Source of the DNA: Rhodanobacteraceae bacterium
GTDB taxonomy: Bacteria > Pseudomonadota > Gammaproteobacteria > Xanthomonadales > SZUA-5
Length of the DNA stretch: 64,000 nucleotides
Reading direction: 5' to 3'
Assembly (NCBI GenBank): GCA_031425695.1
Contig: JANPJV010000300.1
Location: 16,625-80,624, forward strand
The translations under genes and the position numbers were made by a program. Numbering within the stretch: the first letter of the stretch is position 1; each line of letters starts with the position of its first letter. Positions 1-64,000 of this stretch are shown in pieces. Below the pieces are notes generated by a model. That model was not told where the DNA came from and made no database searches. It saw only the letters and a program-made list of their open reading frames with translations.

Positions 1-9
1 GGATTTCGA

Positions 10-378
10 GTGGCACCCATCATCGCAGGACTTGGCTTTCAGCCCTGGTTCGGCTTCGATAAGCGCGGAGCGCTAATCATCAGTCTCGACATCAAGTCAG
101 ACTCGGAAGCGTTGAAGGAAAAGGCTCGTGTAAACGCGAGAACATGGGCGCACGCATTTTTTTCCAAAGTGCCAAATTTAGCGAACAGAGTTCAGACGAA
201 GAAGGCTAACGCGACATACGGCGCAGTTCTGATTCAGCTCGAACCCGACGGATTTGCCTGCCTACCTGAAGCAGAGTTGCATTCTAAGGTCTCCGAACAT
301 GCAAACACTGTTTATATCCCGCTGGTCAAATTTTTGATCAAGTGCCAGACTGAGTTTCGGTCAAAGGGCAAACAGTAA
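10..378 (+). CDS. hypothetical protein, probably the 3' part of a gene starting left of the window
   Basis: ORF track 122 aa. The frame is open back to nt 1 (gga ttt cga, no stop), so the GTG at 10 may be internal. AT-richer than most of the window. No motif recognised. Confidence 0.35.
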   Translation: MAPIIAGLGFQPWFGFDKRGALIISLDIKSDSEALKEKARVNARTWAHAFFSKVPNLANRVQTKKANATYGAVLIQLEPDGFACLPEAELHSKVSEHANTVYIPLVKFLIKCQTEFRSKGKQ

Positions 379-439
379 ACGTCGAAGGTTCGCGCAGTGG
401 GCCCTATCTGACGTTGGCACATTTTGAGTCGAGGCTACT

Positions 440-1741
440 ATGTCGAGGATTGGTGGGTACGTTATCCGCTTGTCGAAACCGAGAATTGAGGCCTTTGAGT
501 ACCGGCTTGATAAATCCAGATTTGCTGAGCCGGTGGATGAATTTCAGCACAGCAGAAGCGTTCCTCTAGTATGTATATTCGCTTCGTCCCACGGTCATAT
601 CACACACATAGGTTTGGGACACCGCGGCACCTCTGCGGGAACAGAGATGCGAAGGCTAAACATATCGGACATCCACGAGCTCAACGAGCCATTGAAATTG
701 GAGGGCTTCCTTGAGACAACTCCAAAGATGCACCAGAAGAGATTAGCCGAACGTTTCCGAGCCGGCGGGAAAGTCTCCGATAAAGCGTTTGATGTGCTTA
801 TCGAGGCCATGGTGGGAGCCAGACCTGAACTGCTGCCAAGATTGGCAAAATTTCGCACCGCTCGTCGCGCACGAATCGCGGCATTGTCCGCGCGCGCAAA
901 AACAATTCTTGCTGAAGAGAAGGAGGCAATCGGGACGGCGCTCGCAATGTCCGGGATTGATCGAAATGCAATCGGCGCGTGGGATTTTCAGGGGGACGAC
1001 ACTCCGACATCTTTTCTCGCGGGGCTTCCGGGCGCCCGACTCCGAGAAGACCAAATGATTATAAACGACCTCCAAAAATTTCCTGGCCTAAACCAAGTGG
1101 CAGCACATATCGCCTGTTCCGTAACGTTTGCTAGCGACAGCAGGACGCTCACAGTAGTCCTAGCAAACAGGCTTCCTCTTGAACAACTAACTGGCGTAGA
1201 TCTTATTTACTACAATCAAACATTTCGCTGCTTTTTGATGGTGCAATATAAAGCCATGGAGGCGGATGACGAAGAGGCCGAGGCAGTATTTAGATTCCCA
1301 GAGAAACAGATGTCTGAAGAAATTTCTCGCATGAAGAGGCTTCTCAAAGCATTCGCTGGCGTTCAATCAACCAAGCATGCCGACAGCTACAGGGTAAACG
1401 AAAACCCGTTTTTCCTAAAATTCTGTCCACGGCTCGTATTCGATCCGGATAATCAGTCACTGTGCAAAGGAATGTATTTGCCGCTAGATTATTGGGTCGA
1501 GTTGAGTGCTCATCCTGCAATGGTCGGCCCTAAAGGTGGAATGCGGTTGAGCTACAGAAATGTTAGGAGGTACTTGGACAACACCAGCTTTTGCACCATT
1601 GCTGGTTCTGGCTGGATCGGCACGACCTTTGAGCAGTCGAGTCTATTGGAGAAACTTGTTCGAGAAACCCTTGAGTCGGGCCGGGCTGTGGTCCTGGCCT
1701 CGTTCAACAATAGTGATGTCAGACATCGCGTGGGGGACTAA
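440..1741 (+). CDS. hypothetical protein with PD-(D/E)xK-like nuclease signature (function tentative)
   Basis: 433-aa ORF with GAGG 6 nt upstream of the ATG. 'REDQMIIND' is followed by 'GVDLIYYNQTFRCFLMVQYK' (D-x14-QxK on hydrophobic strands), as in restriction-endonuclease-fold / Shedu-type cores. N-terminal 'PLVCIFASSHGHITHIGLG' domain unassigned. The gene call is fairly safe; the function is a guess. Confidence 0.55.
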   Translation: MSRIGGYVIRLSKPRIEAFEYRLDKSRFAEPVDEFQHSRSVPLVCIFASSHGHITHIGLGHRGTSAGTEMRRLNISDIHELNEPLKLEGFLETTPKMHQKRLAERFRAGGKVSDKAFDVLIEAMVGARPELLPRLAKFRTARRARIAALSARAKTILAEEKEAIGTALAMSGIDRNAIGAWDFQGDDTPTSFLAGLPGARLREDQMIINDLQKFPGLNQVAAHIACSVTFASDSRTLTVVLANRLPLEQLTGVDLIYYNQTFRCFLMVQYKAMEADDEEAEAVFRFPEKQMSEEISRMKRLLKAFAGVQSTKHADSYRVNENPFFLKFCPRLVFDPDNQSLCKGMYLPLDYWVELSAHPAMVGPKGGMRLSYRNVRRYLDNTSFCTIAGSGWIGTTFEQSSLLEKLVRETLESGRAVVLASFNNSDVRHRVGD

Positions 1742-1807
1742 TGGATTGGTCAAATTGCTGTTGCATCTTGGCGCGACATAGATCCCAAGCAATTTCTCTG
1801 GATTAAA

Positions 1808-2335
1808 GTGATTGAGACAGATATGAAGCTCGCAATAAGAGAGGCAGATGACCCTTTCTTGGAGTCACTTATCGGGCGTATTTTCCATGTGACGAGTCTT
1901 CAGAACTTCGATGTGATAAAGCGCGCCGGTGTTATCTGCGCGCACCCGTGGCCAAGGCCAGAGAGTCCGTTCGGCGATCGAACCAGCACCTATTTTCGCA
2001 GTAGGGGATGCATCTCTGTGTTTGATTATTCGACCCCCAGCCACGACCAAATAAGGACCTCTTGGCGTAGGTGCTGTCCACTAGACGCTGCTCGTCCGGG
2101 CCCTGCCATTTTCGTATTCCTACCTGCTTCGTTCTTTGTCCAGCTCGTGTCGTGGACTGATTGGCAAGATGAGGAGTCAACCTTGACCATCGTGCCGTAT
2201 GTTGAGGCCGGATATCCCGACGCCATTAATTTGGCCGATATTTCAGAAGTAATGCAAGTAGAGCGAACTTGGTGGCCAACGGTGGCGACTGGCACTACCT
2301 TGGACATGCTACTGCGCCGGCCGTTCCGGCGCTGA
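1808..2335 (+). CDS. hypothetical small protein; ordered H..Y..E motifs reminiscent of DarT-like ADP-ribosyltransferases (tentative)
   Basis: 175-aa ORF (GTG 1808; alternative ATG 1823). 'RIFHVTSLQNFDVIKRAGVI', then 'STYFRS', then 'VPYVEAG'. 66 nt downstream of the 433-aa ORF, same strand, same AT-richer composition. Confidence 0.5.
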   Translation: MIETDMKLAIREADDPFLESLIGRIFHVTSLQNFDVIKRAGVICAHPWPRPESPFGDRTSTYFRSRGCISVFDYSTPSHDQIRTSWRRCCPLDAARPGPAIFVFLPASFFVQLVSWTDWQDEESTLTIVPYVEAGYPDAINLADISEVMQVERTWWPTVATGTTLDMLLRRPFRR

Positions 2336-2550
2336 CCGATAGGGTTGCAATGGCCAAACTCAGAACCCACCATTTCGGGCATTCCTACCCGTAGACTCGG
2401 CCCGGCAGGCTTTTTTGCAGCCGGTGGTCGCTGCGGTTCGGGTGCGACTGTTGCCACCAACAGGGTGCTAATCAATGTCGGAGATTTGGGCTAAATCGGC
2501 GAGGTGCTGGGCGCGGAAAGCCTGTGAAGGTCCGCTGCGGAGGACCGTTT

Positions 2551-3300
2551 ATGCCCAGCCTTGACGTCTCGACCCTGACCGACGCGCAACGTCCCACCGG
2601 TGTGTGGGCAGCGGCGCTGCTGCTCGCGGTCGCGCGAGATGAAGCGGCTGGCCGACGGAGGCCCGCCCTCACTGAGCCGAAGATGGACACCTGGGCCCGC
2701 TTTCGTGGCCGCCTCTCGAGCGTTGATCTCATATCGCTGCTCTTCGAAGACGCAGCGGTTCTTCACCAGCTTCCCTTCGACCCGCAAGCGGTCAGCGGTC
2801 CGTTGAGCCTTGATGGACTTCCCGATGAAGTGGCCGACGGCTGGCTGAGGGCCATCGAGCACTTGCCGTTGAACACGGGCGGCGCGGACTACATCCTTGA
2901 ACAGGCACACCTGCTAGGACTGCCGACGCGCATGGCGCGCTCGGAGCTGCACGTCGTGAAGCCGCATCAAAAGGTGCTTGAGCTCCCGGGGACCGGCGGC
3001 CAACTCGCGCACCACGTGGTGAGCAGCCAGCAAGACCTCACGCTGCAGGATAACTTCGTCGTTGCATGCAGCTTTTGGCAGGAGCTGACTCTCGCGGGCA
3101 TCGTTGGGCTCGAGCTCGGTGCGCCACACACCAACTTCGTGGCAAGGACGGAAGCGGCGGACCTCAAGAAACCGGAGCACCCACTACGTCAACGTTCGTT
3201 CGATTTCGTCGTCGGGCTTCATCAGGACAAGGGCGGACTCTTTCTCATCGAGGACCAGCTCGCGCTCTGGTTCCCGGCCGCGAAAATCCTGCTGGTCTGA
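2551..3300 (+). CDS. class I methyltransferase-like protein with degenerate catalytic motif, coupled to pglW
   Basis: The ORF track starts at GTG 2524. ATG 2551 has a GGAGGA 7 nt upstream, so it is preferred. Motif I-like 'VLELPGTGGQLA'. About 65-70 aa later comes 'FDFVVGLHQ', where amino-MTases have FDxxxxNPP[YF]. The stop at 3298-3300 is 3 nt before the pglW ATG. Confidence 0.6.
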   Translation: MPSLDVSTLTDAQRPTGVWAAALLLAVARDEAAGRRRPALTEPKMDTWARFRGRLSSVDLISLLFEDAAVLHQLPFDPQAVSGPLSLDGLPDEVADGWLRAIEHLPLNTGGADYILEQAHLLGLPTRMARSELHVVKPHQKVLELPGTGGQLAHHVVSSQQDLTLQDNFVVACSFWQELTLAGIVGLELGAPHTNFVARTEAADLKKPEHPLRQRSFDFVVGLHQDKGGLFLIEDQLALWFPAAKILLV

Positions 3301-3303
3301 CCG

Positions 3304-6300
3304 ATGGCCGCCAAGTTCATCCAGATCGGTGAGTCCGCGCACGACGCCGAACGGCAGGCGCTCCGATTTCTTGTCGAGGGGCTGACAGAGGCCTTCACCG
3401 TCTATGGCAATGCTTGGCTCGTCGAGCGCAGCGGGGTTGTATACGAGCTTGACGCGGTCGTTGTCGCGCCGCACGCGGTCTTCGTCGTCGAGATCAAATC
3501 GTATCGGGGCCGCATCGAAGGCACCGACAACGACTGGTGGTTGCCCGAGAAGATTCGCAGCCCGCTCAAGCTCAATCGCACCACCTCACAGGTGCTCAAA
3601 TCGCACCTGAAAAACGCGAGCTACCAAGCTGGCCAAGTGTGGACCGAGGGTCTCGTGTTCCTCTCGGCGACCACCGACGTCGGCGTACGCGGACCCGCAA
3701 GCAACGACCGCATCCATACGCGCAAGACCATCCTTGCCGCGCTCCAGGACCCGGCGTTCATCACGCGTCTAAGTGGCGGCCGCTCGCTCACGCCGTCATC
3801 GAGCGCTGAGCGTGAGCTGCTCGAACTGTTCACGGGCGTCCAGGGGGGCCCGCGCCCGGTCCGGCGAGTTCGTGAGTACGAGGTGATTGAGACTCTCGAC
3901 CACCACGACACATTTACAGAACTGCTCGGTCGAAACACGCTCTCTGGCGCCGAGCGCGTGCTCCGCATCTACAGCACGCCGCCACTCGCGACACAGGCAC
4001 AACGAGACCGCATTGCCGAGCGTGCGCGCTGGGAGGCGCAAGTTCTCGGCCGCCTTGGGCGTAGCGAGGGCGTGCTCACGGCAGAGCAGCCGTTCTCCGA
4101 TGAAAGCGGCATCGTGTTACCGCTCGAGCACTTCAAGGGCATCACGCTCACCACCTGGGTCGAGCGCTACGGCCCCGACGTGCGCGGCAAGGAACGAGCC
4201 GACCTCCGCGTCCGCACGGACCTGTGGATGCGCCTCGCGCACACCATCGACGAGGTACATCGCCAGGGTGTCGTGCATCGCCTGCTACGCCCCGACGTTG
4301 TGCTAGTCGAGGACAAGCAGGAGCCAACCGAGATTCGCGTCACGGGCTTCGATCTCGCAAAGCAGATGACCAGCGACGCGACTATTTCGCTCACGACCAT
4401 TCACGACGACCGACTCGTGTTTGCCGCGCCTGAAGTCGTCACAGCTTTCAGCAGCGCCGAACCGGCTTCCGACCAGTTCAGCCTCGGCGCGATCCTGGCG
4501 CTCATCCTCACTGGCCGGCCGCTGTTCGAGAACACACGCGAACTGATGGCCGCCGGTAGGCTCATGCGCCGCGTTCGCGACGTCTCGCAACGCCTGCCGC
4601 TTAGCCTCGACGAGGCTGTCGCGCGAATGATCGAGAGGCGCGCCACCGACCGCTATCCGACGCTCGCAGAAGCCATCACGGCAGTGCGCGTTGGCCGCGA
4701 TCCTTCACCGCGAATGCAGCAGGCGCTACTTCCAATCGCGGGGCGCACGCCACTCGACGCCGACAACCTCCAGGCCGGAACGAGGATCGGCTCGGACTAT
4801 GAGATCGTCACGCGGCTCGGCCAGGGCGGCATGGCGGTGGTCTACGCTGCGCGCCATCTTGTCAGCGGTCGTACGCGCGCGCTCAAGATCGCCCGGTCGG
4901 AAGACGCCGCCGAGGAGGCACTGCGCGGCGAGTACCAGGTGCTCGCCGGGCTCGACCATCCGAACATCGTCCGGGTCATCGACCTGACCAAGATGGTTGA
5001 GGGGCGCCTCACGCTCGTCATGGAGCGCGTGAGCGGGATGACCCTGCGGCAGTGGCTCGCGCAGAACCCTGCGCCCGAGCCCAACGCACAACGCCGCCTC
5101 GCCGAAGACCTAATCGCAGGCATCGACTACCTCGAACGAACGTCGGTCACGCACAAGGATCTGAAACCCGACAACTTGCTCGTCTCGGACGGGCAGCTCA
5201 CCATCATCGATTTCAGTCTCGCGGCGATGCCTGAGGATGCGTCCTACGGCGGCACGGCTCTCTATCGCGATCCCTCGAGCGTCCGTTGGACGCATGCAAC
5301 TGACCGCTTCGCCGCGGCACTCTGCCTGTTCGAGCTATACGCCGGGCGACATGCTTTCGACGGCCGGGTGCCCGAGCCAGGCCAAGCGCCAAACGTTTCG
5401 GAAGACGACATTCAGCCAACGGGTCTGGCCGCGTTCTTCCGGAAGGCGCTCGACTCGACGCCGGAAAAGCGCTTCCCCTCCGCGCGTACGATGCGCGAGG
5501 CGCTTCTTATCGCGCTCGGCGAAGATACGACCCCGACTTCCGTCGAAACGCTGCCGAGGCAGATCGACGCGACCACGCCGCTACGCACCACGGGCCTGTC
5601 GACGCGCGCAATCAAAACGCTCGCACGCTGTCAGGTAAACACGGTGGGACAGCTCCTATCGCTGCCCGTGGCTCAGATCCGTGCCATCCACGCCATCGGT
5701 ACCAAAACCGCCAATGAAATCATCGCGTTCCAGGAGACACTGACTTCGCGCGGGCTCGAGGGCACCTCGACGTCCACAGCCACCATCGAGCCGCCGCTGG
5801 TCCCCGATCTAAGCAATTCACCTGAGCCGGTGCAGAAGCTGCCACTTAGCGACGCGCTGCTCTCCGCGCTCGCGCAGGGCGGTCTGCCAACGGTTGGCGC
5901 GGTCGCGGCGCTCACGCGCAGCGAGTTGCTCGGACTTCCCGGCATCGGCCGGAAAAAACTCGCTGAGGTCGTCGAGGCGCTGCACCAGTTCCGCGCGCGC
6001 ACCGAGGGCAAGTCTGGCGGCGCTGAGGGCGGCGCGCACACGCTCGACCGGATGTGGGAACTGGCCTCGCGCCCGCTGTCGGACGGCCAGCGCATCGCCG
6101 TCGAGCGCACCATCGGCATCACCGGTGCGCCCGAGACTCAGGAGCATATCGCTGGCGATCTCGGCAAGACCCAATGGCAGATCGGCCAGGATCTCTCCAG
6201 GGGCCTAGAACGCCTCGACCTCACCGCGTTGGCGGACCTCACAAACGCATTTGACGCAGTCGTCGACGGCTTCGGTGGACTCGTGCGACTGGACGAAGTC

Positions 6301-7398
6301 GGCCAGCGTTTCGAGACCGAGTGGCCCGCCGGCATCGTCACCGGCGAAGGCATCGTGCGTCTGCTCGTGCGCGTCACGCCGGGCCGCGCGAACCTCTTGG
6401 AGATCGGCGGCGCTGAGCAACCAGTGGTCGCGCGGCCCATCTTCGACCGAGATACAGTCAAAGCATTCGCCGCCGAGGTAGTGCGGCTCGCTGGCCAGTG
6501 GCCACCAGTCGAGCCCGACACCGCGCGGCGTACGCTCGCGGGACTGCTCCCACACTTCGGCGGCGATCCGCTCGCACTTGGTGTGCGTATCTGCGACGAC
6601 GTCGAGATCGCCGAGACCGGCCATTTGTTCATCGGCCCCGTTGATCCGAAGCAGAGCATCGGCTTCATCATTGATCAGGCGCGAGAGCCGGTTACGCTCG
6701 ACGACCTGGCAGTTCGCGTACGGCGAGTTTTCGGGTTGCACACACCGTACCCGGATCAAGACAGCCTGCTCGCCATCCTGCACGACCTCGACTGCCGGGT
6801 GCAGGGCACAGATGTGTTGCCGGGCCGCGCGGGCTCGATTGTTGCAGCGCAGCCCCTAACGGCCGACGAACTACCGAGCGGCTTCGGCGCCGAGCGCAGC
6901 CCCGAGCTGGTGGTGCGTGACATGCTGAAAGAAGCGGCTGGTTCGCGCGGCTTCCGCATGCTGGTGACGCCACCCGAGGATCACGGCGAGATCGCACGAT
7001 CCGTTCCCGCCGCGCTCGGCGGCAAGTGGGTTTCGTTTGATGACGCATTCTTCGCCGAGCACGCGGCCGACATCAAGTCGCTCGAACGCGCCGAGCGCTT
7101 CGTCGCGCAGCGCGAAGCGCTAACCGAGGCCGCCGAACAGACACTCTTCAACCTATTGGAAGAACACGGTCGGCCGGGCAACGTAATCGTCCTCGGCGAC
7201 ACCGCGCTGTTCGGCTTGTGCGAGGCGCTCGACCTGCCGCGCCGGCTCTACGACGAGACGCTCTCCGGCAGCCGCGGTTTTTGGGTTCTCGTGGTTCCAG
7301 GCGTCATCCACAACCGTCAGCCGCGCTTTAACGAGGGCCCCGCCATGTGGCACCTCGAGGGCGCGACACTGCCTCTTCTAAACCCGCTTTCGGGCTGA
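3304..7398 (+). CDS. pglW: BREX type 2 serine/threonine kinase PglW (NERD + tandem kinase-like domains + HhH motifs)
   Basis: 1364 aa. NERD-like 'LDAVVVAPHAVFVVEIKSYRG'. First kinase-like domain degenerate ('HRLLRPDVVL', 'FAAPEV'). Second domain intact ('LGQGGMAVVY', 'ALKIA', 'HKDLKPDNLL', 'IIDFSLA'). Two HhH-like segments ('IHAIGTKTANEI', 'LPGIGRKKLAEV'). Confidence 0.9.
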   Translation: MAAKFIQIGESAHDAERQALRFLVEGLTEAFTVYGNAWLVERSGVVYELDAVVVAPHAVFVVEIKSYRGRIEGTDNDWWLPEKIRSPLKLNRTTSQVLKSHLKNASYQAGQVWTEGLVFLSATTDVGVRGPASNDRIHTRKTILAALQDPAFITRLSGGRSLTPSSSAERELLELFTGVQGGPRPVRRVREYEVIETLDHHDTFTELLGRNTLSGAERVLRIYSTPPLATQAQRDRIAERARWEAQVLGRLGRSEGVLTAEQPFSDESGIVLPLEHFKGITLTTWVERYGPDVRGKERADLRVRTDLWMRLAHTIDEVHRQGVVHRLLRPDVVLVEDKQEPTEIRVTGFDLAKQMTSDATISLTTIHDDRLVFAAPEVVTAFSSAEPASDQFSLGAILALILTGRPLFENTRELMAAGRLMRRVRDVSQRLPLSLDEAVARMIERRATDRYPTLAEAITAVRVGRDPSPRMQQALLPIAGRTPLDADNLQAGTRIGSDYEIVTRLGQGGMAVVYAARHLVSGRTRALKIARSEDAAEEALRGEYQVLAGLDHPNIVRVIDLTKMVEGRLTLVMERVSGMTLRQWLAQNPAPEPNAQRRLAEDLIAGIDYLERTSVTHKDLKPDNLLVSDGQLTIIDFSLAAMPEDASYGGTALYRDPSSVRWTHATDRFAAALCLFELYAGRHAFDGRVPEPGQAPNVSEDDIQPTGLAAFFRKALDSTPEKRFPSARTMREALLIALGEDTTPTSVETLPRQIDATTPLRTTGLSTRAIKTLARCQVNTVGQLLSLPVAQIRAIHAIGTKTANEIIAFQETLTSRGLEGTSTSTATIEPPLVPDLSNSPEPVQKLPLSDALLSALAQGGLPTVGAVAALTRSELLGLPGIGRKKLAEVVEALHQFRARTEGKSGGAEGGAHTLDRMWELASRPLSDGQRIAVERTIGITGAPETQEHIAGDLGKTQWQIGQDLSRGLERLDLTALADLTNAFDAVVDGFGGLVRLDEVGQRFETEWPAGIVTGEGIVRLLVRVTPGRANLLEIGGAEQPVVARPIFDRDTVKAFAAEVVRLAGQWPPVEPDTARRTLAGLLPHFGGDPLALGVRICDDVEIAETGHLFIGPVDPKQSIGFIIDQAREPVTLDDLAVRVRRVFGLHTPYPDQDSLLAILHDLDCRVQGTDVLPGRAGSIVAAQPLTADELPSGFGAERSPELVVRDMLKEAAGSRGFRMLVTPPEDHGEIARSVPAALGGKWVSFDDAFFAEHAADIKSLERAERFVAQREALTEAAEQTLFNLLEEHGRPGNVIVLGDTALFGLCEALDLPRRLYDETLSGSRGFWVLVVPGVIHNRQPRFNEGPAMWHLEGATLPLLNPLSG

Positions 7399-7408
7399 GC
7401 CAACTTCG

Positions 7409-10400
7409 ATGAAAGCAAGCGACCGAGCCCGCCTGACCACCGCTCTGCGCGACCATGTTGCGAAGATCGCTGGCGATCTGCGCGTCAAGATTCGCGCACC
7501 TGGCACCGTGCGGGCGGCCGCTGAGCAGCTTCACCGGGACGAGCGCGTCGGCGAAGATTTCGAGGTCTGGACCGACCTGCTTTCGCGCCGCGCGGCGGTG
7601 CTATGGGTTCTCAAGTCGGTCTACTTGCGTGTGCTCGAAGATCGCGGGCTCCTGCACCCTGGACGTCTGCTCGATGCCGAAGCGCAGCAGCTCTTCGAAA
7701 GGCTCGCGCCCAACCTCGGCGAGACCGCTTTCCTGCGCTGGATCTACAAAGACCTCGCGAGCCGGAATGGAGGCCTGCCAGAGCTGTTCAGTCCACAGCC
7801 CGCGGAGGTGGCGCTGCCCTCCGACGATCTTTCGCGCGCTCTGATCGCTTTCTGGCGCCACCGCGACGCCGACACGGGCACTGTGTGGAGTTTCGCCGAG
7901 GAGCATTTCGAGGGCGAGCTGATGGGCGACTTGTACCAGGAGCTCGATCCGGTCGTAAAAGACCGCTTCGCGCTTTGCCAGACGCCCGACTTCGTGCGCG
8001 CCTTCATCCTCGACCGAACGTTGACACCGGCCATCGAGACTTTCGGCGCCGACGAAGTACGGCTGCTGGATCCAGCTTGCGGCTCGGGCCACTTCCTCAT
8101 AGACGGGCTCAAGCGCATCGTTGCCGTGACCGCAGAGAAGCACCCGGACTGGGACCGCGCAAAGGTCGTCGCGCACGCGCTCGATCGCGTCGTCGGCATT
8201 GACCTCAACGACTACGCCTGTGCGCTGGCACGGACGCGCCTCATCATGACGGCTGCCGAGCTGGCGGGCGTGACCAAGCTCGGCGACGCCGCACGCTTCC
8301 ACCCGCACGTGTACTGGGCGGATGGGCTGGAGCAGGTGGAACGTGATGAAGTGAATCCAGCGTTTCAGTACGCGCTGTTTGGGAAGGTCGAAGAGAAGCC
8401 ACTCGCCACACTCACGCGCTCGGATGTGCGAGCGGCGCTCAAGAAGGTCTTCGAGAAGAAATTCCACGCGGTCGTGGCGAACCCGCCGTACATCGTGGAG
8501 CGCGATGAAGCGCGAAAGAAGTACCACCGGGAGAAGACGGGAAAGAAGCAGCGCTACGTCTCGGCATATCGCCAGTACTCGCTCGCTTCGCCCTTCACCG
8601 AGCGCTCCTTCCAGCTCGCAGAGAAGGCCGGTTACATCGGTCTCATCACCAGCAACAATTTCATGAAGCGGGAGTTCGGCAAGCCCCTCGTTGAGGAGTT
8701 CCTAAGCGGTATCGACCTAACGCTCGTCGCCGACACCTCGCAGGCGTATATCCCGTTCCACGGCACGCCAACAGTCTTGCTCTTCGGTCGAAACCAGCCG
8801 CCTAAGAGCAACACGGTTCGCGCGGTCATGGGCAAGCGCGGCGAGAGCGGCACTCCAGAGGACCCAGCCAAGGGCAAAGTGTGGTCGAGCATCGCCGACG
8901 GCTGGGACCAGAGCGGCTTCGAGAGCGAGTATGTCAGCGTCACCGATCTCCCGCGCGAGACGCTGGAAGAGCACCCGTGGAGTCTCGGTGGAGGTGGTGC
9001 GAGTGAGCTGAAGGAGTTCCTCGACCGCAATGGCATCTCGTATTTGAAGGATTTGATCACAGTAATCGGACGAACCAATGTCGTCGGTCACGACGACATA
9101 TGGATTGCTCCAGAGGCGAGCTTTCGACGACGCGGTCTCCGCGACGTTGTTGTGCCCTTCGTGATCGGCGAGACCGTCCGCGACTGGACGATCATCGATG
9201 CACCCTTCGCCATCTATCCGTACTTGGAGATGGGGGGAGCCACGTTTCCAGCGACTCACCCGCTCGTGACTGCTCTCTGGCCGTGGCGAGCGCTTCTCGA
9301 ACGCCGCACCGTCTTTGGCAAGGAGATGAAGGAGCACGGGCGCCCTTGGTGGGAGCACCTTGAGCACTACTCTGACCGCCTACGGACACCCCTCTCAATC
9401 GCTTTCGCCTTCGTCGCGACGCACAACCACTTCGTTCTTGACCGCGGCGGAAAGGTGTTCAAACAGAGCGCGCCAGTCATCAAACTCCCGGCCGGCGCCA
9501 GCGAAGACGACCACCTCGTGCTGCTGGGGCTGCTGAACTCGTCGACCGCGTGCTTCTGGATGAAGCAGGTGTTTCACAACAAGGGTGGGGGAACTGACTC
9601 GGGCAAGATGCAGTCGGACCTAGCCAAAGTCGCCCATGAATTCACGGCGACCGGATTGGAAGACCTGCCAGTCCCGGATCTTGCAACGAACCGAGCGTCG
9701 ATTGTTCGGATGGCACGGGCTATTGATGTCTTGGCCACTGAACGCGCGTGGGTGCTTGCCCGTGTTCTTCCCTCGATCGAGCTCCTAGCGGCCACCCCTA
9801 GCGAAGAACTGCTCGCAGTTATTTCAGCTGCCCGAGAACGTGAAGGACTGCTCTTGCAGCGACAGATCGTGCTCCAAGAGGAACTCGATTGGTCGGTCTA
9901 CAAGGCATTCGGGCTTGTCGAGCTGGAGGATGAGAATGCGATTTCTCTGCCCGAGTCCAGTATCGAAGTTGTTGAGGTTCCGATTGGCGCGCGGCCGTTC
10001 GAGATCCTTCAGGCACGCGGAGGTCGCATCACGGGCGTGGACTCCCAGTCCTTGGCTTCTCGGCTGCCAGATACGGTTGACGCGACGGTAGCGGCAGTCT
10101 GGGAGGCCAGAATGCGCGTAATACAAGCGTCCCCAGCGCTCTCATTGATCGAGCATGAGCGATACAAGCGACGCTGGCTGCTCACCCCGAAGCATCTCGC
10201 CGGCAGAGTAGAGACTTTTGATGATCGTCTCGGGATCAGACTTCGCATGCTTATCGGAGATCTGGTTGAGCTTAGTGCCAGACGGAGAACCTCAGCGTTT
10301 GACATCGCGCGCATAGCCGCTGACCTGCAAGCGGACGCCCGATTCGACATGCTGGCCCAACTGATTACCGGTCGACGCGACTTCAGCATGGATCAGCTCA

Positions 10401-11032
10401 TCCGCGATTTCGTGGACAACGATGCCGTGCCCAGTCATCCATTGCATCGCTACAGCCTCACGGGGCTAGTTAAGCACCGAGCCTGGGAAAGGACGTGGCA
10501 TGACCAGCGATGCGAAGACCTTGGTGAAGCCGTTGTGCCTGCAGCGCCGCCAACCTATGCCCAGCCAGATTTCGTGTCGCGCCGCTTGTTCGAGCTTCGC
10601 GGCAAGCTCGACGTCCCGAAGGAACGTTTCATCGCCTTCACCGAAGTCCCAGGCCGCTCTGGCGCTGAGACTCTCTACGGCTGGGCCGGCTGGACCGCGC
10701 AGCACCGCATGAAGGCCATCCTCGCAATCGACGAGGAGCTTGAGGACGCTTCGGTACCACTCGCGGACCGAATCGGCCTGCTCGATAGCGCGTGGCGCCT
10801 TCTGCCTGACGTGGCTCGCGAAGATGCCGCTGCGGCTACCCGGCTGAAGGCTGAACTGCAGGCGCTCGTCGGCCCCGAGGGACCGAGCCGCCAACTTATT
10901 GAGGACTGGAAGAAGCGCTTCCCGCCGCCGAACGCGCGTACCACCAGTGCCGCGAAGGGTGGCAGGATTGGTGCGAAGAAGTCTGCAGCGCCTGATAGCG
11001 ACACTGAAACTGAGGAGACGGATGAGGCATGA
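7409..11032 (+). CDS. pglX: BREX adenine-specific DNA methyltransferase PglX
   Basis: 1207 aa. SAM motif I 'LLDPACGSGHFL'. Catalytic motif IV 'VVANPPYIV'. Position between pglW and pglY. Confidence 0.9.
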   Translation: MKASDRARLTTALRDHVAKIAGDLRVKIRAPGTVRAAAEQLHRDERVGEDFEVWTDLLSRRAAVLWVLKSVYLRVLEDRGLLHPGRLLDAEAQQLFERLAPNLGETAFLRWIYKDLASRNGGLPELFSPQPAEVALPSDDLSRALIAFWRHRDADTGTVWSFAEEHFEGELMGDLYQELDPVVKDRFALCQTPDFVRAFILDRTLTPAIETFGADEVRLLDPACGSGHFLIDGLKRIVAVTAEKHPDWDRAKVVAHALDRVVGIDLNDYACALARTRLIMTAAELAGVTKLGDAARFHPHVYWADGLEQVERDEVNPAFQYALFGKVEEKPLATLTRSDVRAALKKVFEKKFHAVVANPPYIVERDEARKKYHREKTGKKQRYVSAYRQYSLASPFTERSFQLAEKAGYIGLITSNNFMKREFGKPLVEEFLSGIDLTLVADTSQAYIPFHGTPTVLLFGRNQPPKSNTVRAVMGKRGESGTPEDPAKGKVWSSIADGWDQSGFESEYVSVTDLPRETLEEHPWSLGGGGASELKEFLDRNGISYLKDLITVIGRTNVVGHDDIWIAPEASFRRRGLRDVVVPFVIGETVRDWTIIDAPFAIYPYLEMGGATFPATHPLVTALWPWRALLERRTVFGKEMKEHGRPWWEHLEHYSDRLRTPLSIAFAFVATHNHFVLDRGGKVFKQSAPVIKLPAGASEDDHLVLLGLLNSSTACFWMKQVFHNKGGGTDSGKMQSDLAKVAHEFTATGLEDLPVPDLATNRASIVRMARAIDVLATERAWVLARVLPSIELLAATPSEELLAVISAAREREGLLLQRQIVLQEELDWSVYKAFGLVELEDENAISLPESSIEVVEVPIGARPFEILQARGGRITGVDSQSLASRLPDTVDATVAAVWEARMRVIQASPALSLIEHERYKRRWLLTPKHLAGRVETFDDRLGIRLRMLIGDLVELSARRRTSAFDIARIAADLQADARFDMLAQLITGRRDFSMDQLIRDFVDNDAVPSHPLHRYSLTGLVKHRAWERTWHDQRCEDLGEAVVPAAPPTYAQPDFVSRRLFELRGKLDVPKERFIAFTEVPGRSGAETLYGWAGWTAQHRMKAILAIDEELEDASVPLADRIGLLDSAWRLLPDVAREDAAAATRLKAELQALVGPEGPSRQLIEDWKKRFPPPNARTTSAAKGGRIGAKKSAAPDSDTETEETDEA

Positions 11033-12441
11033 ACACCCTAGTGCCGCATGGCAAGCCGGAGGGCGTGATCGCGCCAATCAAGTCGGTCCAGATTGAGAAC
11101 TTTCGAGGAGTTCGAGATCTGACCATCGATCTAGACGAGCACGTCACAGTGTTCTTCGGCATGAACGCGGCCGGCAAGACCACGTTACTCGACGCGCTTG
11201 CTATAGGCCTAGGGGCGGTTGTCGCGCGCGTACCTCGTGTTAAGGGCATCTCCTTTGACAAGCACGGAGACATCCGCGTCCCGTGGAAGGACCCAAAAAA
11301 TCACGTCGACGGGAAGCGCGGTGCTGAGCAGCCGTACACACGTGTCACCTTGACAAGCGCAAGTGGTCTGTCCTGGGACGTGCACAAGCTGCGGTGGGCG
11401 GGCGACAAGGTCCCAGGTGCTTCGCTCGGCGTCAAGCGACTCCACGATGTCCTCGATCCCATCGTGAAGGAGGCGCTCGACGGCGGTGAGGAGACTGCAA
11501 GGACACAGAGCCCATTTCCTCTGGTTGCTGCCTACGGCACCGAGCGCTCGGTCGTGGCAGTTCCCCTCCGAAAGCGAGGCTTCAACGAAGAGTTCCAGCG
11601 ACTCGGCGCACTCGATGGATCGCTGCGAACCAGCACCCGATTCAAGACAGTCTTCGAGTGGTTTGTCGTTGCCGAGGACGAGGAACGCCGCGAGCGCGAG
11701 CGCCAAAAGGACTTTGAGTTTCGCTACCCCGCGCTCGAATGGGTGCGCAGCGCCATCGAACGCGCGGGCCTGCGGTGCAAAAGGCCCCGTATCGAGACGA
11801 GGCCAAGCCTGCGCATGCTTGTCGACTTCGAGCACACCGATGGGTCGCTCGAAGCGCTCGATATAGCGCGTCTGTCGGATGGCTATCGGACACACTTCGC
11901 TCTCGTTGTAGACATCGCCCGGCGAATGGTGCAGCTCAACCCGAGCGACGACCTCACGGCGAGGGACCGCGGGACAAACAGCGAAGCCATCATCCTCATC
12001 GACGAGATCGACCTCCACCTGGATCCGACGTGGCAGGCCAGTGTGGTCAAAGGGCTACGCGACACGTTCCCGCGCGCACAGTTTATCTTGACCACGCATT
12101 CCGAGCAGGTCATCGGCTCCGTGCCCGCCTCGTCGGTGCGAAAGCTCGTGCCCGGCGATGGCGAGGTGCTCGTGGAAAACGTCCCCTTTGCCGAGGGCGC
12201 GACCAGCGAGCGCATCCTCATCGATCTGATGGGCGCGAAGGAGCGCGTCGCAGGTCCCAACACCGAGAAGCTGACTGCGTATATGGACCTGGTAAATCGG
12301 GGCGAAGTCGATAGTGTGGGCGCAAGAGCCCTACGGGCTGAACTCGAGGAACTGCTTCCGGGCGACGAGCGGCTGCATCAGGCTGACCTTGAAATTCAGA
12401 AGCGTGCCCTGCTGCGGCGGATCAAGGAAGGCGCTTTGTGA
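11029..12441 (+). CDS. ptuA: SMC/ABC-type AAA ATPase, PtuA-like (Septu-type)
   Basis: 470 aa. 'IENFRGVRDLTIDL..FFGMNAAGKTTLLDAL' (Walker A), 'AIILIDEIDLHLD' (Walker B/D-loop), 'ILTTHSEQV'. ATGA overlap with the pglX stop. Symbol assigned by architecture only. Confidence 0.7.
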   Translation: MNTLVPHGKPEGVIAPIKSVQIENFRGVRDLTIDLDEHVTVFFGMNAAGKTTLLDALAIGLGAVVARVPRVKGISFDKHGDIRVPWKDPKNHVDGKRGAEQPYTRVTLTSASGLSWDVHKLRWAGDKVPGASLGVKRLHDVLDPIVKEALDGGEETARTQSPFPLVAAYGTERSVVAVPLRKRGFNEEFQRLGALDGSLRTSTRFKTVFEWFVVAEDEERRERERQKDFEFRYPALEWVRSAIERAGLRCKRPRIETRPSLRMLVDFEHTDGSLEALDIARLSDGYRTHFALVVDIARRMVQLNPSDDLTARDRGTNSEAIILIDEIDLHLDPTWQASVVKGLRDTFPRAQFILTTHSEQVIGSVPASSVRKLVPGDGEVLVENVPFAEGATSERILIDLMGAKERVAGPNTEKLTAYMDLVNRGEVDSVGARALRAELEELLPGDERLHQADLEIQKRALLRRIKEGAL

Positions 12442-13253
12442 AGCGCGTCCGCTCGCTGACCGCCGAGCCGCTGCCGCTCGCGAACTACCGAGCCAATAAC
12501 CCCGGCGAAGAGAAGCGCCCGGCCACAGAGGCGAAATCGGTCTGGAGTGGCTTCAAGTCCGATCAGGCGGCATACCGGCAGGTGCTCGACGACCTCGTAA
12601 GGACGCAACAAGGGTTGTGTCTCTACTGCGAACAGCTGCTCGTCGATCAGTGCGGGGGACCGATCTTCGGCGACTACCAGATCGAACACGTCTTGGCGAA
12701 ATCGGGGGCAACGGGCCGCGCTCTCGACTGGGCCAATCTCGTACTCGCCTGCACCGGTGGCACGTACCCGCACCATCAGGACGCGTTGCGCTTCATGCCG
12801 GGTCCGAACCAATCGTGCGGCCAGACCAAGGACGATGCGGATCTGCCACCGGGGACTGATCCGCGGAGCATTCCGCTAGCCGGTTCGATTGTCGACGTCG
12901 ACATGGTAGGGAAACTCGAAGCTAACGCCGCCAACTGCACAGCCTCTGGCGTCTCGGTGCGAGACGTAGCGCGAGTGATCGCATTGCTGAACCTCAATTG
13001 CGAGCGGCTCCGGAAGGCGCGGCAAAATCAGCGCGACAACATCAACTCATGGTTTGTGCCCCTGCTTACCGAATTGCTTGCTGCGACACATCTCAACGCT
13101 GCGGAACGCCAACAGATGCTGGATCTTTGGATCGCTGGGCGGCTCCGGCCAAATCCGCAGGGAAATTTGCGGGCCTTCTGGAGTACGGAACGGCTAGCGA
13201 TCGGAGAAGCCGCCGAGATGTGGATTTCGAACAACCAAGGACTGTTCCAATGA
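12438..13253 (+). CDS. ptuB: HNH-type endonuclease, TIGR02646/PtuB-like (Septu-type)
   Basis: 271 aa. 'CLYCEQ..', 'YQIEHVLAKS', 'WANLVLAC', 'SCGQTK' = HNH/His-Me finger layout. GTGA overlap upstream and ATGA overlap downstream. Confidence 0.7.
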   Translation: MKRVRSLTAEPLPLANYRANNPGEEKRPATEAKSVWSGFKSDQAAYRQVLDDLVRTQQGLCLYCEQLLVDQCGGPIFGDYQIEHVLAKSGATGRALDWANLVLACTGGTYPHHQDALRFMPGPNQSCGQTKDDADLPPGTDPRSIPLAGSIVDVDMVGKLEANAANCTASGVSVRDVARVIALLNLNCERLRKARQNQRDNINSWFVPLLTELLAATHLNAAERQQMLDLWIAGRLRPNPQGNLRAFWSTERLAIGEAAEMWISNNQGLFQ

Positions 13254-16200
13254 CCACGATCACCGAGGCCTTCGAGCTACCGCGCCCCGAAGAGATCCGG
13301 GCGATGGGTTTCGTGGTCAAGCTGCGCGAGCTCGACGCCAACTCCGACGATGTCGCGCAGCTCGCACGTGACTACGTCGTCACGCCAGCCATCGAGAAGG
13401 AACTGCCGCGCATCCTTGACGATATGAAGCAGGTCTTCGATCGTGGCGAGGAGTACGGTCGCTTCATTCATGGCAGCTTCGGCAGCGGCAAGTCGCACTT
13501 CATGACGATGCTTTCGCTGCTGGTTGAGGGCGTTCCAGCCGCGTGGAAGAAGTTCCAGCCGGTACTCAATGCGCACCGCGATGCGAAGGCGAGCAAGGGC
13601 GCTGAGGCGGTCGACCATGAGGCATGGCTGGCGAGCGCGGGCTTGCTGGTTGTGCGTATCCACATGCTCTCCGTGCGCGGCAGGAGCACCGGGTTCGACC
13701 GCGCCGTTTATGAGGGCTTCAATGCTGCGCTCAAGCGGCGCGGCAAGCAGCCCTTCGAGTTCCTAAACGTCGATGCGATCTTCGAGGAGGTCCGCCGCGA
13801 GGCAAAGGAATACGGCGACATCGTCTGGAAGCGTCTCGAGGCGGAGAGCATCGTCGGCGGGCGCGAGGATTTCGAAGCCATCGCTTCGGGTTCGATCCAG
13901 GCAAAGGAGCGATTCGCGCGAATTTGGCTGAAGTACAAGGGTCGGGACGCTGCGGACGCAGGCGTTGATCCACGCTGGAGCGAGGGGCTCCGGCGCTTGG
14001 CCGAGCATGCCAAGGCGCAGGGCTTCGGCGGCATCGTGCTGATGATCGACGAGTTCCTCCTATGGCTAGCCGAGAAGAGCGGCCAGGAGTTCGTCGCGGA
14101 GATCAACAACCTCAATGTCATCGTCGATCACAACACCGGGCACCGCCCCGCGCCGATCTTTGTCTTCGTTGCGCGCCAACGAAACCTCCAGGAATTCTTC
14201 CCAGACCTCGTGGACGAGTCGAAGATCCACGAACATCTCGACCATCATGCCAAGCGTTTCGAGGTCACCAAGCTGCAGGACGTCGAACTGCGCCACATCG
14301 TGCGGGGCCGGGTGCTTCGCCCGAAGAATGCAGATGCCGTTCGCGCAGCAGTGAACTCGCTTGCCGAGCGTCACCAGAAGGTGCTGCCGGCGCTCCTTGC
14401 CGGTGGTGACATCGACTACCTTCGGGACGTCTACCCGTTCCACCCCGCGCTCATCGAAATGCTGGTCGACGTGACGTCGCTCATGCAGCGCGAGCGCTCG
14501 GCGCTGCGCCTGCTGTACGAACTGCTTGTGATCCACTACCCGACGCTTCCGCTGGGCGAGTTCCTGCCTGTGGGATCTGCGTTTTCGGCGATTTTCCCCG
14601 AATCAGGCGTCGAAGCGAGCAAGAAGGTGGAGCTCATGCAGGACATCCACCACCAGTACTACTCGCGACTCGCACCGGCGATGGCCCAGCTGGCAAAGGC
14701 TGCGACCGGTGAACCGGGGGGCGAATTTCCCAACGAACGGCGGCGCGCGCTTGATCAGCTCGTCAAGACAGTGCTCCTCGCGGAGGTCTCTCCGCGGCTC
14801 AAGCAGGGCGGCCTCACCGTCGAGCGCCTGGTGCAGCTCAATGCAGTCGACGTCGAGGGTGAGACGTTCCGGGGCCAGGTACGCGTCGCGGAAACCGACC
14901 TACTCGCGCTATCGCAGCGTGTGCCGGATCTTCAGGTGGCGGGTCAGGGCAAGACGGCGCTCGTGCGCTACGTGCTAGGGCGTGTCAGTCTCGGTGAGGT
15001 CCTCGCGCGCGCGCGTTCGAAGGTCGACAATCCTGCCCAGCGGTTCAAAGTGTTTTGGTGCGCGCTGCGCGCTGCCCTCGGCGTCGCGGGCTCAAAGGGC
15101 TTCGACGAGGGCGGAGCGAACGAGGGCGACTGGGACCTCGGCTGGCGTCGAACCAAGCGCCGCGGACGCCTCAAGCTGGGCAACGTGCGTGAGATGTCGT
15201 ATGACGACTTCGCACCGCCGGACGGCACCTTCAAGATCCTCGTCGACTACCCGTGGGACGAGCCCGGGCACACCGTCGATGAGGACCGCATGCGCGCCAC
15301 CAACGTACGTAAGAAGCAAGGGCTGGTTCACACGGTTTGTTGGCTGCCTCGCCATATGAGCCCGACTGAGCTTGGCGTGCTGACAGAGCTTGCCGCAGTG
15401 CGTTATTTGCTCTCGGACGCAGGACAGGAAGACCTGCTGGAGACGCTGGGGCCGCAAGAGAAAAGCAAGGTTCTTGACCAAGCGGGGATACGCCAGAAGT
15501 CATACGAAGTGCAACTCGATGACCTGCTCAAGGTGGTCTACGTTCAACACGGCGAGTTCTTCGCTCTGATCTCAGACGTCGACTCGAGTCGCCCGCGCGA
15601 GACGCTCGCAGAGAACCTAGAGCACGTCGCGGCCCTACTCATGGACCGCCGTTATCCGCAGCACCCGACCTTCCTCGCCGAGCCGAAAAAGCAGGATCTC
15701 GAAGCACTGCTCGGCTGGATGGTCGCCGCTGGCGAGGGCACTGTGTCGGTGGCCTACGATGAAAACGTCGCCAAGGTGCTGAAGACACTTGGTCAGCCGC
15801 TCGAGCTCGTGAACCTTGGGCAGACCAAGGCCTCGTTGCGTCTCGACTCCCGCTATATCAAAGACGTCCTCCAGCGCGTAGACCAGGATTCAGTGGCCTG
15901 GGTGCCGATCGCTGACCACCTTCGCGAAACTTACGGGTTCCAGCCACTGCTCATCGATCTCTTCCTGTGCTTCCTATGCCAGCGCGACCACCGCGCCTTG
16001 CTTGACGTCGATGGCGATACAGTCGACGTGCGCATCGGCATGCCGCCGTCGACGCGCATCCGACTACAGCGTGGCAAGTTGGTGAGCGCCGCCGACTGGC
16101 ACCGTCTGCGTGATCTCGGCAACCAGCTGTTCGAGGTGCCGCGTCCGGCCGCTCATCGCTCGCTGCAGGGACAGGACCACTTCACCGCGGCGCTCCGTAT

Positions 16201-16873
16201 GAAGGGACAGGCGAAACGTACTGTGCTGCAGGGGCTCCATGCACGCCTCGTCCATCTCAGCGTGGACCAAGGTGACCGGCTGGGCGAACTGGCAACTGCC
16301 AATACGCGTCTCGGCCCACTCGCGCAGGCCACGACCGACACGCACAAGGTGCTTACAGAGCTGCTTGCCGCATGGCCTGACGATCCATCCGAGGCGCTGC
16401 GTGCCCTCGTGCAGCAGGTGGAGAGCATCCGCGATGCACTCGGCGAACTAAACGAACATGCGCGTGCGAATCTCAAGGCGGGTGTCAGTCACTCTGCCGT
16501 CGGCACCGAGGTGAGCGGCCATCTGAGCGCGCTCGACAGCCGCCTTGCAGCGGCTCAGTCCGAACAGCCGCTGACGAAGGACTGGGTCATCAGCTGGAAC
16601 AAGAAGGCGCAAGAGCTGACCAAACGGCTTATCGAACAACCACCGGCGCCGGGGCCGCAGCCGCCGGTCGACGGTGGTAGCCCGAAGCCTCCCGTGGCTG
16701 TGCCACCCCCAGCCGCGCGCTCGGTCCTTGTGACGGCGCGCGTCAATCCAACTGATGCCGACGCCATCTCATCGTTCCTCGCTGCAGTCCGCAAGGCGCT
16801 GACCGAGCAGGGAACAAAGCCGATCAACATCGCGCTCGTGCGCACTGAGCCGGATGAGGGACGCACGGAGTGA
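13250..16873 (+). CDS. pglY: BREX P-loop ATPase PglY (BrxC family)
   Basis: The track ORF starts at 12998, but its first 84 codons overlap the HNH gene and are R/A-rich. ATG 13250 overlaps the preceding TGA. Walker A 'GSFGSGKSHF'. About 1207 aa. Canonical position. Confidence 0.88.
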   Translation: MTTITEAFELPRPEEIRAMGFVVKLRELDANSDDVAQLARDYVVTPAIEKELPRILDDMKQVFDRGEEYGRFIHGSFGSGKSHFMTMLSLLVEGVPAAWKKFQPVLNAHRDAKASKGAEAVDHEAWLASAGLLVVRIHMLSVRGRSTGFDRAVYEGFNAALKRRGKQPFEFLNVDAIFEEVRREAKEYGDIVWKRLEAESIVGGREDFEAIASGSIQAKERFARIWLKYKGRDAADAGVDPRWSEGLRRLAEHAKAQGFGGIVLMIDEFLLWLAEKSGQEFVAEINNLNVIVDHNTGHRPAPIFVFVARQRNLQEFFPDLVDESKIHEHLDHHAKRFEVTKLQDVELRHIVRGRVLRPKNADAVRAAVNSLAERHQKVLPALLAGGDIDYLRDVYPFHPALIEMLVDVTSLMQRERSALRLLYELLVIHYPTLPLGEFLPVGSAFSAIFPESGVEASKKVELMQDIHHQYYSRLAPAMAQLAKAATGEPGGEFPNERRRALDQLVKTVLLAEVSPRLKQGGLTVERLVQLNAVDVEGETFRGQVRVAETDLLALSQRVPDLQVAGQGKTALVRYVLGRVSLGEVLARARSKVDNPAQRFKVFWCALRAALGVAGSKGFDEGGANEGDWDLGWRRTKRRGRLKLGNVREMSYDDFAPPDGTFKILVDYPWDEPGHTVDEDRMRATNVRKKQGLVHTVCWLPRHMSPTELGVLTELAAVRYLLSDAGQEDLLETLGPQEKSKVLDQAGIRQKSYEVQLDDLLKVVYVQHGEFFALISDVDSSRPRETLAENLEHVAALLMDRRYPQHPTFLAEPKKQDLEALLGWMVAAGEGTVSVAYDENVAKVLKTLGQPLELVNLGQTKASLRLDSRYIKDVLQRVDQDSVAWVPIADHLRETYGFQPLLIDLFLCFLCQRDHRALLDVDGDTVDVRIGMPPSTRIRLQRGKLVSAADWHRLRDLGNQLFEVPRPAAHRSLQGQDHFTAALRMKGQAKRTVLQGLHARLVHLSVDQGDRLGELATANTRLGPLAQATTDTHKVLTELLAAWPDDPSEALRALVQQVESIRDALGELNEHARANLKAGVSHSAVGTEVSGHLSALDSRLAAAQSEQPLTKDWVISWNKKAQELTKRLIEQPPAPGPQPPVDGGSPKPPVAVPPPAARSVLVTARVNPTDADAISSFLAAVRKALTEQGTKPINIALVRTEPDEGRTE

Positions 16874-19452
16874 GTGCAGCCCAACTCCTTCTTCGTCGAC
16901 TACTTGATCAAGCCGGCGGTGCCAGCGAGACAGGCTATGTGCTCGTGATCGACGGCGAAGGCCTCGAGAACCTGCCGGACCAGATGCCGACCCCAAAGGG
17001 CGCCTACGGCGTGCACCGCGTCGCGTCCGAGCTCGGTCTTCGGCATTTGCTGTGGAAAGCGAAGGGTGCGCCGCTGATCGCAGTCATGCCTGAGGATGTG
17101 GCTCGGCGAGTCCAGAACGCACCCGACATCCTTCGGCGCGCGAAAAACCAACGCGTCCATGCCCTTTCGGTGAACGACGTGCTGGAGGTCGTACTCGGAG
17201 TGCGCGTTGTGGGCGCCGACGCGCCCCATATGCAGCAGCTTGCGCTGGAGCATGTCGACAAGCTTGGCATCGCGATGAGCCACCGTACACTGCCTACCGT
17301 TGTCGACCGACGGCTGCTGACGGAGCTGCTCGTCGATGTGAGCGTGGGTGAGCACGTTCGAACGCGCAGCCCGGCACAGCTCCTCGCCACGTGGGTACAA
17401 GAGCCGCCGCGCTGGCCGGCAAATATCAGCCAACTCGTGCGCGACGCGATGCCGACTCTGCACGGCGACGAAGGGCGCCTGCTCGCGTGGGCGCTAGCTG
17501 AGCCTGACACGCGTTTGCGCGACCTCGTCGTCTACGGCGCGGTGCTCACCGTAGAAGCCCACGAGTTGCCGAAACCTGCGTGGGGTCCGCTGTGGAAAGC
17601 CGCAACCGAAACTCCCATCGAGATGGATCGGCGCATCCTCCGGCGCACCGTCGCACGCCTCGCCGAGGAAGCGCTGGCGCTGTTGGGCGACGCGGGCGGC
17701 CAATTACTCGCGGGCGCCGACCGTGTGGGGCGCGAGAGCCTCACGCCGACGCAACTGCAGACGAGTCGTGTGCTGCCGCTCGCGTTTTCCGACCGCTGCC
17801 ACGCCCTTGCGCAGCAGGCAGCGGCCGGCAAGGCGATCAGCGCAGCTGACACAACCTGGCTCGCGGGCCACCGCGCCGCGCAGATGAACCTTGGCGACCT
17901 CGCAGTGCTCGAGGCGATGGCGCGCATCTCGCGCTACCTCGACCAGCCGTTCAGCCCTAAAGCCGACTTGCTAGAGCAGGTGCGCTGTTATCAACGGAGC
18001 GGCGCATTCGTCGACCTTGCGACGATGCAACTTCGCCGTGCGCTTGCGAGTAGCGTCCACTACCACGTCGAGGCCAATAAGCTCCTTGCGGCGTGTCGCG
18101 AGCGCCGTAATCGCGAGAACCGGCAATTTGCGGAGACAATGGCGAGCGGCTACGAGGCCGCGCTGCACCGCGAGGGACTCACGCCTCTGCATCGATTGTG
18201 GAAGCGCACCGTCGCTCCACTCTGGCAGTCCGAGCCTGACGCGCGCCTCTTCCTTGTCGTCCTCGATGGCTGCAGCTACCCGGTGTTCCTCGAACTGCTG
18301 TATTCGCTCGCGCAGGACAGCAGCTTCCCGCTTGGAATCAGGCCAGACGCGAACGGCCACGTGCATGGGTTCCCAGCACTCTCACCGCTGCCGACCGTCA
18401 CCAGTCACGCGCGTGGCGCGATCTTTCTCGGCGAGCTGCCGAAAGATCCACTGGTCGCTGAGACCGTGTTTCGCGACATGGACGAAGCGAAGACCGATAA
18501 GGCCCGCTTCAATCAAAACGCCGCGCTTGGAGGCAAATCGCGGCGGCTTTTCCTAAAGGGAGATCTGAACGACGGCGGCCAGGCGTTGCTATCCGCGTTG
18601 AGCGACGACGGCCTTTCGGTTGTCGGTGTCGTGTTCAACGCGGTCGACGACCAGATCGGCTCTTCGAACACGGGCGCGACGGTAAAGATTTCGCCTGAGG
18701 ACATCAACGCATTCAAGCCCGCGCTGCGCGTCGCGCTGAAGGCCGGGCGGCGAGTGCTGATCACGGCCGACCACGGTCATAGCCCCTACATCGACAAATC
18801 TCTTCGCGCCGGAAGCGGCAAGACACCGAGGTACACCGCGCTCGGCAAGCACGATGTCGCGCCTGAGGGCTTCATCGAGATCGATCTCGCCGGACTCGGT
18901 GGACCGCCCGAACGGCGCGCATTCGCTTGGCAGTCCGGCGTGTATCTCGGCGGCCCGCAGGTGGGCTTCCACGGCGGCGTCGCACTGGAGGAGGTCGTCG
19001 TACCGCTTGCGTGGATAGAGCGCGATGGCCTGCACGCCGACGAGCCCTCATGGTGGCACGGGCGCGGCACGCTCGCTGATTTCGCCACCGAGGTTAAGCC
19101 GGTGCTTCCGCCCATCGTCACGCCGCTGCCGTCGGACCGGGCGCCAACGAAGCCGAAGGCGCAGCTGTCACTGTTCGAGCCCGCCGACAGAGCTTCGTCG
19201 CTGCCGCTTCCGGACACACTGATCGACCGTCTCAGCATGGATGAACGCAGCATCCTGGTCCTGCTTCGCGATACCGGGTCAGCGCGCGCCAGCGAACTTG
19301 CGCAACGCCTGAACAAGAACCCCGGCCGCTTGAATGGGCTCATGCGCGCTTTGCGCCGAACCCTCCACGCCGAGGGGTACGTCCTCTTCACCGATGAAGT
19401 TCTTCCCAGTGGGGAAACCATGTACCGCTATCAATCGAAGGACGGACGCTGA
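16870..19452 (+). CDS. pglZ: BREX alkaline-phosphatase-fold protein PglZ with C-terminal winged-helix-like tail
   Basis: 860 aa. 'LFLVVLDGCSYPVF' and 'VLITADHGHSPY' PglZ/AP-superfamily motifs. C-terminal 'SILVLLRDTGSARASELAQRLN' HTH-like. GTGA overlap with pglY. Confidence 0.9.
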   Translation: MSAAQLLLRRLLDQAGGASETGYVLVIDGEGLENLPDQMPTPKGAYGVHRVASELGLRHLLWKAKGAPLIAVMPEDVARRVQNAPDILRRAKNQRVHALSVNDVLEVVLGVRVVGADAPHMQQLALEHVDKLGIAMSHRTLPTVVDRRLLTELLVDVSVGEHVRTRSPAQLLATWVQEPPRWPANISQLVRDAMPTLHGDEGRLLAWALAEPDTRLRDLVVYGAVLTVEAHELPKPAWGPLWKAATETPIEMDRRILRRTVARLAEEALALLGDAGGQLLAGADRVGRESLTPTQLQTSRVLPLAFSDRCHALAQQAAAGKAISAADTTWLAGHRAAQMNLGDLAVLEAMARISRYLDQPFSPKADLLEQVRCYQRSGAFVDLATMQLRRALASSVHYHVEANKLLAACRERRNRENRQFAETMASGYEAALHREGLTPLHRLWKRTVAPLWQSEPDARLFLVVLDGCSYPVFLELLYSLAQDSSFPLGIRPDANGHVHGFPALSPLPTVTSHARGAIFLGELPKDPLVAETVFRDMDEAKTDKARFNQNAALGGKSRRLFLKGDLNDGGQALLSALSDDGLSVVGVVFNAVDDQIGSSNTGATVKISPEDINAFKPALRVALKAGRRVLITADHGHSPYIDKSLRAGSGKTPRYTALGKHDVAPEGFIEIDLAGLGGPPERRAFAWQSGVYLGGPQVGFHGGVALEEVVVPLAWIERDGLHADEPSWWHGRGTLADFATEVKPVLPPIVTPLPSDRAPTKPKAQLSLFEPADRASSLPLPDTLIDRLSMDERSILVLLRDTGSARASELAQRLNKNPGRLNGLMRALRRTLHAEGYVLFTDEVLPSGETMYRYQSKDGR

Positions 19453-20824
19453 TGGCTGTCGCCCCTGAATCTGCGGCGATCGTAAATGCGCTCCGCAGCG
19501 GCGTCGTGCCAAACGTGGGCCTCGACCAGTTCGCGACCGGGCTAGACGCGCTCGTCAACGCGGTGAACGAGGACCTCGACTTTGTCGCTGGTGGCAAAGG
19601 GCTTTCGAAATGGATTCGAGGCGAGTACGGCACCGGAAAGACCTTCGCCGCGCGCTATCTCTGTGCAAAGGCCCGCGAGCGGAAGTTCGCGTCCTCGGAA
19701 GTGCAGATCTCTATCAACGACACGCCGCTCCATCACCTGGAGACGGTCTACCGGCGGCTCATCGAGAGGCTCGAGACCTCAGCCGATGGGCCAAATGCGT
19801 TCCAGGCCATCGTCGAGGGCTGGCTCTACCAGGTTGGCGACGAGGTCACGCGGCTGCGCGGGATCTCCGAGGACGATCCCGCCTTCGCCGACGCCACCGA
19901 GCAGCGCTTGGAGGACAAGCTCGCGGACCTCTCAAAGCGCAACCCGGCGTTTGCTCAGGTGCTTCGGGCGTACCACCGCGCCACCCACGAAGGCGACTTC
20001 GCCACCGCGCAGGGTCTGCTCGCGTGGCTCGCCGGACAGCCGCACACCGATCGCTCGGTGTTGAAGTCGGCAGGCACCAAGGGCAAGGTGGATGGGCAAG
20101 CGTCGCTCACCTTTCTCGCGGGGTTGCTGCAACTGCTCCGGCAGTCGGGGTACGCCGGGCTCGTTGTCGTTCTCGACGAGGTCGAGACAGTGCAGCGCAT
20201 GATCGCGCAGACGCGCGAAAAATCGCTCAATGCGCTTCGGCAGTTCATGGACATGCTGGCTAAGGAGGAGCTACCTGGGCTCTATCTGGTTATTACGGGA
20301 ACACGCGACTTCTTTGAGGGGTACAAGGGACTGAAAGCGCTCGCGCCGTTGTACCAGCGAGTGCATGTGAACTTCAGTGAGGACGCTCGGTTCGACAATT
20401 TGAAGTCGCCACAGGTTCGGTTGATGCCGTTCAACGACGAGCGGCTGCGAATCGTCGGCACGCGCATACGGGACCTTTACCCGGCGAAAAATCCCGAGCG
20501 CCTCGCCGCGCGCGTGGACGACGCGTTTGTCCACGGGCTCGTCTCGCGAGTTACCGCCGGCTTCGGTGGCAAGGTGGCGCTCGCTCCGCGAATCTTTCTT
20601 CGCGAGCTGATCGACATCATGGATCGAGTCGATATCCACGAAACCTACGACCCAAAGACCCACTACAGTCTTGAGCTCGACGACGGCAAGCTCACACCCG
20701 AGGAGCTGGCTGCCAAGCATGGCCGGCCCGTCGAAGAGCGCGCCGAGGAGGCGACCGAGGAGCCCGGCAGAACCGAAGCCTTGGAGCCGACGCCGGGTCC
20801 GGGGCCGAGGCGGCTGGACGGGTA

Positions 20825-20825
<1 letters not shown>
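19452..20825 (+). CDS. brxD: BREX ATP-binding protein BrxD (DUF2791-like P-loop)
   Basis: 457 aa. Walker A 'GEYGTGKTF'. Walker B 'LVVVLDEVE'. TGATG junction with pglZ. Confidence 0.85.
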
Positions 20826-23566
<2,741 letters not shown>

Positions 23567-23803
23567 TTTCGTTTGACGACGACGGAGGACTGCTGGCGTC
23601 GGCTCGTGCTGCTTTCGGCCTGCTGGACCAGCTCGGGCTTCGCGAGGAAGCAACGATCCCGCTCGATATCCGACACCAGCCGCATCTTGCTGCTCACCGT
23701 GAGCGTATGGCGGTACATAAACGCGCAAGCGGGTTTCGATCCTGACGAACCCAGATAGCCTTAATCCGTCCGAACTTTTGGCACGGCCCAAAGAGGGGCA
23801 AAC

Positions 23804-24649
23804 ATGAACGCAGGTGCCAACTCGACTACCGGTCAAATTCGACGCCAACAACTGTGGGGCGCGATCTGCGCTCGACTCGACTGCTCAGAAATCGAATGGC
23901 GGCGGGTGATCGATGACATGCAGCAAGTTTCCGCTGCGGAGTCGCGTGAGGCGGGCCGGGTCTGGACGGATTCGGAGGTCTTTGAGGCCTTGCTGCGTGG
24001 CGTGCTGAGCAACAACACAGACTGGGCAAAAGTAGAGCGCGTGATCGCGGAATTATGGGATGCGTTCGCTGGGTTTGACCTTGGCACCTTCGCGGCGACA
24101 ACCGATAGCGAGATCCACAACCGCATCGTCCCATGGTTCAAACAACGCAAGGCTGGCTCCATGACGCTCCGGAGGAGTCTGTTGGGATTGCGCGACGCAG
24201 CGTTGATTCTCCGCCGCTGGTCAAACGCCCATGGGTCGGCCGAGGACTTCTTCCTCAACACCTACAGATTAAATGGCAGCGATCCCAAGCGACTAGTCGT
24301 TGCCCTCGGTTCCATTGCTAGCCAGAGAAAACTCCCAGCGATGGGAATCCCCATCGCTGCTGAGTGCGTCCGCAATCTCGGGTTTGATGTGTGCAAGCCC
24401 GATCGCCATCTTTGTCGTGCCGTCGGTGCTTTCGGGATGGTGCGCTTCCAGTCTTGGCCCGACCAAGCGAAGTCAAAGGCACCCCGGCCTACACCCGATG
24501 AGATGGTCGAAACCATGTCGCAAATTGAAAGCTTCGCCCTGCTGGTTGGCGAGCGTCCGACCTTTGTCGACAACGCGATCTGGCTGTTGTGTGCCAAGTC
24601 GGGCGTGCGTCTAAGCAATTCGGATCTCGGCGCCTTGGTAGTTGCGTGA
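23804..24649 (+). CDS. HhH-superfamily, Tag (3-methyladenine glycosylase I)-like protein (tentative)
   Basis: 281 aa with AGAGGGG before the ATG. 'WTDSEVFEALLRGVLSNNTDWAKVERVIAELWDAF' parallels the Tag 'LFE..LEG.QAGLSW..VL.KR..F..AF' region. Later 'LPAMGIPIAAECVRNLGF' is HhH-like. The Tag N-terminal zinc motif is absent. G+C is lower than BREX by eye. Confidence 0.4.
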   Translation: MNAGANSTTGQIRRQQLWGAICARLDCSEIEWRRVIDDMQQVSAAESREAGRVWTDSEVFEALLRGVLSNNTDWAKVERVIAELWDAFAGFDLGTFAATTDSEIHNRIVPWFKQRKAGSMTLRRSLLGLRDAALILRRWSNAHGSAEDFFLNTYRLNGSDPKRLVVALGSIASQRKLPAMGIPIAAECVRNLGFDVCKPDRHLCRAVGAFGMVRFQSWPDQAKSKAPRPTPDEMVETMSQIESFALLVGERPTFVDNAIWLLCAKSGVRLSNSDLGALVVA

Positions 24650-24783
24650 TCCGCACACGCTTCACCATCGGGTTCTTGATCGCTGCCCTGGGCAACCAGC
24701 CGCTCCCGAGTGGCCGTTCGGCTAGAAGGCTAGTCTTGTTTTGCGCCGTCGATCAGCCCCGCTTCCTCCGTTGTGGGGCAGGA

Positions 24784-24818
24784 CCTAAACGTGCTTTTCG
24801 GCAGTTGAGCCAAGCTCC
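24784..24818 (-). promoter_or_regulatory. fifth, degenerate copy of the GCTTGGCT..GAAC-N5-GTTC element, with leader and GGAGG but no ORF
   Basis: The minus strand reads GGAGCTTGGCTCAACTGCCGAAAAGCACGTTTAGGTCC. Spacing is identical to copy 3 (AACGCTTGGCTTCCTGCTTGAACAGCACGTTCATGTCC), with 23 of 38 positions identical. It is followed by CCCCACAACGGAGGAAGC, but every frame stops within 12 codons. Confidence 0.55.
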
Positions 24819-24869
24819 TCCAAACGGTTCCGTATCAGACGTTGCGATGCAGCCAAGCCAAGCGGACGA

Positions 24870-25385
24870 TTACTTGGTGGTGGATGCCATCTCCCTGACC
24901 CACGTTTGCAGCGCCCTCAGTTGCTCCTCCGTCTCATGGCAGGTCTGGTAGTTGGTGGCAACAGTCCCGGCGACGGCAGAGAGCGCAATGCCTGCGGCGG
25001 CCGCATCAGTATCTCGGGCGGGCTCGGGCAGCGCACCGTCGGCGGCAGCGTCGTGCAGGCGCACAAAGCCACGGTTGATAGTGCAAGCAGCATCGGCTTG
25101 TACGGGCACATAGACGGGTACCTCCTTGATGATGGTGTCGCCCTTCTCTCGGACGACACGAACGCGGTCGACGTATTGGGTGACGACCTTGACGGTGGCT
25201 TGCGCCTGCTCCTCGCCGACAGCGGCGGCCTGCAGAGCTTGTTTCTGGGCGGCGGTATCCCACTGCGCTTGAACGTGGCCCGCGCCCTTGACCCAGCCGA
25301 AGCCGACCAAGGCGAGGCCGAGCGCCGCCAAGGCCAGCAGCCGGTACGGCCACGGAATCACGCTCACGATGCCTCCCCGATGCAC
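24870..25385 (-). CDS. Rz: i-spanin (Rz-like)
   Basis: 171 aa. N-terminal TM 'LLALAALGLALVGFGWV', coiled Q/A-rich periplasmic part, 'CTINRGFVRLHDAAA'. Last gene of the lysis cassette. Confidence 0.8.
   Translation of the reverse strand: MHRGGIVSVIPWPYRLLALAALGLALVGFGWVKGAGHVQAQWDTAAQKQALQAAAVGEEQAQATVKVVTQYVDRVRVVREKGDTIIKEVPVYVPVQADAACTINRGFVRLHDAAADGALPEPARDTDAAAAGIALSAVAGTVATNYQTCHETEEQLRALQTWVREMASTTK
24917..25111 (-). CDS. Rz1: o-spanin (Rz1-like lipoprotein) embedded in the +1 frame of Rz
   Basis: 'MCPYKPMLLALSTVALCAC|TTLPP..' has a lipobox-like LCAC and a proline-rich mature part (PSPPEILMRPPQALRSLPSPGLLPP). Entirely inside Rz. Alternative start ATG 25093. Confidence 0.65.
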   Translation of the reverse strand: MCPYKPMLLALSTVALCACTTLPPTVRCPSPPEILMRPPQALRSLPSPGLLPPTTRPAMRRRSN

Positions 25386-25873
25386 TGCCGATATTCGGCC
25401 TCACGCCGTGTGGCCAGGCCGCCGCACAGCCGCGCATTGGCGGGCAGCGCGCAGTCCTTGCCTTGGAAAAATCTCCAGCGCAGCAACTCGGAACACGCCC
25501 CGGCGTAGTCCTCGGCATTGAGTTTCTTCACCAGCGTGGACTGGCAGAACGCATGGCTGCCGACGTTGAAAGAAAAGCTCACCAGCGCGTCGTACTCGTG
25601 CTGGGCTAGCGGCACGATCACGCATTGCTTGAGCGCACCCTCGAACTGCTGCAAATCGGTGAGCGCCCGAGCCAGCGCCTTCGGCGGCGTGGTGGTGTCG
25701 CCAAGCTTCACCCCTGTGGTGGCGCCGAAGCCAATGGTCGGCACATCGCCTTTGACCGGGATAACGGCGCGGTCGGTATAGCCCTCGTGCAGCAAGATGC
25801 CGACCAGCGCGGCGGCGGACAGGCTAAGACCGGCCACCGCCCTGCGCACCGCTGGAGTTGGCGGCAGGATCAT
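25364..25873 (-). CDS. GH24 phage lysozyme, SAR-endolysin type
   Basis: The track ORF extends to 26128; the internal ATG 25873 (ATGA overlap with the upstream gene) is preferred. N-terminal weakly hydrophobic 'AVAGLSLSAAALVGILL' is followed by 'HEGYTDRAV..PTIGFG' and 'YDALVSFSFNVG' lysozyme motifs. Confidence 0.85.
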   Translation of the reverse strand: MILPPTPAVRRAVAGLSLSAAALVGILLHEGYTDRAVIPVKGDVPTIGFGATTGVKLGDTTTPPKALARALTDLQQFEGALKQCVIVPLAQHEYDALVSFSFNVGSHAFCQSTLVKKLNAEDYAGACSELLRWRFFQGKDCALPANARLCGGLATRREAEYRQCIGEAS

Positions 25874-26091
25874 CGGTGCATTCCCGGCTGCGCCACGATG
25901 CGGGCAACCGTCGCGCCGATGCTGGAAGCAAAGGCCAGCAGCACAAACGCGCCACGCGGCAGCACGTCGCCGAACAGTGGCACCACCACTTCCGCAGCCG
26001 TGAGGGCAGCCGCCATAAGCGAGAATCGGATGCTCCAGGCACGGCGCAGAACCTGCCGCCAGTCGTCGAGCAGGCAGAGCTTGGGTTTCAT
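25870..26091 (-). CDS. putative (pin)holin, two TM segments
   Basis: 73 aa. 'FSLMAAALTAAEVVVPLF' and 'AFVLLAFASSIGATVARIV'. Immediately upstream of the endolysin with a 4-nt overlap. Confidence 0.6.
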   Translation of the reverse strand: MKPKLCLLDDWRQVLRRAWSIRFSLMAAALTAAEVVVPLFGDVLPRGAFVLLAFASSIGATVARIVAQPGMHR

Positions 26092-26387
26092 TGCGCGCCC
26101 CCCAACAGCTTGAGCTTAATGGCGGCACCGACCAGCAGCGCAGCCAGGATGCCGGTGGTGATGACCTTCACCATGGTTTGCCACGCCGTGCGACGGGCAT
26201 CGCGCCACGCTTCCAGGAGGTCGCGCAGCTCGCGGATGTCCTTCGCTGCGTGTCCGTTTTCCAGTCCAAGATGGGCGAGGCAACGCTCGGCGCCCCGTTG
26301 GGCAGCGATGTTCAGCAGTTCATCAAAGTCCTCGTGCCGCAACAGCAGTGTGGATTCGATGGGCGGTACATCGGTTTCTTCGGTCAT
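26088..26387 (-). CDS. lysis-cassette membrane protein (holin/antiholin candidate)
   Basis: 99 aa. Soluble N-terminal part and a single C-terminal TM 'VITTGILAALLVGAAI'. 4-nt overlap with the next gene. Confidence 0.5.
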   Translation of the reverse strand: MTEETDVPPIESTLLLRHEDFDELLNIAAQRGAERCLAHLGLENGHAAKDIRELRDLLEAWRDARRTAWQTMVKVITTGILAALLVGAAIKLKLLGGAQ

Positions 26388-26408
26388 GCTCGGTCTCCAG
26401 AAATGACG

Positions 26409-26439
26409 AAACCCGCCCAGCGGGAGCCGGAGCGGGTTT
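26409..26439 (-). terminator. hairpin between tail and lysis modules (weak terminator candidate)
   Basis: AAACCCGC..(15 nt)..GCGGGTTT, followed on the minus strand by CGTCATTTC. The loop is long and the U-tract interrupted. Confidence 0.3.
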
Positions 26440-26464
26440 CAGGGGGAAGCGGAAGGGGTGCGGC

Positions 26465-26716
26465 TTAGATGTCGATGACTTCCAGCGGCAGAGACGGCGC
26501 AACGCCTTCGACTACGCCATCGCGGACGAACACGGTCTGGCCCAGCGTGGCTTCGCCGCGTCCGTGGACCAGTCCGCCGCCCGGCAAGGCGATCACGACG
26601 CGGCTAGCGCCGATTTCGACCACGATGCCGGCTTGCAGCGGTGGATCTGGCAGCAGCTGTCGGAACTGCCGGTAGAGGTTATGCACGGCATTCCACCCCG
26701 AGGGTTTGCCAGACAT
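26465..26716 (-). CDS. small phage tail-module protein, unknown function
   Basis: 83-aa ORF, last gene of the tail block. Overlaps the 3' end of the 628-aa gene by 38 nt. Confidence 0.5.
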   Translation of the reverse strand: MSGKPSGWNAVHNLYRQFRQLLPDPPLQAGIVVEIGASRVVIALPGGGLVHGRGEATLGQTVFVRDGVVEGVAPSLPLEVIDI

Positions 26717-28565
26717 CCGGGAAGCCCGCCTCGATCCGTGTGGAGCGCACCAGGCCGAGCCGAGACACGCTGCCGTCCTGGTATTCGACGAAGGTACCCG
26801 GCTCGACGATGCCGGTCTCCGGCAGCACCGGCAGACGCAGTCCGACCTCGAACTGCTGACCGGTATCGGCCAGGATCGCGGTGCCGCGCTGGCGTGCCAC
26901 CGCCGCCTCGGTGACCAATGCGTCGACCACCATCGGCGCGATCACGTTTCCTGCCGTGCCGGTGCGCGTGACCTGACCCAGCACGCCCGCGCTCTGGCCG
27001 GATACGAACACCCGGTTGTAGGCGGGCTTCTCCAGCCAACGCAGGGACTCGCGTGAGACCGCATCGACTGGCAGAACCAGATCGGGCGTCACCGCATGCC
27101 AATCCCAGGGCGCCACCGGATAGCGATGGCGCACGCGCAGGATCGCCTCCGACGGATGCGGCAGCAGATAGCCACCGGGCGCCGCAGCAATGGCGGCCAG
27201 CGCATCGATCCAGGTGCCTTGGTGGGCGAACACGCCTGCAGGCACATTCCAATCCGTCACGCCCCAGTCGATGCTCCAGCCCAGCGGCACACCGTTGATC
27301 GTGAGTACGTCATCCATCAATTGCCGCGCGGTCCGCGGTTGTGGATTGGCGAAGGACATCACCGGCGCGTAGGGCGCGGACAACACCGCAGTGCGCCCGC
27401 GCCCGGACAGACGCAGGCTGGCCTCGCCGAAGCTGCGCTCACGGGTCAGGTTCTCCGCCAGTACGCGGAAATCGGTGCCGTTGATGTGGGCCAGCAGTTC
27501 CACCGGTGGCGCGCCGTCGGCGGGTGCAATCAAGGCTTCGGCAATAGCGGGGAGAGTCGCTTCGAAGCCCCAGGCCCAGGAGTCGACGTCGAGGCCCAGC
27601 GACAGCGAGATCACCGGCACCGGCACACCATCCGACCATCGATGCAGCGTCACATGGTTCAGCACGACATAGACCCTTCGGATCGGGACGACGACCGGGC
27701 CTTCTTGGCCAGGCCCAGGATGGTTTTCGCAGACGAACAGCAGGTGCCCGTGCGCTGCCGCCAATGCGGCAAACCGCAGGTTCGGATACGGCGTGTAGCA
27801 GGGAACGAACGGTGGATCGGGGTCATCCGGGCGTACTGGAGGGCGCCCTGGCGGCGGCCGCATTGCGTTCTGCCAGCGCGCGGCCATCCAGCGGCGCATC
27901 GCTGCGGCGACCTGGATCGCTTCGAAGAAGCGGCGGCCCGGATGAGACTGAGCCACGTCGAAACGAGAGCTGATTGGCTGACGACGATCTCGAAGGCCGT
28001 CTTGATGGCTGATTTGTCGTTGCAGCGCATCGATGCGCGCCGCGTTCGCATAAATGACCGGGCCTGCGGTGCGCAGATGGAGCGATTCACTGTGCGGAAC
28101 CCGGAGCGCGCCCGGCGATTGCTGGATTGCGCCGTGAAACCGCGCCGTCGCCGACACCGGAGCGCGCACCAATGTCGCCCCGCGCCGCGTCGTCACGTTG
28201 GCGTCGTGCGCCTGCCCACCCTGCCAATACTCGCGCGCCTGCGACGGGTGGCTAGCCGTGGATGCGGTGCGATGCTCGGCGCCGTCCTCGAACCCACACC
28301 CGCGTTGCCAAGCCGTCCTGGTGCTGCCCACCAGCGGACGCGCGGCCCGTGACGCGTAGCGCGCCTCGGCGATCAGCTCCATCGCCGGAAACGTCGCGAC
28401 CAGCGTCGCGGACGCGTTCGGAATGACCAGCGCCTCGAACCGCAGCGTCGGCAACGTGCTGACGAGTTGTGCATCGAGTGGCGGATGCGATCCGGCCGGA
28501 TCGCCACCCAGCACCAGATGCGCGCTGCCCGGTGGATGGGCGAAGCGCAGATCGACAGACGCCAT
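26679..28565 (-). CDS. phage distal tail / baseplate structural protein
   Basis: 628-aa ORF in the tail block. Called by position only; no motif recognised. Confidence 0.6.
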   Translation of the reverse strand: MASVDLRFAHPPGSAHLVLGGDPAGSHPPLDAQLVSTLPTLRFEALVIPNASATLVATFPAMELIAEARYASRAARPLVGSTRTAWQRGCGFEDGAEHRTASTASHPSQAREYWQGGQAHDANVTTRRGATLVRAPVSATARFHGAIQQSPGALRVPHSESLHLRTAGPVIYANAARIDALQRQISHQDGLRDRRQPISSRFDVAQSHPGRRFFEAIQVAAAMRRWMAARWQNAMRPPPGRPPVRPDDPDPPFVPCYTPYPNLRFAALAAAHGHLLFVCENHPGPGQEGPVVVPIRRVYVVLNHVTLHRWSDGVPVPVISLSLGLDVDSWAWGFEATLPAIAEALIAPADGAPPVELLAHINGTDFRVLAENLTRERSFGEASLRLSGRGRTAVLSAPYAPVMSFANPQPRTARQLMDDVLTINGVPLGWSIDWGVTDWNVPAGVFAHQGTWIDALAAIAAAPGGYLLPHPSEAILRVRHRYPVAPWDWHAVTPDLVLPVDAVSRESLRWLEKPAYNRVFVSGQSAGVLGQVTRTGTAGNVIAPMVVDALVTEAAVARQRGTAILADTGQQFEVGLRLPVLPETGIVEPGTFVEYQDGSVSRLGLVRSTRIEAGFPDVWQTLGVECRA

Positions 28566-28571
28566 CGGTGA

Positions 28572-28961
28572 TCACCCCAGCAGGCCCGTCAGGATGCGGG
28601 TGTAGCCGCCCGCGTACAGCGTAGTCGTGGGCAGCCGCAGCTCGGCAGTGCCGTTGAGATCGGACGCATCGCAGTCCCAGGCCAGTGCGCCCAAGCCATT
28701 GACAATGCGCGCCCACGTCACCTCTCCCGTGGTCAGGATCAGCGCTTCGTTGGTGGGCGCGATTTCGAGAACGCCATCGGCAACCGTGCCCATCGGCTCG
28801 GCCAGCACGATAGACGCCAGCAGCGGACCCTGCGGCGGAGCGCCGAAGCTCGGACGCGGACCGGCATAGAGATGGGCACGCGCCTGTTCGATACCGAGCG
28901 CCAGGAAATTGATGACACCCTGCAGCCGGTAGCTGTTGAGGTCGTTGGAGATCTCGATCAC
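28572..28961 (-). CDS. phage tail-module protein, unknown function
   Basis: 129-aa ORF, tightly packed in the tail block. Confidence 0.55.
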   Translation of the reverse strand: MIEISNDLNSYRLQGVINFLALGIEQARAHLYAGPRPSFGAPPQGPLLASIVLAEPMGTVADGVLEIAPTNEALILTTGEVTWARIVNGLGALAWDCDASDLNGTAELRLPTTTLYAGGYTRILTGLLG

Positions 28962-29929
28962 GCCGGCGCTCCCGACATCGGCTCGGCGCGCAGGTTGTCG
29001 GCGATCACCGCACGGAAGTTGTGCTTATGGTCGTAAGCGATCACAACATAGCGCGGCACCGCGCTAATCCTGTCGAAACGATAGACACCGGTGACCGGGT
29101 CGCTCCAGGTCTCGCGCACCACGGCATATGTGCGCTCATCGAACAGCAGCACCCGCCGCGACACCGGACGGTCCTCGGGCAGGTCCTTCTCTTTGACGGT
29201 GCCCGTAATGAGGTGGTCGCCGGCGTAATAGTGACTGCGCGTGCCGGTCAGACGATGGAATGCGCGATGCGAGAACCGCAGCAAGGCGGCGAGATCCGGC
29301 ACCGGCTGCGTGCGTCCCACGTTGGCGGGCAGCGCGCGGTAGTGCGCCGGAGGTGCGTCAGGCAACGCACTCGGCACGCCGCCGGCGACGCGATGGACGC
29401 GCAGAGTCAGGCCGTAACCGTAGATGCATGGACGGAAGCTCGCGTTGTGCCGCTTGTAGCCTTCCCACACCAGGTCGCCGTTTTCGCTGATGCGGTACTG
29501 CCAGATGCCGTCCACGCCGCGCTTCACGTCGATGCGAAGCGAGCGGCGGGCGCCGGTCACCGCCCACGGCGCGGATGCATGCGCAGTCATTTCGTACTGG
29601 TTGCCGCCGGCATCCCAGAAGCTGTGGTGCCACTGCTGCGCCCAAACGATCAAGCGGTGGCCCTGGTACGTGCCTGATCCGGTCCACAGCCAGAAGCCAA
29701 AGCAGGGCGAACTGTAGGTCACCGCCATGACTTCGGCGTCGATTTCGAACCAGAAGTTTTCCGCGACCTCGGCCGCATCGATACGCCAGAAGTTCTGTGC
29801 CTGCGTGAACACCAGATCGACCGCGTGAGCGGCCTCGCTCCAGGTCGCGGTGATGCCGCCAGCCCCGCCATTGCTGGCAAAGCCCGCTGGAATGCCAGCA
29901 TCGAAGCTCTCGTCCAATGGATAAGCCAT
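28958..29929 (-). CDS. phage tail-module protein (possible jelly-roll/lectin-like receptor-binding candidate)
   Basis: 323-aa ORF, W/F/Y-rich beta-type sequence. 4-nt overlap with the downstream gene. Function inferred from position only. Confidence 0.55.
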   Translation of the reverse strand: MAYPLDESFDAGIPAGFASNGGAGGITATWSEAAHAVDLVFTQAQNFWRIDAAEVAENFWFEIDAEVMAVTYSSPCFGFWLWTGSGTYQGHRLIVWAQQWHHSFWDAGGNQYEMTAHASAPWAVTGARRSLRIDVKRGVDGIWQYRISENGDLVWEGYKRHNASFRPCIYGYGLTLRVHRVAGGVPSALPDAPPAHYRALPANVGRTQPVPDLAALLRFSHRAFHRLTGTRSHYYAGDHLITGTVKEKDLPEDRPVSRRVLLFDERTYAVVRETWSDPVTGVYRFDRISAVPRYVVIAYDHKHNFRAVIADNLRAEPMSGAPA

Positions 29930-29932
29930 CGA

Positions 29933-31198
29933 TCAAGGCCTCCACGGCCCTGTGATGTCGAAGGCGAACCCGCTGGTGTTGCCCTCGTGGGCGTAGTCCA
30001 GCGTAACGATGAGGAACTTGCGCCCGGGGTAACCGAGGACCTGATCGATCAGCGTCATATGCGCGTAGGGCTGGTTCTGGTGAACCCAATACATGCCGGG
30101 CAGCATCCCTCGCATGTGGCCAGTAGTTTCGCGCAGATAGATCGGATGGAGGATCAGACCGTAGTCGGGACCGTTCGGGAACGGGATGGCGCCCGACCGA
30201 CCGGAGATGTTCTGGTTGTTGCCATCGTTCAACGAGAACAGGCCGAGGCGGACGTTGCCGCCAACTTGGGTGTAATCGCGCATGCAGATCTTGCCGGTGG
30301 TATCCAGCGAGTGCGTCGAATAGGTGTCCTGGTTCGGATAGCTGTTCGGCCAGGCACTCGCCGTTTGGTATCGATCAGAGGCGGTCAGAAATGATGCGTA
30401 GTTGTCGCCGGGCTTGTAGCTGTCGAAGTCAGTGAACGTGTAGAGCACGCGGCGATCACCACCCCAGCCGGAAGCGCAGGCGAGGAAGAAGCCACGGTCG
30501 TCACCCACGAGCACCCAACTTCGAGCACCGGCACCATTGTCACCATAGGTTTCGGCGGTGTTGTTGCGCGCGAAGTACCACTTGAACCAGCCTGAGTACA
30601 TCGTATTGCCGCTGCCTGAGGGCAGCTCGTTGCGAGTGGGGGCTGCCGGATCGAACGGTGCACGCGCTCCGACGAAGGTATCGACGTCGACCATGTCCTC
30701 GGCCAGCGTTACGCGTCCGAACTTTGCCCAGGTCGTGGTGTAGTTTTCCGGCAGGCTATCGTCGACACGCAGAAACGGTCGGGTAGAGAGCGAATTCGGG
30801 CTGCGGTAGGCGCGCTTGTTCTCGCCGGTGAAGGCGATCTCCAATCCGAGCGGCGCGATCTTGGCAGTGATGCCGAGCACCGTCGTTGCGGGCGAGACCG
30901 GCTCACCCGAAACGCTGAAGCGGATGCTGTCTGCGGTGATGGCGGTGATCGTGAATTCGCCGTTGTACGCCGGCTCCTCGCAGCCCGCGATGCGGACAAC
31001 TTGGTCGACCAGAAAGCCGTGGCCCGCACTCATGGTTGCGATGGCGGTAATGCCGTCGCGGGTCAGCCCGAGCACGGGTTTCAGATTGAAGCCGTTAACG
31101 AGTAGTGCGTCCAGTAGCGCCGTCAGGCTGCCCCAGTTGTTGGTCAGCACTGGCGCGCCCGGCATGCCGCTGTGCATCCATTTAACCTTGTTACTCAC
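29933..31198 (-). CDS. phage tail structural / fibre-associated protein
   Basis: 421-aa ORF directly after the 1201-aa tail protein. Confidence 0.6.
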   Translation of the reverse strand: MSNKVKWMHSGMPGAPVLTNNWGSLTALLDALLVNGFNLKPVLGLTRDGITAIATMSAGHGFLVDQVVRIAGCEEPAYNGEFTITAITADSIRFSVSGEPVSPATTVLGITAKIAPLGLEIAFTGENKRAYRSPNSLSTRPFLRVDDSLPENYTTTWAKFGRVTLAEDMVDVDTFVGARAPFDPAAPTRNELPSGSGNTMYSGWFKWYFARNNTAETYGDNGAGARSWVLVGDDRGFFLACASGWGGDRRVLYTFTDFDSYKPGDNYASFLTASDRYQTASAWPNSYPNQDTYSTHSLDTTGKICMRDYTQVGGNVRLGLFSLNDGNNQNISGRSGAIPFPNGPDYGLILHPIYLRETTGHMRGMLPGMYWVHQNQPYAHMTLIDQVLGYPGRKFLIVTLDYAHEGNTSGFAFDITGPWRP

Positions 31199-31227
31199 GA
31201 ATCAGACTCCTGGAAATTAGTGCCGCG

Positions 31228-34200
31228 TCACGGCCGGTCCACGTCGCCGCGCACAAGCAAGGTGAAGGCATCGCGGGTGACGGTTTCCGGCCCCTGCTGG
31301 ATGGTGCGCACGACCCACACGGGGAACAGCGCGCCAATGGTGTTGAAGCGCAGCACGTTGCCGGCCGCCCAGCCCGAGCCCCAGCCGAGGGCGCGCAGCG
31401 TGAAGTAGGGTCTTCCAGTCGCTGGATTGGTCGGCGCGAGATCGTTGGCCGTGGTGCCCGTAGCAATGACGCCGACGTGTTCGCCGATGACCTGAAACGC
31501 CGTGGTGTTAGTGAACTGGACGGCCCAGCGTTCGGTGATTGCACCTGCGTTCGTCACCGTGATTGGCGCCAGCACATCGTTGAACGTCGCGGTGGCGGCG
31601 TTGCCGGTCTGGGCATCGGTGAACGTCCCATTCCACGTCGCCTGGTCAAATAAGGTCGACACATAGGCGCGCAGATCGCCCGACACCAACGCCGAGGAAA
31701 TGCAGGATCCGGTCGGATAGTCGTGCGTGATTTGCCGGGTGAACGCCAGGCGCCCAGAAATCTGCACGTCGGAGACCTGCGCCATGTCTTCGATGCGGTG
31801 CTCGACCGTGACCGGCTGGGCGAGGCCGGTGACGCTCGTGAACGTCACCAGCCCTGCTTCCAGGTCGACGGTGTATCCGGCGGTGATGACTACGCCGTTG
31901 GAATCGAGCACGCGCACCCGCGACAGACGAACCCGATCGCAGTTGATCACCTGCCCGACGCTGGCGGTGAACGGGCCCACCGTCTCGGTATGTCCGATCA
32001 CGGCGAAGTCGCCCATCCGAAAGATCGGTACGCGTCCGTCCTGCGGCAAACGGACGGGATCGAGACCGATCAAATCGGCATCGAGCGGCAAGTAGGAGTA
32101 CGCAACCGCGTTGTACTTGATGGTGTCAGCAAACACCGGCGCCGGCTTGAACACCTTGGCTACGCCGTCGAGCATCACGACCGCATCCGGATCGAACCAA
32201 ATCTCGTCCTCGTTACCAGCGGCGAGCACCCACGATCCGAACCGCGCGCGCACGACGCCGGTCTCGTAGTCGATGGCGCCCGTAATGCCTGCGCCGGCGA
32301 TGATGCCGTGGTTGTTGGCACTGACATTGATAGTGCCGCCAGTCAGACGCGTGGCGAGCAGTTGCAAGCTCGACGGTCGCACCGGCGACGCCGGAATGCG
32401 GAAGGTGACTTCGTCGACCGGCGTGCCGTCGAGACTGGTGAGCAGTGAGCGCAACTGGACCGCCGTGCTCTGTCCGGGCACCCAAGCGGTGAGGTTCACC
32501 GCGCCCGTGGCGTAGTTGAGCGCACCCGCCAGGGTCGCCGCGCCGGTAACCGGGTTCAGATCGTAATAGAGGCTGCCCAGGCGGTCGAAGTAGGTCTTGC
32601 CGCCCAGCGTGAAGCCGACACTGCCGGGCACGATGGGTTCGGCGAAGCTCGGCGTCAGGTCGAGCGCCAGGCCGGTGGCGGTGAACGGTTGGGTGACGCT
32701 GTTCGAGGTGCCTGCCGCGCGGTAGCGGACCTTGGCCCAGGCCGAGTCGTCGATGGGCATCGCCGCGCCCGCGGTGATGTACTCCCAGTGCGAAAACACA
32801 TTGCGGTAGACCGGAACGAGGGTGCCATCGGCGAGGCGCGTGAGTCCGATCTGGGTTACCAGATAGCGGGCGACTGGAATGCGCACCGTGGTATCGGGCA
32901 GAAAGCGCAGCACGCCGGTAGCGTAGTTCACCGTGCCGTAGACGAGGCCCTGCGTGTCCTTCAGGTTGCCGTTGCGGTCGTCCCTGACGATCTTGATCGG
33001 ATCGACCGGACGCACCAGTTGCAGTTCGGCCGGCGTGGTCGAGATGTAGTCGAAGGTCTCGATCAGCAGGTTCCACTCCAGTTCGACCGTGCTCGGAATC
33101 AGTCCATCGAAGTCCATCTCGAGGTCGACATAGCCGTTGCCATCGCGCATCGGCGCATGGAACTCCTCCTCAGTCGGCGGTCCCCAGGTGTAGGCGACGT
33201 TGTAGGTCTGACCGCCGGCCGGCAGCGCGCTCGGCGTCAGCTGGATCAGCCCGGACTGGTAGTTGATGGTGCCGGTTGCCGATCCCGTGAGTCGGCCTTG
33301 GCCATCGTCGCTGGCGGTTCTGGCCACGCCGTCGTTCCACGTGATCGACACGGAGTCGGGCGAGATGCCGACCTGGGCGAGTTGAAGGGTGACAGACGGC
33401 GGCGCCAGGGTCTGATCGGAGCGGTTGAAGTAGTTCGCCTTGCCGCCCCAGGCATAGACGATCTCGCTGCCCACATCCGGCAATGCGCCGACCGTCACCG
33501 CCACCGTGCCGGAGCCGTAGTTCACCGTGCCGACCCCGTATTCCGGACTGCTGCCCTTGAGCACGCCCGCGCTGTTGTCGCGCAGGTCGTACCACTTGCC
33601 CTGCGCGCGATAGCTCACCTGCAAAGTGCCGGGCGCGGGGCTGGGCAGGATCGTCAGCACGTAGTTGTAGGCGCGATTCTCGATGTCCACGCGCACGCCG
33701 GCGGTGTCCGCAACGCGGATCGGCGCGGCGGCCGGCCTGAAGGTGATGGTCTTGGCACCGCTGTAGTTCGGCGCGCTGGTCGCCATCGCAACCTGGCCGC
33801 GCGCGTAGTTCACTGTGCCGATGACCGTGGCGCCGGCCATCAACTGGCCGCCGTTGTCGGTCAACGTCGCGCCGCTGACGCTGATCGACAAGGTTCCAGG
33901 CTGAATCGCATTGCCGACCGACAGGATCGTGGCGGCGCTGAACCCGACCGAGGTCGTGTAGCTCACTGTGCCATTCGCGGACTCGACCAGGGCTTCGGAC
34001 GTGCCGCCCGCGGTCAGGTCGAGCAGCGGCGTTTCGGTCTGGGCCGAGGGCACCAACTGGGTGAAGATGCTGGTGACGCTGGCAGCTACATCGCCAATCG
34101 CGATCGGTTGGGTGGTCTTGACCACGCCGCAGTACTTGGCCGCATCAGCGACCACAGTGTCGCGCGTCTTGGTCTTGCCCGCCACCATCGTGAACAATCG

Positions 34201-34833
34201 ATCCGGTGGCGAGCCCGCGAAGTCGTGGCGCAGCGCGTCCGACAACTCACAGGTAACGACCACCGCCTCGTAGTCGACGATTCCGCTGCCCGAGCCGTAG
34301 CTGAAGGTCCGAGTCTCGGACGCCACGCGGGTGACGCGAATGTACTGTGCGACCTCGTTCGCCAAGCCCTCGTTGGCGACGAGATACAGGGTTTTGCCAA
34401 TGGCCGGCAGTTCCGCGCCAACGCGTTGGAACAACTGGATGCTGCGCTGGCCGGTGATGTGGTTCTCCAGCAGATAGCCGTTCCACAGCGAGCCCTTGTT
34501 GAGATAGGCCTCGATGCGGTCGCGCGCATTCGTGCGGCGGTCAAACACCTCGTCGGTGGAGAAGATCGTGACCGCGACGCGTGGATCGCTCGGTGCTTCG
34601 GCCACCACGACGTTGCCGCCGAGATAGGTGTCGGTGGTGTTGGTCTGAATGCTAGCGAACACCTTGCGCAGGTTCACGCGGCCACCGGCGCGGTCCATCT
34701 CCGAGATGTCGTTGAACAGCGAGTTGCTCGCGCCATCGACGATGACGGTCGAGGTGGGTGCGCCGCCGCCTTCGGCAACGTCGTCCATGACCTGGCTGGC
34801 GACGAGCTTCACGTCGCCTACGAGAATCGGCAT
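31228..34833 (-). CDS. large distal tail / central fibre (host-specificity-type) protein with six internal repeats
   Basis: 1201 aa, the second gene after the tape measure. Contains six copies of a G[TA][VI][ND]Y-x-[ST]G-x-[VI] signature. Confidence 0.75.
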   Translation of the reverse strand: MPILVGDVKLVASQVMDDVAEGGGAPTSTVIVDGASNSLFNDISEMDRAGGRVNLRKVFASIQTNTTDTYLGGNVVVAEAPSDPRVAVTIFSTDEVFDRRTNARDRIEAYLNKGSLWNGYLLENHITGQRSIQLFQRVGAELPAIGKTLYLVANEGLANEVAQYIRVTRVASETRTFSYGSGSGIVDYEAVVVTCELSDALRHDFAGSPPDRLFTMVAGKTKTRDTVVADAAKYCGVVKTTQPIAIGDVAASVTSIFTQLVPSAQTETPLLDLTAGGTSEALVESANGTVSYTTSVGFSAATILSVGNAIQPGTLSISVSGATLTDNGGQLMAGATVIGTVNYARGQVAMATSAPNYSGAKTITFRPAAAPIRVADTAGVRVDIENRAYNYVLTILPSPAPGTLQVSYRAQGKWYDLRDNSAGVLKGSSPEYGVGTVNYGSGTVAVTVGALPDVGSEIVYAWGGKANYFNRSDQTLAPPSVTLQLAQVGISPDSVSITWNDGVARTASDDGQGRLTGSATGTINYQSGLIQLTPSALPAGGQTYNVAYTWGPPTEEEFHAPMRDGNGYVDLEMDFDGLIPSTVELEWNLLIETFDYISTTPAELQLVRPVDPIKIVRDDRNGNLKDTQGLVYGTVNYATGVLRFLPDTTVRIPVARYLVTQIGLTRLADGTLVPVYRNVFSHWEYITAGAAMPIDDSAWAKVRYRAAGTSNSVTQPFTATGLALDLTPSFAEPIVPGSVGFTLGGKTYFDRLGSLYYDLNPVTGAATLAGALNYATGAVNLTAWVPGQSTAVQLRSLLTSLDGTPVDEVTFRIPASPVRPSSLQLLATRLTGGTINVSANNHGIIAGAGITGAIDYETGVVRARFGSWVLAAGNEDEIWFDPDAVVMLDGVAKVFKPAPVFADTIKYNAVAYSYLPLDADLIGLDPVRLPQDGRVPIFRMGDFAVIGHTETVGPFTASVGQVINCDRVRLSRVRVLDSNGVVITAGYTVDLEAGLVTFTSVTGLAQPVTVEHRIEDMAQVSDVQISGRLAFTRQITHDYPTGSCISSALVSGDLRAYVSTLFDQATWNGTFTDAQTGNAATATFNDVLAPITVTNAGAITERWAVQFTNTTAFQVIGEHVGVIATGTTANDLAPTNPATGRPYFTLRALGWGSGWAAGNVLRFNTIGALFPVWVVRTIQQGPETVTRDAFTLLVRGDVDRP

Positions 34834-34850
34834 GTGGGTCCTGTCGGGGG

Positions 34851-35258
34851 TTAGAGCTGCAGGAAGCGCAGCGTCAATCGGTAGCGGTCAGCGTCGGATC
34901 GCGCCGGAAAGCCCAGTACGGGCTCGGCTTCGACGCAAAGGTCCGCGTGGCGGAATGCCACCTCGAAAGTGCCGCCATCGGCCAAGCGCAACTCAAATCG
35001 CCCGTCGTCGAGCGCCAGGGGCAACGCCGCCCACTCATGCAACGAGGCCACGGTGGCGCGCGTCACCCAAGCCATGTCGCTGGGGCCGACCAGGGTGATC
35101 GGCCGCCCGGCCTGACGTGTTGCCGACTGCACCAGCAGCGCGCCGGTGATCAGATAGGTGGTCGACGCCACCGCAGGCGTCCATGCGTGCTCGTCCGCCC
35201 ACAGCAGATCGTCCGGCAGAGTCAGTGTCTGGCCGGATGAGAGTTGGCGCAGTTCCAT
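34851..35258 (-). CDS. phage tail protein (distal-tail candidate)
   Basis: 135-aa ORF starting 4 nt after the tape measure stop. Confidence 0.55.
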   Translation of the reverse strand: MELRQLSSGQTLTLPDDLLWADEHAWTPAVASTTYLITGALLVQSATRQAGRPITLVGPSDMAWVTRATVASLHEWAALPLALDDGRFELRLADGGTFEVAFRHADLCVEAEPVLGFPARSDADRYRLTLRFLQL

Positions 35259-35261
35259 GGG

Positions 35262-38200
35262 TCAGCTGCGGGCTTGCGCTTCGCGCAGCAAATCCAGCAG
35301 TCGCGACTCGTCGCGCGCCGGGATCGTTGCGCTCACCGTGCGCGCTCCGCTCGCCAGTTCGACACGAATGGTCTTGCTGGGCGGCGGGGCGTCGTTCAAG
35401 TCGATCCGCGGTGTACGGCGCGGCCGCAGGCCTGACGCCGGCACATCGTCGAAATCGGTAGGCATGGCGCGCAGTGTTGCGGCCACCCGCGCCGATGCTT
35501 CCGGACTGACCAGTCCACCGCGCGCGAAGCCCTGGATCTTCGTGGCGATCGCCTGCGCCGGAGTTTTCATGGCGTTGATCGCGGCGAAGAACCCCGCGCC
35601 CAGTCGTTTGACGGATTCACGGCTGACCACGTACTCACCGGGCGTCAGCATCGCTGGCACCGTGTCCGACTTGGCCAGGCCACCACGAGCGTAGTACATC
35701 TGCCGCTCGGTCTCGCGTTCGATGTATTCCATCAACTGACGCTCGAGATCTACACCAGCGATCTGGGCTTGCGACATTGCCATGCGCCAACGACCCTTGA
35801 TCGTATCGACCGAGCCCGACTCCATACCGGTCAATTGGCGAACCCGCAGCAAGCGCTGGAGATAATCGCGGTCTTGGAACGCCTGGATGTCGATGGGCTG
35901 AGTTCTCAGCTGGTTGCCGATCGGAACAACCCGGTTCACCCGCTCCATATGCGCCCGGCCGATCCTCGCGCCCTGCAGGCCAAGTTCGATCAGCTTGAGC
36001 GCCTCAGACACGTCGCGATTGACCTTCTGCGTCGCAGCGACCGGTTTGGGTTTCGGCGGCGTCGCGCCCGACGAGCCAGGGCTCGCGCCAGCGGGAGTCG
36101 ATGACCAACCCGCAGACGAACCGCCCGGCACGAACCCGCCGGCTGCAAAGCGAGCAACGCCAGCGAGCTTGCGCAGCGTCGCAGCGCCGTACTTGCGCAC
36201 GGCGGCCTTCCGAATCACGAAAGCCCCCGCATCCAGCGCCCGCGGCACGGTGTCGCCATCGCCGGTGCCCGGAACTACGCCCGATTTCATCCGCGAAAAG
36301 GACAGTACGGAGCCGCCCTTTGCGTAGCCCCGCGCGACCGGCATCCCGGATCCAACCAGACCACCCGCGGCATTTTGTTCTACGCGCTTGACGTAGATCG
36401 TGTGCGTCGAACTGGTGTTCACACCATTGAGCGACTGGATCTCGCTCCGGGCCTGGCTGGCATTCGTGCTGATCGCGTGCTGCGACTCAGTGCGGATCTG
36501 ATCCATTGCGCGGATCTGGCTGTCGACCTGGCGCAACGAGGTCTGTGCTTTCGCGGTGGCGACCTTCAGATCAATCTGCCCGGTGCGATCGGCGTAGGTC
36601 TGCAGCGTTTCCAGTGCGGACTTGGCGCGACTGATATCGGCGTTGACGAGCAGCGTCTTGCCGTCCTTCAGTTGCGCCTCGAGATCGCGCAGCTGCGCAT
36701 GGGCGGCCTTGAGGTCGGCGTCGATGCGCAGCAGGTAAGCCTTCTCGCGCAGTGCTTCTTCGAGCTGGCGCAACGCGGCGTCGAGCTTGCTGCTGTCGAC
36801 ATCAATCGCGAACTTCAGACCGGACTCCAACTGCGCCTGGATCTGTTCGATCTGCGCCTGCGTGCCGCGCAGCGCGGTCTCGATCTGACCGCGCGCGGAC
36901 GTCGCCTCGCTGGCCGCTTTCTGATGCGCCCGACCTTCGCCCTCGAGTGCCTGGATCGCCAGTAGCTCGCTCTCGCGCATCGCATCGATGGCAGTCTTCA
37001 CCGCCTGCTTTTGGGTGACGACGGTTTCGTCGCCGGCCTTGACCGCTTTTGCGGTCTGCGCCGCCAGGTCCTGGGCCTGCTTGGCGTACTGAATCGCTTG
37101 CTCGAACTCGCCCTCGGAGATGGCGACCCGTGCTTTGCGCTGCAACTCAGCGACCTGGGTCAACTTGTCCTGATAGGCCTGGTACTCGCCCATCGTTGAG
37201 CGCTGCAACTCGCGGATCCGATCCTCGGTGGTCTGCGAGAGCGCGCGCTTCTCGTCCTCGATGCGCCGAATCTCCGCCAGATGGCGATTCGCTTCGGCAT
37301 TGAGTGCGTCAACATGACGCACATAGTCGGCAGCCGCCTGGGCCAGCGCCTGCTGCTTGGCGGCCAGGATTTCGTTGTCGACGCGCAGGGTCGCGGCGCG
37401 GCGGGCTTCGTCGGTTTCAGCCTGGCGTTGCGCGGCTACCAGGCGGGCCTGGCCCTCCTGCTCGATCAAACGCAGCGTGTCGGCGAGCGCTTGGGCGCGC
37501 AGATCCGACTGTTGCTGCACCGATTCCACCAGCAGCTGGGTGGTCTGCTTGATCAGTTGTGCTTCCGATGCGCTCGACTGTTCCAGCAGGACCTGCTTTT
37601 GTGCGTAGTGCGCCGACGTGCTGGCCAGCTGCTGCTGCAGCGTGGCGTCGACGAGGCTGGTCAGCCCCTGATAGGCCTCGGTGATGCCTGAGATCGCCTG
37701 GGTCGCACCCTGTTGGGCCGCGGTCACCACCTGCTCGATCGCAGTGATCTGACTCTTCAGCTTGTTGAGGGTGGCATCGATGGCTTCGATGCCACGACCG
37801 ACCGCCTCTTGCGTTCCCTGGCGTACGGCTTCCAGCCGCCGAGCCATTTCCTCGGCACTGGCTGCTGCCGTCGTCGCCGCCTGCTGCGCTGCACGGCCAG
37901 CCTCGGACGCATCGACATACATCTCGCCGAAGATGGCATTCATCTGCCGCAGCCGTTCCTCGTGGCGCTGCGTGGCTGCCGCGATGGTGTCGCCGGTAAA
38001 GATCGCGGCGAAGCGCTCCCACGAAAACCTCAACGTCTCCATTCCGTTTTCCAGTACCTGGACCATGCCGATGCCGGCTGCACGCACGACCTCGAATTTC
38101 TCCGACAACCAGGTGCCAATTTCCCAGCCGATCAGCGCGGCCGCCAGCACCGCGAACGCGGTCTTCAGCAAGCCTGCGGTGGCCACGGCCGCGGACAAGG

Positions 38201-39236
38201 ACAGGTTTGCGGTGGTCCATGCCGCCGCCGTGGACGCGGCCGCCGTCACCGCCGCCGTGCCCGCCAGTTGCCACGCTGTGATCAGCGCCGGGATCAGGCG
38301 GTAGATCAGTACCGCCAAGCCAATCTCGGCGATGACCTTGAGCCAACTCATCACCGTCTCGAAGTTGCGCGCCAGCCAATCGAGCGCGGTCGCCAACTTC
38401 TGCGTGATGCCGGTCGACTCGTCGACCTTGGCAACCCACTGCGCAAACGCATTCTTGAGCCGCTCGAACGCCGTGCCGACCGTCACCGGCAACTGCGCGT
38501 ATTCCGCCGCGAGCTTGTCTTTCTGCGACATCAGCGCGTTGACGACGACGTCCGCGGTCAATTGCCCTTGCTCGGCCAGCTTGCGCAAGCGGCCAATCGG
38601 CACATTCAACCCATCGGCCAGCGCCTGAGCCAGGCGTGGCGAGTTCTCGACGACCGAGTTGAACTCTTCGCCCCGCAGCACGCCCGATGCCAGCGCCTGC
38701 CCAAACTGCAGCAACGATGACTGCGCCTCCGACGCGGATGCGCCCGAGATCCGCAGCGCCTGACTGATCGACTCGGTCAGCGACAGCGCCGTCTTCTGCT
38801 CACCGCCCAGTTGCCGAACGGCTTGCTGCAACTTGCCGTACAGCGTCGATACCTCCGCTAGCGGCACACCGATACGCTGGGCAATGGCGAAGAGTTCGGT
38901 CTGCGCGATCACGAACTCGCGCTGGCCGGCAGTCGCGAGCTTCAGGCGTGCCACCATCAGGTTCCACTGGTCCGCAACTTGGACCAGTTGCGTGACCTGC
39001 TGCGTCGCCCAGGACACGCCGACGAAGGCCAGCAACTGCGACCGCGCCCGAGTCAGCTGATCGCCGAGCGCCGCCGTTCCAGCCTTGAGCTCCGCCATCC
39101 CCTGCGCCGCCTTCGCGCCCGCGGTCTTCGCGGTCGCCGACATCTCGTTGAACGAGCGCTCGGCCGAAGAAATCGCGCGTTTGAGACCCTCATCCGCGCC
39201 CTCCAGGGCGACTAGGAGGGAGATGCGGTTGGGCAT
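35262..39236 (-). CDS. tail tape measure protein
   Basis: 1324 aa. Long A/Q/E-rich helical sequence. 'LRKLAEQGQLTADVVVNAL' tape-measure core motif. Internal TM cluster 'IAEIGLAVLIYRLIPALITAW'. Confidence 0.9.
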   Translation of the reverse strand: MPNRISLLVALEGADEGLKRAISSAERSFNEMSATAKTAGAKAAQGMAELKAGTAALGDQLTRARSQLLAFVGVSWATQQVTQLVQVADQWNLMVARLKLATAGQREFVIAQTELFAIAQRIGVPLAEVSTLYGKLQQAVRQLGGEQKTALSLTESISQALRISGASASEAQSSLLQFGQALASGVLRGEEFNSVVENSPRLAQALADGLNVPIGRLRKLAEQGQLTADVVVNALMSQKDKLAAEYAQLPVTVGTAFERLKNAFAQWVAKVDESTGITQKLATALDWLARNFETVMSWLKVIAEIGLAVLIYRLIPALITAWQLAGTAAVTAAASTAAAWTTANLSLSAAVATAGLLKTAFAVLAAALIGWEIGTWLSEKFEVVRAAGIGMVQVLENGMETLRFSWERFAAIFTGDTIAAATQRHEERLRQMNAIFGEMYVDASEAGRAAQQAATTAAASAEEMARRLEAVRQGTQEAVGRGIEAIDATLNKLKSQITAIEQVVTAAQQGATQAISGITEAYQGLTSLVDATLQQQLASTSAHYAQKQVLLEQSSASEAQLIKQTTQLLVESVQQQSDLRAQALADTLRLIEQEGQARLVAAQRQAETDEARRAATLRVDNEILAAKQQALAQAAADYVRHVDALNAEANRHLAEIRRIEDEKRALSQTTEDRIRELQRSTMGEYQAYQDKLTQVAELQRKARVAISEGEFEQAIQYAKQAQDLAAQTAKAVKAGDETVVTQKQAVKTAIDAMRESELLAIQALEGEGRAHQKAASEATSARGQIETALRGTQAQIEQIQAQLESGLKFAIDVDSSKLDAALRQLEEALREKAYLLRIDADLKAAHAQLRDLEAQLKDGKTLLVNADISRAKSALETLQTYADRTGQIDLKVATAKAQTSLRQVDSQIRAMDQIRTESQHAISTNASQARSEIQSLNGVNTSSTHTIYVKRVEQNAAGGLVGSGMPVARGYAKGGSVLSFSRMKSGVVPGTGDGDTVPRALDAGAFVIRKAAVRKYGAATLRKLAGVARFAAGGFVPGGSSAGWSSTPAGASPGSSGATPPKPKPVAATQKVNRDVSEALKLIELGLQGARIGRAHMERVNRVVPIGNQLRTQPIDIQAFQDRDYLQRLLRVRQLTGMESGSVDTIKGRWRMAMSQAQIAGVDLERQLMEYIERETERQMYYARGGLAKSDTVPAMLTPGEYVVSRESVKRLGAGFFAAINAMKTPAQAIATKIQGFARGGLVSPEASARVAATLRAMPTDFDDVPASGLRPRRTPRIDLNDAPPPSKTIRVELASGARTVSATIPARDESRLLDLLREAQARS

Positions 39237-39287
39237 GAGCTTGTCGAATCTGGGTGGGTCGCTGCCTTTGGGCGCGATTGGGTGTAA

Positions 39288-39839
39288 ATGGGTGCACTAT
39301 TGGTTCGGTTCGGACCGGAGCCTTCCGTGAGTGACCTGGCCATTTCCAAGCTGCTGCGGGAACTGGAGCGACCGTCGCGAATGACCATTCAGGAAGCCCT
39401 GGACTCAAGGGATCCAATCGCTGCGGTCGCCTGTCGAGTACGGCTCTTTTCTCTGGATGAAATGACCTTCGAAGAAGAGTGCTTCTTTCGCGTAGGCAAT
39501 TTCTTCGGGGACGCTCTCGAAAGCGGTCTGCTTCAGGCCTTGAAGAACGAATCGGGGAACTGGTTTCTCGAAGTTGAGAGGTTCGTCAAGGACTATTGCG
39601 CACCGGAGCTGTTGCGCGTTTTTGGGCAGATTCGCGAAGCGTTTCCTTACCGGGAAGTGCCGCTCTACAGGAAGCAACGGGCGCCGTTATTAGAGCTTGC
39701 CGTGTCGGGTGACGAGGCCCGCTTTGACAATCTCAGTCGGGCCTTTTTCCAGTACGAGGGCGTCTTTCGCGACGGGTTGATGAAGTTCATCCGGAACAAT
39801 CAGGCAAGCTTTGAGAACATCGCGCAGGTCGGCGCGTAG
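39288..39839 (+). CDS. moron: DUF4375 / DMP19-like protein (tentative)
   Basis: 183-aa ORF (alternative ATG 39381) on the opposite strand to the tail operon. Hand-counted G+C about 48-57%, against about 65-70% in the flanks. 'ESGLLQALKNESGNW' matches the DUF4375 core pattern (NGGF.QYF.NSSG). Confidence 0.55.
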   Translation: MGALLVRFGPEPSVSDLAISKLLRELERPSRMTIQEALDSRDPIAAVACRVRLFSLDEMTFEEECFFRVGNFFGDALESGLLQALKNESGNWFLEVERFVKDYCAPELLRVFGQIREAFPYREVPLYRKQRAPLLELAVSGDEARFDNLSRAFFQYEGVFRDGLMKFIRNNQASFENIAQVGA

Positions 39840-39859
39840 GCGCGTACCTAGTCGGCAGC

Positions 39860-40504
39860 TCACCCAAGCCGGCCCAGTTCACCCTCAATCGCCGCCGACA
39901 TCGCCGGCACGCGCGCCGCGATCACCCGATACACATCCAGCCGCTTTTTGATCGTCAACCGCGGTACCAGCACCGCGATCGGCACATCGGCACCGCGCTT
40001 GAGTCGTCCGCCGCCGGTTGCGCTGCGAAGGCGCCGCTTGTAGGGCGCAAGGGTGCGGTCGTACTCGCGTTGGTTCTCGGCCATCAGCACCAGGTTTCCG
40101 CGGGCGTTGCGAATGAAGTAGGCGTTGCCGCCGCGCATCAGTGCGGTGACGTGCGCTTTGAAGGCTTTGCGACCGACGCGGCCGTAGAGTGGGATCAGCA
40201 GCTTGCCCTGGATGGTGCCACCGGACTCGTGGATGCCGATCCATGGAATGCGCGAGCCGATGTGCAGCGCCGGCAAGCGCCGGGTATCGCGATCGATGAC
40301 TTTCGCGCTGAAGCTGCGCGCGAATGAGCGGCGTACGACCTTGAGCCTGGTTGCGACATGACTCTGCACTTCCGCCTTGATCGCGGGGGCCTCGGCGCGA
40401 AGGGCGGTACCGACCGCCTTTCGCACCTTCTCGCGGAGCTCACCGCCCCATCGGCGCAACTTGGCACTAGCCGCGGCGCTGTCGAGTTTGATCCTGATTC
40501 GCAC
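39860..40504 (-). CDS. phage protein between chaperone and tape measure, unknown function
   Basis: 214-aa ORF. GTG start 3 nt after the stop of the T-extension frame. Basic, 'IHESGGTIQGKLLIPL'. Confidence 0.6.
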   Translation of the reverse strand: MRIRIKLDSAAASAKLRRWGGELREKVRKAVGTALRAEAPAIKAEVQSHVATRLKVVRRSFARSFSAKVIDRDTRRLPALHIGSRIPWIGIHESGGTIQGKLLIPLYGRVGRKAFKAHVTALMRGGNAYFIRNARGNLVLMAENQREYDRTLAPYKRRLRSATGGGRLKRGADVPIAVLVPRLTIKKRLDVYRVIAARVPAMSAAIEGELGRLG

Positions 40505-40507
40505 GGG

Positions 40508-41130
40508 TCAACCTGCATCCACCTGCTTGCGAAGTGTGTCCTCACGCCGTTCGATGGCTCTCGCTTCGCCGCGTGTGCCGAGGAGCACCAGATTCAGAAG
40601 GCGCAGTTCGCGCGCTCCCTCGGCCCGATCGATGGCGCGCAGAAACCCGCGCATCTGACTCAGCGTCATCTGCAGAACCCCATCAAAGCCGTGCCCGTGC
40701 GCGATTAGGCGCTGGGTGGCGTCGAACCAGCAGCCGCGCTGGTCGTCGCGAGGGTCCTGGCGCTTTCGAACAGCGTCTCGATCCGCGGGATCACCCGACG
40801 GGCGAAAAAATCTGCGTTGACCTCGACCACTTTCGCAGCCAGCAGCAAGGCGTCGTCGGGCGCCAGTCCGTCGACCCAGGCGCGCGTCTTGCCGCTGCCG
40901 ATCGCGACAGCATCAAGCAGCGCATCGCCGTGCTCGGCGAGCAGTTGCAGCCAATCGATCGGATCACGCTGCAGTTGACCGGCAAGGCTTCCCACTGCCC
41001 GCAGCATTGCTGGCAACTGTCCGACCTTGAGCGGAAAGAGGATGACCGTATCGCTCGCTACCGAGACCTTGGTGCCTTGCGGGATCAGTTGTTCGAGTTC
41101 ACTCGTCGGCATGCTCATGGTCGGGCTCAC
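40508..41130 (-). other. predicted G-T fusion product via -1 programmed frameshift (slippery T TTT TTC at 40804-40810)
   Basis: Codons 107-109 of the chaperone read GAT TTT TTC. The -1 frame is open from there to TGA 40508-40510 (about 98 aa), ending '..MTLSQMRGFLRAIDRAEGARELRLLNLVLLGTRGEARAIERREDTLRKQVDAG'. Alternatively, ATG 40669 could start an independent 53-aa gene. Confidence 0.5.
40705..41130 (-). CDS. tail assembly chaperone (gpG-like)
   Basis: 141 aa, immediately after the tail tube gene with a 4-nt overlap. Contains an in-frame slippery heptamer. Confidence 0.65.
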   Translation of the reverse strand: MSPTMSMPTSELEQLIPQGTKVSVASDTVILFPLKVGQLPAMLRAVGSLAGQLQRDPIDWLQLLAEHGDALLDAVAIGSGKTRAWVDGLAPDDALLLAAKVVEVNADFFARRVIPRIETLFESARTLATTSAAAGSTPPSA

Positions 41131-41912
41131 AGTTGCACGATGCGACCGAACTGGCCGAGCACCGCATCGAGCGGCTTGGTGTTGTCCGCCAGCAGCGAGC
41201 CTTCCAGTTCAAACTTGTTGTACTCGTCGGAGATCAGGTTCAGTTCCTTCAGCGGATCGAAGGCCACGCGATAGAGCTCGACCAGTACCTTGGCGTTGCC
41301 TTGCGCAGTGTTCAGGCCCTCCAGGCGCAGGAAGCGCTCTGGCAGCGGCTGGGTGAAGATGCCGATCTCGGTGGTGACGCCAAACCCGTAGCTAGCCTTG
41401 AGCGGTGCAGTGAACGGCGCAGGCGTCGGAGCGCCGTCGTCCAGTCGCAGCAGTTGCAGCGCGCCGAAGTCGAGATCGGCGGTGTAGTCGCTACCCAGTA
41501 CGAGCGTCTTCGCCGGTGTCGCACTGTCCTTGAGCACCAGGTTCGACACCTTCGGGTGCGCTAGCAGATAGCGATGACCAACCACCAGCGGCGTGCCGAT
41601 CGGCTCGACCTGCACGGTGCCGCTCTGCGTGTCGATGTGGTTTCCGTAGAGCGCCAGCGAGAGGTTCTCTTTGGTGAACTCTTCGATGGTCAGCATGATC
41701 GTCGCCGACTTCTGCTTGACCATGCGGTGATCGAGCGTGCGCTGCCCGGTCTGTGATTCGAAGTGCTCTAGCACATCGGTTTTCAGCGACAGCTTGAGTT
41801 CGGCGACATTGCCGGGCGAGCGCACTTCGATCGGGTTGCCGGCTGAGTCGCGCTTGCCAAGGTAGACGCGGCCTTGGAATGAGGCATAAGTGGACATCAG
41901 GGCTCCAGCCAT
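41127..41912 (-). CDS. major tail (tube) protein
   Basis: 261 aa. Position between the head-tail connector genes and the chaperone. Beta-rich. Confidence 0.65.
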   Translation of the reverse strand: MAGALMSTYASFQGRVYLGKRDSAGNPIEVRSPGNVAELKLSLKTDVLEHFESQTGQRTLDHRMVKQKSATIMLTIEEFTKENLSLALYGNHIDTQSGTVQVEPIGTPLVVGHRYLLAHPKVSNLVLKDSATPAKTLVLGSDYTADLDFGALQLLRLDDGAPTPAPFTAPLKASYGFGVTTEIGIFTQPLPERFLRLEGLNTAQGNAKVLVELYRVAFDPLKELNLISDEYNKFELEGSLLADNTKPLDAVLGQFGRIVQL

Positions 41913-41954
41913 CGGCGCGACGCCGATGGATCGTTGGGGTTCAAGTTGGGTGGT

Positions 41955-42395
41955 TTAGCCGACTTGCGTGAGATCGGCGCTAAGCGTTCGGTAAGTGATG
42001 CGGTAGCGCTGTGGGATAGCGGCGGCAGTGGCGTCGGCGTCCTCGATGTCGAACTCGGCGTCGATCTCCCGAATCCCGAGCGCCAGGCCCGCCAGATTCA
42101 CATCGGCCATCACCGCGGCATGTGCAGCCGTGAGCAGCGCATCGGCTTGCGTCTCCGGCAACAGCGGCGGGATGGCCCTGGCCAGCGCGGTGATGCGAAC
42201 CGTGAGCTCGCGCGTCACCCGGTCGTTGGCTCGCTCGGTGATCTGGTCGGTTTCCGGAAACAGCACTAGCGCTGGACAGTGCTCGCGCTCGATGGCGACC
42301 GCGGGTGATCGATGAATGCTGGCGTCATGCGTCGCTGCGACAACTCCGAGCACGCCAGCCAGACGCTGGAGGATCTGCTCGCGGATCGAGTTCAC
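41955..42395 (-). CDS. tail completion / terminator-type protein
   Basis: 146 aa. Called by position between the connector and tube genes. Confidence 0.5.
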   Translation of the reverse strand: MNSIREQILQRLAGVLGVVAATHDASIHRSPAVAIEREHCPALVLFPETDQITERANDRVTRELTVRITALARAIPPLLPETQADALLTAAHAAVMADVNLAGLALGIREIDAEFDIEDADATAAAIPQRYRITYRTLSADLTQVG

Positions 42396-42401
42396 AGCGG
42401 A

Positions 42402-42725
42402 TCACAGGCGCGACAGCTTGGTGCGCAACTCGGCACCGTCGCCGACGGCTCGGATCTCGCGCACTTGGTAGCGCTGGCCTTCCAGCTCCACCGTCTCGCC
42501 AGCCTTGAGGCCGAGGAAGATCGTGCACGGGTAGCTGATGGTGGTCTCCTTGCTGCGGCTCAAGTTCTCGAGAATCGAGTCATCGGGCGCGCGCAAGCCG
42601 ACGTAATGCACCAGCGGCATGTCGGGCGGGTTGCGCAGCCAGGTGCAGCGCTTGAGCAGACCCGCGTTGGCGGCGGACGCATAAACGCGTCCAACCAGAT
42701 CGAGAGGTGGCGTCAGCTCGTTCAT
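42402..42725 (-). CDS. head-tail connector / head completion protein
   Basis: The track ORF starts at 42761. ATG 42725 overlaps the capsid gene stop (ATGA) and is preferred; 107 aa. Confidence 0.5.
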   Translation of the reverse strand: MNELTPPLDLVGRVYASAANAGLLKRCTWLRNPPDMPLVHYVGLRAPDDSILENLSRSKETTISYPCTIFLGLKAGETVELEGQRYQVREIRAVGDGAELRTKLSRL

Positions 42726-43723
42726 GCGGTCAGCTTCACCAGCACGCCCGGACGATGGCACATCGGCAGCGGATTACTCTGCGTGTGCAAATCGGTGCCA
42801 CGCTCGAACTTGCGTGGCTCCTGTTTGGCGTAGAGCGGCTGGCCGAGCGTGTTCACGGTCTCGTTGAAATCGGCGGGCGCCACGTAGGTCGCGAAGGTGT
42901 CGACCGTGCCCATCGGGAAGCAGTGCGCTTCGCCGGCGGCGATGAAGCGCCGCGTGCGGCCCTCGACGTCCGTGGCCTGACCACGGTATTCCTCGAAGGT
43001 CAGCCCGCCGAAGGTGAAGCCCGAGCGCAGGTCCTGCACCAGTCCTGCGCCCTGCTGCCAGTTCTCGAAGGCCTTCTGCACCCTGTCGTGGCCAGTGAAG
43101 GCATCGAAGAACTCAGGACTGCAGAGCACATGGGCGCCGGTCATGATCTCGCCGCGCAGACTGTCCTCGATGTGCCGGAGCACATCCGCACACTTGGCCT
43201 TGATGTTGGTGGTCGGCGTGGCGAGGGCGAAGCTGATCACCTTGGGCGTGATGTCGAACTCGGCATAGAGGTCATAGAGCTCGGAACCATCAGAATCCAG
43301 GATCACGCCTTTCAAGGCGCCCATGCGCAGATGCTCCAGCGTGATCGCATGTTTGCTGCGCATGGTCTCCAGATGCTGCGCGATCACGTTAGCGACGGTT
43401 TCCAGTTCGGTCTCCGATCCGAAGCCGCGGATACCGTTGACCTCCTCGGGCAGCACCACATCATCGTGCGGAATGTGCGGCACGACGAACGAGCGCATCT
43501 TGCGCTTGCCGCGCACGCCCACGGTACCGGGAGAGCCGGGCGGTAGCGTCGGCAACAGAGCCAGGACGCCATTGCGCTCTTCGACCAGCACCTGACGAAA
43601 GCGCACCGACTTCTCCGGCATCAGGCGCAGGGCTTCCAGCTTGCCGTAGCGATTCGGGATCTGGTTGATGGCCGCCGTGAGGTTGGCCATCGAGAACGCG
43701 GGGTTGTGAAAAGGGTTCTGCAT
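42722..43723 (-). CDS. major capsid protein, lambda gpE family
   Basis: 333 aa. N-terminus 'MQNPFHNPAFSMANLTAAINQIPNRYGKLEALRLMPEKSV' is typical of the gpE family. Follows the decoration protein. Confidence 0.85.
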   Translation of the reverse strand: MQNPFHNPAFSMANLTAAINQIPNRYGKLEALRLMPEKSVRFRQVLVEERNGVLALLPTLPPGSPGTVGVRGKRKMRSFVVPHIPHDDVVLPEEVNGIRGFGSETELETVANVIAQHLETMRSKHAITLEHLRMGALKGVILDSDGSELYDLYAEFDITPKVISFALATPTTNIKAKCADVLRHIEDSLRGEIMTGAHVLCSPEFFDAFTGHDRVQKAFENWQQGAGLVQDLRSGFTFGGLTFEEYRGQATDVEGRTRRFIAAGEAHCFPMGTVDTFATYVAPADFNETVNTLGQPLYAKQEPRKFERGTDLHTQSNPLPMCHRPGVLVKLTA

Positions 43724-43724
43724 C

Positions 43725-44096
43725 TCAGACTCCAGTGCGGATCAGCACGCCAAGGGCTCGCAATTGCGCAACCGCGGTGGCCTTCTGTTCGGGGGTGATA
43801 GCGGCGGGCCACTGCAGCGCGCGGTCGGACACGATCGCGTGGCGACAGACCATCAGCACACCGCGCTCGGCCAGGATGGCGTCGGCATCGGCGATGAGCA
43901 CGCCGACCGCGACCTTGGTGCTGTCGCTGGCGGCCGGCGACAGGGCCTTGACGGTTCCGGTCGGCGTAAACGCCACAACTGCGCCAAGGCGCAGATTGGA
44001 TCCGGCAGCGACAGTGACGGTGTCGCGGGAGTACAGCTGCGGCGCTTCGAACTTGAGCAGATCGCCCAGGTTCTGGTTTTCGAGGATGGCGGGCAT
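43725..44096 (-). CDS. head decoration protein (gpD-like)
   Basis: 123 aa. 'NLGDLLKFEAPQLYSRDTVTVAAG'. Position between protease and capsid genes. Confidence 0.75.
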   Translation of the reverse strand: MPAILENQNLGDLLKFEAPQLYSRDTVTVAAGSNLRLGAVVAFTPTGTVKALSPAASDSTKVAVGVLIADADAILAERGVLMVCRHAIVSDRALQWPAAITPEQKATAVAQLRALGVLIRTGV

Positions 44097-44099
44097 GGA

Positions 44100-45428
44100 T
44101 CAGCCTTTGCCCAGTTTGGCGACTGCGGCGAGCACGGGGTTGTGGGTGGGCGAAGCGGCAGCCGCTGCGGGATCCGACGGCGTGGCGCCCGCCCGATGAC
44201 CGATTGGCGGCAACAGCGATCCGATCTCAGGGCCTGCGGCCAGTTCCGACAGCAGCGTTCGACGCACTTGGTCGACACCGGCGTTGGCATCGAGGAAGCC
44301 CAGCGCGCGATCAGCGCGACCGGCCAACGCGCACATCTCGACGATCAGACGTGCGTCGGCGAAGCTGCGGGTGACCGGGACGGTCTGGGCCGCGGTTGTC
44401 GGTGTGGCAGGCGCAGAGGGGACGGCGTCAACCTTCTCGACGTCCTCGTCGGGAACGTCGATGGGCTCCGGTACGTTGGGCGCGGGCTGCGCGGGTTTGT
44501 TCGGAAACGGGATATCGCTCGATACAGTCGACATGGTGATGTCCTTGATCGTGGGGGAGGGTGTCAGCAGTACGGCGTGGTGCGCGAGCCGGTTGACCGG
44601 CCTGGGGTGCGCCAGGAACTGGGCGAACTCGGCCACCGTGTCGTCGAAATCGCCGACGGCATCGGCCAGGCCGGCGTGCACCGCGTCTTCGGCGAAGTAC
44701 AAGGCGGCCTCAGTCGCGCGAATCGCGTCGGTATCGAGTCCGCGCATCAGTGCAACGTGGTCGACGAACAGGTCGTAGAGCCGATCCACCTCCCGTTGCA
44801 GCCGAGTCAGCGCTTCTGGCGCCAGCGCAGCATGCGGCGAGAGATCGGCCTTGTACGCGCCGGCAAAGACCGGCGTGTAGCGGTAGCCCTGCTGCGCGTC
44901 GCGGGTGGACTGATCGACATGCATGGCGATCACTCCAATCGAGCCCACGCCGGCGGTGCGCGTCACGACCACTCGATTGGCGGCGGCTGCGATCGCGTAG
45001 GCCGCCGATAGCGCGGAGTCGACCGCCACGGCCCAGACCGGCTTGTGCTGCGCCAGTGTGCGCACTTGCTCGGCCAGTTCGAACACACCGCCAGCTTCGC
45101 CACCGGGTGAGTCGATCTCGAGCAGGACGCCGCGGACAGCGGGATCAGCGGATGCCGCCTGAAGTCGCGCCGCGAGTTCGGAGTAACTGGTCAGGCCAGA
45201 GGCAGCCTCCAGTCCATTGGTGCGTCGGACGAGCGTGCCGAACACCGGGATCACGGCGATCGACGACTGCGTGCGCACACTCGGCGCGATAACCGGCTCG
45301 AATGCTGCAACGCTGACCTGCGGTGCGCCGACACGCTCGCCGAGCACAGCCAGCAGAACATCGAGTTTGGCGCGCGCGAGCAGCAGTGGCGTGCCGATCA
45401 ATCGGCCCGCCAGGTGAGGAAGCAACAT
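44100..45428 (-). CDS. S49-family head maturation protease / scaffold (gpC-like)
   Basis: 442 aa. 'VLLEIDSPGGEAGG', 'ALSAAYAIAAAA'. A/P-rich C-terminal scaffold-like part. Confidence 0.85.
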   Translation of the reverse strand: MLLPHLAGRLIGTPLLLARAKLDVLLAVLGERVGAPQVSVAAFEPVIAPSVRTQSSIAVIPVFGTLVRRTNGLEAASGLTSYSELAARLQAASADPAVRGVLLEIDSPGGEAGGVFELAEQVRTLAQHKPVWAVAVDSALSAAYAIAAAANRVVVTRTAGVGSIGVIAMHVDQSTRDAQQGYRYTPVFAGAYKADLSPHAALAPEALTRLQREVDRLYDLFVDHVALMRGLDTDAIRATEAALYFAEDAVHAGLADAVGDFDDTVAEFAQFLAHPRPVNRLAHHAVLLTPSPTIKDITMSTVSSDIPFPNKPAQPAPNVPEPIDVPDEDVEKVDAVPSAPATPTTAAQTVPVTRSFADARLIVEMCALAGRADRALGFLDANAGVDQVRRTLLSELAAGPEIGSLLPPIGHRAGATPSDPAAAAASPTHNPVLAAVAKLGKG

Positions 45429-45431
45429 GGT

Positions 45432-46919
45432 TCAGGCGCCTGGGGTCGTGGTGGCGTCGGACAAACGCTCGGGGTCGCGGCGCGGGTCGGTGTCGAACAC
45501 CAAGCCGAGTTGATCCGCGCGCTGGTTGTCGGCGGCGATCTCACGATCGATGTCTTCGGCGTCATAGCCGAAGGCGCTGATCGCTTCGGAACGGCTGAGC
45601 AAACCGGAGCGAATCGCGGTCTTCACCGCATTGAATTCCTTCTGCGGATCGACCCACTGCCAGCCTTGTGGAATCCACTTTACCGCTTGCGCCTCCCGCT
45701 GACGGCGGGCGTAGTCAGTGATCGGCAGGGATCCTTCGAGCACGACCTGGGTCATCCAGGCCTTCCAGATCGGCCGGCATAATTGGTGCACGATGACACC
45801 ATGCTGGATGGCCTCGACCCGGCGGCGAAACTCCAACAGACCGGCCCGAATCGAGCTGTAGTTCACCTGGGTCAGGTCGCCAGTGAGCTGCTCGTAGGTC
45901 ACGCCCATCGCCGCCGCGACCGCGCGGAACTGCATGCGCAGGAACTCGGCGTAGCTGGCGCCTACATCGGCCGGCTGACTGAACTTGATGTCCTCGCCCG
46001 CCTCCAGGATCTGCATCGTCCCAGGCTCCAGGCCGGCGAGTGCGATGCCGTTCTCATCCGGTAAGCCTTCGCCCATCATCTGGTCTTCGGGCTGCACTCG
46101 CGTGATGAAGCCGGCGAACATCGCAGCCGTTTTCTTGCGCACCAGTTCGGCATCGTCGTACTGATCCAACTCGTGCAACTTGACCAGCGCGCGGGCCAGC
46201 CAGGGCTCGCCGCGGATCTGCCCGGGCCGCAGCGGACGAAACAGATGCACGATCTCGTGTGCCGGTACGCGCACGGTCTCCGAGCCGCTGCTGGTCGACA
46301 TCGGCGCCAGGGCGCCATCTTCGGGATGCTGGCGGTAGAGGTGATAGGCCACGCGACGCCCGAGCGAGTCGAACTCGATGCCGGCGCGGATCGTGTTGCC
46401 GGTCGCGGTGGTCGTGTTCAACGTCACCGGCAGGTGTTCGGGTTCGAGCAGTTGCAGTTGCAGACCCACGACCAGGCCATCTTCGAGCCGTCGCGGGCGC
46501 AGGCGGATCAGGCACTCGCCACCTTCCAGCATCGCGCGACATGCCAGCGCTTGCAGCCCGTAGAAGTCGGTCAGACCTACGGCGTCGGCTTCAGGAACCC
46601 ACGCCGACCACAACCGATGGATAGCCTCGCGCAGCGTCTGATCGACCACCATCGACTGCGGCTTGATGCCAGTGCCGATCGCGTTCGAGACAAAGGCCTC
46701 TAGCGCGGCATTGGCCCAGGCATTGCGCCGTGCAATGTCGCGGCTCTTAGCGCGCAAATCGGTCTGCGTCGCCAGCATTGCGGCCACCGCGCCCGGGTTG
46801 CCGGGCGACCAGGCCAATGAACGTCGACCGCGGCCGGCGGCGTCGTGGACCGGAAGTCCCAGCCACTTGCGGGTGGTACGCGCGACGCTGGCAAACCAGC
46901 CGCGCGAGTGGCTGTGCAT
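45432..46919 (-). CDS. portal protein, lambda family
   Basis: The track ORF starts at 46970. ATG 46919 (1-nt overlap with the gpW stop) is preferred. 'FRPLRPGQIRGEPWLA' portal motif. About 495 aa. Confidence 0.85.
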   Translation of the reverse strand: MHSHSRGWFASVARTTRKWLGLPVHDAAGRGRRSLAWSPGNPGAVAAMLATQTDLRAKSRDIARRNAWANAALEAFVSNAIGTGIKPQSMVVDQTLREAIHRLWSAWVPEADAVGLTDFYGLQALACRAMLEGGECLIRLRPRRLEDGLVVGLQLQLLEPEHLPVTLNTTTATGNTIRAGIEFDSLGRRVAYHLYRQHPEDGALAPMSTSSGSETVRVPAHEIVHLFRPLRPGQIRGEPWLARALVKLHELDQYDDAELVRKKTAAMFAGFITRVQPEDQMMGEGLPDENGIALAGLEPGTMQILEAGEDIKFSQPADVGASYAEFLRMQFRAVAAAMGVTYEQLTGDLTQVNYSSIRAGLLEFRRRVEAIQHGVIVHQLCRPIWKAWMTQVVLEGSLPITDYARRQREAQAVKWIPQGWQWVDPQKEFNAVKTAIRSGLLSRSEAISAFGYDAEDIDREIAADNQRADQLGLVFDTDPRRDPERLSDATTTPGA

Positions 46920-47140
46920 CACAACCCCTTGCTGGTCGTCACACGAATCTGCCTCGGAGCGCCCGGCCACAGTCCGCTATCGCGTGCCTGCTCGAATAGT
47001 CCACGCTTGACCTCGCGGATCGCCGCCTTCAGCTCCTCGACGGACCGGTACTCGACCATCTTGTCCTCAAAGCGGACGCGACTCTCGCCGCGCGCCAATG
47101 CCTGCTCAAGTGCGGCGAGTTGGGCTTCGGTGTAGGCCAT
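46919..47140 (-). CDS. head-to-tail joining protein gpW-like
   Basis: 73 aa. 'YTEAQLAALEQALARGESRVRFEDKMVEYRSVEELKAAIREV'. Confidence 0.8.
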   Translation of the reverse strand: MAYTEAQLAALEQALARGESRVRFEDKMVEYRSVEELKAAIREVKRGLFEQARDSGLWPGAPRQIRVTTSKGL

Positions 47141-47583
47141 CAGGTGTAAACCACCACACTCACTTCAGCCGAATCCGCTGGCGTGCCGCTAGTGGTGACG
47201 ACCGACAGCTCCAACGATCGCGCCGACTTGGTGTCGCCACGGACTCGGGCGATCGCCAGCTTGATCGAGCCTTGCTGCCCGCTGTTGCGTGCGAACGCGT
47301 GCCAGCAGTAGTCCGCGTGCGGTAGCGCGGCCTGAAAGTGAACTCGGTAGCGCCCGACGCCCTGGCGTTCGACCCGAGCGATGTTGAATCCTGAGCGCAA
47401 GACGGCCACCTGGCCTTCCGTCGCAAAGCAGGCCCAGGCCTTGGCCACGCCGGGATGACCCGGCGTGACCACGGTCTCACCTGGCGGAAGGCGCCCTTCG
47501 AGAGCGCCGATCCGCTGGCGAGTAGCCTTGAGCTCGAGCGCAATCCGCGTTGCCAGACTCGCGATGTTGCGAACGAGGCTCAT
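47140..47583 (-). CDS. hypothetical phage protein, N-terminus paralogous to the preceding gene
   Basis: The track ORF starts at 47745; ATG 47583 is preferred (147 aa). 'MSLVRNIASLATRIALELKATRQRIG' resembles 'MSLVSRIESLILRLAAEFKAIRRDLG' of the 47588-48094 gene. Confidence 0.55.
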   Translation of the reverse strand: MSLVRNIASLATRIALELKATRQRIGALEGRLPPGETVVTPGHPGVAKAWACFATEGQVAVLRSGFNIARVERQGVGRYRVHFQAALPHADYCWHAFARNSGQQGSIKLAIARVRGDTKSARSLELSVVTTSGTPADSAEVSVVVYT

Positions 47584-47587
47584 TGGC

Positions 47588-48094
47588 TTAGGCCGCCAGT
47601 GCGTCGCGGAACACCACGACGAAGTCGACCTCGGTGTCGCCGACCGCCTCGGCCGAGACTGCGCCGATGTTCTGGCGGGCCTGAGCCTGGGACTCGACGG
47701 TGAGTTCCTGCGGCTCGTCATGGCGCACGCGCGACTCCAGCGCACGAGTCAGCGCGGCAATGCCCGAGGCGTCGCCGGCCAGCGCGTCCTGGAGTTCCTT
47801 CAGCGTGTCGAAGGCGCCGTCGGCACCGCCCAGGATGTCAGCCTTGAGCTGGTCGAGGCGGCGGACGATGCCGGACGCGGAGAAGGTTGTGCTGACGGCG
47901 TTCGGGTTCTCGTCGTCGATGATGTTCAAACCCGGCGTGACATCGATCAGCGCGCGGACTTCGTTGATGGCGGCCACCAGGTTCGACTGGTCGCGGGTGG
48001 TGAGTTCGGTGGGATTGCCGAGGTCGCGGCGGATGGCCTTGAACTCGGCGGCGAGTCGGAGAATCAGGGATTCGATACGGGAGACGAGCGACAT
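47588..48094 (-). CDS. fibre-repeat-containing protein in the packaging/head module
   Basis: 168 aa. 'GAFDTLKELQDALAGD' and 'SQAQARQNIGA' resemble phage tail-fibre repeat signatures. Lies between terL and gpW. Confidence 0.55.
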   Translation of the reverse strand: MSLVSRIESLILRLAAEFKAIRRDLGNPTELTTRDQSNLVAAINEVRALIDVTPGLNIIDDENPNAVSTTFSASGIVRRLDQLKADILGGADGAFDTLKELQDALAGDASGIAALTRALESRVRHDEPQELTVESQAQARQNIGAVSAEAVGDTEVDFVVVFRDALAA

Positions 48095-48133
48095 GGGTGT
48101 TTGTAGTCCTGTGTTGTGGGATTGAGATCTGGC

Positions 48134-50092
48134 TCAGCGCCCGCCCAGCCAGCGACTGCGAATCAGGCGTCGGCCAGATCGCTTCGTGGATGCGGCGGCC
48201 CGGTCGGCCAGATCGGCGACCGGGAGTTCGGTGGATGACGAAGGGGTGATGCGTTCGGCGACGCCAAGCTGGCGCTGCAGTTCGCTCCAGTGGCGTTCTT
48301 CGAAGCGATCCAGGCCCGCCGCAGAGGCTGCGGCGCGCGCGTACACCAGGCAGTCGAGTGCCTCGTTGCGCTCGCGCAGCTTCTGCCACTCGCGCACTGG
48401 AAAGCCGTTACGGTTACGCCGGGTGACCAGTTGCTCGGCGCAGAGTTGCTGCACGAACTCGCTGTCGACTTTCGGCAGGTGGATGTAGCCGGGCGGATAG
48501 GCCACGTCGCCCTGCGAATCGGTCTCGACGGTCTTCTTCAGACACGTCGTGATCTCGAGCTTGGCGATGCCGGTGGCCACCGCGTAGATCTTGATGCCGC
48601 GCTTGAGCTTCTTGCCGCCGATGCTGACGTCGACCGCGGTCGGCGTGCCGATCAATGCGGCGCCACGCGCCACGCCCTTGACCGCCATCAGTCGCGGATC
48701 CTTGCGGGCGCGGACGAATGCGTAGACCTGCTGCGTGGCAAAACCGGCGTCGATCGCGAAGCGCGCCAGCGGAATCTCGGCGCCGCTCTCATGGGTCCAG
48801 CGCTCGTCGATCAAGTCGGCGAGTTGCTTCCACACCGCATCGTGATGGGTCTCGCCCATCATCACGCGGTGCTCGATCAGCCAGCACTCCTTACCAAATC
48901 CATAGGCCCAGATCGAGGCTTCGATGCGATCCTTCTGCACGTCGGCGCCGCCCACCAGGAGCAAGCCACCAAGCGGCACGGTGCCGATTCGGTAGTCCTC
49001 GCGACGTTCAACCAAACGCTGCCAGTCGGGCGCGTCGCCTTCCTCGACCCAGGCTTCGCCGAGTTCTGTGTTCTTGAAGGTCTTGATCGCCGATGCCGAT
49101 CCAGACTCCTTGCTGACCGCGGCTTCCCACGCGGCGGCAATGTCGCGCCAGGCGCGCCAGCCGACCGGGCTGTAGAGCGATGACAAATGGAAGCCCGCGG
49201 TCTTGGCCGGGACCTCCGACATCGCGCGCCACTCGCCATGTTCGAGCATCCAGGTCTTGTGGTGCTCGGCAATCGCGGTGTCGCAGGACTCGCATATGTA
49301 CGCGGAGCTCTCCGGCGCACCCTTGTCCCAGCGCAGTTGCTCGAAGCGCAGCCATTGCCGATGCGAGCAGTGCGGACAGGGCACGAAGTAGCGGCGCTGG
49401 TCGCTGGACTCGTACTCCCGCTCAATGGCCGAGGCCCCGGCAATGGTCGGGGTCGAGACGATGAAGATCTTGCGCCGAGCGAAGGTGCGCGTGCGCGCCT
49501 CGGCCAGCGAGATCGCATCGCCTTCGCCCTCGACGTCCAACGGATAGCCGTCGACCTCGTCTAGGAACAGGTATCGCACCGGCATCGAGCGCAGCCCCAC
49601 CGCGCTGTTGGCGCCGGTCATGACCAGCACGCCGCCGCGGAACTCCTTGGCCAGGATCGTGTTGCCTGAGTCGCGCGAGCGCGCTGGGGCGATCAACTCG
49701 GCCAGCACACCCGACTCCTCGATCAGCGGATCGATTCGCTGCTTGGAATTGCGCTTGGCCATCTCGACTGTCGGCCACACCGCCATCATCGGTCCAGGCG
49801 CGTGGTGGATGACGTAGCCGATCCAGTTCGAGCCCATCTCGGTGGCGCCCAACTGAGCCGCCTTCATGAACACGACTCGCTCGACCGCTGAGGTCGGCGA
49901 CAGGCAATCCATGATCGCTTTCAGATACGGCGTGCGGCTGGTGCGCCAGCGCCCGGGTTCTGCAGAGGCCTTGCTCGACAGCATCCGGTGTCGATCCGAC
50001 CACTCCGATACCGAGAGCAAGGGATCGGGCAGCAATCCTTCGCGCCAGGCGCGTTCTAGTTCCGCGGCGCCGTCATAGACCGAGTCGCTCAT
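48134..50092 (-). CDS. terL: terminase large subunit (gpA family)
   Basis: 652 aa. 'VFMKAAQLGATEMG' (Walker A-like), 'YLFLDEVDGYP' (Walker B). Zinc-ribbon-like 'CPHCSHRQ...CESC'. Confidence 0.9.
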   Translation of the reverse strand: MSDSVYDGAAELERAWREGLLPDPLLSVSEWSDRHRMLSSKASAEPGRWRTSRTPYLKAIMDCLSPTSAVERVVFMKAAQLGATEMGSNWIGYVIHHAPGPMMAVWPTVEMAKRNSKQRIDPLIEESGVLAELIAPARSRDSGNTILAKEFRGGVLVMTGANSAVGLRSMPVRYLFLDEVDGYPLDVEGEGDAISLAEARTRTFARRKIFIVSTPTIAGASAIEREYESSDQRRYFVPCPHCSHRQWLRFEQLRWDKGAPESSAYICESCDTAIAEHHKTWMLEHGEWRAMSEVPAKTAGFHLSSLYSPVGWRAWRDIAAAWEAAVSKESGSASAIKTFKNTELGEAWVEEGDAPDWQRLVERREDYRIGTVPLGGLLLVGGADVQKDRIEASIWAYGFGKECWLIEHRVMMGETHHDAVWKQLADLIDERWTHESGAEIPLARFAIDAGFATQQVYAFVRARKDPRLMAVKGVARGAALIGTPTAVDVSIGGKKLKRGIKIYAVATGIAKLEITTCLKKTVETDSQGDVAYPPGYIHLPKVDSEFVQQLCAEQLVTRRNRNGFPVREWQKLRERNEALDCLVYARAAASAAGLDRFEERHWSELQRQLGVAERITPSSSTELPVADLADRAAASTKRSGRRLIRSRWLGGR

Positions 50093-50625
50093 TCGACGCG
50101 CGGGCGCAGTTCGCCCAACTCCTGCAAGTGTTCGCGCACGGCCGCCTCCAGGGCGACGTGCAAGGTGTGCGGATCAACGCCGAGCCGCGCCGCCATCTGC
50201 GCCGAGATGCGCGCTGGCCAGTTCAACCACGCATCGCGCTCGGTGCGCGCGAGCTTGAAGATGTGCGCGATAGCCTGGTTGCGGTCGACCAACTCGCCCT
50301 TGAGGCGAGCCAGTCGCACTTTGTTCGTTTGTGCCTTGACCACCTCGTTGACGGTGCGCGCCTGGAGCAGCGACGCGCCGCCGGTGGGCAGCGTGGCGGT
50401 GGCATCGCCAGTCGGCGTGCTGTCGGCCGGAACGGGGGCACGCGCAGCCCGTGTGCGCGTGCCCACGCGCGGCGCCTCGGTGTTGCGCGACCACTGCGCA
50501 TCGGCGCGCGCGGCGTCGAGCGTGCCGTCGGCCTCTGGCGTGATGCGTCCCGCAGCGATGGCTTTGCGAACCGCGGCGTCTGACACGCCCCGGTGGCGCG
50601 CATACGCGCGGATCGACAGTCCCAT
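50089..50625 (-). CDS. terS: terminase small subunit (HTH)
   Basis: 178 aa. 'LSIRAYARHRGVSDAAVRKAIAAGRI' HTH. 4-nt overlap with terL. Confidence 0.75.
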   Translation of the reverse strand: MGLSIRAYARHRGVSDAAVRKAIAAGRITPEADGTLDAARADAQWSRNTEAPRVGTRTRAARAPVPADSTPTGDATATLPTGGASLLQARTVNEVVKAQTNKVRLARLKGELVDRNQAIAHIFKLARTERDAWLNWPARISAQMAARLGVDPHTLHVALEAAVREHLQELGELRPRVE

Positions 50626-50661
50626 CGGCTCTTTTCAATCCAGACAAACTTTCGACGAAAA

Positions 50662-50695
50662 GCGCTTGGCTTCACTCCCGAACAGCGTGTTCATG
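50662..50695 (+). promoter_or_regulatory. conserved element copy 1 (GCGCTTGGCTTC-ACTCCC-GAACAGCGTGTTC-ATG)
   Basis: Starts 76 nt upstream of ATG 50738. Shares GCTTGGCTT-N7-GAAC-N5-(G/A)TTCAT with copies 2-4. Confidence 0.7.
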
Positions 50696-50737
50696 TGTCC
50701 CGCAGCAAGCACATCCACGCCATCACGGAGCAGCACC

Positions 50738-50989
50738 ATGAGCACGACAACCCGCGACCGCCAGGAGATCGTCGACGAACTCGGCGAGATCCAGTCCCAG
50801 ATCCTCGAATCGGTTGAGCAAGCCCGCGCACTCCTGCGCCGCAACGAACTGCAGGGGGCGCTGATGCGCGCTGAGTCCTACTGGATCGCGCAGGTCATCA
50901 CCGCGATCAGCAACAACCACGGCTACCTCGGCAAATCGATGGTGAGCCTGCAGGACACCATCGAGGAAATCGAGAACGACGAAGACTGA
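50738..50989 (+). CDS. small acidic-tailed hypothetical protein
   Basis: 83 aa, 'MSTTTRDRQEIVDELGEIQ...EEIENDED'. GGAG 8 nt upstream. The longer track ORF (from 50165) is antisense to terS and rejected. Confidence 0.6.
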   Translation: MSTTTRDRQEIVDELGEIQSQILESVEQARALLRRNELQGALMRAESYWIAQVITAISNNHGYLGKSMVSLQDTIEEIENDED

Positions 50990-50998
50990 CGCCCTGCG

Positions 50999-51021
50999 CC
51001 GGGCGGGGACCTCCCGCCCGG
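50999..51021 (+). terminator. 9-bp GC hairpin after the first small gene (no clear U-tract)
   Basis: CCGGGCGGG-gacct-CCCGCCCGG, 10 nt after the stop codon. Confidence 0.35.
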
Positions 51022-51036
51022 TCTGGCCATCGGATT

Positions 51037-51070
51037 GCGCTTGGCTTCACCCACGAACAGCGCATTCATC
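51037..51070 (+). promoter_or_regulatory. conserved element copy 2 (GCGCTTGGCTTC-ACCCAC-GAACAGCGCATTC-ATC)
   Basis: Starts 69 nt upstream of ATG 51106. Confidence 0.7.
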
Positions 51071-51105
51071 ACGCGCCACACCCAACCCGACCACGGAGCA
51101 ACACC

Positions 51106-51696
51106 ATGAACACGAATCCACTGACCCCGGCACAACACTTCATCCTGGCCGCCGCCATCGAGCACCCCGACGGCCGAATCGAACGATTCCCGGACAACAT
51201 CAAGGGCGGCGCGCGCACCAAGGTGCTGGACGGCCTCTTCAATCGCGCACTGATCACGCCCAATGGCGAGGGCTGGCGCGTCGCCGCCGAAGGCTACGAC
51301 GCACTGGGCGCGCCGCGTCCAGGTGCCAACGCGCGGCGGATCTCCAGCTTCGAAGCCAAACTGGATGAAATCATCGCCGCCGCCGAAAGCACGGACGCCC
51401 CGGAAGCGCATCCTGAGCCCGACGACGTCGACATCGAAGGCGAAGTTGCCACCGCCGAGGCGACCTTCACGGCCCCGGCCACGACGCCGCGCACGCGCGA
51501 GAACAGCAAGCAGGCGGAAGTCATCCGCATGCTCCGGCGTCCCGAGGGCGCGACCATCCGCCAGATCTGCGAAGCCACCGGTTGGCAACAGCACACGGTG
51601 CGCGGCACCTTTGCCGGCGCCTTCAAGAAGAAGCTTGGCATGACCCTGACGTCCGATAAGCACCCGGGCGCGGAACGGGTCTACCGCGCCGCCTGA
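51106..51696 (+). CDS. DUF3489-like protein
   Basis: 196 aa. C-terminal 'SKQAEVIRMLRRPEGATIRQICEATGWQQHTVRGTFAGAFKKKLGMTL' matches the DUF3489 signature as I remember it. Confidence 0.7.
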   Translation: MNTNPLTPAQHFILAAAIEHPDGRIERFPDNIKGGARTKVLDGLFNRALITPNGEGWRVAAEGYDALGAPRPGANARRISSFEAKLDEIIAAAESTDAPEAHPEPDDVDIEGEVATAEATFTAPATTPRTRENSKQAEVIRMLRRPEGATIRQICEATGWQQHTVRGTFAGAFKKKLGMTLTSDKHPGAERVYRAA

Positions 51697-51721
51697 ATCA
51701 GCATCGGGAAGCCAGGCGGAA

Positions 51722-51755
51722 ACGCTTGGCTTCCTGCTTGAACAGCACGTTCATG
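51722..51755 (+). promoter_or_regulatory. conserved element copy 3 (ACGCTTGGCTTC-CTGCTT-GAACAGCACGTTC-ATG)
   Basis: Starts 63 nt upstream of ATG 51785. Here its left half also forms a 12-bp hairpin with a GAAA loop (51707-51734). Confidence 0.7.
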
Positions 51756-51784
51756 TCCCAACCACCACACGCCCGGAGCGCCCC

Positions 51785-52093
51785 ATGATTGAGAACTTGA
51801 ACGTCCGATTCGTCCGCAAGCCGCACGACCTCGACGACGTGCTCGACAGCATCCACGCTGGCGACTTCGCCAATCGCATCGAAATCCAAGCGCGCAAGGC
51901 GCTGACCGAAATCGAGTACGACGAGTTCGCCAGCGCCCCGCTCGCAGACCGCGAATGGTTGGCGGGGCTGGGTGGCTACCTCGAAGGCAGCGGGCGCCGC
52001 GTCGTTGAGGTCACGGCGCCGAATCGCACCACGCTATATGTCGACCCTTCCGGATCGAACTACGGGCGCTACGTCGGCCTCCGCGTCGACTGA
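51785..52093 (+). CDS. hypothetical protein
   Basis: 102-aa ORF with GGAG 8 nt upstream. Confidence 0.6.
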   Translation: MIENLNVRFVRKPHDLDDVLDSIHAGDFANRIEIQARKALTEIEYDEFASAPLADREWLAGLGGYLEGSGRRVVEVTAPNRTTLYVDPSGSNYGRYVGLRVD

Positions 52094-52104
52094 GGGCCCA
52101 AGCC

Positions 52105-52317
52105 ATGACCAGCAACGTCGATTTTCATCTGCAGCAACTGCACCTTTTGGTAGGCGGCACCATCACCGCCTTGGCCCGAACGGGCCCCGGCGAAGACGCC
52201 TTCGGCGAGGAGTTCTTCGGGCTGGTCGTCACGCTGCCGAACGGCCAGCGACGGACGCTGATTCTGCTGTCCGATGCCGAGGGCAACGCGCCGGGGAGTT
52301 TCGAGATCGTCGATTGA
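52105..52317 (+). CDS. hypothetical protein
   Basis: 70-aa ORF starting 11 nt after the previous stop. It has no copy of the element of its own. Confidence 0.5.
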   Translation: MTSNVDFHLQQLHLLVGGTITALARTGPGEDAFGEEFFGLVVTLPNGQRRTLILLSDAEGNAPGSFEIVD

Positions 52318-52352
52318 ACGAGCTCGAATTTGCTCGAAGATTCTCCGGCAGA

Positions 52353-52386
52353 ACGCTTGGCTTTGGTGTCGAACAGCGCGTTCATG
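52353..52386 (+). promoter_or_regulatory. conserved element copy 4 (ACGCTTGGCTTT-GGTGTC-GAACAGCGCGTTC-ATG)
   Basis: Starts 70 nt upstream of ATG 52423. Confidence 0.7.
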
Positions 52387-52422
52387 GGCTCGTCGCCACC
52401 CACCAACGCCAAGGAGTCGATC

Positions 52423-52791
52423 ATGACCAAAACGACCAACGAGATCCCCGCCACCCGCAACGAGGGCTGGGGCTTTTACGGCACGATGAACGAGCACGCC
52501 GAGGCCGCATGGCCACTGGCCATGACCGCCGTCGCCAACGCCACGGGAGAATCCCTCGACACCGTGCGCGTGTTCCTCGACAGCCGATTTGGCCGCCACT
52601 ACGCGGACAACGTCCTGGATGCCTTCGACGTCGGCCGCAGCCTGCCGGACGCCATCGACGCCGCCACCAGCAAATGGATGGCGTGGACGATTGGCGGCAG
52701 GACCAGCATGGATTACGGCATCCCGCGTGGACTGCCTTACCTGACAGGCTTTGTGATCCACTGCGAAATTTGCGATGAAATGGCCGCCTGA
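52423..52791 (+). CDS. hypothetical protein ('GWGFYGTM...FLDSRFGRHYAD' family)
   Basis: The track ORF starts at 52330. ATG 52423 has an AAGGAG 6 nt upstream and is preferred; 122 aa. Confidence 0.6.
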   Translation: MTKTTNEIPATRNEGWGFYGTMNEHAEAAWPLAMTAVANATGESLDTVRVFLDSRFGRHYADNVLDAFDVGRSLPDAIDAATSKWMAWTIGGRTSMDYGIPRGLPYLTGFVIHCEICDEMAA

Positions 52792-53015
52792 TGAATACGC
52801 CCGCCACCGAACGGGAGCAGGCGCTGCGGTGGCTGATGGCCAACCGGCGTCCGGACGTCTCCATCGAACAGGCCGTGCGCTTGATGTGCGCGGCGCTGCC
52901 CCGCGATCTCACCACGATGCAACTACTGCGACGCATCGCGGAGGAGGAGGTCGCCAAAGAGCCTTCGCACCGATTCAGCTGGCGCATGCATCCTGGTCTG
53001 CCGCCGCGCGGATAG
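52791..53015 (+). CDS. hypothetical protein
   Basis: 74-aa ORF. 1-nt (TGATG) stop/start overlap with the previous gene. Its 3' end overlaps the convergent methyltransferase gene by 41 nt. Confidence 0.45.
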   Translation: MNTPATEREQALRWLMANRRPDVSIEQAVRLMCAALPRDLTTMQLLRRIAEEEVAKEPSHRFSWRMHPGLPPRG

Positions 53016-54216
53016 CCTTCTTGCCGGTGAAGTCCTCCCAACGCCGCACGATCACGTCGGCGTATTTCGGATCCAACTCCATCACACGCGCCACGCGCCC
53101 GGACTTCTCCGCGGCGATCAGCGTGGTGCCTGAGCCGCCGAACGGATCGAGCACCACATCGCCCGGGCGGCTGGAGTTGCGCAGCGCGCGCTCGACCAGC
53201 TCGACGGGCTTCATGGTGGGATGCAGATCGTTCTTTTGCGGCTTCTTGATCTGCCAGACATCGCTCTGGTCGCGGTCGCCGCACCAATGGCGCTGCGCGC
53301 CCTCGGGCCACCCGTACAGGATCGGCTCGTACTGGCGCTGGTAGTCGGCGCGGCCCAGCGTGAACGTGTGCTTGGCCCAGATGATGAAGGTCGACCACTT
53401 GCCGCCTGCGGCGCGGAATGCGGCCTGCAGCACGTCGAGTTCGCTTGAAGACATGGCGACGTAGATGCCGCCGCGACAGTGGGCCAGGATCGGCGTCAGC
53501 GCCGCCAGCAGGAAATCGTAGAAGCCGTCGCCGAGGTTGTCGTTGAGGATCGCGCGGTCCTTGCCACGCAGCTTGTCCTTGGCGCTGTTGGCGTAGTTCA
53601 CGTTGTAGGGCGGGTCGGTAAACACCATGTCCACCGCCTCGCCATCGAGCAGCGCGTCGTAGCTCGCCGTCACGGTCGCATCGCCGCAGAGTAGCCGGTG
53701 TGGGCCCAGTTGCCAGACGTCGCCGAGGCGCGATACCGGCGTCTCGCCGACCTCGGGCACCGCATCCTCGTCGGTCTCGCCATCGTTGACCGGCTCGTCG
53801 CCCGCCATCAACTCGGCCAGCGCATCGGCGTCAAAGCCGGTCAGGTCAAGATCGAAGCCTTCGCCCTGCAGATCGGCCAACTCCACGCGGAGCATGGCTT
53901 CATCCCACTCGGCGTTCTCTGCGATGCGGTTGTCTGCGATGACCAGGGCGCGACGTTGGGTCGCCGTGAGGTGGTCGAGAACGACCACCGGCACCGACGC
54001 CAGGCCAAGTTTCTGCGCGGCGGCCAGTCGCCCGTGGCCGGCGACAATCACACCATCGCTGCCGGCAAGAATTGGATTTGTAAAGCCGAATTCCGCGATG
54101 CTTGCGGCGATCTGCGCGACCTGAGCGTCCGAATGGGTGCGTGCGTTGCGGGCGTACGGGATCAGTTTGTCGGTGGGCCACGGCGCGATCTTGTCGGCCA
54201 GCCACGACACGCTCAC
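52975..54216 (-). CDS. ParB-N (nuclease-like) domain fused to DNA methyltransferase, DPPY type (probably N6-adenine)
   Basis: 413 aa. 'LIPYARNARTHSDAQVAQIAASIAEFGFTNPIL..AGHGRLAAAQKLG'. 'VFTDPPYNVNY' (motif IV). C-terminal 'VVLDPFGGSGTTLIAA' (motif I). Confidence 0.85.
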   Translation of the reverse strand: MSVSWLADKIAPWPTDKLIPYARNARTHSDAQVAQIAASIAEFGFTNPILAGSDGVIVAGHGRLAAAQKLGLASVPVVVLDHLTATQRRALVIADNRIAENAEWDEAMLRVELADLQGEGFDLDLTGFDADALAELMAGDEPVNDGETDEDAVPEVGETPVSRLGDVWQLGPHRLLCGDATVTASYDALLDGEAVDMVFTDPPYNVNYANSAKDKLRGKDRAILNDNLGDGFYDFLLAALTPILAHCRGGIYVAMSSSELDVLQAAFRAAGGKWSTFIIWAKHTFTLGRADYQRQYEPILYGWPEGAQRHWCGDRDQSDVWQIKKPQKNDLHPTMKPVELVERALRNSSRPGDVVLDPFGGSGTTLIAAEKSGRVARVMELDPKYADVIVRRWEDFTGKKAIRAAADQDACAS

Positions 54217-55616
54217 GGCGACTCCGGCGCGGCGCGCGCGGTGGCGACAGCAGCAAAGGGTTGTCCGGTGGCTGCGAGGCGCACCGGCTCGTTTGGAAAG
54301 TTCTGCTGGAACCGGCGAATGGCCACGTCGACATACTCGGGCGCGATCTCCACAGCGCGCGCCACACGTCCGGTACGCTGCGCTGCGAGGATCGTCGTGC
54401 CGGAGCCGCTGAACGGCTCGAACACGATCTCGCCCTCAGCTGAGTAGGTCTCGATGACGAACTGGGGCAGCGCCACCGGAAACACCGCAGGATGGTCGAT
54501 GCCTTCGCCGATCTTGCCCTTGTGGCGCATGACCCGGATCACCGAGTCGGGAATGCGATGGTCCTGCGTCGGTTGGCCAGCATGGGTCCAACCACCGACA
54601 TCGCCGTCCCTGCCGCGCAGGGCAGTCGACGAGCCATCGGCGCGCAGGTGGGTGTCTTGCCCGGCGAATTTGCAGGGCACGGTCTTGTTCGGCTTGCGGG
54701 TGTCGCGGTTGAGATGGAATACAAACTCGAAGCTCGGCGCAAGGCGGCCGGCCCAATCGCCCGGCATACCCGGGCCCTGGTCCCAGACGTACCAGGCGAA
54801 GCGGCGCCAGCCCTGCGTTCGCATCCATCCGAGCCAGGCATCCCAGTAGGGGATGAACTCGTTGTCGCGGTGGATCAGGCCGAGGTTCACCAGGACCTGA
54901 CCGTTCTCGGCCATCGGCAGGTGCGCAAAGACGCCGCGCATCAGACCATCCCAGTCGGCAATGCCGCCCGAGGTGTAGTCGCGTTGGTTGCCATAGGGTG
55001 GCGAGGTGAAGCACACGCCTGCGCGCTCGCCCTGCATCAGCGCGTCGATGACGCTGCGGTCCGCGGCGTCACCGCAGATCAGGCGGTGCGCGCCGAGCAA
55101 CCAGACGTCGCCCGGGCGCGATACCGCGACGGTCGGTGCGTGGGGCACGTCGTCGGCAGCGTCGTCTTCCTGCGTATCTTCGTCGCCTTCCTCCGGATCG
55201 GCGGCATCCGTGTCAGCGAGCAGCGATTGCAGCTCGGCGTCTTCGAAGCCCGTAAGCGCGAGGTCGAATCCGGCCTCGGTGAGGTCGGCCAGTTCGAGCG
55301 CCAACATTTCCGCGTCCCAACCAGCGTCCAGCGCCAGGCGGTTGTCGGCAATGACGTAGGCGTGCTTTTGCGCCGGCGACAAGTGCGCCAGTTCGATCAC
55401 CGGCACGTCGGCCAGTCCCAGCTTGCGTGCGGCCGCCAAACGTCCGTGGCCCGCGATGACACCCTGCACCGCATCCACCAGAATGGGCGTGGTCCAGCCG
55501 AACTCGGCGATGCTTGCCGCGATCTTGGCGATCTGCGCATCGCTGTGCGTGCGCGGATTGCGGGCGTAGGGGATCAGCGTCTCGACCTGGCGGTACTCGA
55601 CGTGGAGCGAATTCAC
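54213..55616 (-). CDS. ParB-N domain fused to DNA methyltransferase, SPPY type (possibly N4-cytosine)
   Basis: The track ORF extends to 55862. GTG 55616 is preferred because the N-terminus then aligns with its paralogue ('VNSLHVEYRQVETLIPYARNPRTHS'). 'CFTSPPYGNQRDY', 'IVFEPFSGSGTTILAA'. Confidence 0.8.
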   Translation of the reverse strand: MNSLHVEYRQVETLIPYARNPRTHSDAQIAKIAASIAEFGWTTPILVDAVQGVIAGHGRLAAARKLGLADVPVIELAHLSPAQKHAYVIADNRLALDAGWDAEMLALELADLTEAGFDLALTGFEDAELQSLLADTDAADPEEGDEDTQEDDAADDVPHAPTVAVSRPGDVWLLGAHRLICGDAADRSVIDALMQGERAGVCFTSPPYGNQRDYTSGGIADWDGLMRGVFAHLPMAENGQVLVNLGLIHRDNEFIPYWDAWLGWMRTQGWRRFAWYVWDQGPGMPGDWAGRLAPSFEFVFHLNRDTRKPNKTVPCKFAGQDTHLRADGSSTALRGRDGDVGGWTHAGQPTQDHRIPDSVIRVMRHKGKIGEGIDHPAVFPVALPQFVIETYSAEGEIVFEPFSGSGTTILAAQRTGRVARAVEIAPEYVDVAIRRFQQNFPNEPVRLAATGQPFAAVATARAAPESP

Positions 55617-55630
55617 GCTGATGCGGGTCC

Positions 55631-55667
55631 TGAAAATGAAAAACCCGCCGACGAAAGCCGTGGCGGG
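55631..55667 (-). terminator. intrinsic terminator-like hairpin 14 nt upstream of the methyltransferase start codon
   Basis: The minus strand reads CCCGCC-ACGGCTTTCGTC-GGCGGG followed by TTTTTCATTTTCA. The methyltransferase GTG is at 55616. Confidence 0.55.
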
Positions 55668-55690
55668 TGGAGTGGAATCGAAGGTGAGAG

Positions 55691-55736
55691 TGCGAACCGG
55701 GTGCGAACCTGCGAACCGTGCGAACCTGAGTTCGCA
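55691..55736. repeat. array of four direct TGCGAACC repeats plus one inverted copy
   Basis: Plus-strand copies at 55691, 55702, 55710 and 55719. Inverted GTTCGCA at 55730-55736. On the minus strand TGCGAAC-tcag-GTTCGCA is a perfect 7-bp dyad followed by three more GGTTCGCA. Confidence 0.8.
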
Positions 55737-55971
55737 ACCAGACGCTAGCGATGTATCGCGCTCGTCCCCCCCGTATGGAACTTTCCGCAGGAAGGACCCC
55801 TTTTCGCCCCGGCAGCGTGGCTTTTGCGCCACTGTGGCTTCATCGCCACTGCCACCGAGCATGGATGGAATCCTACGCCGGATCGCCGGAATTGTTGCGC
55901 GGCCTCATCGCCGCGCATGTCCCACCATGACCGCTATCGCGACGAGCGACGCGCTAAAACACGCCAAAACG

Positions 55972-56364
55972 CTACCGGATAGACACGGTGTTGAGTCTCG
56001 TGGCAACCGATCCAAGTGCCGCCTGCCAGCGCCGCCACGCGGTGCTGCGGTCGCAGGCGAAGCGGATCGTGATATCGCGCCAGCCGTAGCGCTTGGCGCG
56101 CATCCACACCAGATGGCGCTGCTCCTCGTCGAGCCACTGCACCCAATGCATCGTCTCCAGCATCCGGTCGATGGCGCCTGGCGACGGCGGGAAGGGGCGA
56201 TAGACTTTCTCGTCGGCCGAGAAGGCTTCCCAAGCGTTGCGCGCGATCACCGGCCAGGTGCTGAAGTAGCCGGCCACACGCACGGGCGGCAGGCGACGGC
56301 TGGTACTGGCCGCTTCTTCGAAGCGTGCGGCCACCGCATCAATCGTCCAGGTCCGGTCAGCCAC
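55972..56364 (-). CDS. phage protein with C-terminal HTH-like segment (possible regulator)
   Basis: 130 aa. 'YGWRDITIRFACDRSTAWRRWQAALGSVATRLN' resembles a sigma-region-4 / HTH. Last gene before the repeat array. Confidence 0.55.
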   Translation of the reverse strand: MADRTWTIDAVAARFEEAASTSRRLPPVRVAGYFSTWPVIARNAWEAFSADEKVYRPFPPSPGAIDRMLETMHWVQWLDEEQRHLVWMRAKRYGWRDITIRFACDRSTAWRRWQAALGSVATRLNTVSIR

Positions 56365-56560
56365 GGCGCGCGCCTCCGTACAGTCGTTCGCCGATGGCCT
56401 TCACGAACTCGCGCTCGAACAGATCCAGCCGCTCGTCGGCGACGTTGACCACGAGGATGTTTTGGTCGCGCCATCCGCGTTGCTTCATCGCATCGAGATC
56501 GGTCACCTCGGGTTGAATGCGAGCCAGAGGACAACGATAGGTCGGCATCGGAATCTTCAT
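56357..56560 (-). CDS. small hypothetical phage protein
   Basis: The track ORF starts at 56647. ATG 56560 (1 nt after the RuvC-like stop) is preferred; 67 aa. Confidence 0.45.
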   Translation of the reverse strand: MKIPMPTYRCPLARIQPEVTDLDAMKQRGWRDQNILVVNVADERLDLFEREFVKAIGERLYGGARRG

Positions 56561-56561
56561 C

Positions 56562-57038
56562 TCAGACCTCCTGAACCAGACGGTGGTGGGCAAGGGCCCA
56601 GCGCAGCAGCGCCAGCGCGTCGGCTTCGTTGTCATCGGTGGGCGCATGGCCGAGTGCGCGCATCGCGCTCAACACGTCGTCCTTGGATGCGTTGCCTTTG
56701 CCGCTGGCGTGCTTCTTGATCGTGCCGACCGGCACGCCCTGGTAGGGAATCTGGTGGTGCTCGCACCACGCGGTGAGCGTGGCAAGGAAGCCGCCGTAGG
56801 CGTGTGCCGCGTCGGTCGAGACATGCCGGCGCACTTCCTCGAAGTACAGCGCATGGATACCGCCGGTCATGTCCTTGAGTTCCGCGAGCCAGCGCTTGAA
56901 GCGCAGGAAGCGCATCCCGCCGCCCTCGAAGCGCTGCGGTCGGAAGCCCGCGCTGCCGCTGGTGATCGCGCCGTCGCTGCCGCGCAGCGCCCAGCCGGTG
57001 GTGGTGCCCAAATCGAGGGCGAGAATCGTCGTAGTCAT
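56562..57038 (-). CDS. RuvC-like Holliday junction resolvase
   Basis: The track ORF starts at 57536; ATG 57038 is preferred (158 aa). 'ILALDLGTTTGWAL', 'YFEEV', 'DDNEADALALL'. Confidence 0.75.
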   Translation of the reverse strand: MTTTILALDLGTTTGWALRGSDGAITSGSAGFRPQRFEGGGMRFLRFKRWLAELKDMTGGIHALYFEEVRRHVSTDAAHAYGGFLATLTAWCEHHQIPYQGVPVGTIKKHASGKGNASKDDVLSAMRALGHAPTDDNEADALALLRWALAHHRLVQEV

Positions 57039-57181
57039 GGGTGCAGTCCTCAAATGGCTTTCGGACTGACGCATCGGACGGATCACATCGAAACACCCCA
57101 TGAGGTGCGCGCACGTCTCGCGCGCGTAGGAGTTACGACGTAGTCCGTCACATCCGTCAGGCGTGTCTGTCGGCATGGCGG

Positions 57182-59464
57182 TCAGTTGTCGCCGTAGGGG
57201 GTGTAAGCGGGCGTGGGCGGACTCTTGAGGCCGATGCCGCGGAAGCCGCGCAGGCCCACCGTGTTGCGCCACTTCTCGACGCCACGGGTGATGAGCAGGT
57301 CGGAGAACCGCTTCTGCGATCCGATGAACTCGCCTGCGGCGTCGGCCCACTGCTTCCAGTCGGTGAACAGCTCGGCGGTCAGCGACTTGGCGTTGGCCTC
57401 GCGCACGCAGCGCTCGTCGAGCCAGCGGCCCAACGCATCCTCGGCCTCGAAATACTCCTCGGTGGCCTCGAGCACCTGCTGCGGCGGATCGAGCCGACCC
57501 AGGCGCTGCCAGTCGAGGCAGCCCTGCACGGCCCACGCGAGGATGCCGTCGCGTTCAGCCAGCAGCTTCTGCTGAAGGTGTTTGTCGCGGCGCTCGGGCG
57601 GCACGGTGATCGTGAACGGGATCAGGTGCAGGCGCCGCTTCATCGCTTCGTCGATGTTGCGGATGGCGGGCTTGTGGTTGCCGGCCACGACGAGCTTGAA
57701 TTGCGGGAAGAACTCGAAGAAGTCCTGACGCATAAAGCGCGCGGAGATCTTGTCGCCGCCAGTGAGATTCTTGACCTTGGACTCGGCCCAGCGTCGACCT
57801 TGCTCGGTTTCAATGGCTGCCACGAAGCGCGCGCCGCGCAGGCCCGCCATATCGGTCGGATGGCGGTCGGTGCGCGTCTCCATGAAGGTGTCCATCGGCG
57901 CATTCGCCGCGTAGTCGCCGTGGATCGTGGCGAGCGTGTTCACGAACACCGACTTGCCGTTGGCGCCGGTGCCGTAGAGGAAGAACAGCGCGTGCTCCTG
58001 AGTCGATCCGGTCAGCGTGTAGCCGGCCATGCGTTGCAGATACGCCTGCAGATCGGCGTCGCCACCGGTGACCTCGGTGAGGAACTGCCGCCAGGTGGCG
58101 CAGTCGCCCGCCGGGGTCGCCGTGGTGATCTTGGTCATGCGGTCGGCGCGGTCGTGGGGGCGCTTCCTGCCGGTCCGGAGATCGACCACGCCCCCCGGCG
58201 TGTTGAGCAGCCAAGGGTCGGCATCCCATTCGTCGGTTGTGGCGGCGTGCCGGCGATCGGCGCGCGCAAGTCGTTCGACGCCGCCGACGGTGCCGGCGGT
58301 GGCGAGTTTGGCGGCGATCTTTGGGTTGTCGGCGTGGACGGCTGCGTGGCGGCAGACGCTGCGGGTCAGGTCGGTCGCCGCCAATGTGTCCTCGGTGCGC
58401 CAGCGGTGACCGTCCCATACCAGCCAACGCCCCCACGCCGCCACATAGCGCCAATCGCGGTGGTAGCGTCGGGTAAAGGACAGCGCCAGCGCATCCTCAG
58501 TGCCCCAGACCGACTCGTCGCTGCTGACCACAGACTCTGGCTCGTCGTCGACGTTGTGGATCTGCAGACGCGGGCCGCGGGTGAGGAAAGCCGCGACGTC
58601 GAAGCCTTCGGTAAAGGCGTCTGCTGCATCCCAGCCCTCTGCTGCTTCCTCAGGTGGATACAAGAGGTGGCAGCTCTTCGCGCCAGCGGAGAGGATGGCC
58701 TGGGCCGCGTGCGTCGCGTACTCCCAACCCGGCTTGTCGCGGTCAGGCCAGATCAGCACCGCTTTGCCCGCCAGCGGCGACCAGTCCGTTTTCTCGACAG
58801 GCGCATTCGCACCGTGCATTGCCGTGGTGGCGCAAACGCCCCTGTCGATCAGCGCCTGCGCACACTTCTCGCCTTCAACCAGGACCACTTGTGTGGCGCC
58901 GGTCATGCCCGGCTGGTTGTAGAGCGGACGCGGGTCGGGCGGTGTCATCTTGCGACGACGCGCGTCCCAGGGACGGAACTCCTTCTTGCCGCCAAGCGGG
59001 TCGTAGCGGTAGACGACCGCGATCAGCTTGCCGTTTGCATCGAGGTAGTTCCACTTGGCGGTCGCCGGCCCCAACTCATCGACCGGTGCATCCTTGCGCG
59101 ACGTTCTTCGTTGCATCGGAGGAACGCGCCCGGCGAGGTCGGCAGCCGCGTCGAGTACTCGCGGGAAATCTGCCAGCGCGTCGATGCCGCGCGCGGCGGC
59201 GATCAGGTCGAAGATGTCGCCACCGTCGCCGGCGGCGCGATCCGTCCACAGTCCGATCTTTTCGCCGGTGAGCACGACTTCGAGGCTGTCGCCGGGGCTG
59301 CCCAGCACGTCGCCAATGAGGAAAATCCCCTTCCTTTTTCTGCCTGCTGGGAATAGCTCAGACAGAACGCTCTCGATCCGTGCGATCAGAGCCGCGCGGA
59401 CCTCATCGCGTTGCGTGCCGCGCTCATGCGCAGCGGGTGTGGGGCTGTCGTTGAAATCAAGCAT
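57182..59464 (-). CDS. primase / SF3 helicase (Toprim + P4/D5-type C-terminal domain)
   Basis: 760 aa. 'VVLVEGEKCAQAL' and 'IWPDRDKPG' (Toprim). 'LYGTGANGKSVF' (Walker A). Confidence 0.85.
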   Translation of the reverse strand: MLDFNDSPTPAAHERGTQRDEVRAALIARIESVLSELFPAGRKRKGIFLIGDVLGSPGDSLEVVLTGEKIGLWTDRAAGDGGDIFDLIAAARGIDALADFPRVLDAAADLAGRVPPMQRRTSRKDAPVDELGPATAKWNYLDANGKLIAVVYRYDPLGGKKEFRPWDARRRKMTPPDPRPLYNQPGMTGATQVVLVEGEKCAQALIDRGVCATTAMHGANAPVEKTDWSPLAGKAVLIWPDRDKPGWEYATHAAQAILSAGAKSCHLLYPPEEAAEGWDAADAFTEGFDVAAFLTRGPRLQIHNVDDEPESVVSSDESVWGTEDALALSFTRRYHRDWRYVAAWGRWLVWDGHRWRTEDTLAATDLTRSVCRHAAVHADNPKIAAKLATAGTVGGVERLARADRRHAATTDEWDADPWLLNTPGGVVDLRTGRKRPHDRADRMTKITTATPAGDCATWRQFLTEVTGGDADLQAYLQRMAGYTLTGSTQEHALFFLYGTGANGKSVFVNTLATIHGDYAANAPMDTFMETRTDRHPTDMAGLRGARFVAAIETEQGRRWAESKVKNLTGGDKISARFMRQDFFEFFPQFKLVVAGNHKPAIRNIDEAMKRRLHLIPFTITVPPERRDKHLQQKLLAERDGILAWAVQGCLDWQRLGRLDPPQQVLEATEEYFEAEDALGRWLDERCVREANAKSLTAELFTDWKQWADAAGEFIGSQKRFSDLLITRGVEKWRNTVGLRGFRGIGLKSPPTPAYTPYGDN

Positions 59465-59693
59465 CGACGGACTCCTGGGATCGCGAGTCGTCCGGCTGCT
59501 GGGCGTGCATCCACGCCATAAGCTCGTCGAGCTTGAAGCGCACGAGCTTGCCGACCCGGTAGTGCGGAATCCCCCGGCGCTTGCGTTGCTGCTTTTGCAC
59601 GAGCCAATGCAGCGGCAAATTGAGGCTCATGGCGGCGTTGCGTGCATCGACCAGCTTTTCGCCGAGCACGTGACTGACAGATCGCGACATCAT
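59457..59693 (-). CDS. AlpA/excisionase-family HTH DNA-binding protein
   Basis: The track ORF starts at 60035; ATG 59693 is preferred (78 aa). 'LVDARNAAMSLNLPLHWLV...IPHYRVGKLVRFKLDEL'. Confidence 0.6.
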   Translation of the reverse strand: MMSRSVSHVLGEKLVDARNAAMSLNLPLHWLVQKQQRKRRGIPHYRVGKLVRFKLDELMAWMHAQQPDDSRSQESVDA

Positions 59694-60430
59694 GCGTTCG
59701 TCCTCCAGCAACGATCTTGCCAGGGGCACATGCGACACTCGAAGTGGGTGGCGTCGTGGAAGCGGCGGGGTAGCAGTTCGCCGGCATCGGTCGCACCAAT
59801 CACCCTCACCGCGCGGTCGGTCATCTGCTGCGCGAGCGCCGCGTTGAAGGGCACGCGCTCGACGTAGATCTCCATCGAGTCGGCGTTGATCGCAGTGAAG
59901 ATCGCCGGGTGCTCGTGGAGCTCCAGATGCGCCTGATAGAGCGCTACTTGTGCCGCGTACACGGGCTTGGAGACAGCGAGCCCCTTGGACTCGATGTCGC
60001 GCCAGGACTTTGCGCCCAGACACTTGTTCTCCCAAAGCGCCGGATACGAAAGGCTGTCCGGTCCGCCGACGATCACGCCATCGATGTGCCCGCGCAGCCT
60101 GCCGTTCGCATCGGCGAATCCGAACTGCTCACCGTTGGCTTGGTGCGTGCGAAGCTCGAATCCGGCGCCGCGCAGCCACGTCACCATGCAGTCTTCCATC
60201 ACATGGCCGCGCTGGAAGATGCGCAGCATCCGCCCGTCAAAATCACGTCCATAGTCCACCGGCGCTTTGGCGTACTCGAACTGCAGCGCGCGCTCGCACT
60301 CCACGCCCAGACGCGAGGCGCCGAGGTAGTCGCGCGACTTCTCGTTCGCGCGCGCTGCCTGCAGACCGCGGTCGATGCGCGCCGAGACCTGGCCACTGAC
60401 GCTCGCAGTAGCATTGAAGTCGAGTGTCAT
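59690..60430 (-). CDS. PD-(D/E)xK exonuclease, Cas4/RecB-like with Cys cluster
   Basis: The track ORF starts at 60667; ATG 60430 is preferred (246 aa). N-terminal 'GVECERAL' Cys plus C-terminal 'CRMCPWQDRC' (CxxCx5C). 'HIDGVIV...ALWENK' nuclease-core-like. Confidence 0.65.
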   Translation of the reverse strand: MTLDFNATASVSGQVSARIDRGLQAARANEKSRDYLGASRLGVECERALQFEYAKAPVDYGRDFDGRMLRIFQRGHVMEDCMVTWLRGAGFELRTHQANGEQFGFADANGRLRGHIDGVIVGGPDSLSYPALWENKCLGAKSWRDIESKGLAVSKPVYAAQVALYQAHLELHEHPAIFTAINADSMEIYVERVPFNAALAQQMTDRAVRVIGATDAGELLPRRFHDATHFECRMCPWQDRCWRTNA

Positions 60431-60900
60431 CGCGTTCTCTCCCAGAAAGCTTTGTCTTCCAGATCGGAGAAGTCGGTGAGTGGATCGCGGACTTCTGGCA
60501 TTCCATGCACGGGCGGGGACTTCGCCATCTCGTGATGCGCCGCCATCGCGTTGGTGAAGCAGGTGACGATGGCGCCGATCACCTGCAGTGCCTCCTGCTC
60601 GGCGTAGTCGCCGAGCGGCTTGTCGAAACCGATGTCCTCGGCCGCAGCGCCGAAGGCATTCAGGCACTTCTTGAGGCAGGCGCGCTCGATCTCAGTGGCA
60701 TCGATCATGTCGGTCTCCGGAATGGTGATTCCCTGGGAGCGCGCGTTCTTCCAGCGGCCATACAGGGCGTGAAAGGCGTCTTGGCAGCGGCGCGAGCAGA
60801 AGACCCAGTCCCAGGGGTGGTGGCGCGGATCGGTCGGCTTGAAGCGGGTGTCGGCATGGCCGAACCCGCGCGCCTGTCGTTTGCAGACCCAGCATTTCAC
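60427..60900 (-). CDS. hypothetical phage protein with N-terminal zinc-ribbon-like Cys pairs
   Basis: 157 aa. 'CWVCKRQ...FCSRRC'. Confidence 0.5.
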   Translation of the reverse strand: MKCWVCKRQARGFGHADTRFKPTDPRHHPWDWVFCSRRCQDAFHALYGRWKNARSQGITIPETDMIDATEIERACLKKCLNAFGAAAEDIGFDKPLGDYAEQEALQVIGAIVTCFTNAMAAHHEMAKSPPVHGMPEVRDPLTDFSDLEDKAFWERTR

Positions 60901-60909
60901 TGGCCATCC

Positions 60910-61557
60910 TCAGGTCGCCCACGCCGGCTTGCCCGTGGGCGCGCGTGTCGGCGCGGTGGTGGCCGGTGCGGCAGCAGGTCCCGGTGCGGCGGTGGCGCGC
61001 GCCGTGGACGCGTGCGGTGCGCCGTGGGCGCGGGTCGGCACACCCATGAGGCGCGCGTAGTCCGGATGGTCGGGCTCAACTGCCAGTTTCACGACGTTGC
61101 GGTCGGCGCCCTTGGTGTCCTTCTCGACGTCGACGCGGGCGAGGAACTCCAGGCCGTCGAGTTCGTGGAAACCGGCGATGCGGCGCGCGGCGACCGCGGG
61201 TGGCGAGTTGTCCTGCGGAGGGACGTTGCGTGCGCTGTTGAGCGCGGCCCGAATGAAGCTGCGACCCATCTGGCCCCAGGTCGGGCCTTTGGCCGAGTAC
61301 AAGCCGATGTTGCTCCACAGCTTGCGCTTCACGTAATCACCGCCGGTGACGACGAACTCGGCGGAGAGGTACACCGCGCCGGTCTCAAAGGACTGCGTGG
61401 CGTAGCCGCCCGTCCAGCCTTGCGACGAGTCGTCGTAACCACCGGGCTTGATGGTCATGCGGACCGGCACCAGCGTGCCCTTGGGAATCAGGTCAAATCC
61501 GTTTTGGGTGTCGGCGTCGTTGAAATCGGACCAGTTGGAAACATTGGGCGTGTTCAT
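60910..61557 (-). CDS. DUF669-like phage protein (SSB-like partner of Sak4-type ATPases)
   Basis: 215 aa. 'FDLIPKGTLVPVRMTIKPG...VYLSAEFVVTGGDYVKRKLW'. Follows the ATPase gene. Confidence 0.5.
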   Translation of the reverse strand: MNTPNVSNWSDFNDADTQNGFDLIPKGTLVPVRMTIKPGGYDDSSQGWTGGYATQSFETGAVYLSAEFVVTGGDYVKRKLWSNIGLYSAKGPTWGQMGRSFIRAALNSARNVPPQDNSPPAVAARRIAGFHELDGLEFLARVDVEKDTKGADRNVVKLAVEPDHPDYARLMGVPTRAHGAPHASTARATAAPGPAAAPATTAPTRAPTGKPAWAT

Positions 61558-61560
61558 GGG

Positions 61561-62397
61561 TTACTCCTTGGAACCGGTAGGTGAGAGCGAGGTCGTGGCC
61601 GCGGCGGTACCCGCGCACTTGGCAATCAGCGCACCGAGATCGGGCGGTTCGAGCAGATCGAGGCGACCAGAACGATCCTTGGCGGGAAAACCAAAGGGGT
61701 TGAGCGTGTGGGTCACGAAGGCGCGGTAGGAGCTGCCGTCCTCGGCCTTGATCTCGGCAAGAGTCACGACCTCATCGACGATCCCTGGCATCTGCAGCCC
61801 AGTCTTGCTGCCTTCGATCTGCGGCTCGAAAACCCTGCGGTTGAAGTCGTCGAGACGCTCGTCGAGGATCGCGACGAAGACCACGTTCTTGCCGCGGGCG
61901 TGCTGCAGGTGCGTCAGTGCGCCGACCATTTCCTGCCCGAGCAGTCCGTAGGCCGCGCGCAGATCCGGCTTGCCGGAGCGTTCGCTGATGGCGCCTGGCT
62001 GCGACTTGCACCAGGTGAAGCACAAGCGCGACATCTGCGTGATCGAGTCGACGAAGAAGGTCGCGTAGCGGTCGATCTGAGCCGGGTCGCCGAACTGGCC
62101 GACGACGTGCTCGTAGTGCGCGACCGAGAACGCGGCCTCCGGCGGCAACGAGCGGTCCGGCCCGGCGAGGTACACGAACAGATCGCGGCATTCCGGCCAG
62201 GAAGCCGGGCGAATGGTGTCGCCGGGCCAGCTCGCTACCGAGAGATCGCCGGCTTCGATGTCGATGAACAGCGTCGTCGACGGCTCAAGGTCGCGCAGCC
62301 GGGTGGTCTTGCCGATGCCGGATTTGCCGAGCATCAGCAGCTTCACGCCTTTGCGCTCTGCCATCCGCTGCTGCGCAGAGATGATGGGGAGGCTCAT
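61561..62397 (-). CDS. Sak4-like RecA-fold AAA ATPase
   Basis: 278 aa. Walker A 'LGKSGIGKTT'. Walker B 'TFFVDSIT'. Confidence 0.7.
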   Translation of the reverse strand: MSLPIISAQQRMAERKGVKLLMLGKSGIGKTTRLRDLEPSTTLFIDIEAGDLSVASWPGDTIRPASWPECRDLFVYLAGPDRSLPPEAAFSVAHYEHVVGQFGDPAQIDRYATFFVDSITQMSRLCFTWCKSQPGAISERSGKPDLRAAYGLLGQEMVGALTHLQHARGKNVVFVAILDERLDDFNRRVFEPQIEGSKTGLQMPGIVDEVVTLAEIKAEDGSSYRAFVTHTLNPFGFPAKDRSGRLDLLEPPDLGALIAKCAGTAAATTSLSPTGSKE

Positions 62398-63155
62398 GCG
62401 GCCTCCTTCAGCATCTCGGCGACCGCCGGATTCCAGAGGATCTGATAACCGCTATGGCCGTTGCGGGAGTAGGGCATCGCCTCTGCCCAGGCTTCTCCGG
62501 CTTCGGTCAGTTCCCACTCGTCGCGGTCGTTGCGAGTCTGCAGACCGTTGTCGGACAGCAGCCGGTTCGTGGCCTTGGGTGAGCGGTTCAGAAGCTTGCC
62601 GAGCTGGGTGGCGTTCAAGGCGCACATCGGCTCGTTGGCGGCCGGCAGCGCGCGCCGCAGAACCTCGGTGGTGATGCCAGTGTTTTCCTGGATGCAGGTC
62701 AGCATCGCTGCTGCCGCGATGCCCGCCTTGACGCCCGGCACCTTGGCGACCGCTTCGCCGATCAGCAGGATCGCGCTGACCCGGTCGTGGGTCGGTGCCG
62801 GCAAAGCCGCCAACTTGGCGCCGCCGAAATACGCGCCCGACTTGCGGATCGCCGGCAGAACTTCGCTGGTGACCCAGCGCTTGAACCGCTTGGCGGACTC
62901 TTTGGTGCTGCCCAGGATCAGGGCGTAGATGCCGGACTCGTTGACGTGATTGGCGCGCTGGGTTCGACCTAAGTTGTCGATGGCGTCCAGTTTCTGGACG
63001 TCATCCGAATCAACATGCGACTCGATGGCCTGGCGCGGATTACCGAACTCCAGGACGGAACAGATGTCGCCAACGTTGAACCAAGGCGAGCCCGCGTCGT
63101 CGACCTGTACGCGGACCGCGTGCGACTCGAAACTGAAAGGGATGATTGCGCTCAT
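62394..63155 (-). CDS. Bro-N / KilA-C type antirepressor
   Basis: 253 aa. 'FNVGDICSVLEFGNPRQAI', 'ESGIYALILGSTKESAKRFKRWVTSEVLPAIRKSG'. Confidence 0.8.
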   Translation of the reverse strand: MSAIIPFSFESHAVRVQVDDAGSPWFNVGDICSVLEFGNPRQAIESHVDSDDVQKLDAIDNLGRTQRANHVNESGIYALILGSTKESAKRFKRWVTSEVLPAIRKSGAYFGGAKLAALPAPTHDRVSAILLIGEAVAKVPGVKAGIAAAAMLTCIQENTGITTEVLRRALPAANEPMCALNATQLGKLLNRSPKATNRLLSDNGLQTRNDRDEWELTEAGEAWAEAMPYSRNGHSGYQILWNPAVAEMLKEAA

Positions 63156-63157
63156 GA

Positions 63158-63439
63158 TCAGCCCTCCAGGTTCACGTCGATGACGCGGTCGGCGCCGCGC
63201 GCCAGACGCAGGCGGAGCGCGGTGTAGAGGTCTTCCAGCGCCACGCGCTGGCGGGTGATGACGCTGGCCTCGCGGTGGAGCGTCTGAATCGCGAACGCCA
63301 ACTCATCGACGGTCGAGGACTCCAGCGCGACGATTTCGCTGTGGCCAGCGGCGTTGCGGTAGCGGATGTCAGCAGGAAGGAACTCGCTGTACAGCGACGG
63401 CGCGCGCTGGCGCAGCAGTGCAACCGGATTGGTGCTCAT
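63158..63439 (-). CDS. hypothetical phage protein
   Basis: 93-aa ORF, tightly packed. Confidence 0.5.
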   Translation of the reverse strand: MSTNPVALLRQRAPSLYSEFLPADIRYRNAAGHSEIVALESSTVDELAFAIQTLHREASVITRQRVALEDLYTALRLRLARGADRVIDVNLEG

Positions 63440-63442
63440 GGT

Positions 63443-63922
63443 TTAGTCCTCGGAAACGGTGGTCAGGCGGAAGGTCGGCTTGCCCGGCTTCACGGTTCGG
63501 GCGGCGGCGAACTCATCGCGCAGGGTCGGCGGCCAGTTGTTGAACCGCGATTCGCTGACGGCGTAATCGACGTCGATGAAGTCCTCGACCTTTTCGCCGG
63601 CAGCGGCGATCCGCTGGGCGATGGCGGCGAGCTTCGTCTGGTCCCAGGACACGCGCTTGGGCACATCGACGGTCATGCGGATGCCGCCGTCGTCGATGTG
63701 CACCGTCCCGAAGTCCTTGCCGGTGTCGGCGCGCGCCGACTGGATGCGTTCGGCGTAGCTGCGGTCCAGCGCCGCATCGACTTTGGCGCGTTGTTGCTTG
63801 TGCCAGCCCAGGAGTTCATCCAAGTTGCGGACGATCTCGGCGAGGTGCGTTGCCGGCAGCGCAGCCAGGTCGGCGACGCTGAGTGCGGTGAGGCGGTCAG
63901 GGAGAACGGTGAGTTCAGTCAT
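63443..63922 (-). CDS. hypothetical phage early protein
   Basis: The track start is GTG 63931. ATG 63922 is preceded by GAGGTGG and is preferred. Confidence 0.55.
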   Translation of the reverse strand: MTELTVLPDRLTALSVADLAALPATHLAEIVRNLDELLGWHKQQRAKVDAALDRSYAERIQSARADTGKDFGTVHIDDGGIRMTVDVPKRVSWDQTKLAAIAQRIAAAGEKVEDFIDVDYAVSESRFNNWPPTLRDEFAAARTVKPGKPTFRLTTVSED

Positions 63923-63932
63923 GGCCGCCACC

Positions 63933-64000
63933 TCAAGCCGAGGCGTGCTGGTAGGTGGAGTCGTGCAGCACCCGGCGCTCGAAGTCGATTACCGACTCCA
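63933..64000 (-). CDS. 3' end of a further minus-strand phage gene (truncated by window)
   Basis: Open frame '..ESVIDFERRVLHDSTYQHASA*' ending at TGA 63933-63935. Confidence 0.4.
   Translation of the reverse strand, partial: ESVIDFERRVLHDSTYQHASA

What the first reader, a model, noticed from the sequence alone, without database searches (positions are those of the whole stretch)
11029..13253. Septu-like ATPase + HNH pair translationally coupled inside a type 2 BREX operon
Two genes sit between pglX and pglY.
- The first is a 470-aa SMC/ABC-type ATPase with Walker A 'GMNAAGKTT', 'ILIDEIDLHLD' and 'LTTHS'.
- The second is a 271-aa His-Me/HNH protein with 'CLYCE', 'QIEHVLAKS', 'WANLVLAC' and 'SCGQTK'.
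- This is the PtuA/PtuB architecture, known as Septu and as retron-associated effectors.
- All three junctions are 4-nt stop/start overlaps: ATGA at 11029-11032, GTGA at 12438-12441 and ATGA at 13250-13253.
- The pair therefore lies inside the BREX transcription/translation unit, not beside it.
- Hand-counted G+C (about 60%) is close to that of the BREX genes, which argues against a very recent insertion.

BREX has no known nuclease effector. An obligatorily co-expressed ATPase-nuclease raises the possibility of a functionally integrated hybrid rather than two stacked systems.
Basis: partly seen in the sequence, partly recalled or inferred. Interest (0 to 1): 0.72.

Follow-up and report, generated by a model that had tools for sequence, protein, structure and literature searches.

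The report
Septu cassette in a BREX cargo slot
A complete two-gene Septu anti-phage module (ATPase plus HNH nuclease) sits between two genes of a type 2 BREX operon, at a position that in related bacteria holds many different interchangeable defence modules, so it is an ordinary "embedded" second defence system and not a new BREX-nuclease hybrid.

Summary
Window 11029-13253 encodes a 470-aa PtuA ABC ATPase and a 271-aa PtuB HNH nuclease, inside a complete type 2 BREX operon (pglW-pglX-[ptuA-ptuB]-pglY-pglZ-brxD-brxHI). All three junctions are the stated 4-nt overlaps.

The interpretation as a functionally integrated hybrid is not supported.
- **The pglX|pglY junction is a cargo slot.** In 54 metagenomic loci found through PglY alone, 11 are empty and 43 are occupied. 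Most hold DarTG or HEC-01; others hold a DUF2326/LmuB-like gene, PDC-S02 or KilA-N. Only 2 carry Septu genes.
- **The same PtuA clade mostly occurs alone.** Stand-alone relatives at 78% and 75% identity are closer to the window's PtuA than BREX-embedded copies at 66% and 58%. The BREX backbones of those embedded copies are 78-89% identical to the window's.
- **Embedded and stand-alone PtuAs interleave** in a neighbour-joining tree and show no BREX-specific insertions.
- **BREX survives loss of the nuclease.** In Sorangium So ce327 ptuB is reduced to a 19-codon relic while the BREX genes stay intact.
- **Overlapping junctions are generic** to the operon and to every slot occupant.

Embedding of defence systems in BREX, and ABC-ATPase+HNH dyads inside BREX loci, are already published. 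I rate this a new member of a known kind, of low to moderate interest.

The parts
2524..3300 (+). First gene of the operon (258 aa, no family hit). A 249-aa gene occupies the same position before pglW in L013 and L078; its similarity to this gene was not tested.
3304..7398 (+). pglW (NERD nuclease + Ser/Thr kinase + HhH)
   Evidence: Pfam; PADLOC PglW 1.8e-127
7409..11032 (+). pglX, the BREX-2 adenine methyltransferase. Residues about 500-1000 are hypervariable between loci; the C-terminal 200 aa are moderately conserved.
   Evidence: NCBIfam NF033451, 916 bits; sliding identity
11029..11032 (+). ATGA overlap: pglX stop and ptuA start
   Evidence: sequence
11029..12441 (+). ptuA, a Septu ABC ATPase of the stand-alone type (470 aa). 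Motifs: Walker A 11158-11184, signature LSDGYR 11872-11889, Walker B/D-loop 11992-12024, H-loop 12088-12102.
   Evidence: PADLOC PDLC00311 4.7e-94 over residues 18-462; PDB 8EE4 PtuA 5.7e-32 over residues 19-447; invariant motifs in alignment A1
12438..12441 (+). GTGA overlap: ptuA stop and ptuB start. The same 4-nt overlap occurs in stand-alone Septu loci.
   Evidence: L017, L020 and L021 gene coordinates
12438..13253 (+). ptuB, a Septu HNH nuclease (271 aa). Motifs: CxxC 12618-12629, catalytic His84 12687-12689, Asn100 12735-12737, SCGQTK 12813-12830.
   Evidence: PADLOC PDLC00349 2e-47 over residues 1-265; TIGR02646 55.9 bits, cutoff 52.15; invariant C61, C64, E83, H84, N100, C105, C127 and K131 in alignment A3; alignment to Ec83 PtuB
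13250..13253 (+). ATGA overlap: ptuB stop and pglY start. The same overlap with pglY is kept by DarG, HEC-01B and other cargo, and by pglX in empty loci.
13250..16873 (+). pglY (BrxC/PglY P-loop ATPase)
   Evidence: PADLOC BrxC-PglY 5.5e-143; 120 homologues listed at 67-100% identity, including the window's own protein
16870..19452 (+). pglZ
   Evidence: NCBIfam BREX-2 PglZ, 275 bits, cutoff 200
19452..20825 (+). brxD
   Evidence: NCBIfam BrxD, 527 bits
20825..23566 (+). brxHI (DEAD-box helicase with a C-terminal 3'-5' exonuclease domain)
   Evidence: PADLOC BrxHI 7.4e-263; Pfam

Best explanation
**What it is.** The two genes are an intact Septu system (PtuA ABC ATPase + PtuB HNH nuclease) of the stand-alone type. 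It occupies a cargo slot between pglX and pglY of a type 2 BREX operon. The bacterium is probably a member of the Myxococcota.

**How it got there (inferred).** In this BREX-2 clade the slot is a recombination-exchangeable position. Conserved arms flank it: the last ~200 aa of PglX on one side and the very conserved PglY N-terminus on the other. The slot is usually filled with one or more self-contained defence or abortive-infection modules.

**How it is expressed (inferred).** The Septu cassette is transcribed with BREX and translationally coupled to it through the ATGA/GTGA overlaps.

**How it works (inferred from work on other PtuAB).** It works as Septu does elsewhere. PtuA oligomerises and holds PtuB. 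On a phage cue the HNH nuclease is released against nucleic acid; DNA nicking and tRNA-Tyr cleavage have been reported. This gives a second, mechanistically different layer of immunity stacked inside BREX, not a BREX effector.

**Shown here:** gene identities, intact motifs, operon anatomy, slot variability, and the phylogenetic interleaving of embedded and stand-alone copies.

**Inferred:** co-transcription, translational coupling, the exchange mechanism, and functional independence.
For: **Identity.**
- Full-length PADLOC PtuA and PtuB matches.
- TIGR02646 above its cutoff.
- Best PDB hit is stand-alone Septu PtuA 8EE4 along the whole length.
- The retron-type PtuA model NF041760 scores 208 bits against a cutoff of 500.
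- No reverse-transcriptase domain turned up in the ORFs that were scanned, and there are no Rfam hits.

**The slot.** The PglY-anchored metagenome survey gave 54 informative loci.
- 11 are empty, with pglX abutting pglY.
- 10 hold DarTG; 15 hold HEC-01 (AAA_21 ATPase + DUF4276); 4 hold a DUF2326/LmuB-like gene.
- Combinations occur: DarTG+HEC-01, LmuB-like+DarTG, KilA-N+HEC-01.
- Single loci hold PDC-S02 or a PDC-M28-like gene; 6 hold unknown cargo.
- Septu genes appear in only 2.

**Recurrence of Septu at this site.** It is directly confirmed in the window, L003, L013, L016, L077, L078 and the P0006 contig. Five more cases are inferred from matching contig lengths.

**Autonomy.**
- Relatives at 71-78% PtuA identity lie with no BREX gene within 10 kb wherever that much flank was available. 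These are L015, L017, L020 (Xylophilus) and L021 (Myxococcus).
- Backbone identity (PglY, PglZ, BrxD, BrxHI) is 86-89% to L003 and 78-81% to L016. Their PtuA/PtuB identities are only 66/60% and 58/44%.
- Embedded and stand-alone PtuAs interleave in the NJ tree.
- PtuB catalytic residues are identical in both contexts, and neither the window's PtuA nor its PtuB carries an insertion or extension of its own (two embedded PtuBs, L016 and L078, have short C-terminal tails).
- Sorangium L013 keeps an intact BREX-2 with ptuB reduced to a 19-codon relic.

**Exchange.**
- No direct repeats flank the cassette.
- The arm on the PglX side is 63-80% identical. The PglY N-terminus is up to 96% identical.

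**Literature.**
- OLD-type ABC ATPase + HNH dyads within BREX loci are described as 'backup effectors' (PMC12839542).
Against: - No experiment shows that this cassette defends on its own, or that BREX here works without it.
- Every slot occupant keeps tight 4-nt overlaps on both sides, and so does the ptuB relic. Expression coupling to pglY is therefore under selection, which leaves room for some functional linkage.
- PtuA identity and PglY identity are loosely correlated among embedded copies (for example 81%/96% in L072 and 57%/74% in L069). Some vertical co-inheritance with the backbone does occur.
- The NJ tree has no support values.
- Five 'embedded' tags rest on contig-length matching alone. 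The three such tags I checked directly were all correct.
Confidence: 0.78

Rival explanations
1. Guard or backup coupling. PtuAB is mechanistically independent of BREX but functionally linked to it. It is co-expressed from the BREX operon and fires when a phage inhibits or evades BREX. Known parallels are PrrC with EcoprrI, and PARIS triggered by the anti-restriction protein Ocr.
For: - Both published surveys propose this logic for embedded ABC-ATPase modules.
- The slot is occupied in about 80% of loci, mostly by abortive-infection-type modules such as DarTG, HEC-01 and Septu.
- Overlap with pglY is conserved for all cargo.
Against: - There is no direct evidence.
- The trigger reported for stand-alone Septu is a phage tail fibre, not an anti-BREX factor (as cited in PMC12819146).
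- Identical-type cassettes work outside BREX contexts.
- This reading is compatible with the best explanation and does not exclude it.
Confidence: 0.15
2. True hybrid. PtuAB is the nuclease arm of this BREX-2 system. It is physically or functionally integrated with PglX or PglY and required for BREX restriction.
For: - The pair lies inside the operon with three 4-nt overlaps.
- Its G+C is close to that of the neighbouring genes.
- The arrangement recurs in at least 12 loci.
Against: - 52 of 54 sister loci found through PglY alone lack Septu genes, and 11 have nothing in the slot.
- The Sorangium locus has lost ptuB but keeps all BREX genes.
- Embedded PtuAB has no distinguishing elements and interleaves with stand-alone copies. 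Retron-co-opted PtuA differs on both counts.
- The same overlaps occur for unrelated cargo.
- BREX-2 already carries candidate nucleases: PglZ, the PglW NERD domain and the BrxHI exonuclease domain (PMC12839542).
Confidence: 0.05
3. Decaying or selfish passenger. The cassette hitch-hiked into the slot by recombination and is on its way to loss, contributing nothing in this genome.
For: - Decay is seen elsewhere: the ptuB relic in L013, a truncated PtuA without PtuB in L069, PtuB split over two frames in L072, and only a PtuB fragment in L005.
Against: - In the window both ORFs are full length, and every invariant catalytic or structural residue of the family is intact.
- The HMM alignments cover the full length.
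Confidence: 0.04
4. A different ABC-ATPase system (PARIS AriAB, Gabija, OLD, RloC) mis-read as Septu.
For: The N-terminal Walker A region gives weak hits to AriA, OLD, RecF and Rad50 models.
Against: - PtuA models score 314 bits over the full length. AriA scores 74 bits in two separate local stretches, the best covering only residues 17-58.
- The partner is an HNH protein of family TIGR02646, not a TOPRIM protein or a helicase.
Confidence: 0.01

Closest known systems
Stand-alone Septu (PtuA/PtuB; PDB 8EE4 family)
   Same: - Two co-oriented genes with a 4-nt overlap.
- PtuA is about 465-470 aa with Walker A, an LSDGxR signature, Walker B and an H-loop.
- PtuB is a TIGR02646-type HNH protein with CxxC, EH and N motifs.
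- There are full-length profile matches.
- Close relatives (71-78% identity) lie alone in other genomes.
   Different: This copy has no obvious promoter region of its own. It sits between pglX and pglY, with its start and stop codons overlapping those genes.
[quoted passage not shown]
   Same: - A complete second defence system is nested between genes of a multi-gene host system, in the same orientation.
- The embedded system is also common outside the host.
- The slot holds varied cargo, including HEC-01, PDC-S02 and PDC-S22, which that work defined.
   Different: - That paper's main text highlights Septu inside Hma, not inside type 2 BREX.
- I did not find the specific pglX|pglY slot of the Myxococcota BREX-2 clade, or its occupancy spectrum, described there.
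'Auxiliary/backup effectors' of BREX: OLD-type ABC ATPase + HNH dyads (PMC12839542, NAR 2026)
   Same: That paper reports ABC ATPase + HNH nuclease dyads within or immediately beside core BREX loci. It interprets them as a backup layer.
   Different: - It treats them as recruited BREX accessories.
- My comparative data show free exchange with stand-alone copies and with unrelated cargo, which argues for modular stacking.
- The text I could read does not call the dyad Septu or give the type-2 position.
Retron type I-A (Ec78/Eco7, Ec83), which co-opted PtuAB
   Same: The same effector pair is recruited into a larger system.
   Different: - Retron PtuA is about 550 aa, with added elements (a helical flap and a shortened m-loop). 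It forms its own phylogenetic cluster.
- The window's PtuA matches those chains only in its C-terminal part and scores below the retron-PtuA cutoff.
- No reverse transcriptase or ncRNA was found here.
Streptomyces coelicolor Pgl, the prototype type 2 BREX
   Same: pglWX and pglYZ are not contiguous there either. They form two operons 6 kbp apart (PMC4365076).
   Different: In the window the intervening genes are a compact, overlapping Septu pair within a single operon. I did not examine the content of the S. coelicolor gap.

Membership tests
Septu (PtuAB) | PtuA: ABC-type ATPase matching PtuA profiles over its full length, with Walker A, signature, Walker B and H-loop | tested here: met
   PADLOC PDLC00311 4.7e-94, residues 18-462 against profile positions 4-453 of 455. 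PDB 8EE4 PtuA 5.7e-32 over residues 19-447. The motifs are invariant in A1.
Septu (PtuAB) | PtuB: HNH (His-Me) nuclease of the TIGR02646 type with intact catalytic His and Asn and Cys ligands | tested here: met
   TIGR02646 scores 55.9 bits against a cutoff of 52.15. PADLOC PDLC00349 2e-47 over residues 1-265. C61, C64, H84, N100, C105 and C127 are invariant in A3. His84 aligns with the His that is replaced by Ala in PDB 9O4A.
Septu (PtuAB) | Adjacent, co-oriented ptuA then ptuB, with no retron reverse transcriptase or ncRNA | tested here: met
   The Pfam scans of the ten operon ORFs and of ten of the larger flanking ORFs found no RT domain. There are no Rfam hits. The retron-type PtuA model NF041760 scores 208 bits against a cutoff of 500.
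Septu (PtuAB) | PtuA-PtuB oligomeric complex and anti-phage activity | not testable with these tools
   This needs biochemistry and plaque assays.
BREX type 2 (Pgl) | pglW, pglX, pglY, pglZ, brxD and brxHI in one locus | tested here: met
   PADLOC hits all six. NCBIfam scores above cutoff for BREX-2 PglX (916 vs 400), BREX-2 PglZ (275 vs 200) and BrxD (527 vs 350). The PglY and PglW equivalog models score below their strict cutoffs (286 vs 1700; 393 vs 990).
Embedded defence system (sensu Payne et al. 2024) | Genes of one system lie between core genes of another on the same strand | tested here: met
Embedded defence system (sensu Payne et al. 2024) | The embedded system is also commonly found outside the host system, which implies autonomy | tested here: met
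   11 PtuA-clade loci are not embedded at the pglX|pglY slot: none has pglY downstream of ptuB, and no BREX gene lies within the flank available, which ranged from a few hundred bases to 10 kb. Embedded and stand-alone copies interleave in the tree.
Integrated BREX component (core or obligate accessory gene) | Conserved presence across the BREX-2 clade, and co-divergence with the backbone | tested here: not met
   Septu genes occur in 2 of 54 PglY-anchored loci. PtuA/PtuB identities of 58-66%/44-60% contrast with backbone identities of 78-89%. The ptuB relic in L013 sits beside an intact BREX.
PARIS / Gabija / OLD | ABC ATPase paired or fused with a TOPRIM nuclease (plus a helicase for Gabija) | tested here: not met
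   The partner is an HNH protein. AriA, GajA and Old models hit only the Walker A region or score far lower.

The most novel reading that the evidence does not exclude
The pglX|pglY position of this BREX-2 clade is a dedicated plug-in socket. Interchangeable abortive-infection modules (Septu, DarTG, HEC-01 and others) are expressed in fixed translational coupling with PglY. They are functionally wired to BREX as guards that fire when BREX is blocked. On this reading the Septu pair is a conditional effector of the composite system and not merely a neighbour.
Probability: 0.12. Interest if true: 0.7.

Novelty: new member of a known kind. Interest (0 to 1): 0.3.

Why it matters
As it stands this is one more example of defence systems nested inside BREX, a published phenomenon, so it changes little.

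The comparative result has some practical value:
- **A catalogue of cargo.** In one Myxococcota-centred BREX-2 clade a single precisely bounded slot is occupied in about 80% of loci by rotating cargo. That gives a clean 'guilt-by-embedding' list. It includes unclassified cargo: a 676-716-aa DUF2326/LmuB-like gene and a two-gene cassette with no family hit.
- **A natural experiment.** The same BREX backbone occurs with different or no cargo, and once with a ptuB deletion relic. This is suitable material for testing whether embedded modules are independent layers or guards of the host system.

Tried and rejected
- **Genome-contig scan with a PtuA alignment.** It returned only 11 loci because just two peptide patterns were used. 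That was enough for context but not for statistics. I compensated with encoding-contig look-ups and a PglY-anchored metagenome scan.
- **Supplement searches.** I searched the supplements of the Payne preprint for Septu, BREX type II and DarTG, and those of the NAR 2026 paper for OLD-ABC, Myxococcota, Sorangium and DarT. The first search found no hits. The second found only alignment listings of taxon names and OLD-ABC headings, with nothing on cargo. I could not establish whether Septu in type 2 BREX is tabulated there.
- **Promoter and terminator scan of 1800-21000.** It found fewer sites than in shuffled sequence and none at the junctions. This is consistent with one operon. It is weak evidence, because Myxococcota promoters may not fit the sigma-70 consensus.
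- **Repeat search.** No direct repeats or IS-like ends flank the cassette, so I rejected transposition or site-specific insertion as the likely route.
- **Rfam scan.** Nothing was found, so there is no sign of a retron ncRNA.
- **First tree attempt.** It timed out. I redid it with a hand-computed Kimura distance and NJ, which gives no bootstrap support.
- **Families considered and rejected on score and partner domain:** PARIS, Gabija, OLD, RloC and retron type I-A.
- **Not run:** structure prediction, fold search and the 1.84-billion-protein profile search. The family assignment was already unambiguous.

Full report
**1. The observation**

The + strand of window 2.5-23.6 kb carries a tight operon:
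- orf258, 2524-3300
- pglW, 3304-7398
- pglX, 7409-11032
- a 470-aa ORF, 11029-12441
- a 271-aa ORF, 12438-13253
- pglY, 13250-16873
- pglZ, 16870-19452
- brxD, 19452-20825
- brxHI, 20825-23566

Pfam, PADLOC and NCBIfam identify all six type 2 BREX genes. Examples are BREX-2 PglX at 916 bits (cutoff 400), BREX-2 PglZ at 275 bits (cutoff 200) and BrxD at 527 bits.

Reading the sequence confirms ATGA at 11029-11032, GTGA at 12438-12441 and ATGA at 13250-13253.

Measured G+C is 61.6% for ptuA and 61.2% for ptuB (GC3 73% and 72%). GC3 is 76-80% in pglW, pglY, pglZ, brxD and brxHI. pglX as a whole is similarly lower (GC3 73%), and its 3' half lower still.

The overlaps are not peculiar to the pair. 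pglY/pglZ overlap by 4 nt, and pglZ/brxD and brxD/brxHI by 1 nt. No promoter-like or terminator-like site lies at the junctions.

**2. Identity of the pair**

The 470-aa protein matches PADLOC PtuA models end to end (4.7e-94, residues 18-462). AriA, Old and GajA models hit only the Walker A region or score far lower.
- Its best solved relative is the stand-alone Septu PtuA 8EE4 (5.7e-32, residues 19-447).
- The ~550-aa retron PtuA chains align mainly with its C-terminal part.
- The retron-type NCBIfam model scores 208 bits against a cutoff of 500.

The 271-aa protein matches PADLOC PtuB over residues 1-265 (2e-47). It passes the curated cutoff of TIGR02646 (55.9 vs 52.15).
- It aligns with the Ec83 PtuB structure.
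- His84 falls on the His that is Ala in the mutant entry 9O4A.

In alignments with relatives, the ATPase motifs and the PtuB residues C61, C64, E83, H84, N100, C105, C127 and K131 are invariant. No reverse-transcriptase domain turned up in the ORFs I scanned, and no Rfam family was found in the window. The pair is an intact Septu system of the stand-alone type.

**3. Where relatives of this PtuA live**

The PtuA search returned a well-populated clade at 55-82% identity. I examined contexts directly.

Embedded between pglX and pglY of BREX-2:
- the window
- L003 (Sandaracinaceae MAG; PtuA 66%, PtuB 60%), with a 675-aa DUF2326/LmuB-like gene upstream
- L013/L014 (Sorangium sp. So ce327; PtuA 78%), with HEC-01A/B and a PDC-S02-like fragment
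- L016 (PtuA 58%, PtuB 44%)
- L077 (PtuA 71%), with an OLD-like ATPase and a DarT fragment plus DarG
- L078 (PtuA 63%)
- the P0006 contig (PtuA 77%)

Five further cases (P0040, P0063, P0075, P0077, P0090) are inferred because the PtuA and PglY hit lists share contig lengths. All three such inferences that I checked were correct.

Not embedded at the pglX|pglY slot (no pglY after ptuB, and no BREX gene within the flank available, which ranged from a few hundred bases to 10 kb):
- L015 (78%), L017/L018 (75%) and L002 (74%)
- L021 (Myxococcus sp. NMCA1, 72%), in a defence island
- L020 (Xylophilus rhododendri, 71%), among housekeeping genes
- L019 (82%), downstream of a Macro-domain gene
- L005 to L009

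Stand-alone pairs have the same 4-nt ptuA/ptuB overlap.

**4. Incongruence with the BREX backbone**

| Locus | PglY, PglZ, BrxD, BrxHI identity to window | PtuA / PtuB identity to window |
|---|---|---|
| L003 | 86-89% | 66% / 60% |
| L013 | 84-86% | 78% / absent |
| L016 | 78-81% | 58% / 44% |

Stand-alone copies from other lineages (71-78%) are closer to the window's PtuA than the embedded copy in the most similar backbone.

An NJ tree of 118 PtuA sequences scatters the 12 embedded copies across the tree, interleaved with stand-alone copies. The tree has no support values.

Embedded and stand-alone proteins have the same length and the same invariant residues. This is the opposite of retron co-option, where PtuA acquired new structural elements and forms its own cluster (PMC12819146).

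**5. The slot**

To survey BREX-2 without bias towards Septu, I searched metagenome contigs with an alignment of PglY N-termini. I then mapped what lies between pglX and pglY. Of 54 informative loci:

| Content of the slot | Loci |
|---|---|
| Empty (pglX stop overlaps pglY start) | 11 |
| DarTG | 10 |
| HEC-01 (AAA_21 ABC ATPase + DUF4276) | 15 |
| 676-716-aa DUF2326/LmuB-like gene | 4 |
| Combinations: DarTG+HEC-01; LmuB-like+DarTG; KilA-N (PDC-S22)+HEC-01; truncated PtuA+HEC-01 | 4 |
| PtuA+PtuB | 1 |
| PDC-S02-type (DUF1016/YhcG) | 2 |
| PDC-M28-like | 1 |
| Unidentified cargo | 6 |

About 80% of loci carry cargo, and Septu genes occur in 2 of 54.

PglX is conserved over residues 1-500 (roughly 60-95% identity). 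It is hypervariable over residues 500-1000 (25-65%) and moderately conserved over the last 200 (57-80%). The PglY N-terminus is 55-96% identical. The slot is therefore bracketed by homology arms.

No direct repeats flank the window's cassette. I infer exchange by homologous recombination and not by transposition.

**6. Junctions**

Cargo of every kind keeps 4-nt overlaps with pglX and pglY. Empty loci have pglX-ATGA-pglY.

In Sorangium L013, ptuB is reduced to ATGAAG plus its last 48 nt. This is a 19-codon in-frame mini-ORF that still overlaps ptuA and pglY by ATGA.

This shows two things:
- The HNH nuclease is dispensable for keeping an intact BREX-2 operon.
- Selection acts on the coupling into pglY, whatever sits upstream.

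**7. Mechanism**

The best-supported reading is modular stacking. The Septu cassette is expressed from the BREX operon and acts as Septu does elsewhere. Published work on other PtuAB reports the following (PMC12819146; PMC13096335 abstract):
- a PtuA oligomer holding PtuB
- nuclease activity reduced by ATP
- DNA nicking
- cleavage of the tRNA-Tyr variable loop
- for stand-alone Septu, sensing of a phage tail fibre

A guard or backup relationship to BREX is plausible and is proposed in the literature, but it is untested. The hybrid idea is disfavoured by sections 3 to 6. The locus also already encodes candidate nucleases: PglZ, the PglW NERD domain and the BrxHI exonuclease domain (PMC12839542).

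**8. Novelty**

Three published points cover most of the finding:
[quoted passage not shown] It includes Septu within Hma and the same-orientation rule (10.1101/2024.01.29.577857).
- A 2026 survey reports OLD-type ABC ATPases paired with HNH and other nucleases within BREX loci, as backup effectors (PMC12839542).

I did not find a description of the specific, highly occupied pglX|pglY slot in this BREX-2 clade, or of its cargo spectrum. That is an increment, not a new kind of system.

**9. Verdict**

The family assignment is confirmed. The 'integrated hybrid' interpretation is not supported. This is a new member of a known kind, with interest 0.3.

Noticed in passing
window 25364-63155, minus strand: A prophage abuts the BREX-2 operon. 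Its genes are: lysozyme 25364-26128, tape measure 35262-39236, major capsid protein E 42722-43723, head protease 44100-45428, portal 45432-46970, large terminase 48134-50092, primase 57182-59464 and a Sak4-like annealing protein 61561-62397. I did not determine whether BREX is cargo of this element.
   Followed up: partly
window 52975-54216 and 54213-55862, minus strand: Two adjacent, overlapping prophage genes each encode a ParB-like N-terminal domain fused to a DNA methyltransferase (PHROG 498, E-values 5.7e-166 and 3.4e-112). These may be phage self-protective methylases sitting next to a methylation-based defence system.
   Followed up: no
L013 11419-11478 (Sorangium sp. So ce327, CP150330.1): ptuB is reduced to a 19-codon in-frame relic (its start codon and one further codon, plus its last 48 nt). 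The relic still overlaps ptuA and pglY by ATGA. ptuA and all BREX-2 genes remain intact.
   Followed up: yes
L022-L076, the region between pglX and pglY: The slot is occupied in about 80% of loci by DarTG, HEC-01, PDC-S02, PDC-S22 (KilA-N) and combinations of these. DarTG and HEC-01 are far commoner occupants than Septu.
   Followed up: yes
L026 7951-9981; L027 7834-9984; L039 6271-8280; L003 1656-3683: A recurrent single-gene cargo of 669-716 aa has only weak family hits: PADLOC LmuB at 1.7e-10 to 3.9e-13, and Pfam DUF2326 close to its cutoff. It may be an unclassified SMC/ABC-like embedded defence candidate.
   Followed up: partly
L052 1086-2093 and 2115-2810; also the slot cargo of L054, L056 and L066: In L052 the slot holds two genes (335 and 231 aa) with no Pfam or PADLOC hit. 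The cargo of L054, L056 and L066 did not match my reference cargo set by tblastn.
   Followed up: no
L019 395-4531: The closest PtuA relative (82%) lies outside any visible BREX locus. It directly follows a Macro-domain (DarG-like) gene with a 4-nt overlap. A 102-aa ORF sits where ptuB should be, and a HEC-01-like pair lies on the opposite strand. The same cargo modules seem to travel together.
   Followed up: no
window 8900-10400 (PglX residues about 500-1000): PglX is mosaic. Compared with sister loci, residues 1-500 are roughly 60-95% identical, residues 500-1000 only 25-65%, and residues 1000-1200 57-80%. This probably reflects swapping of the target-recognition domain. It coincides with the lower GC3 in this part of pglX.
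   Followed up: partly
window 2524-3300: A 258-aa first gene of the operon has no hit in Pfam, PADLOC, NCBIfam or PHROGs. A 249-aa gene occupies the same position before pglW in L013 and L078, but I did not test whether it is similar.
   Followed up: no
window 1623-1652 and 23865-23894: An imperfect 30-nt inverted repeat (77% complementary) brackets the whole BREX-2 operon. It may be chance. G+C also drops to 49-53% in window 1-2000.
   Followed up: no
L072 2-1253; L069 6986-8137: Other embedded Septu copies look damaged. In L072 PtuB matches in two pieces that meet at base 1011 and are in different reading frames, with residues 170-190 unmatched, which points to a frameshift or an assembly error. 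L069 has a PtuA truncated at about residue 387, with no PtuB, followed by HEC-01.
   Followed up: no
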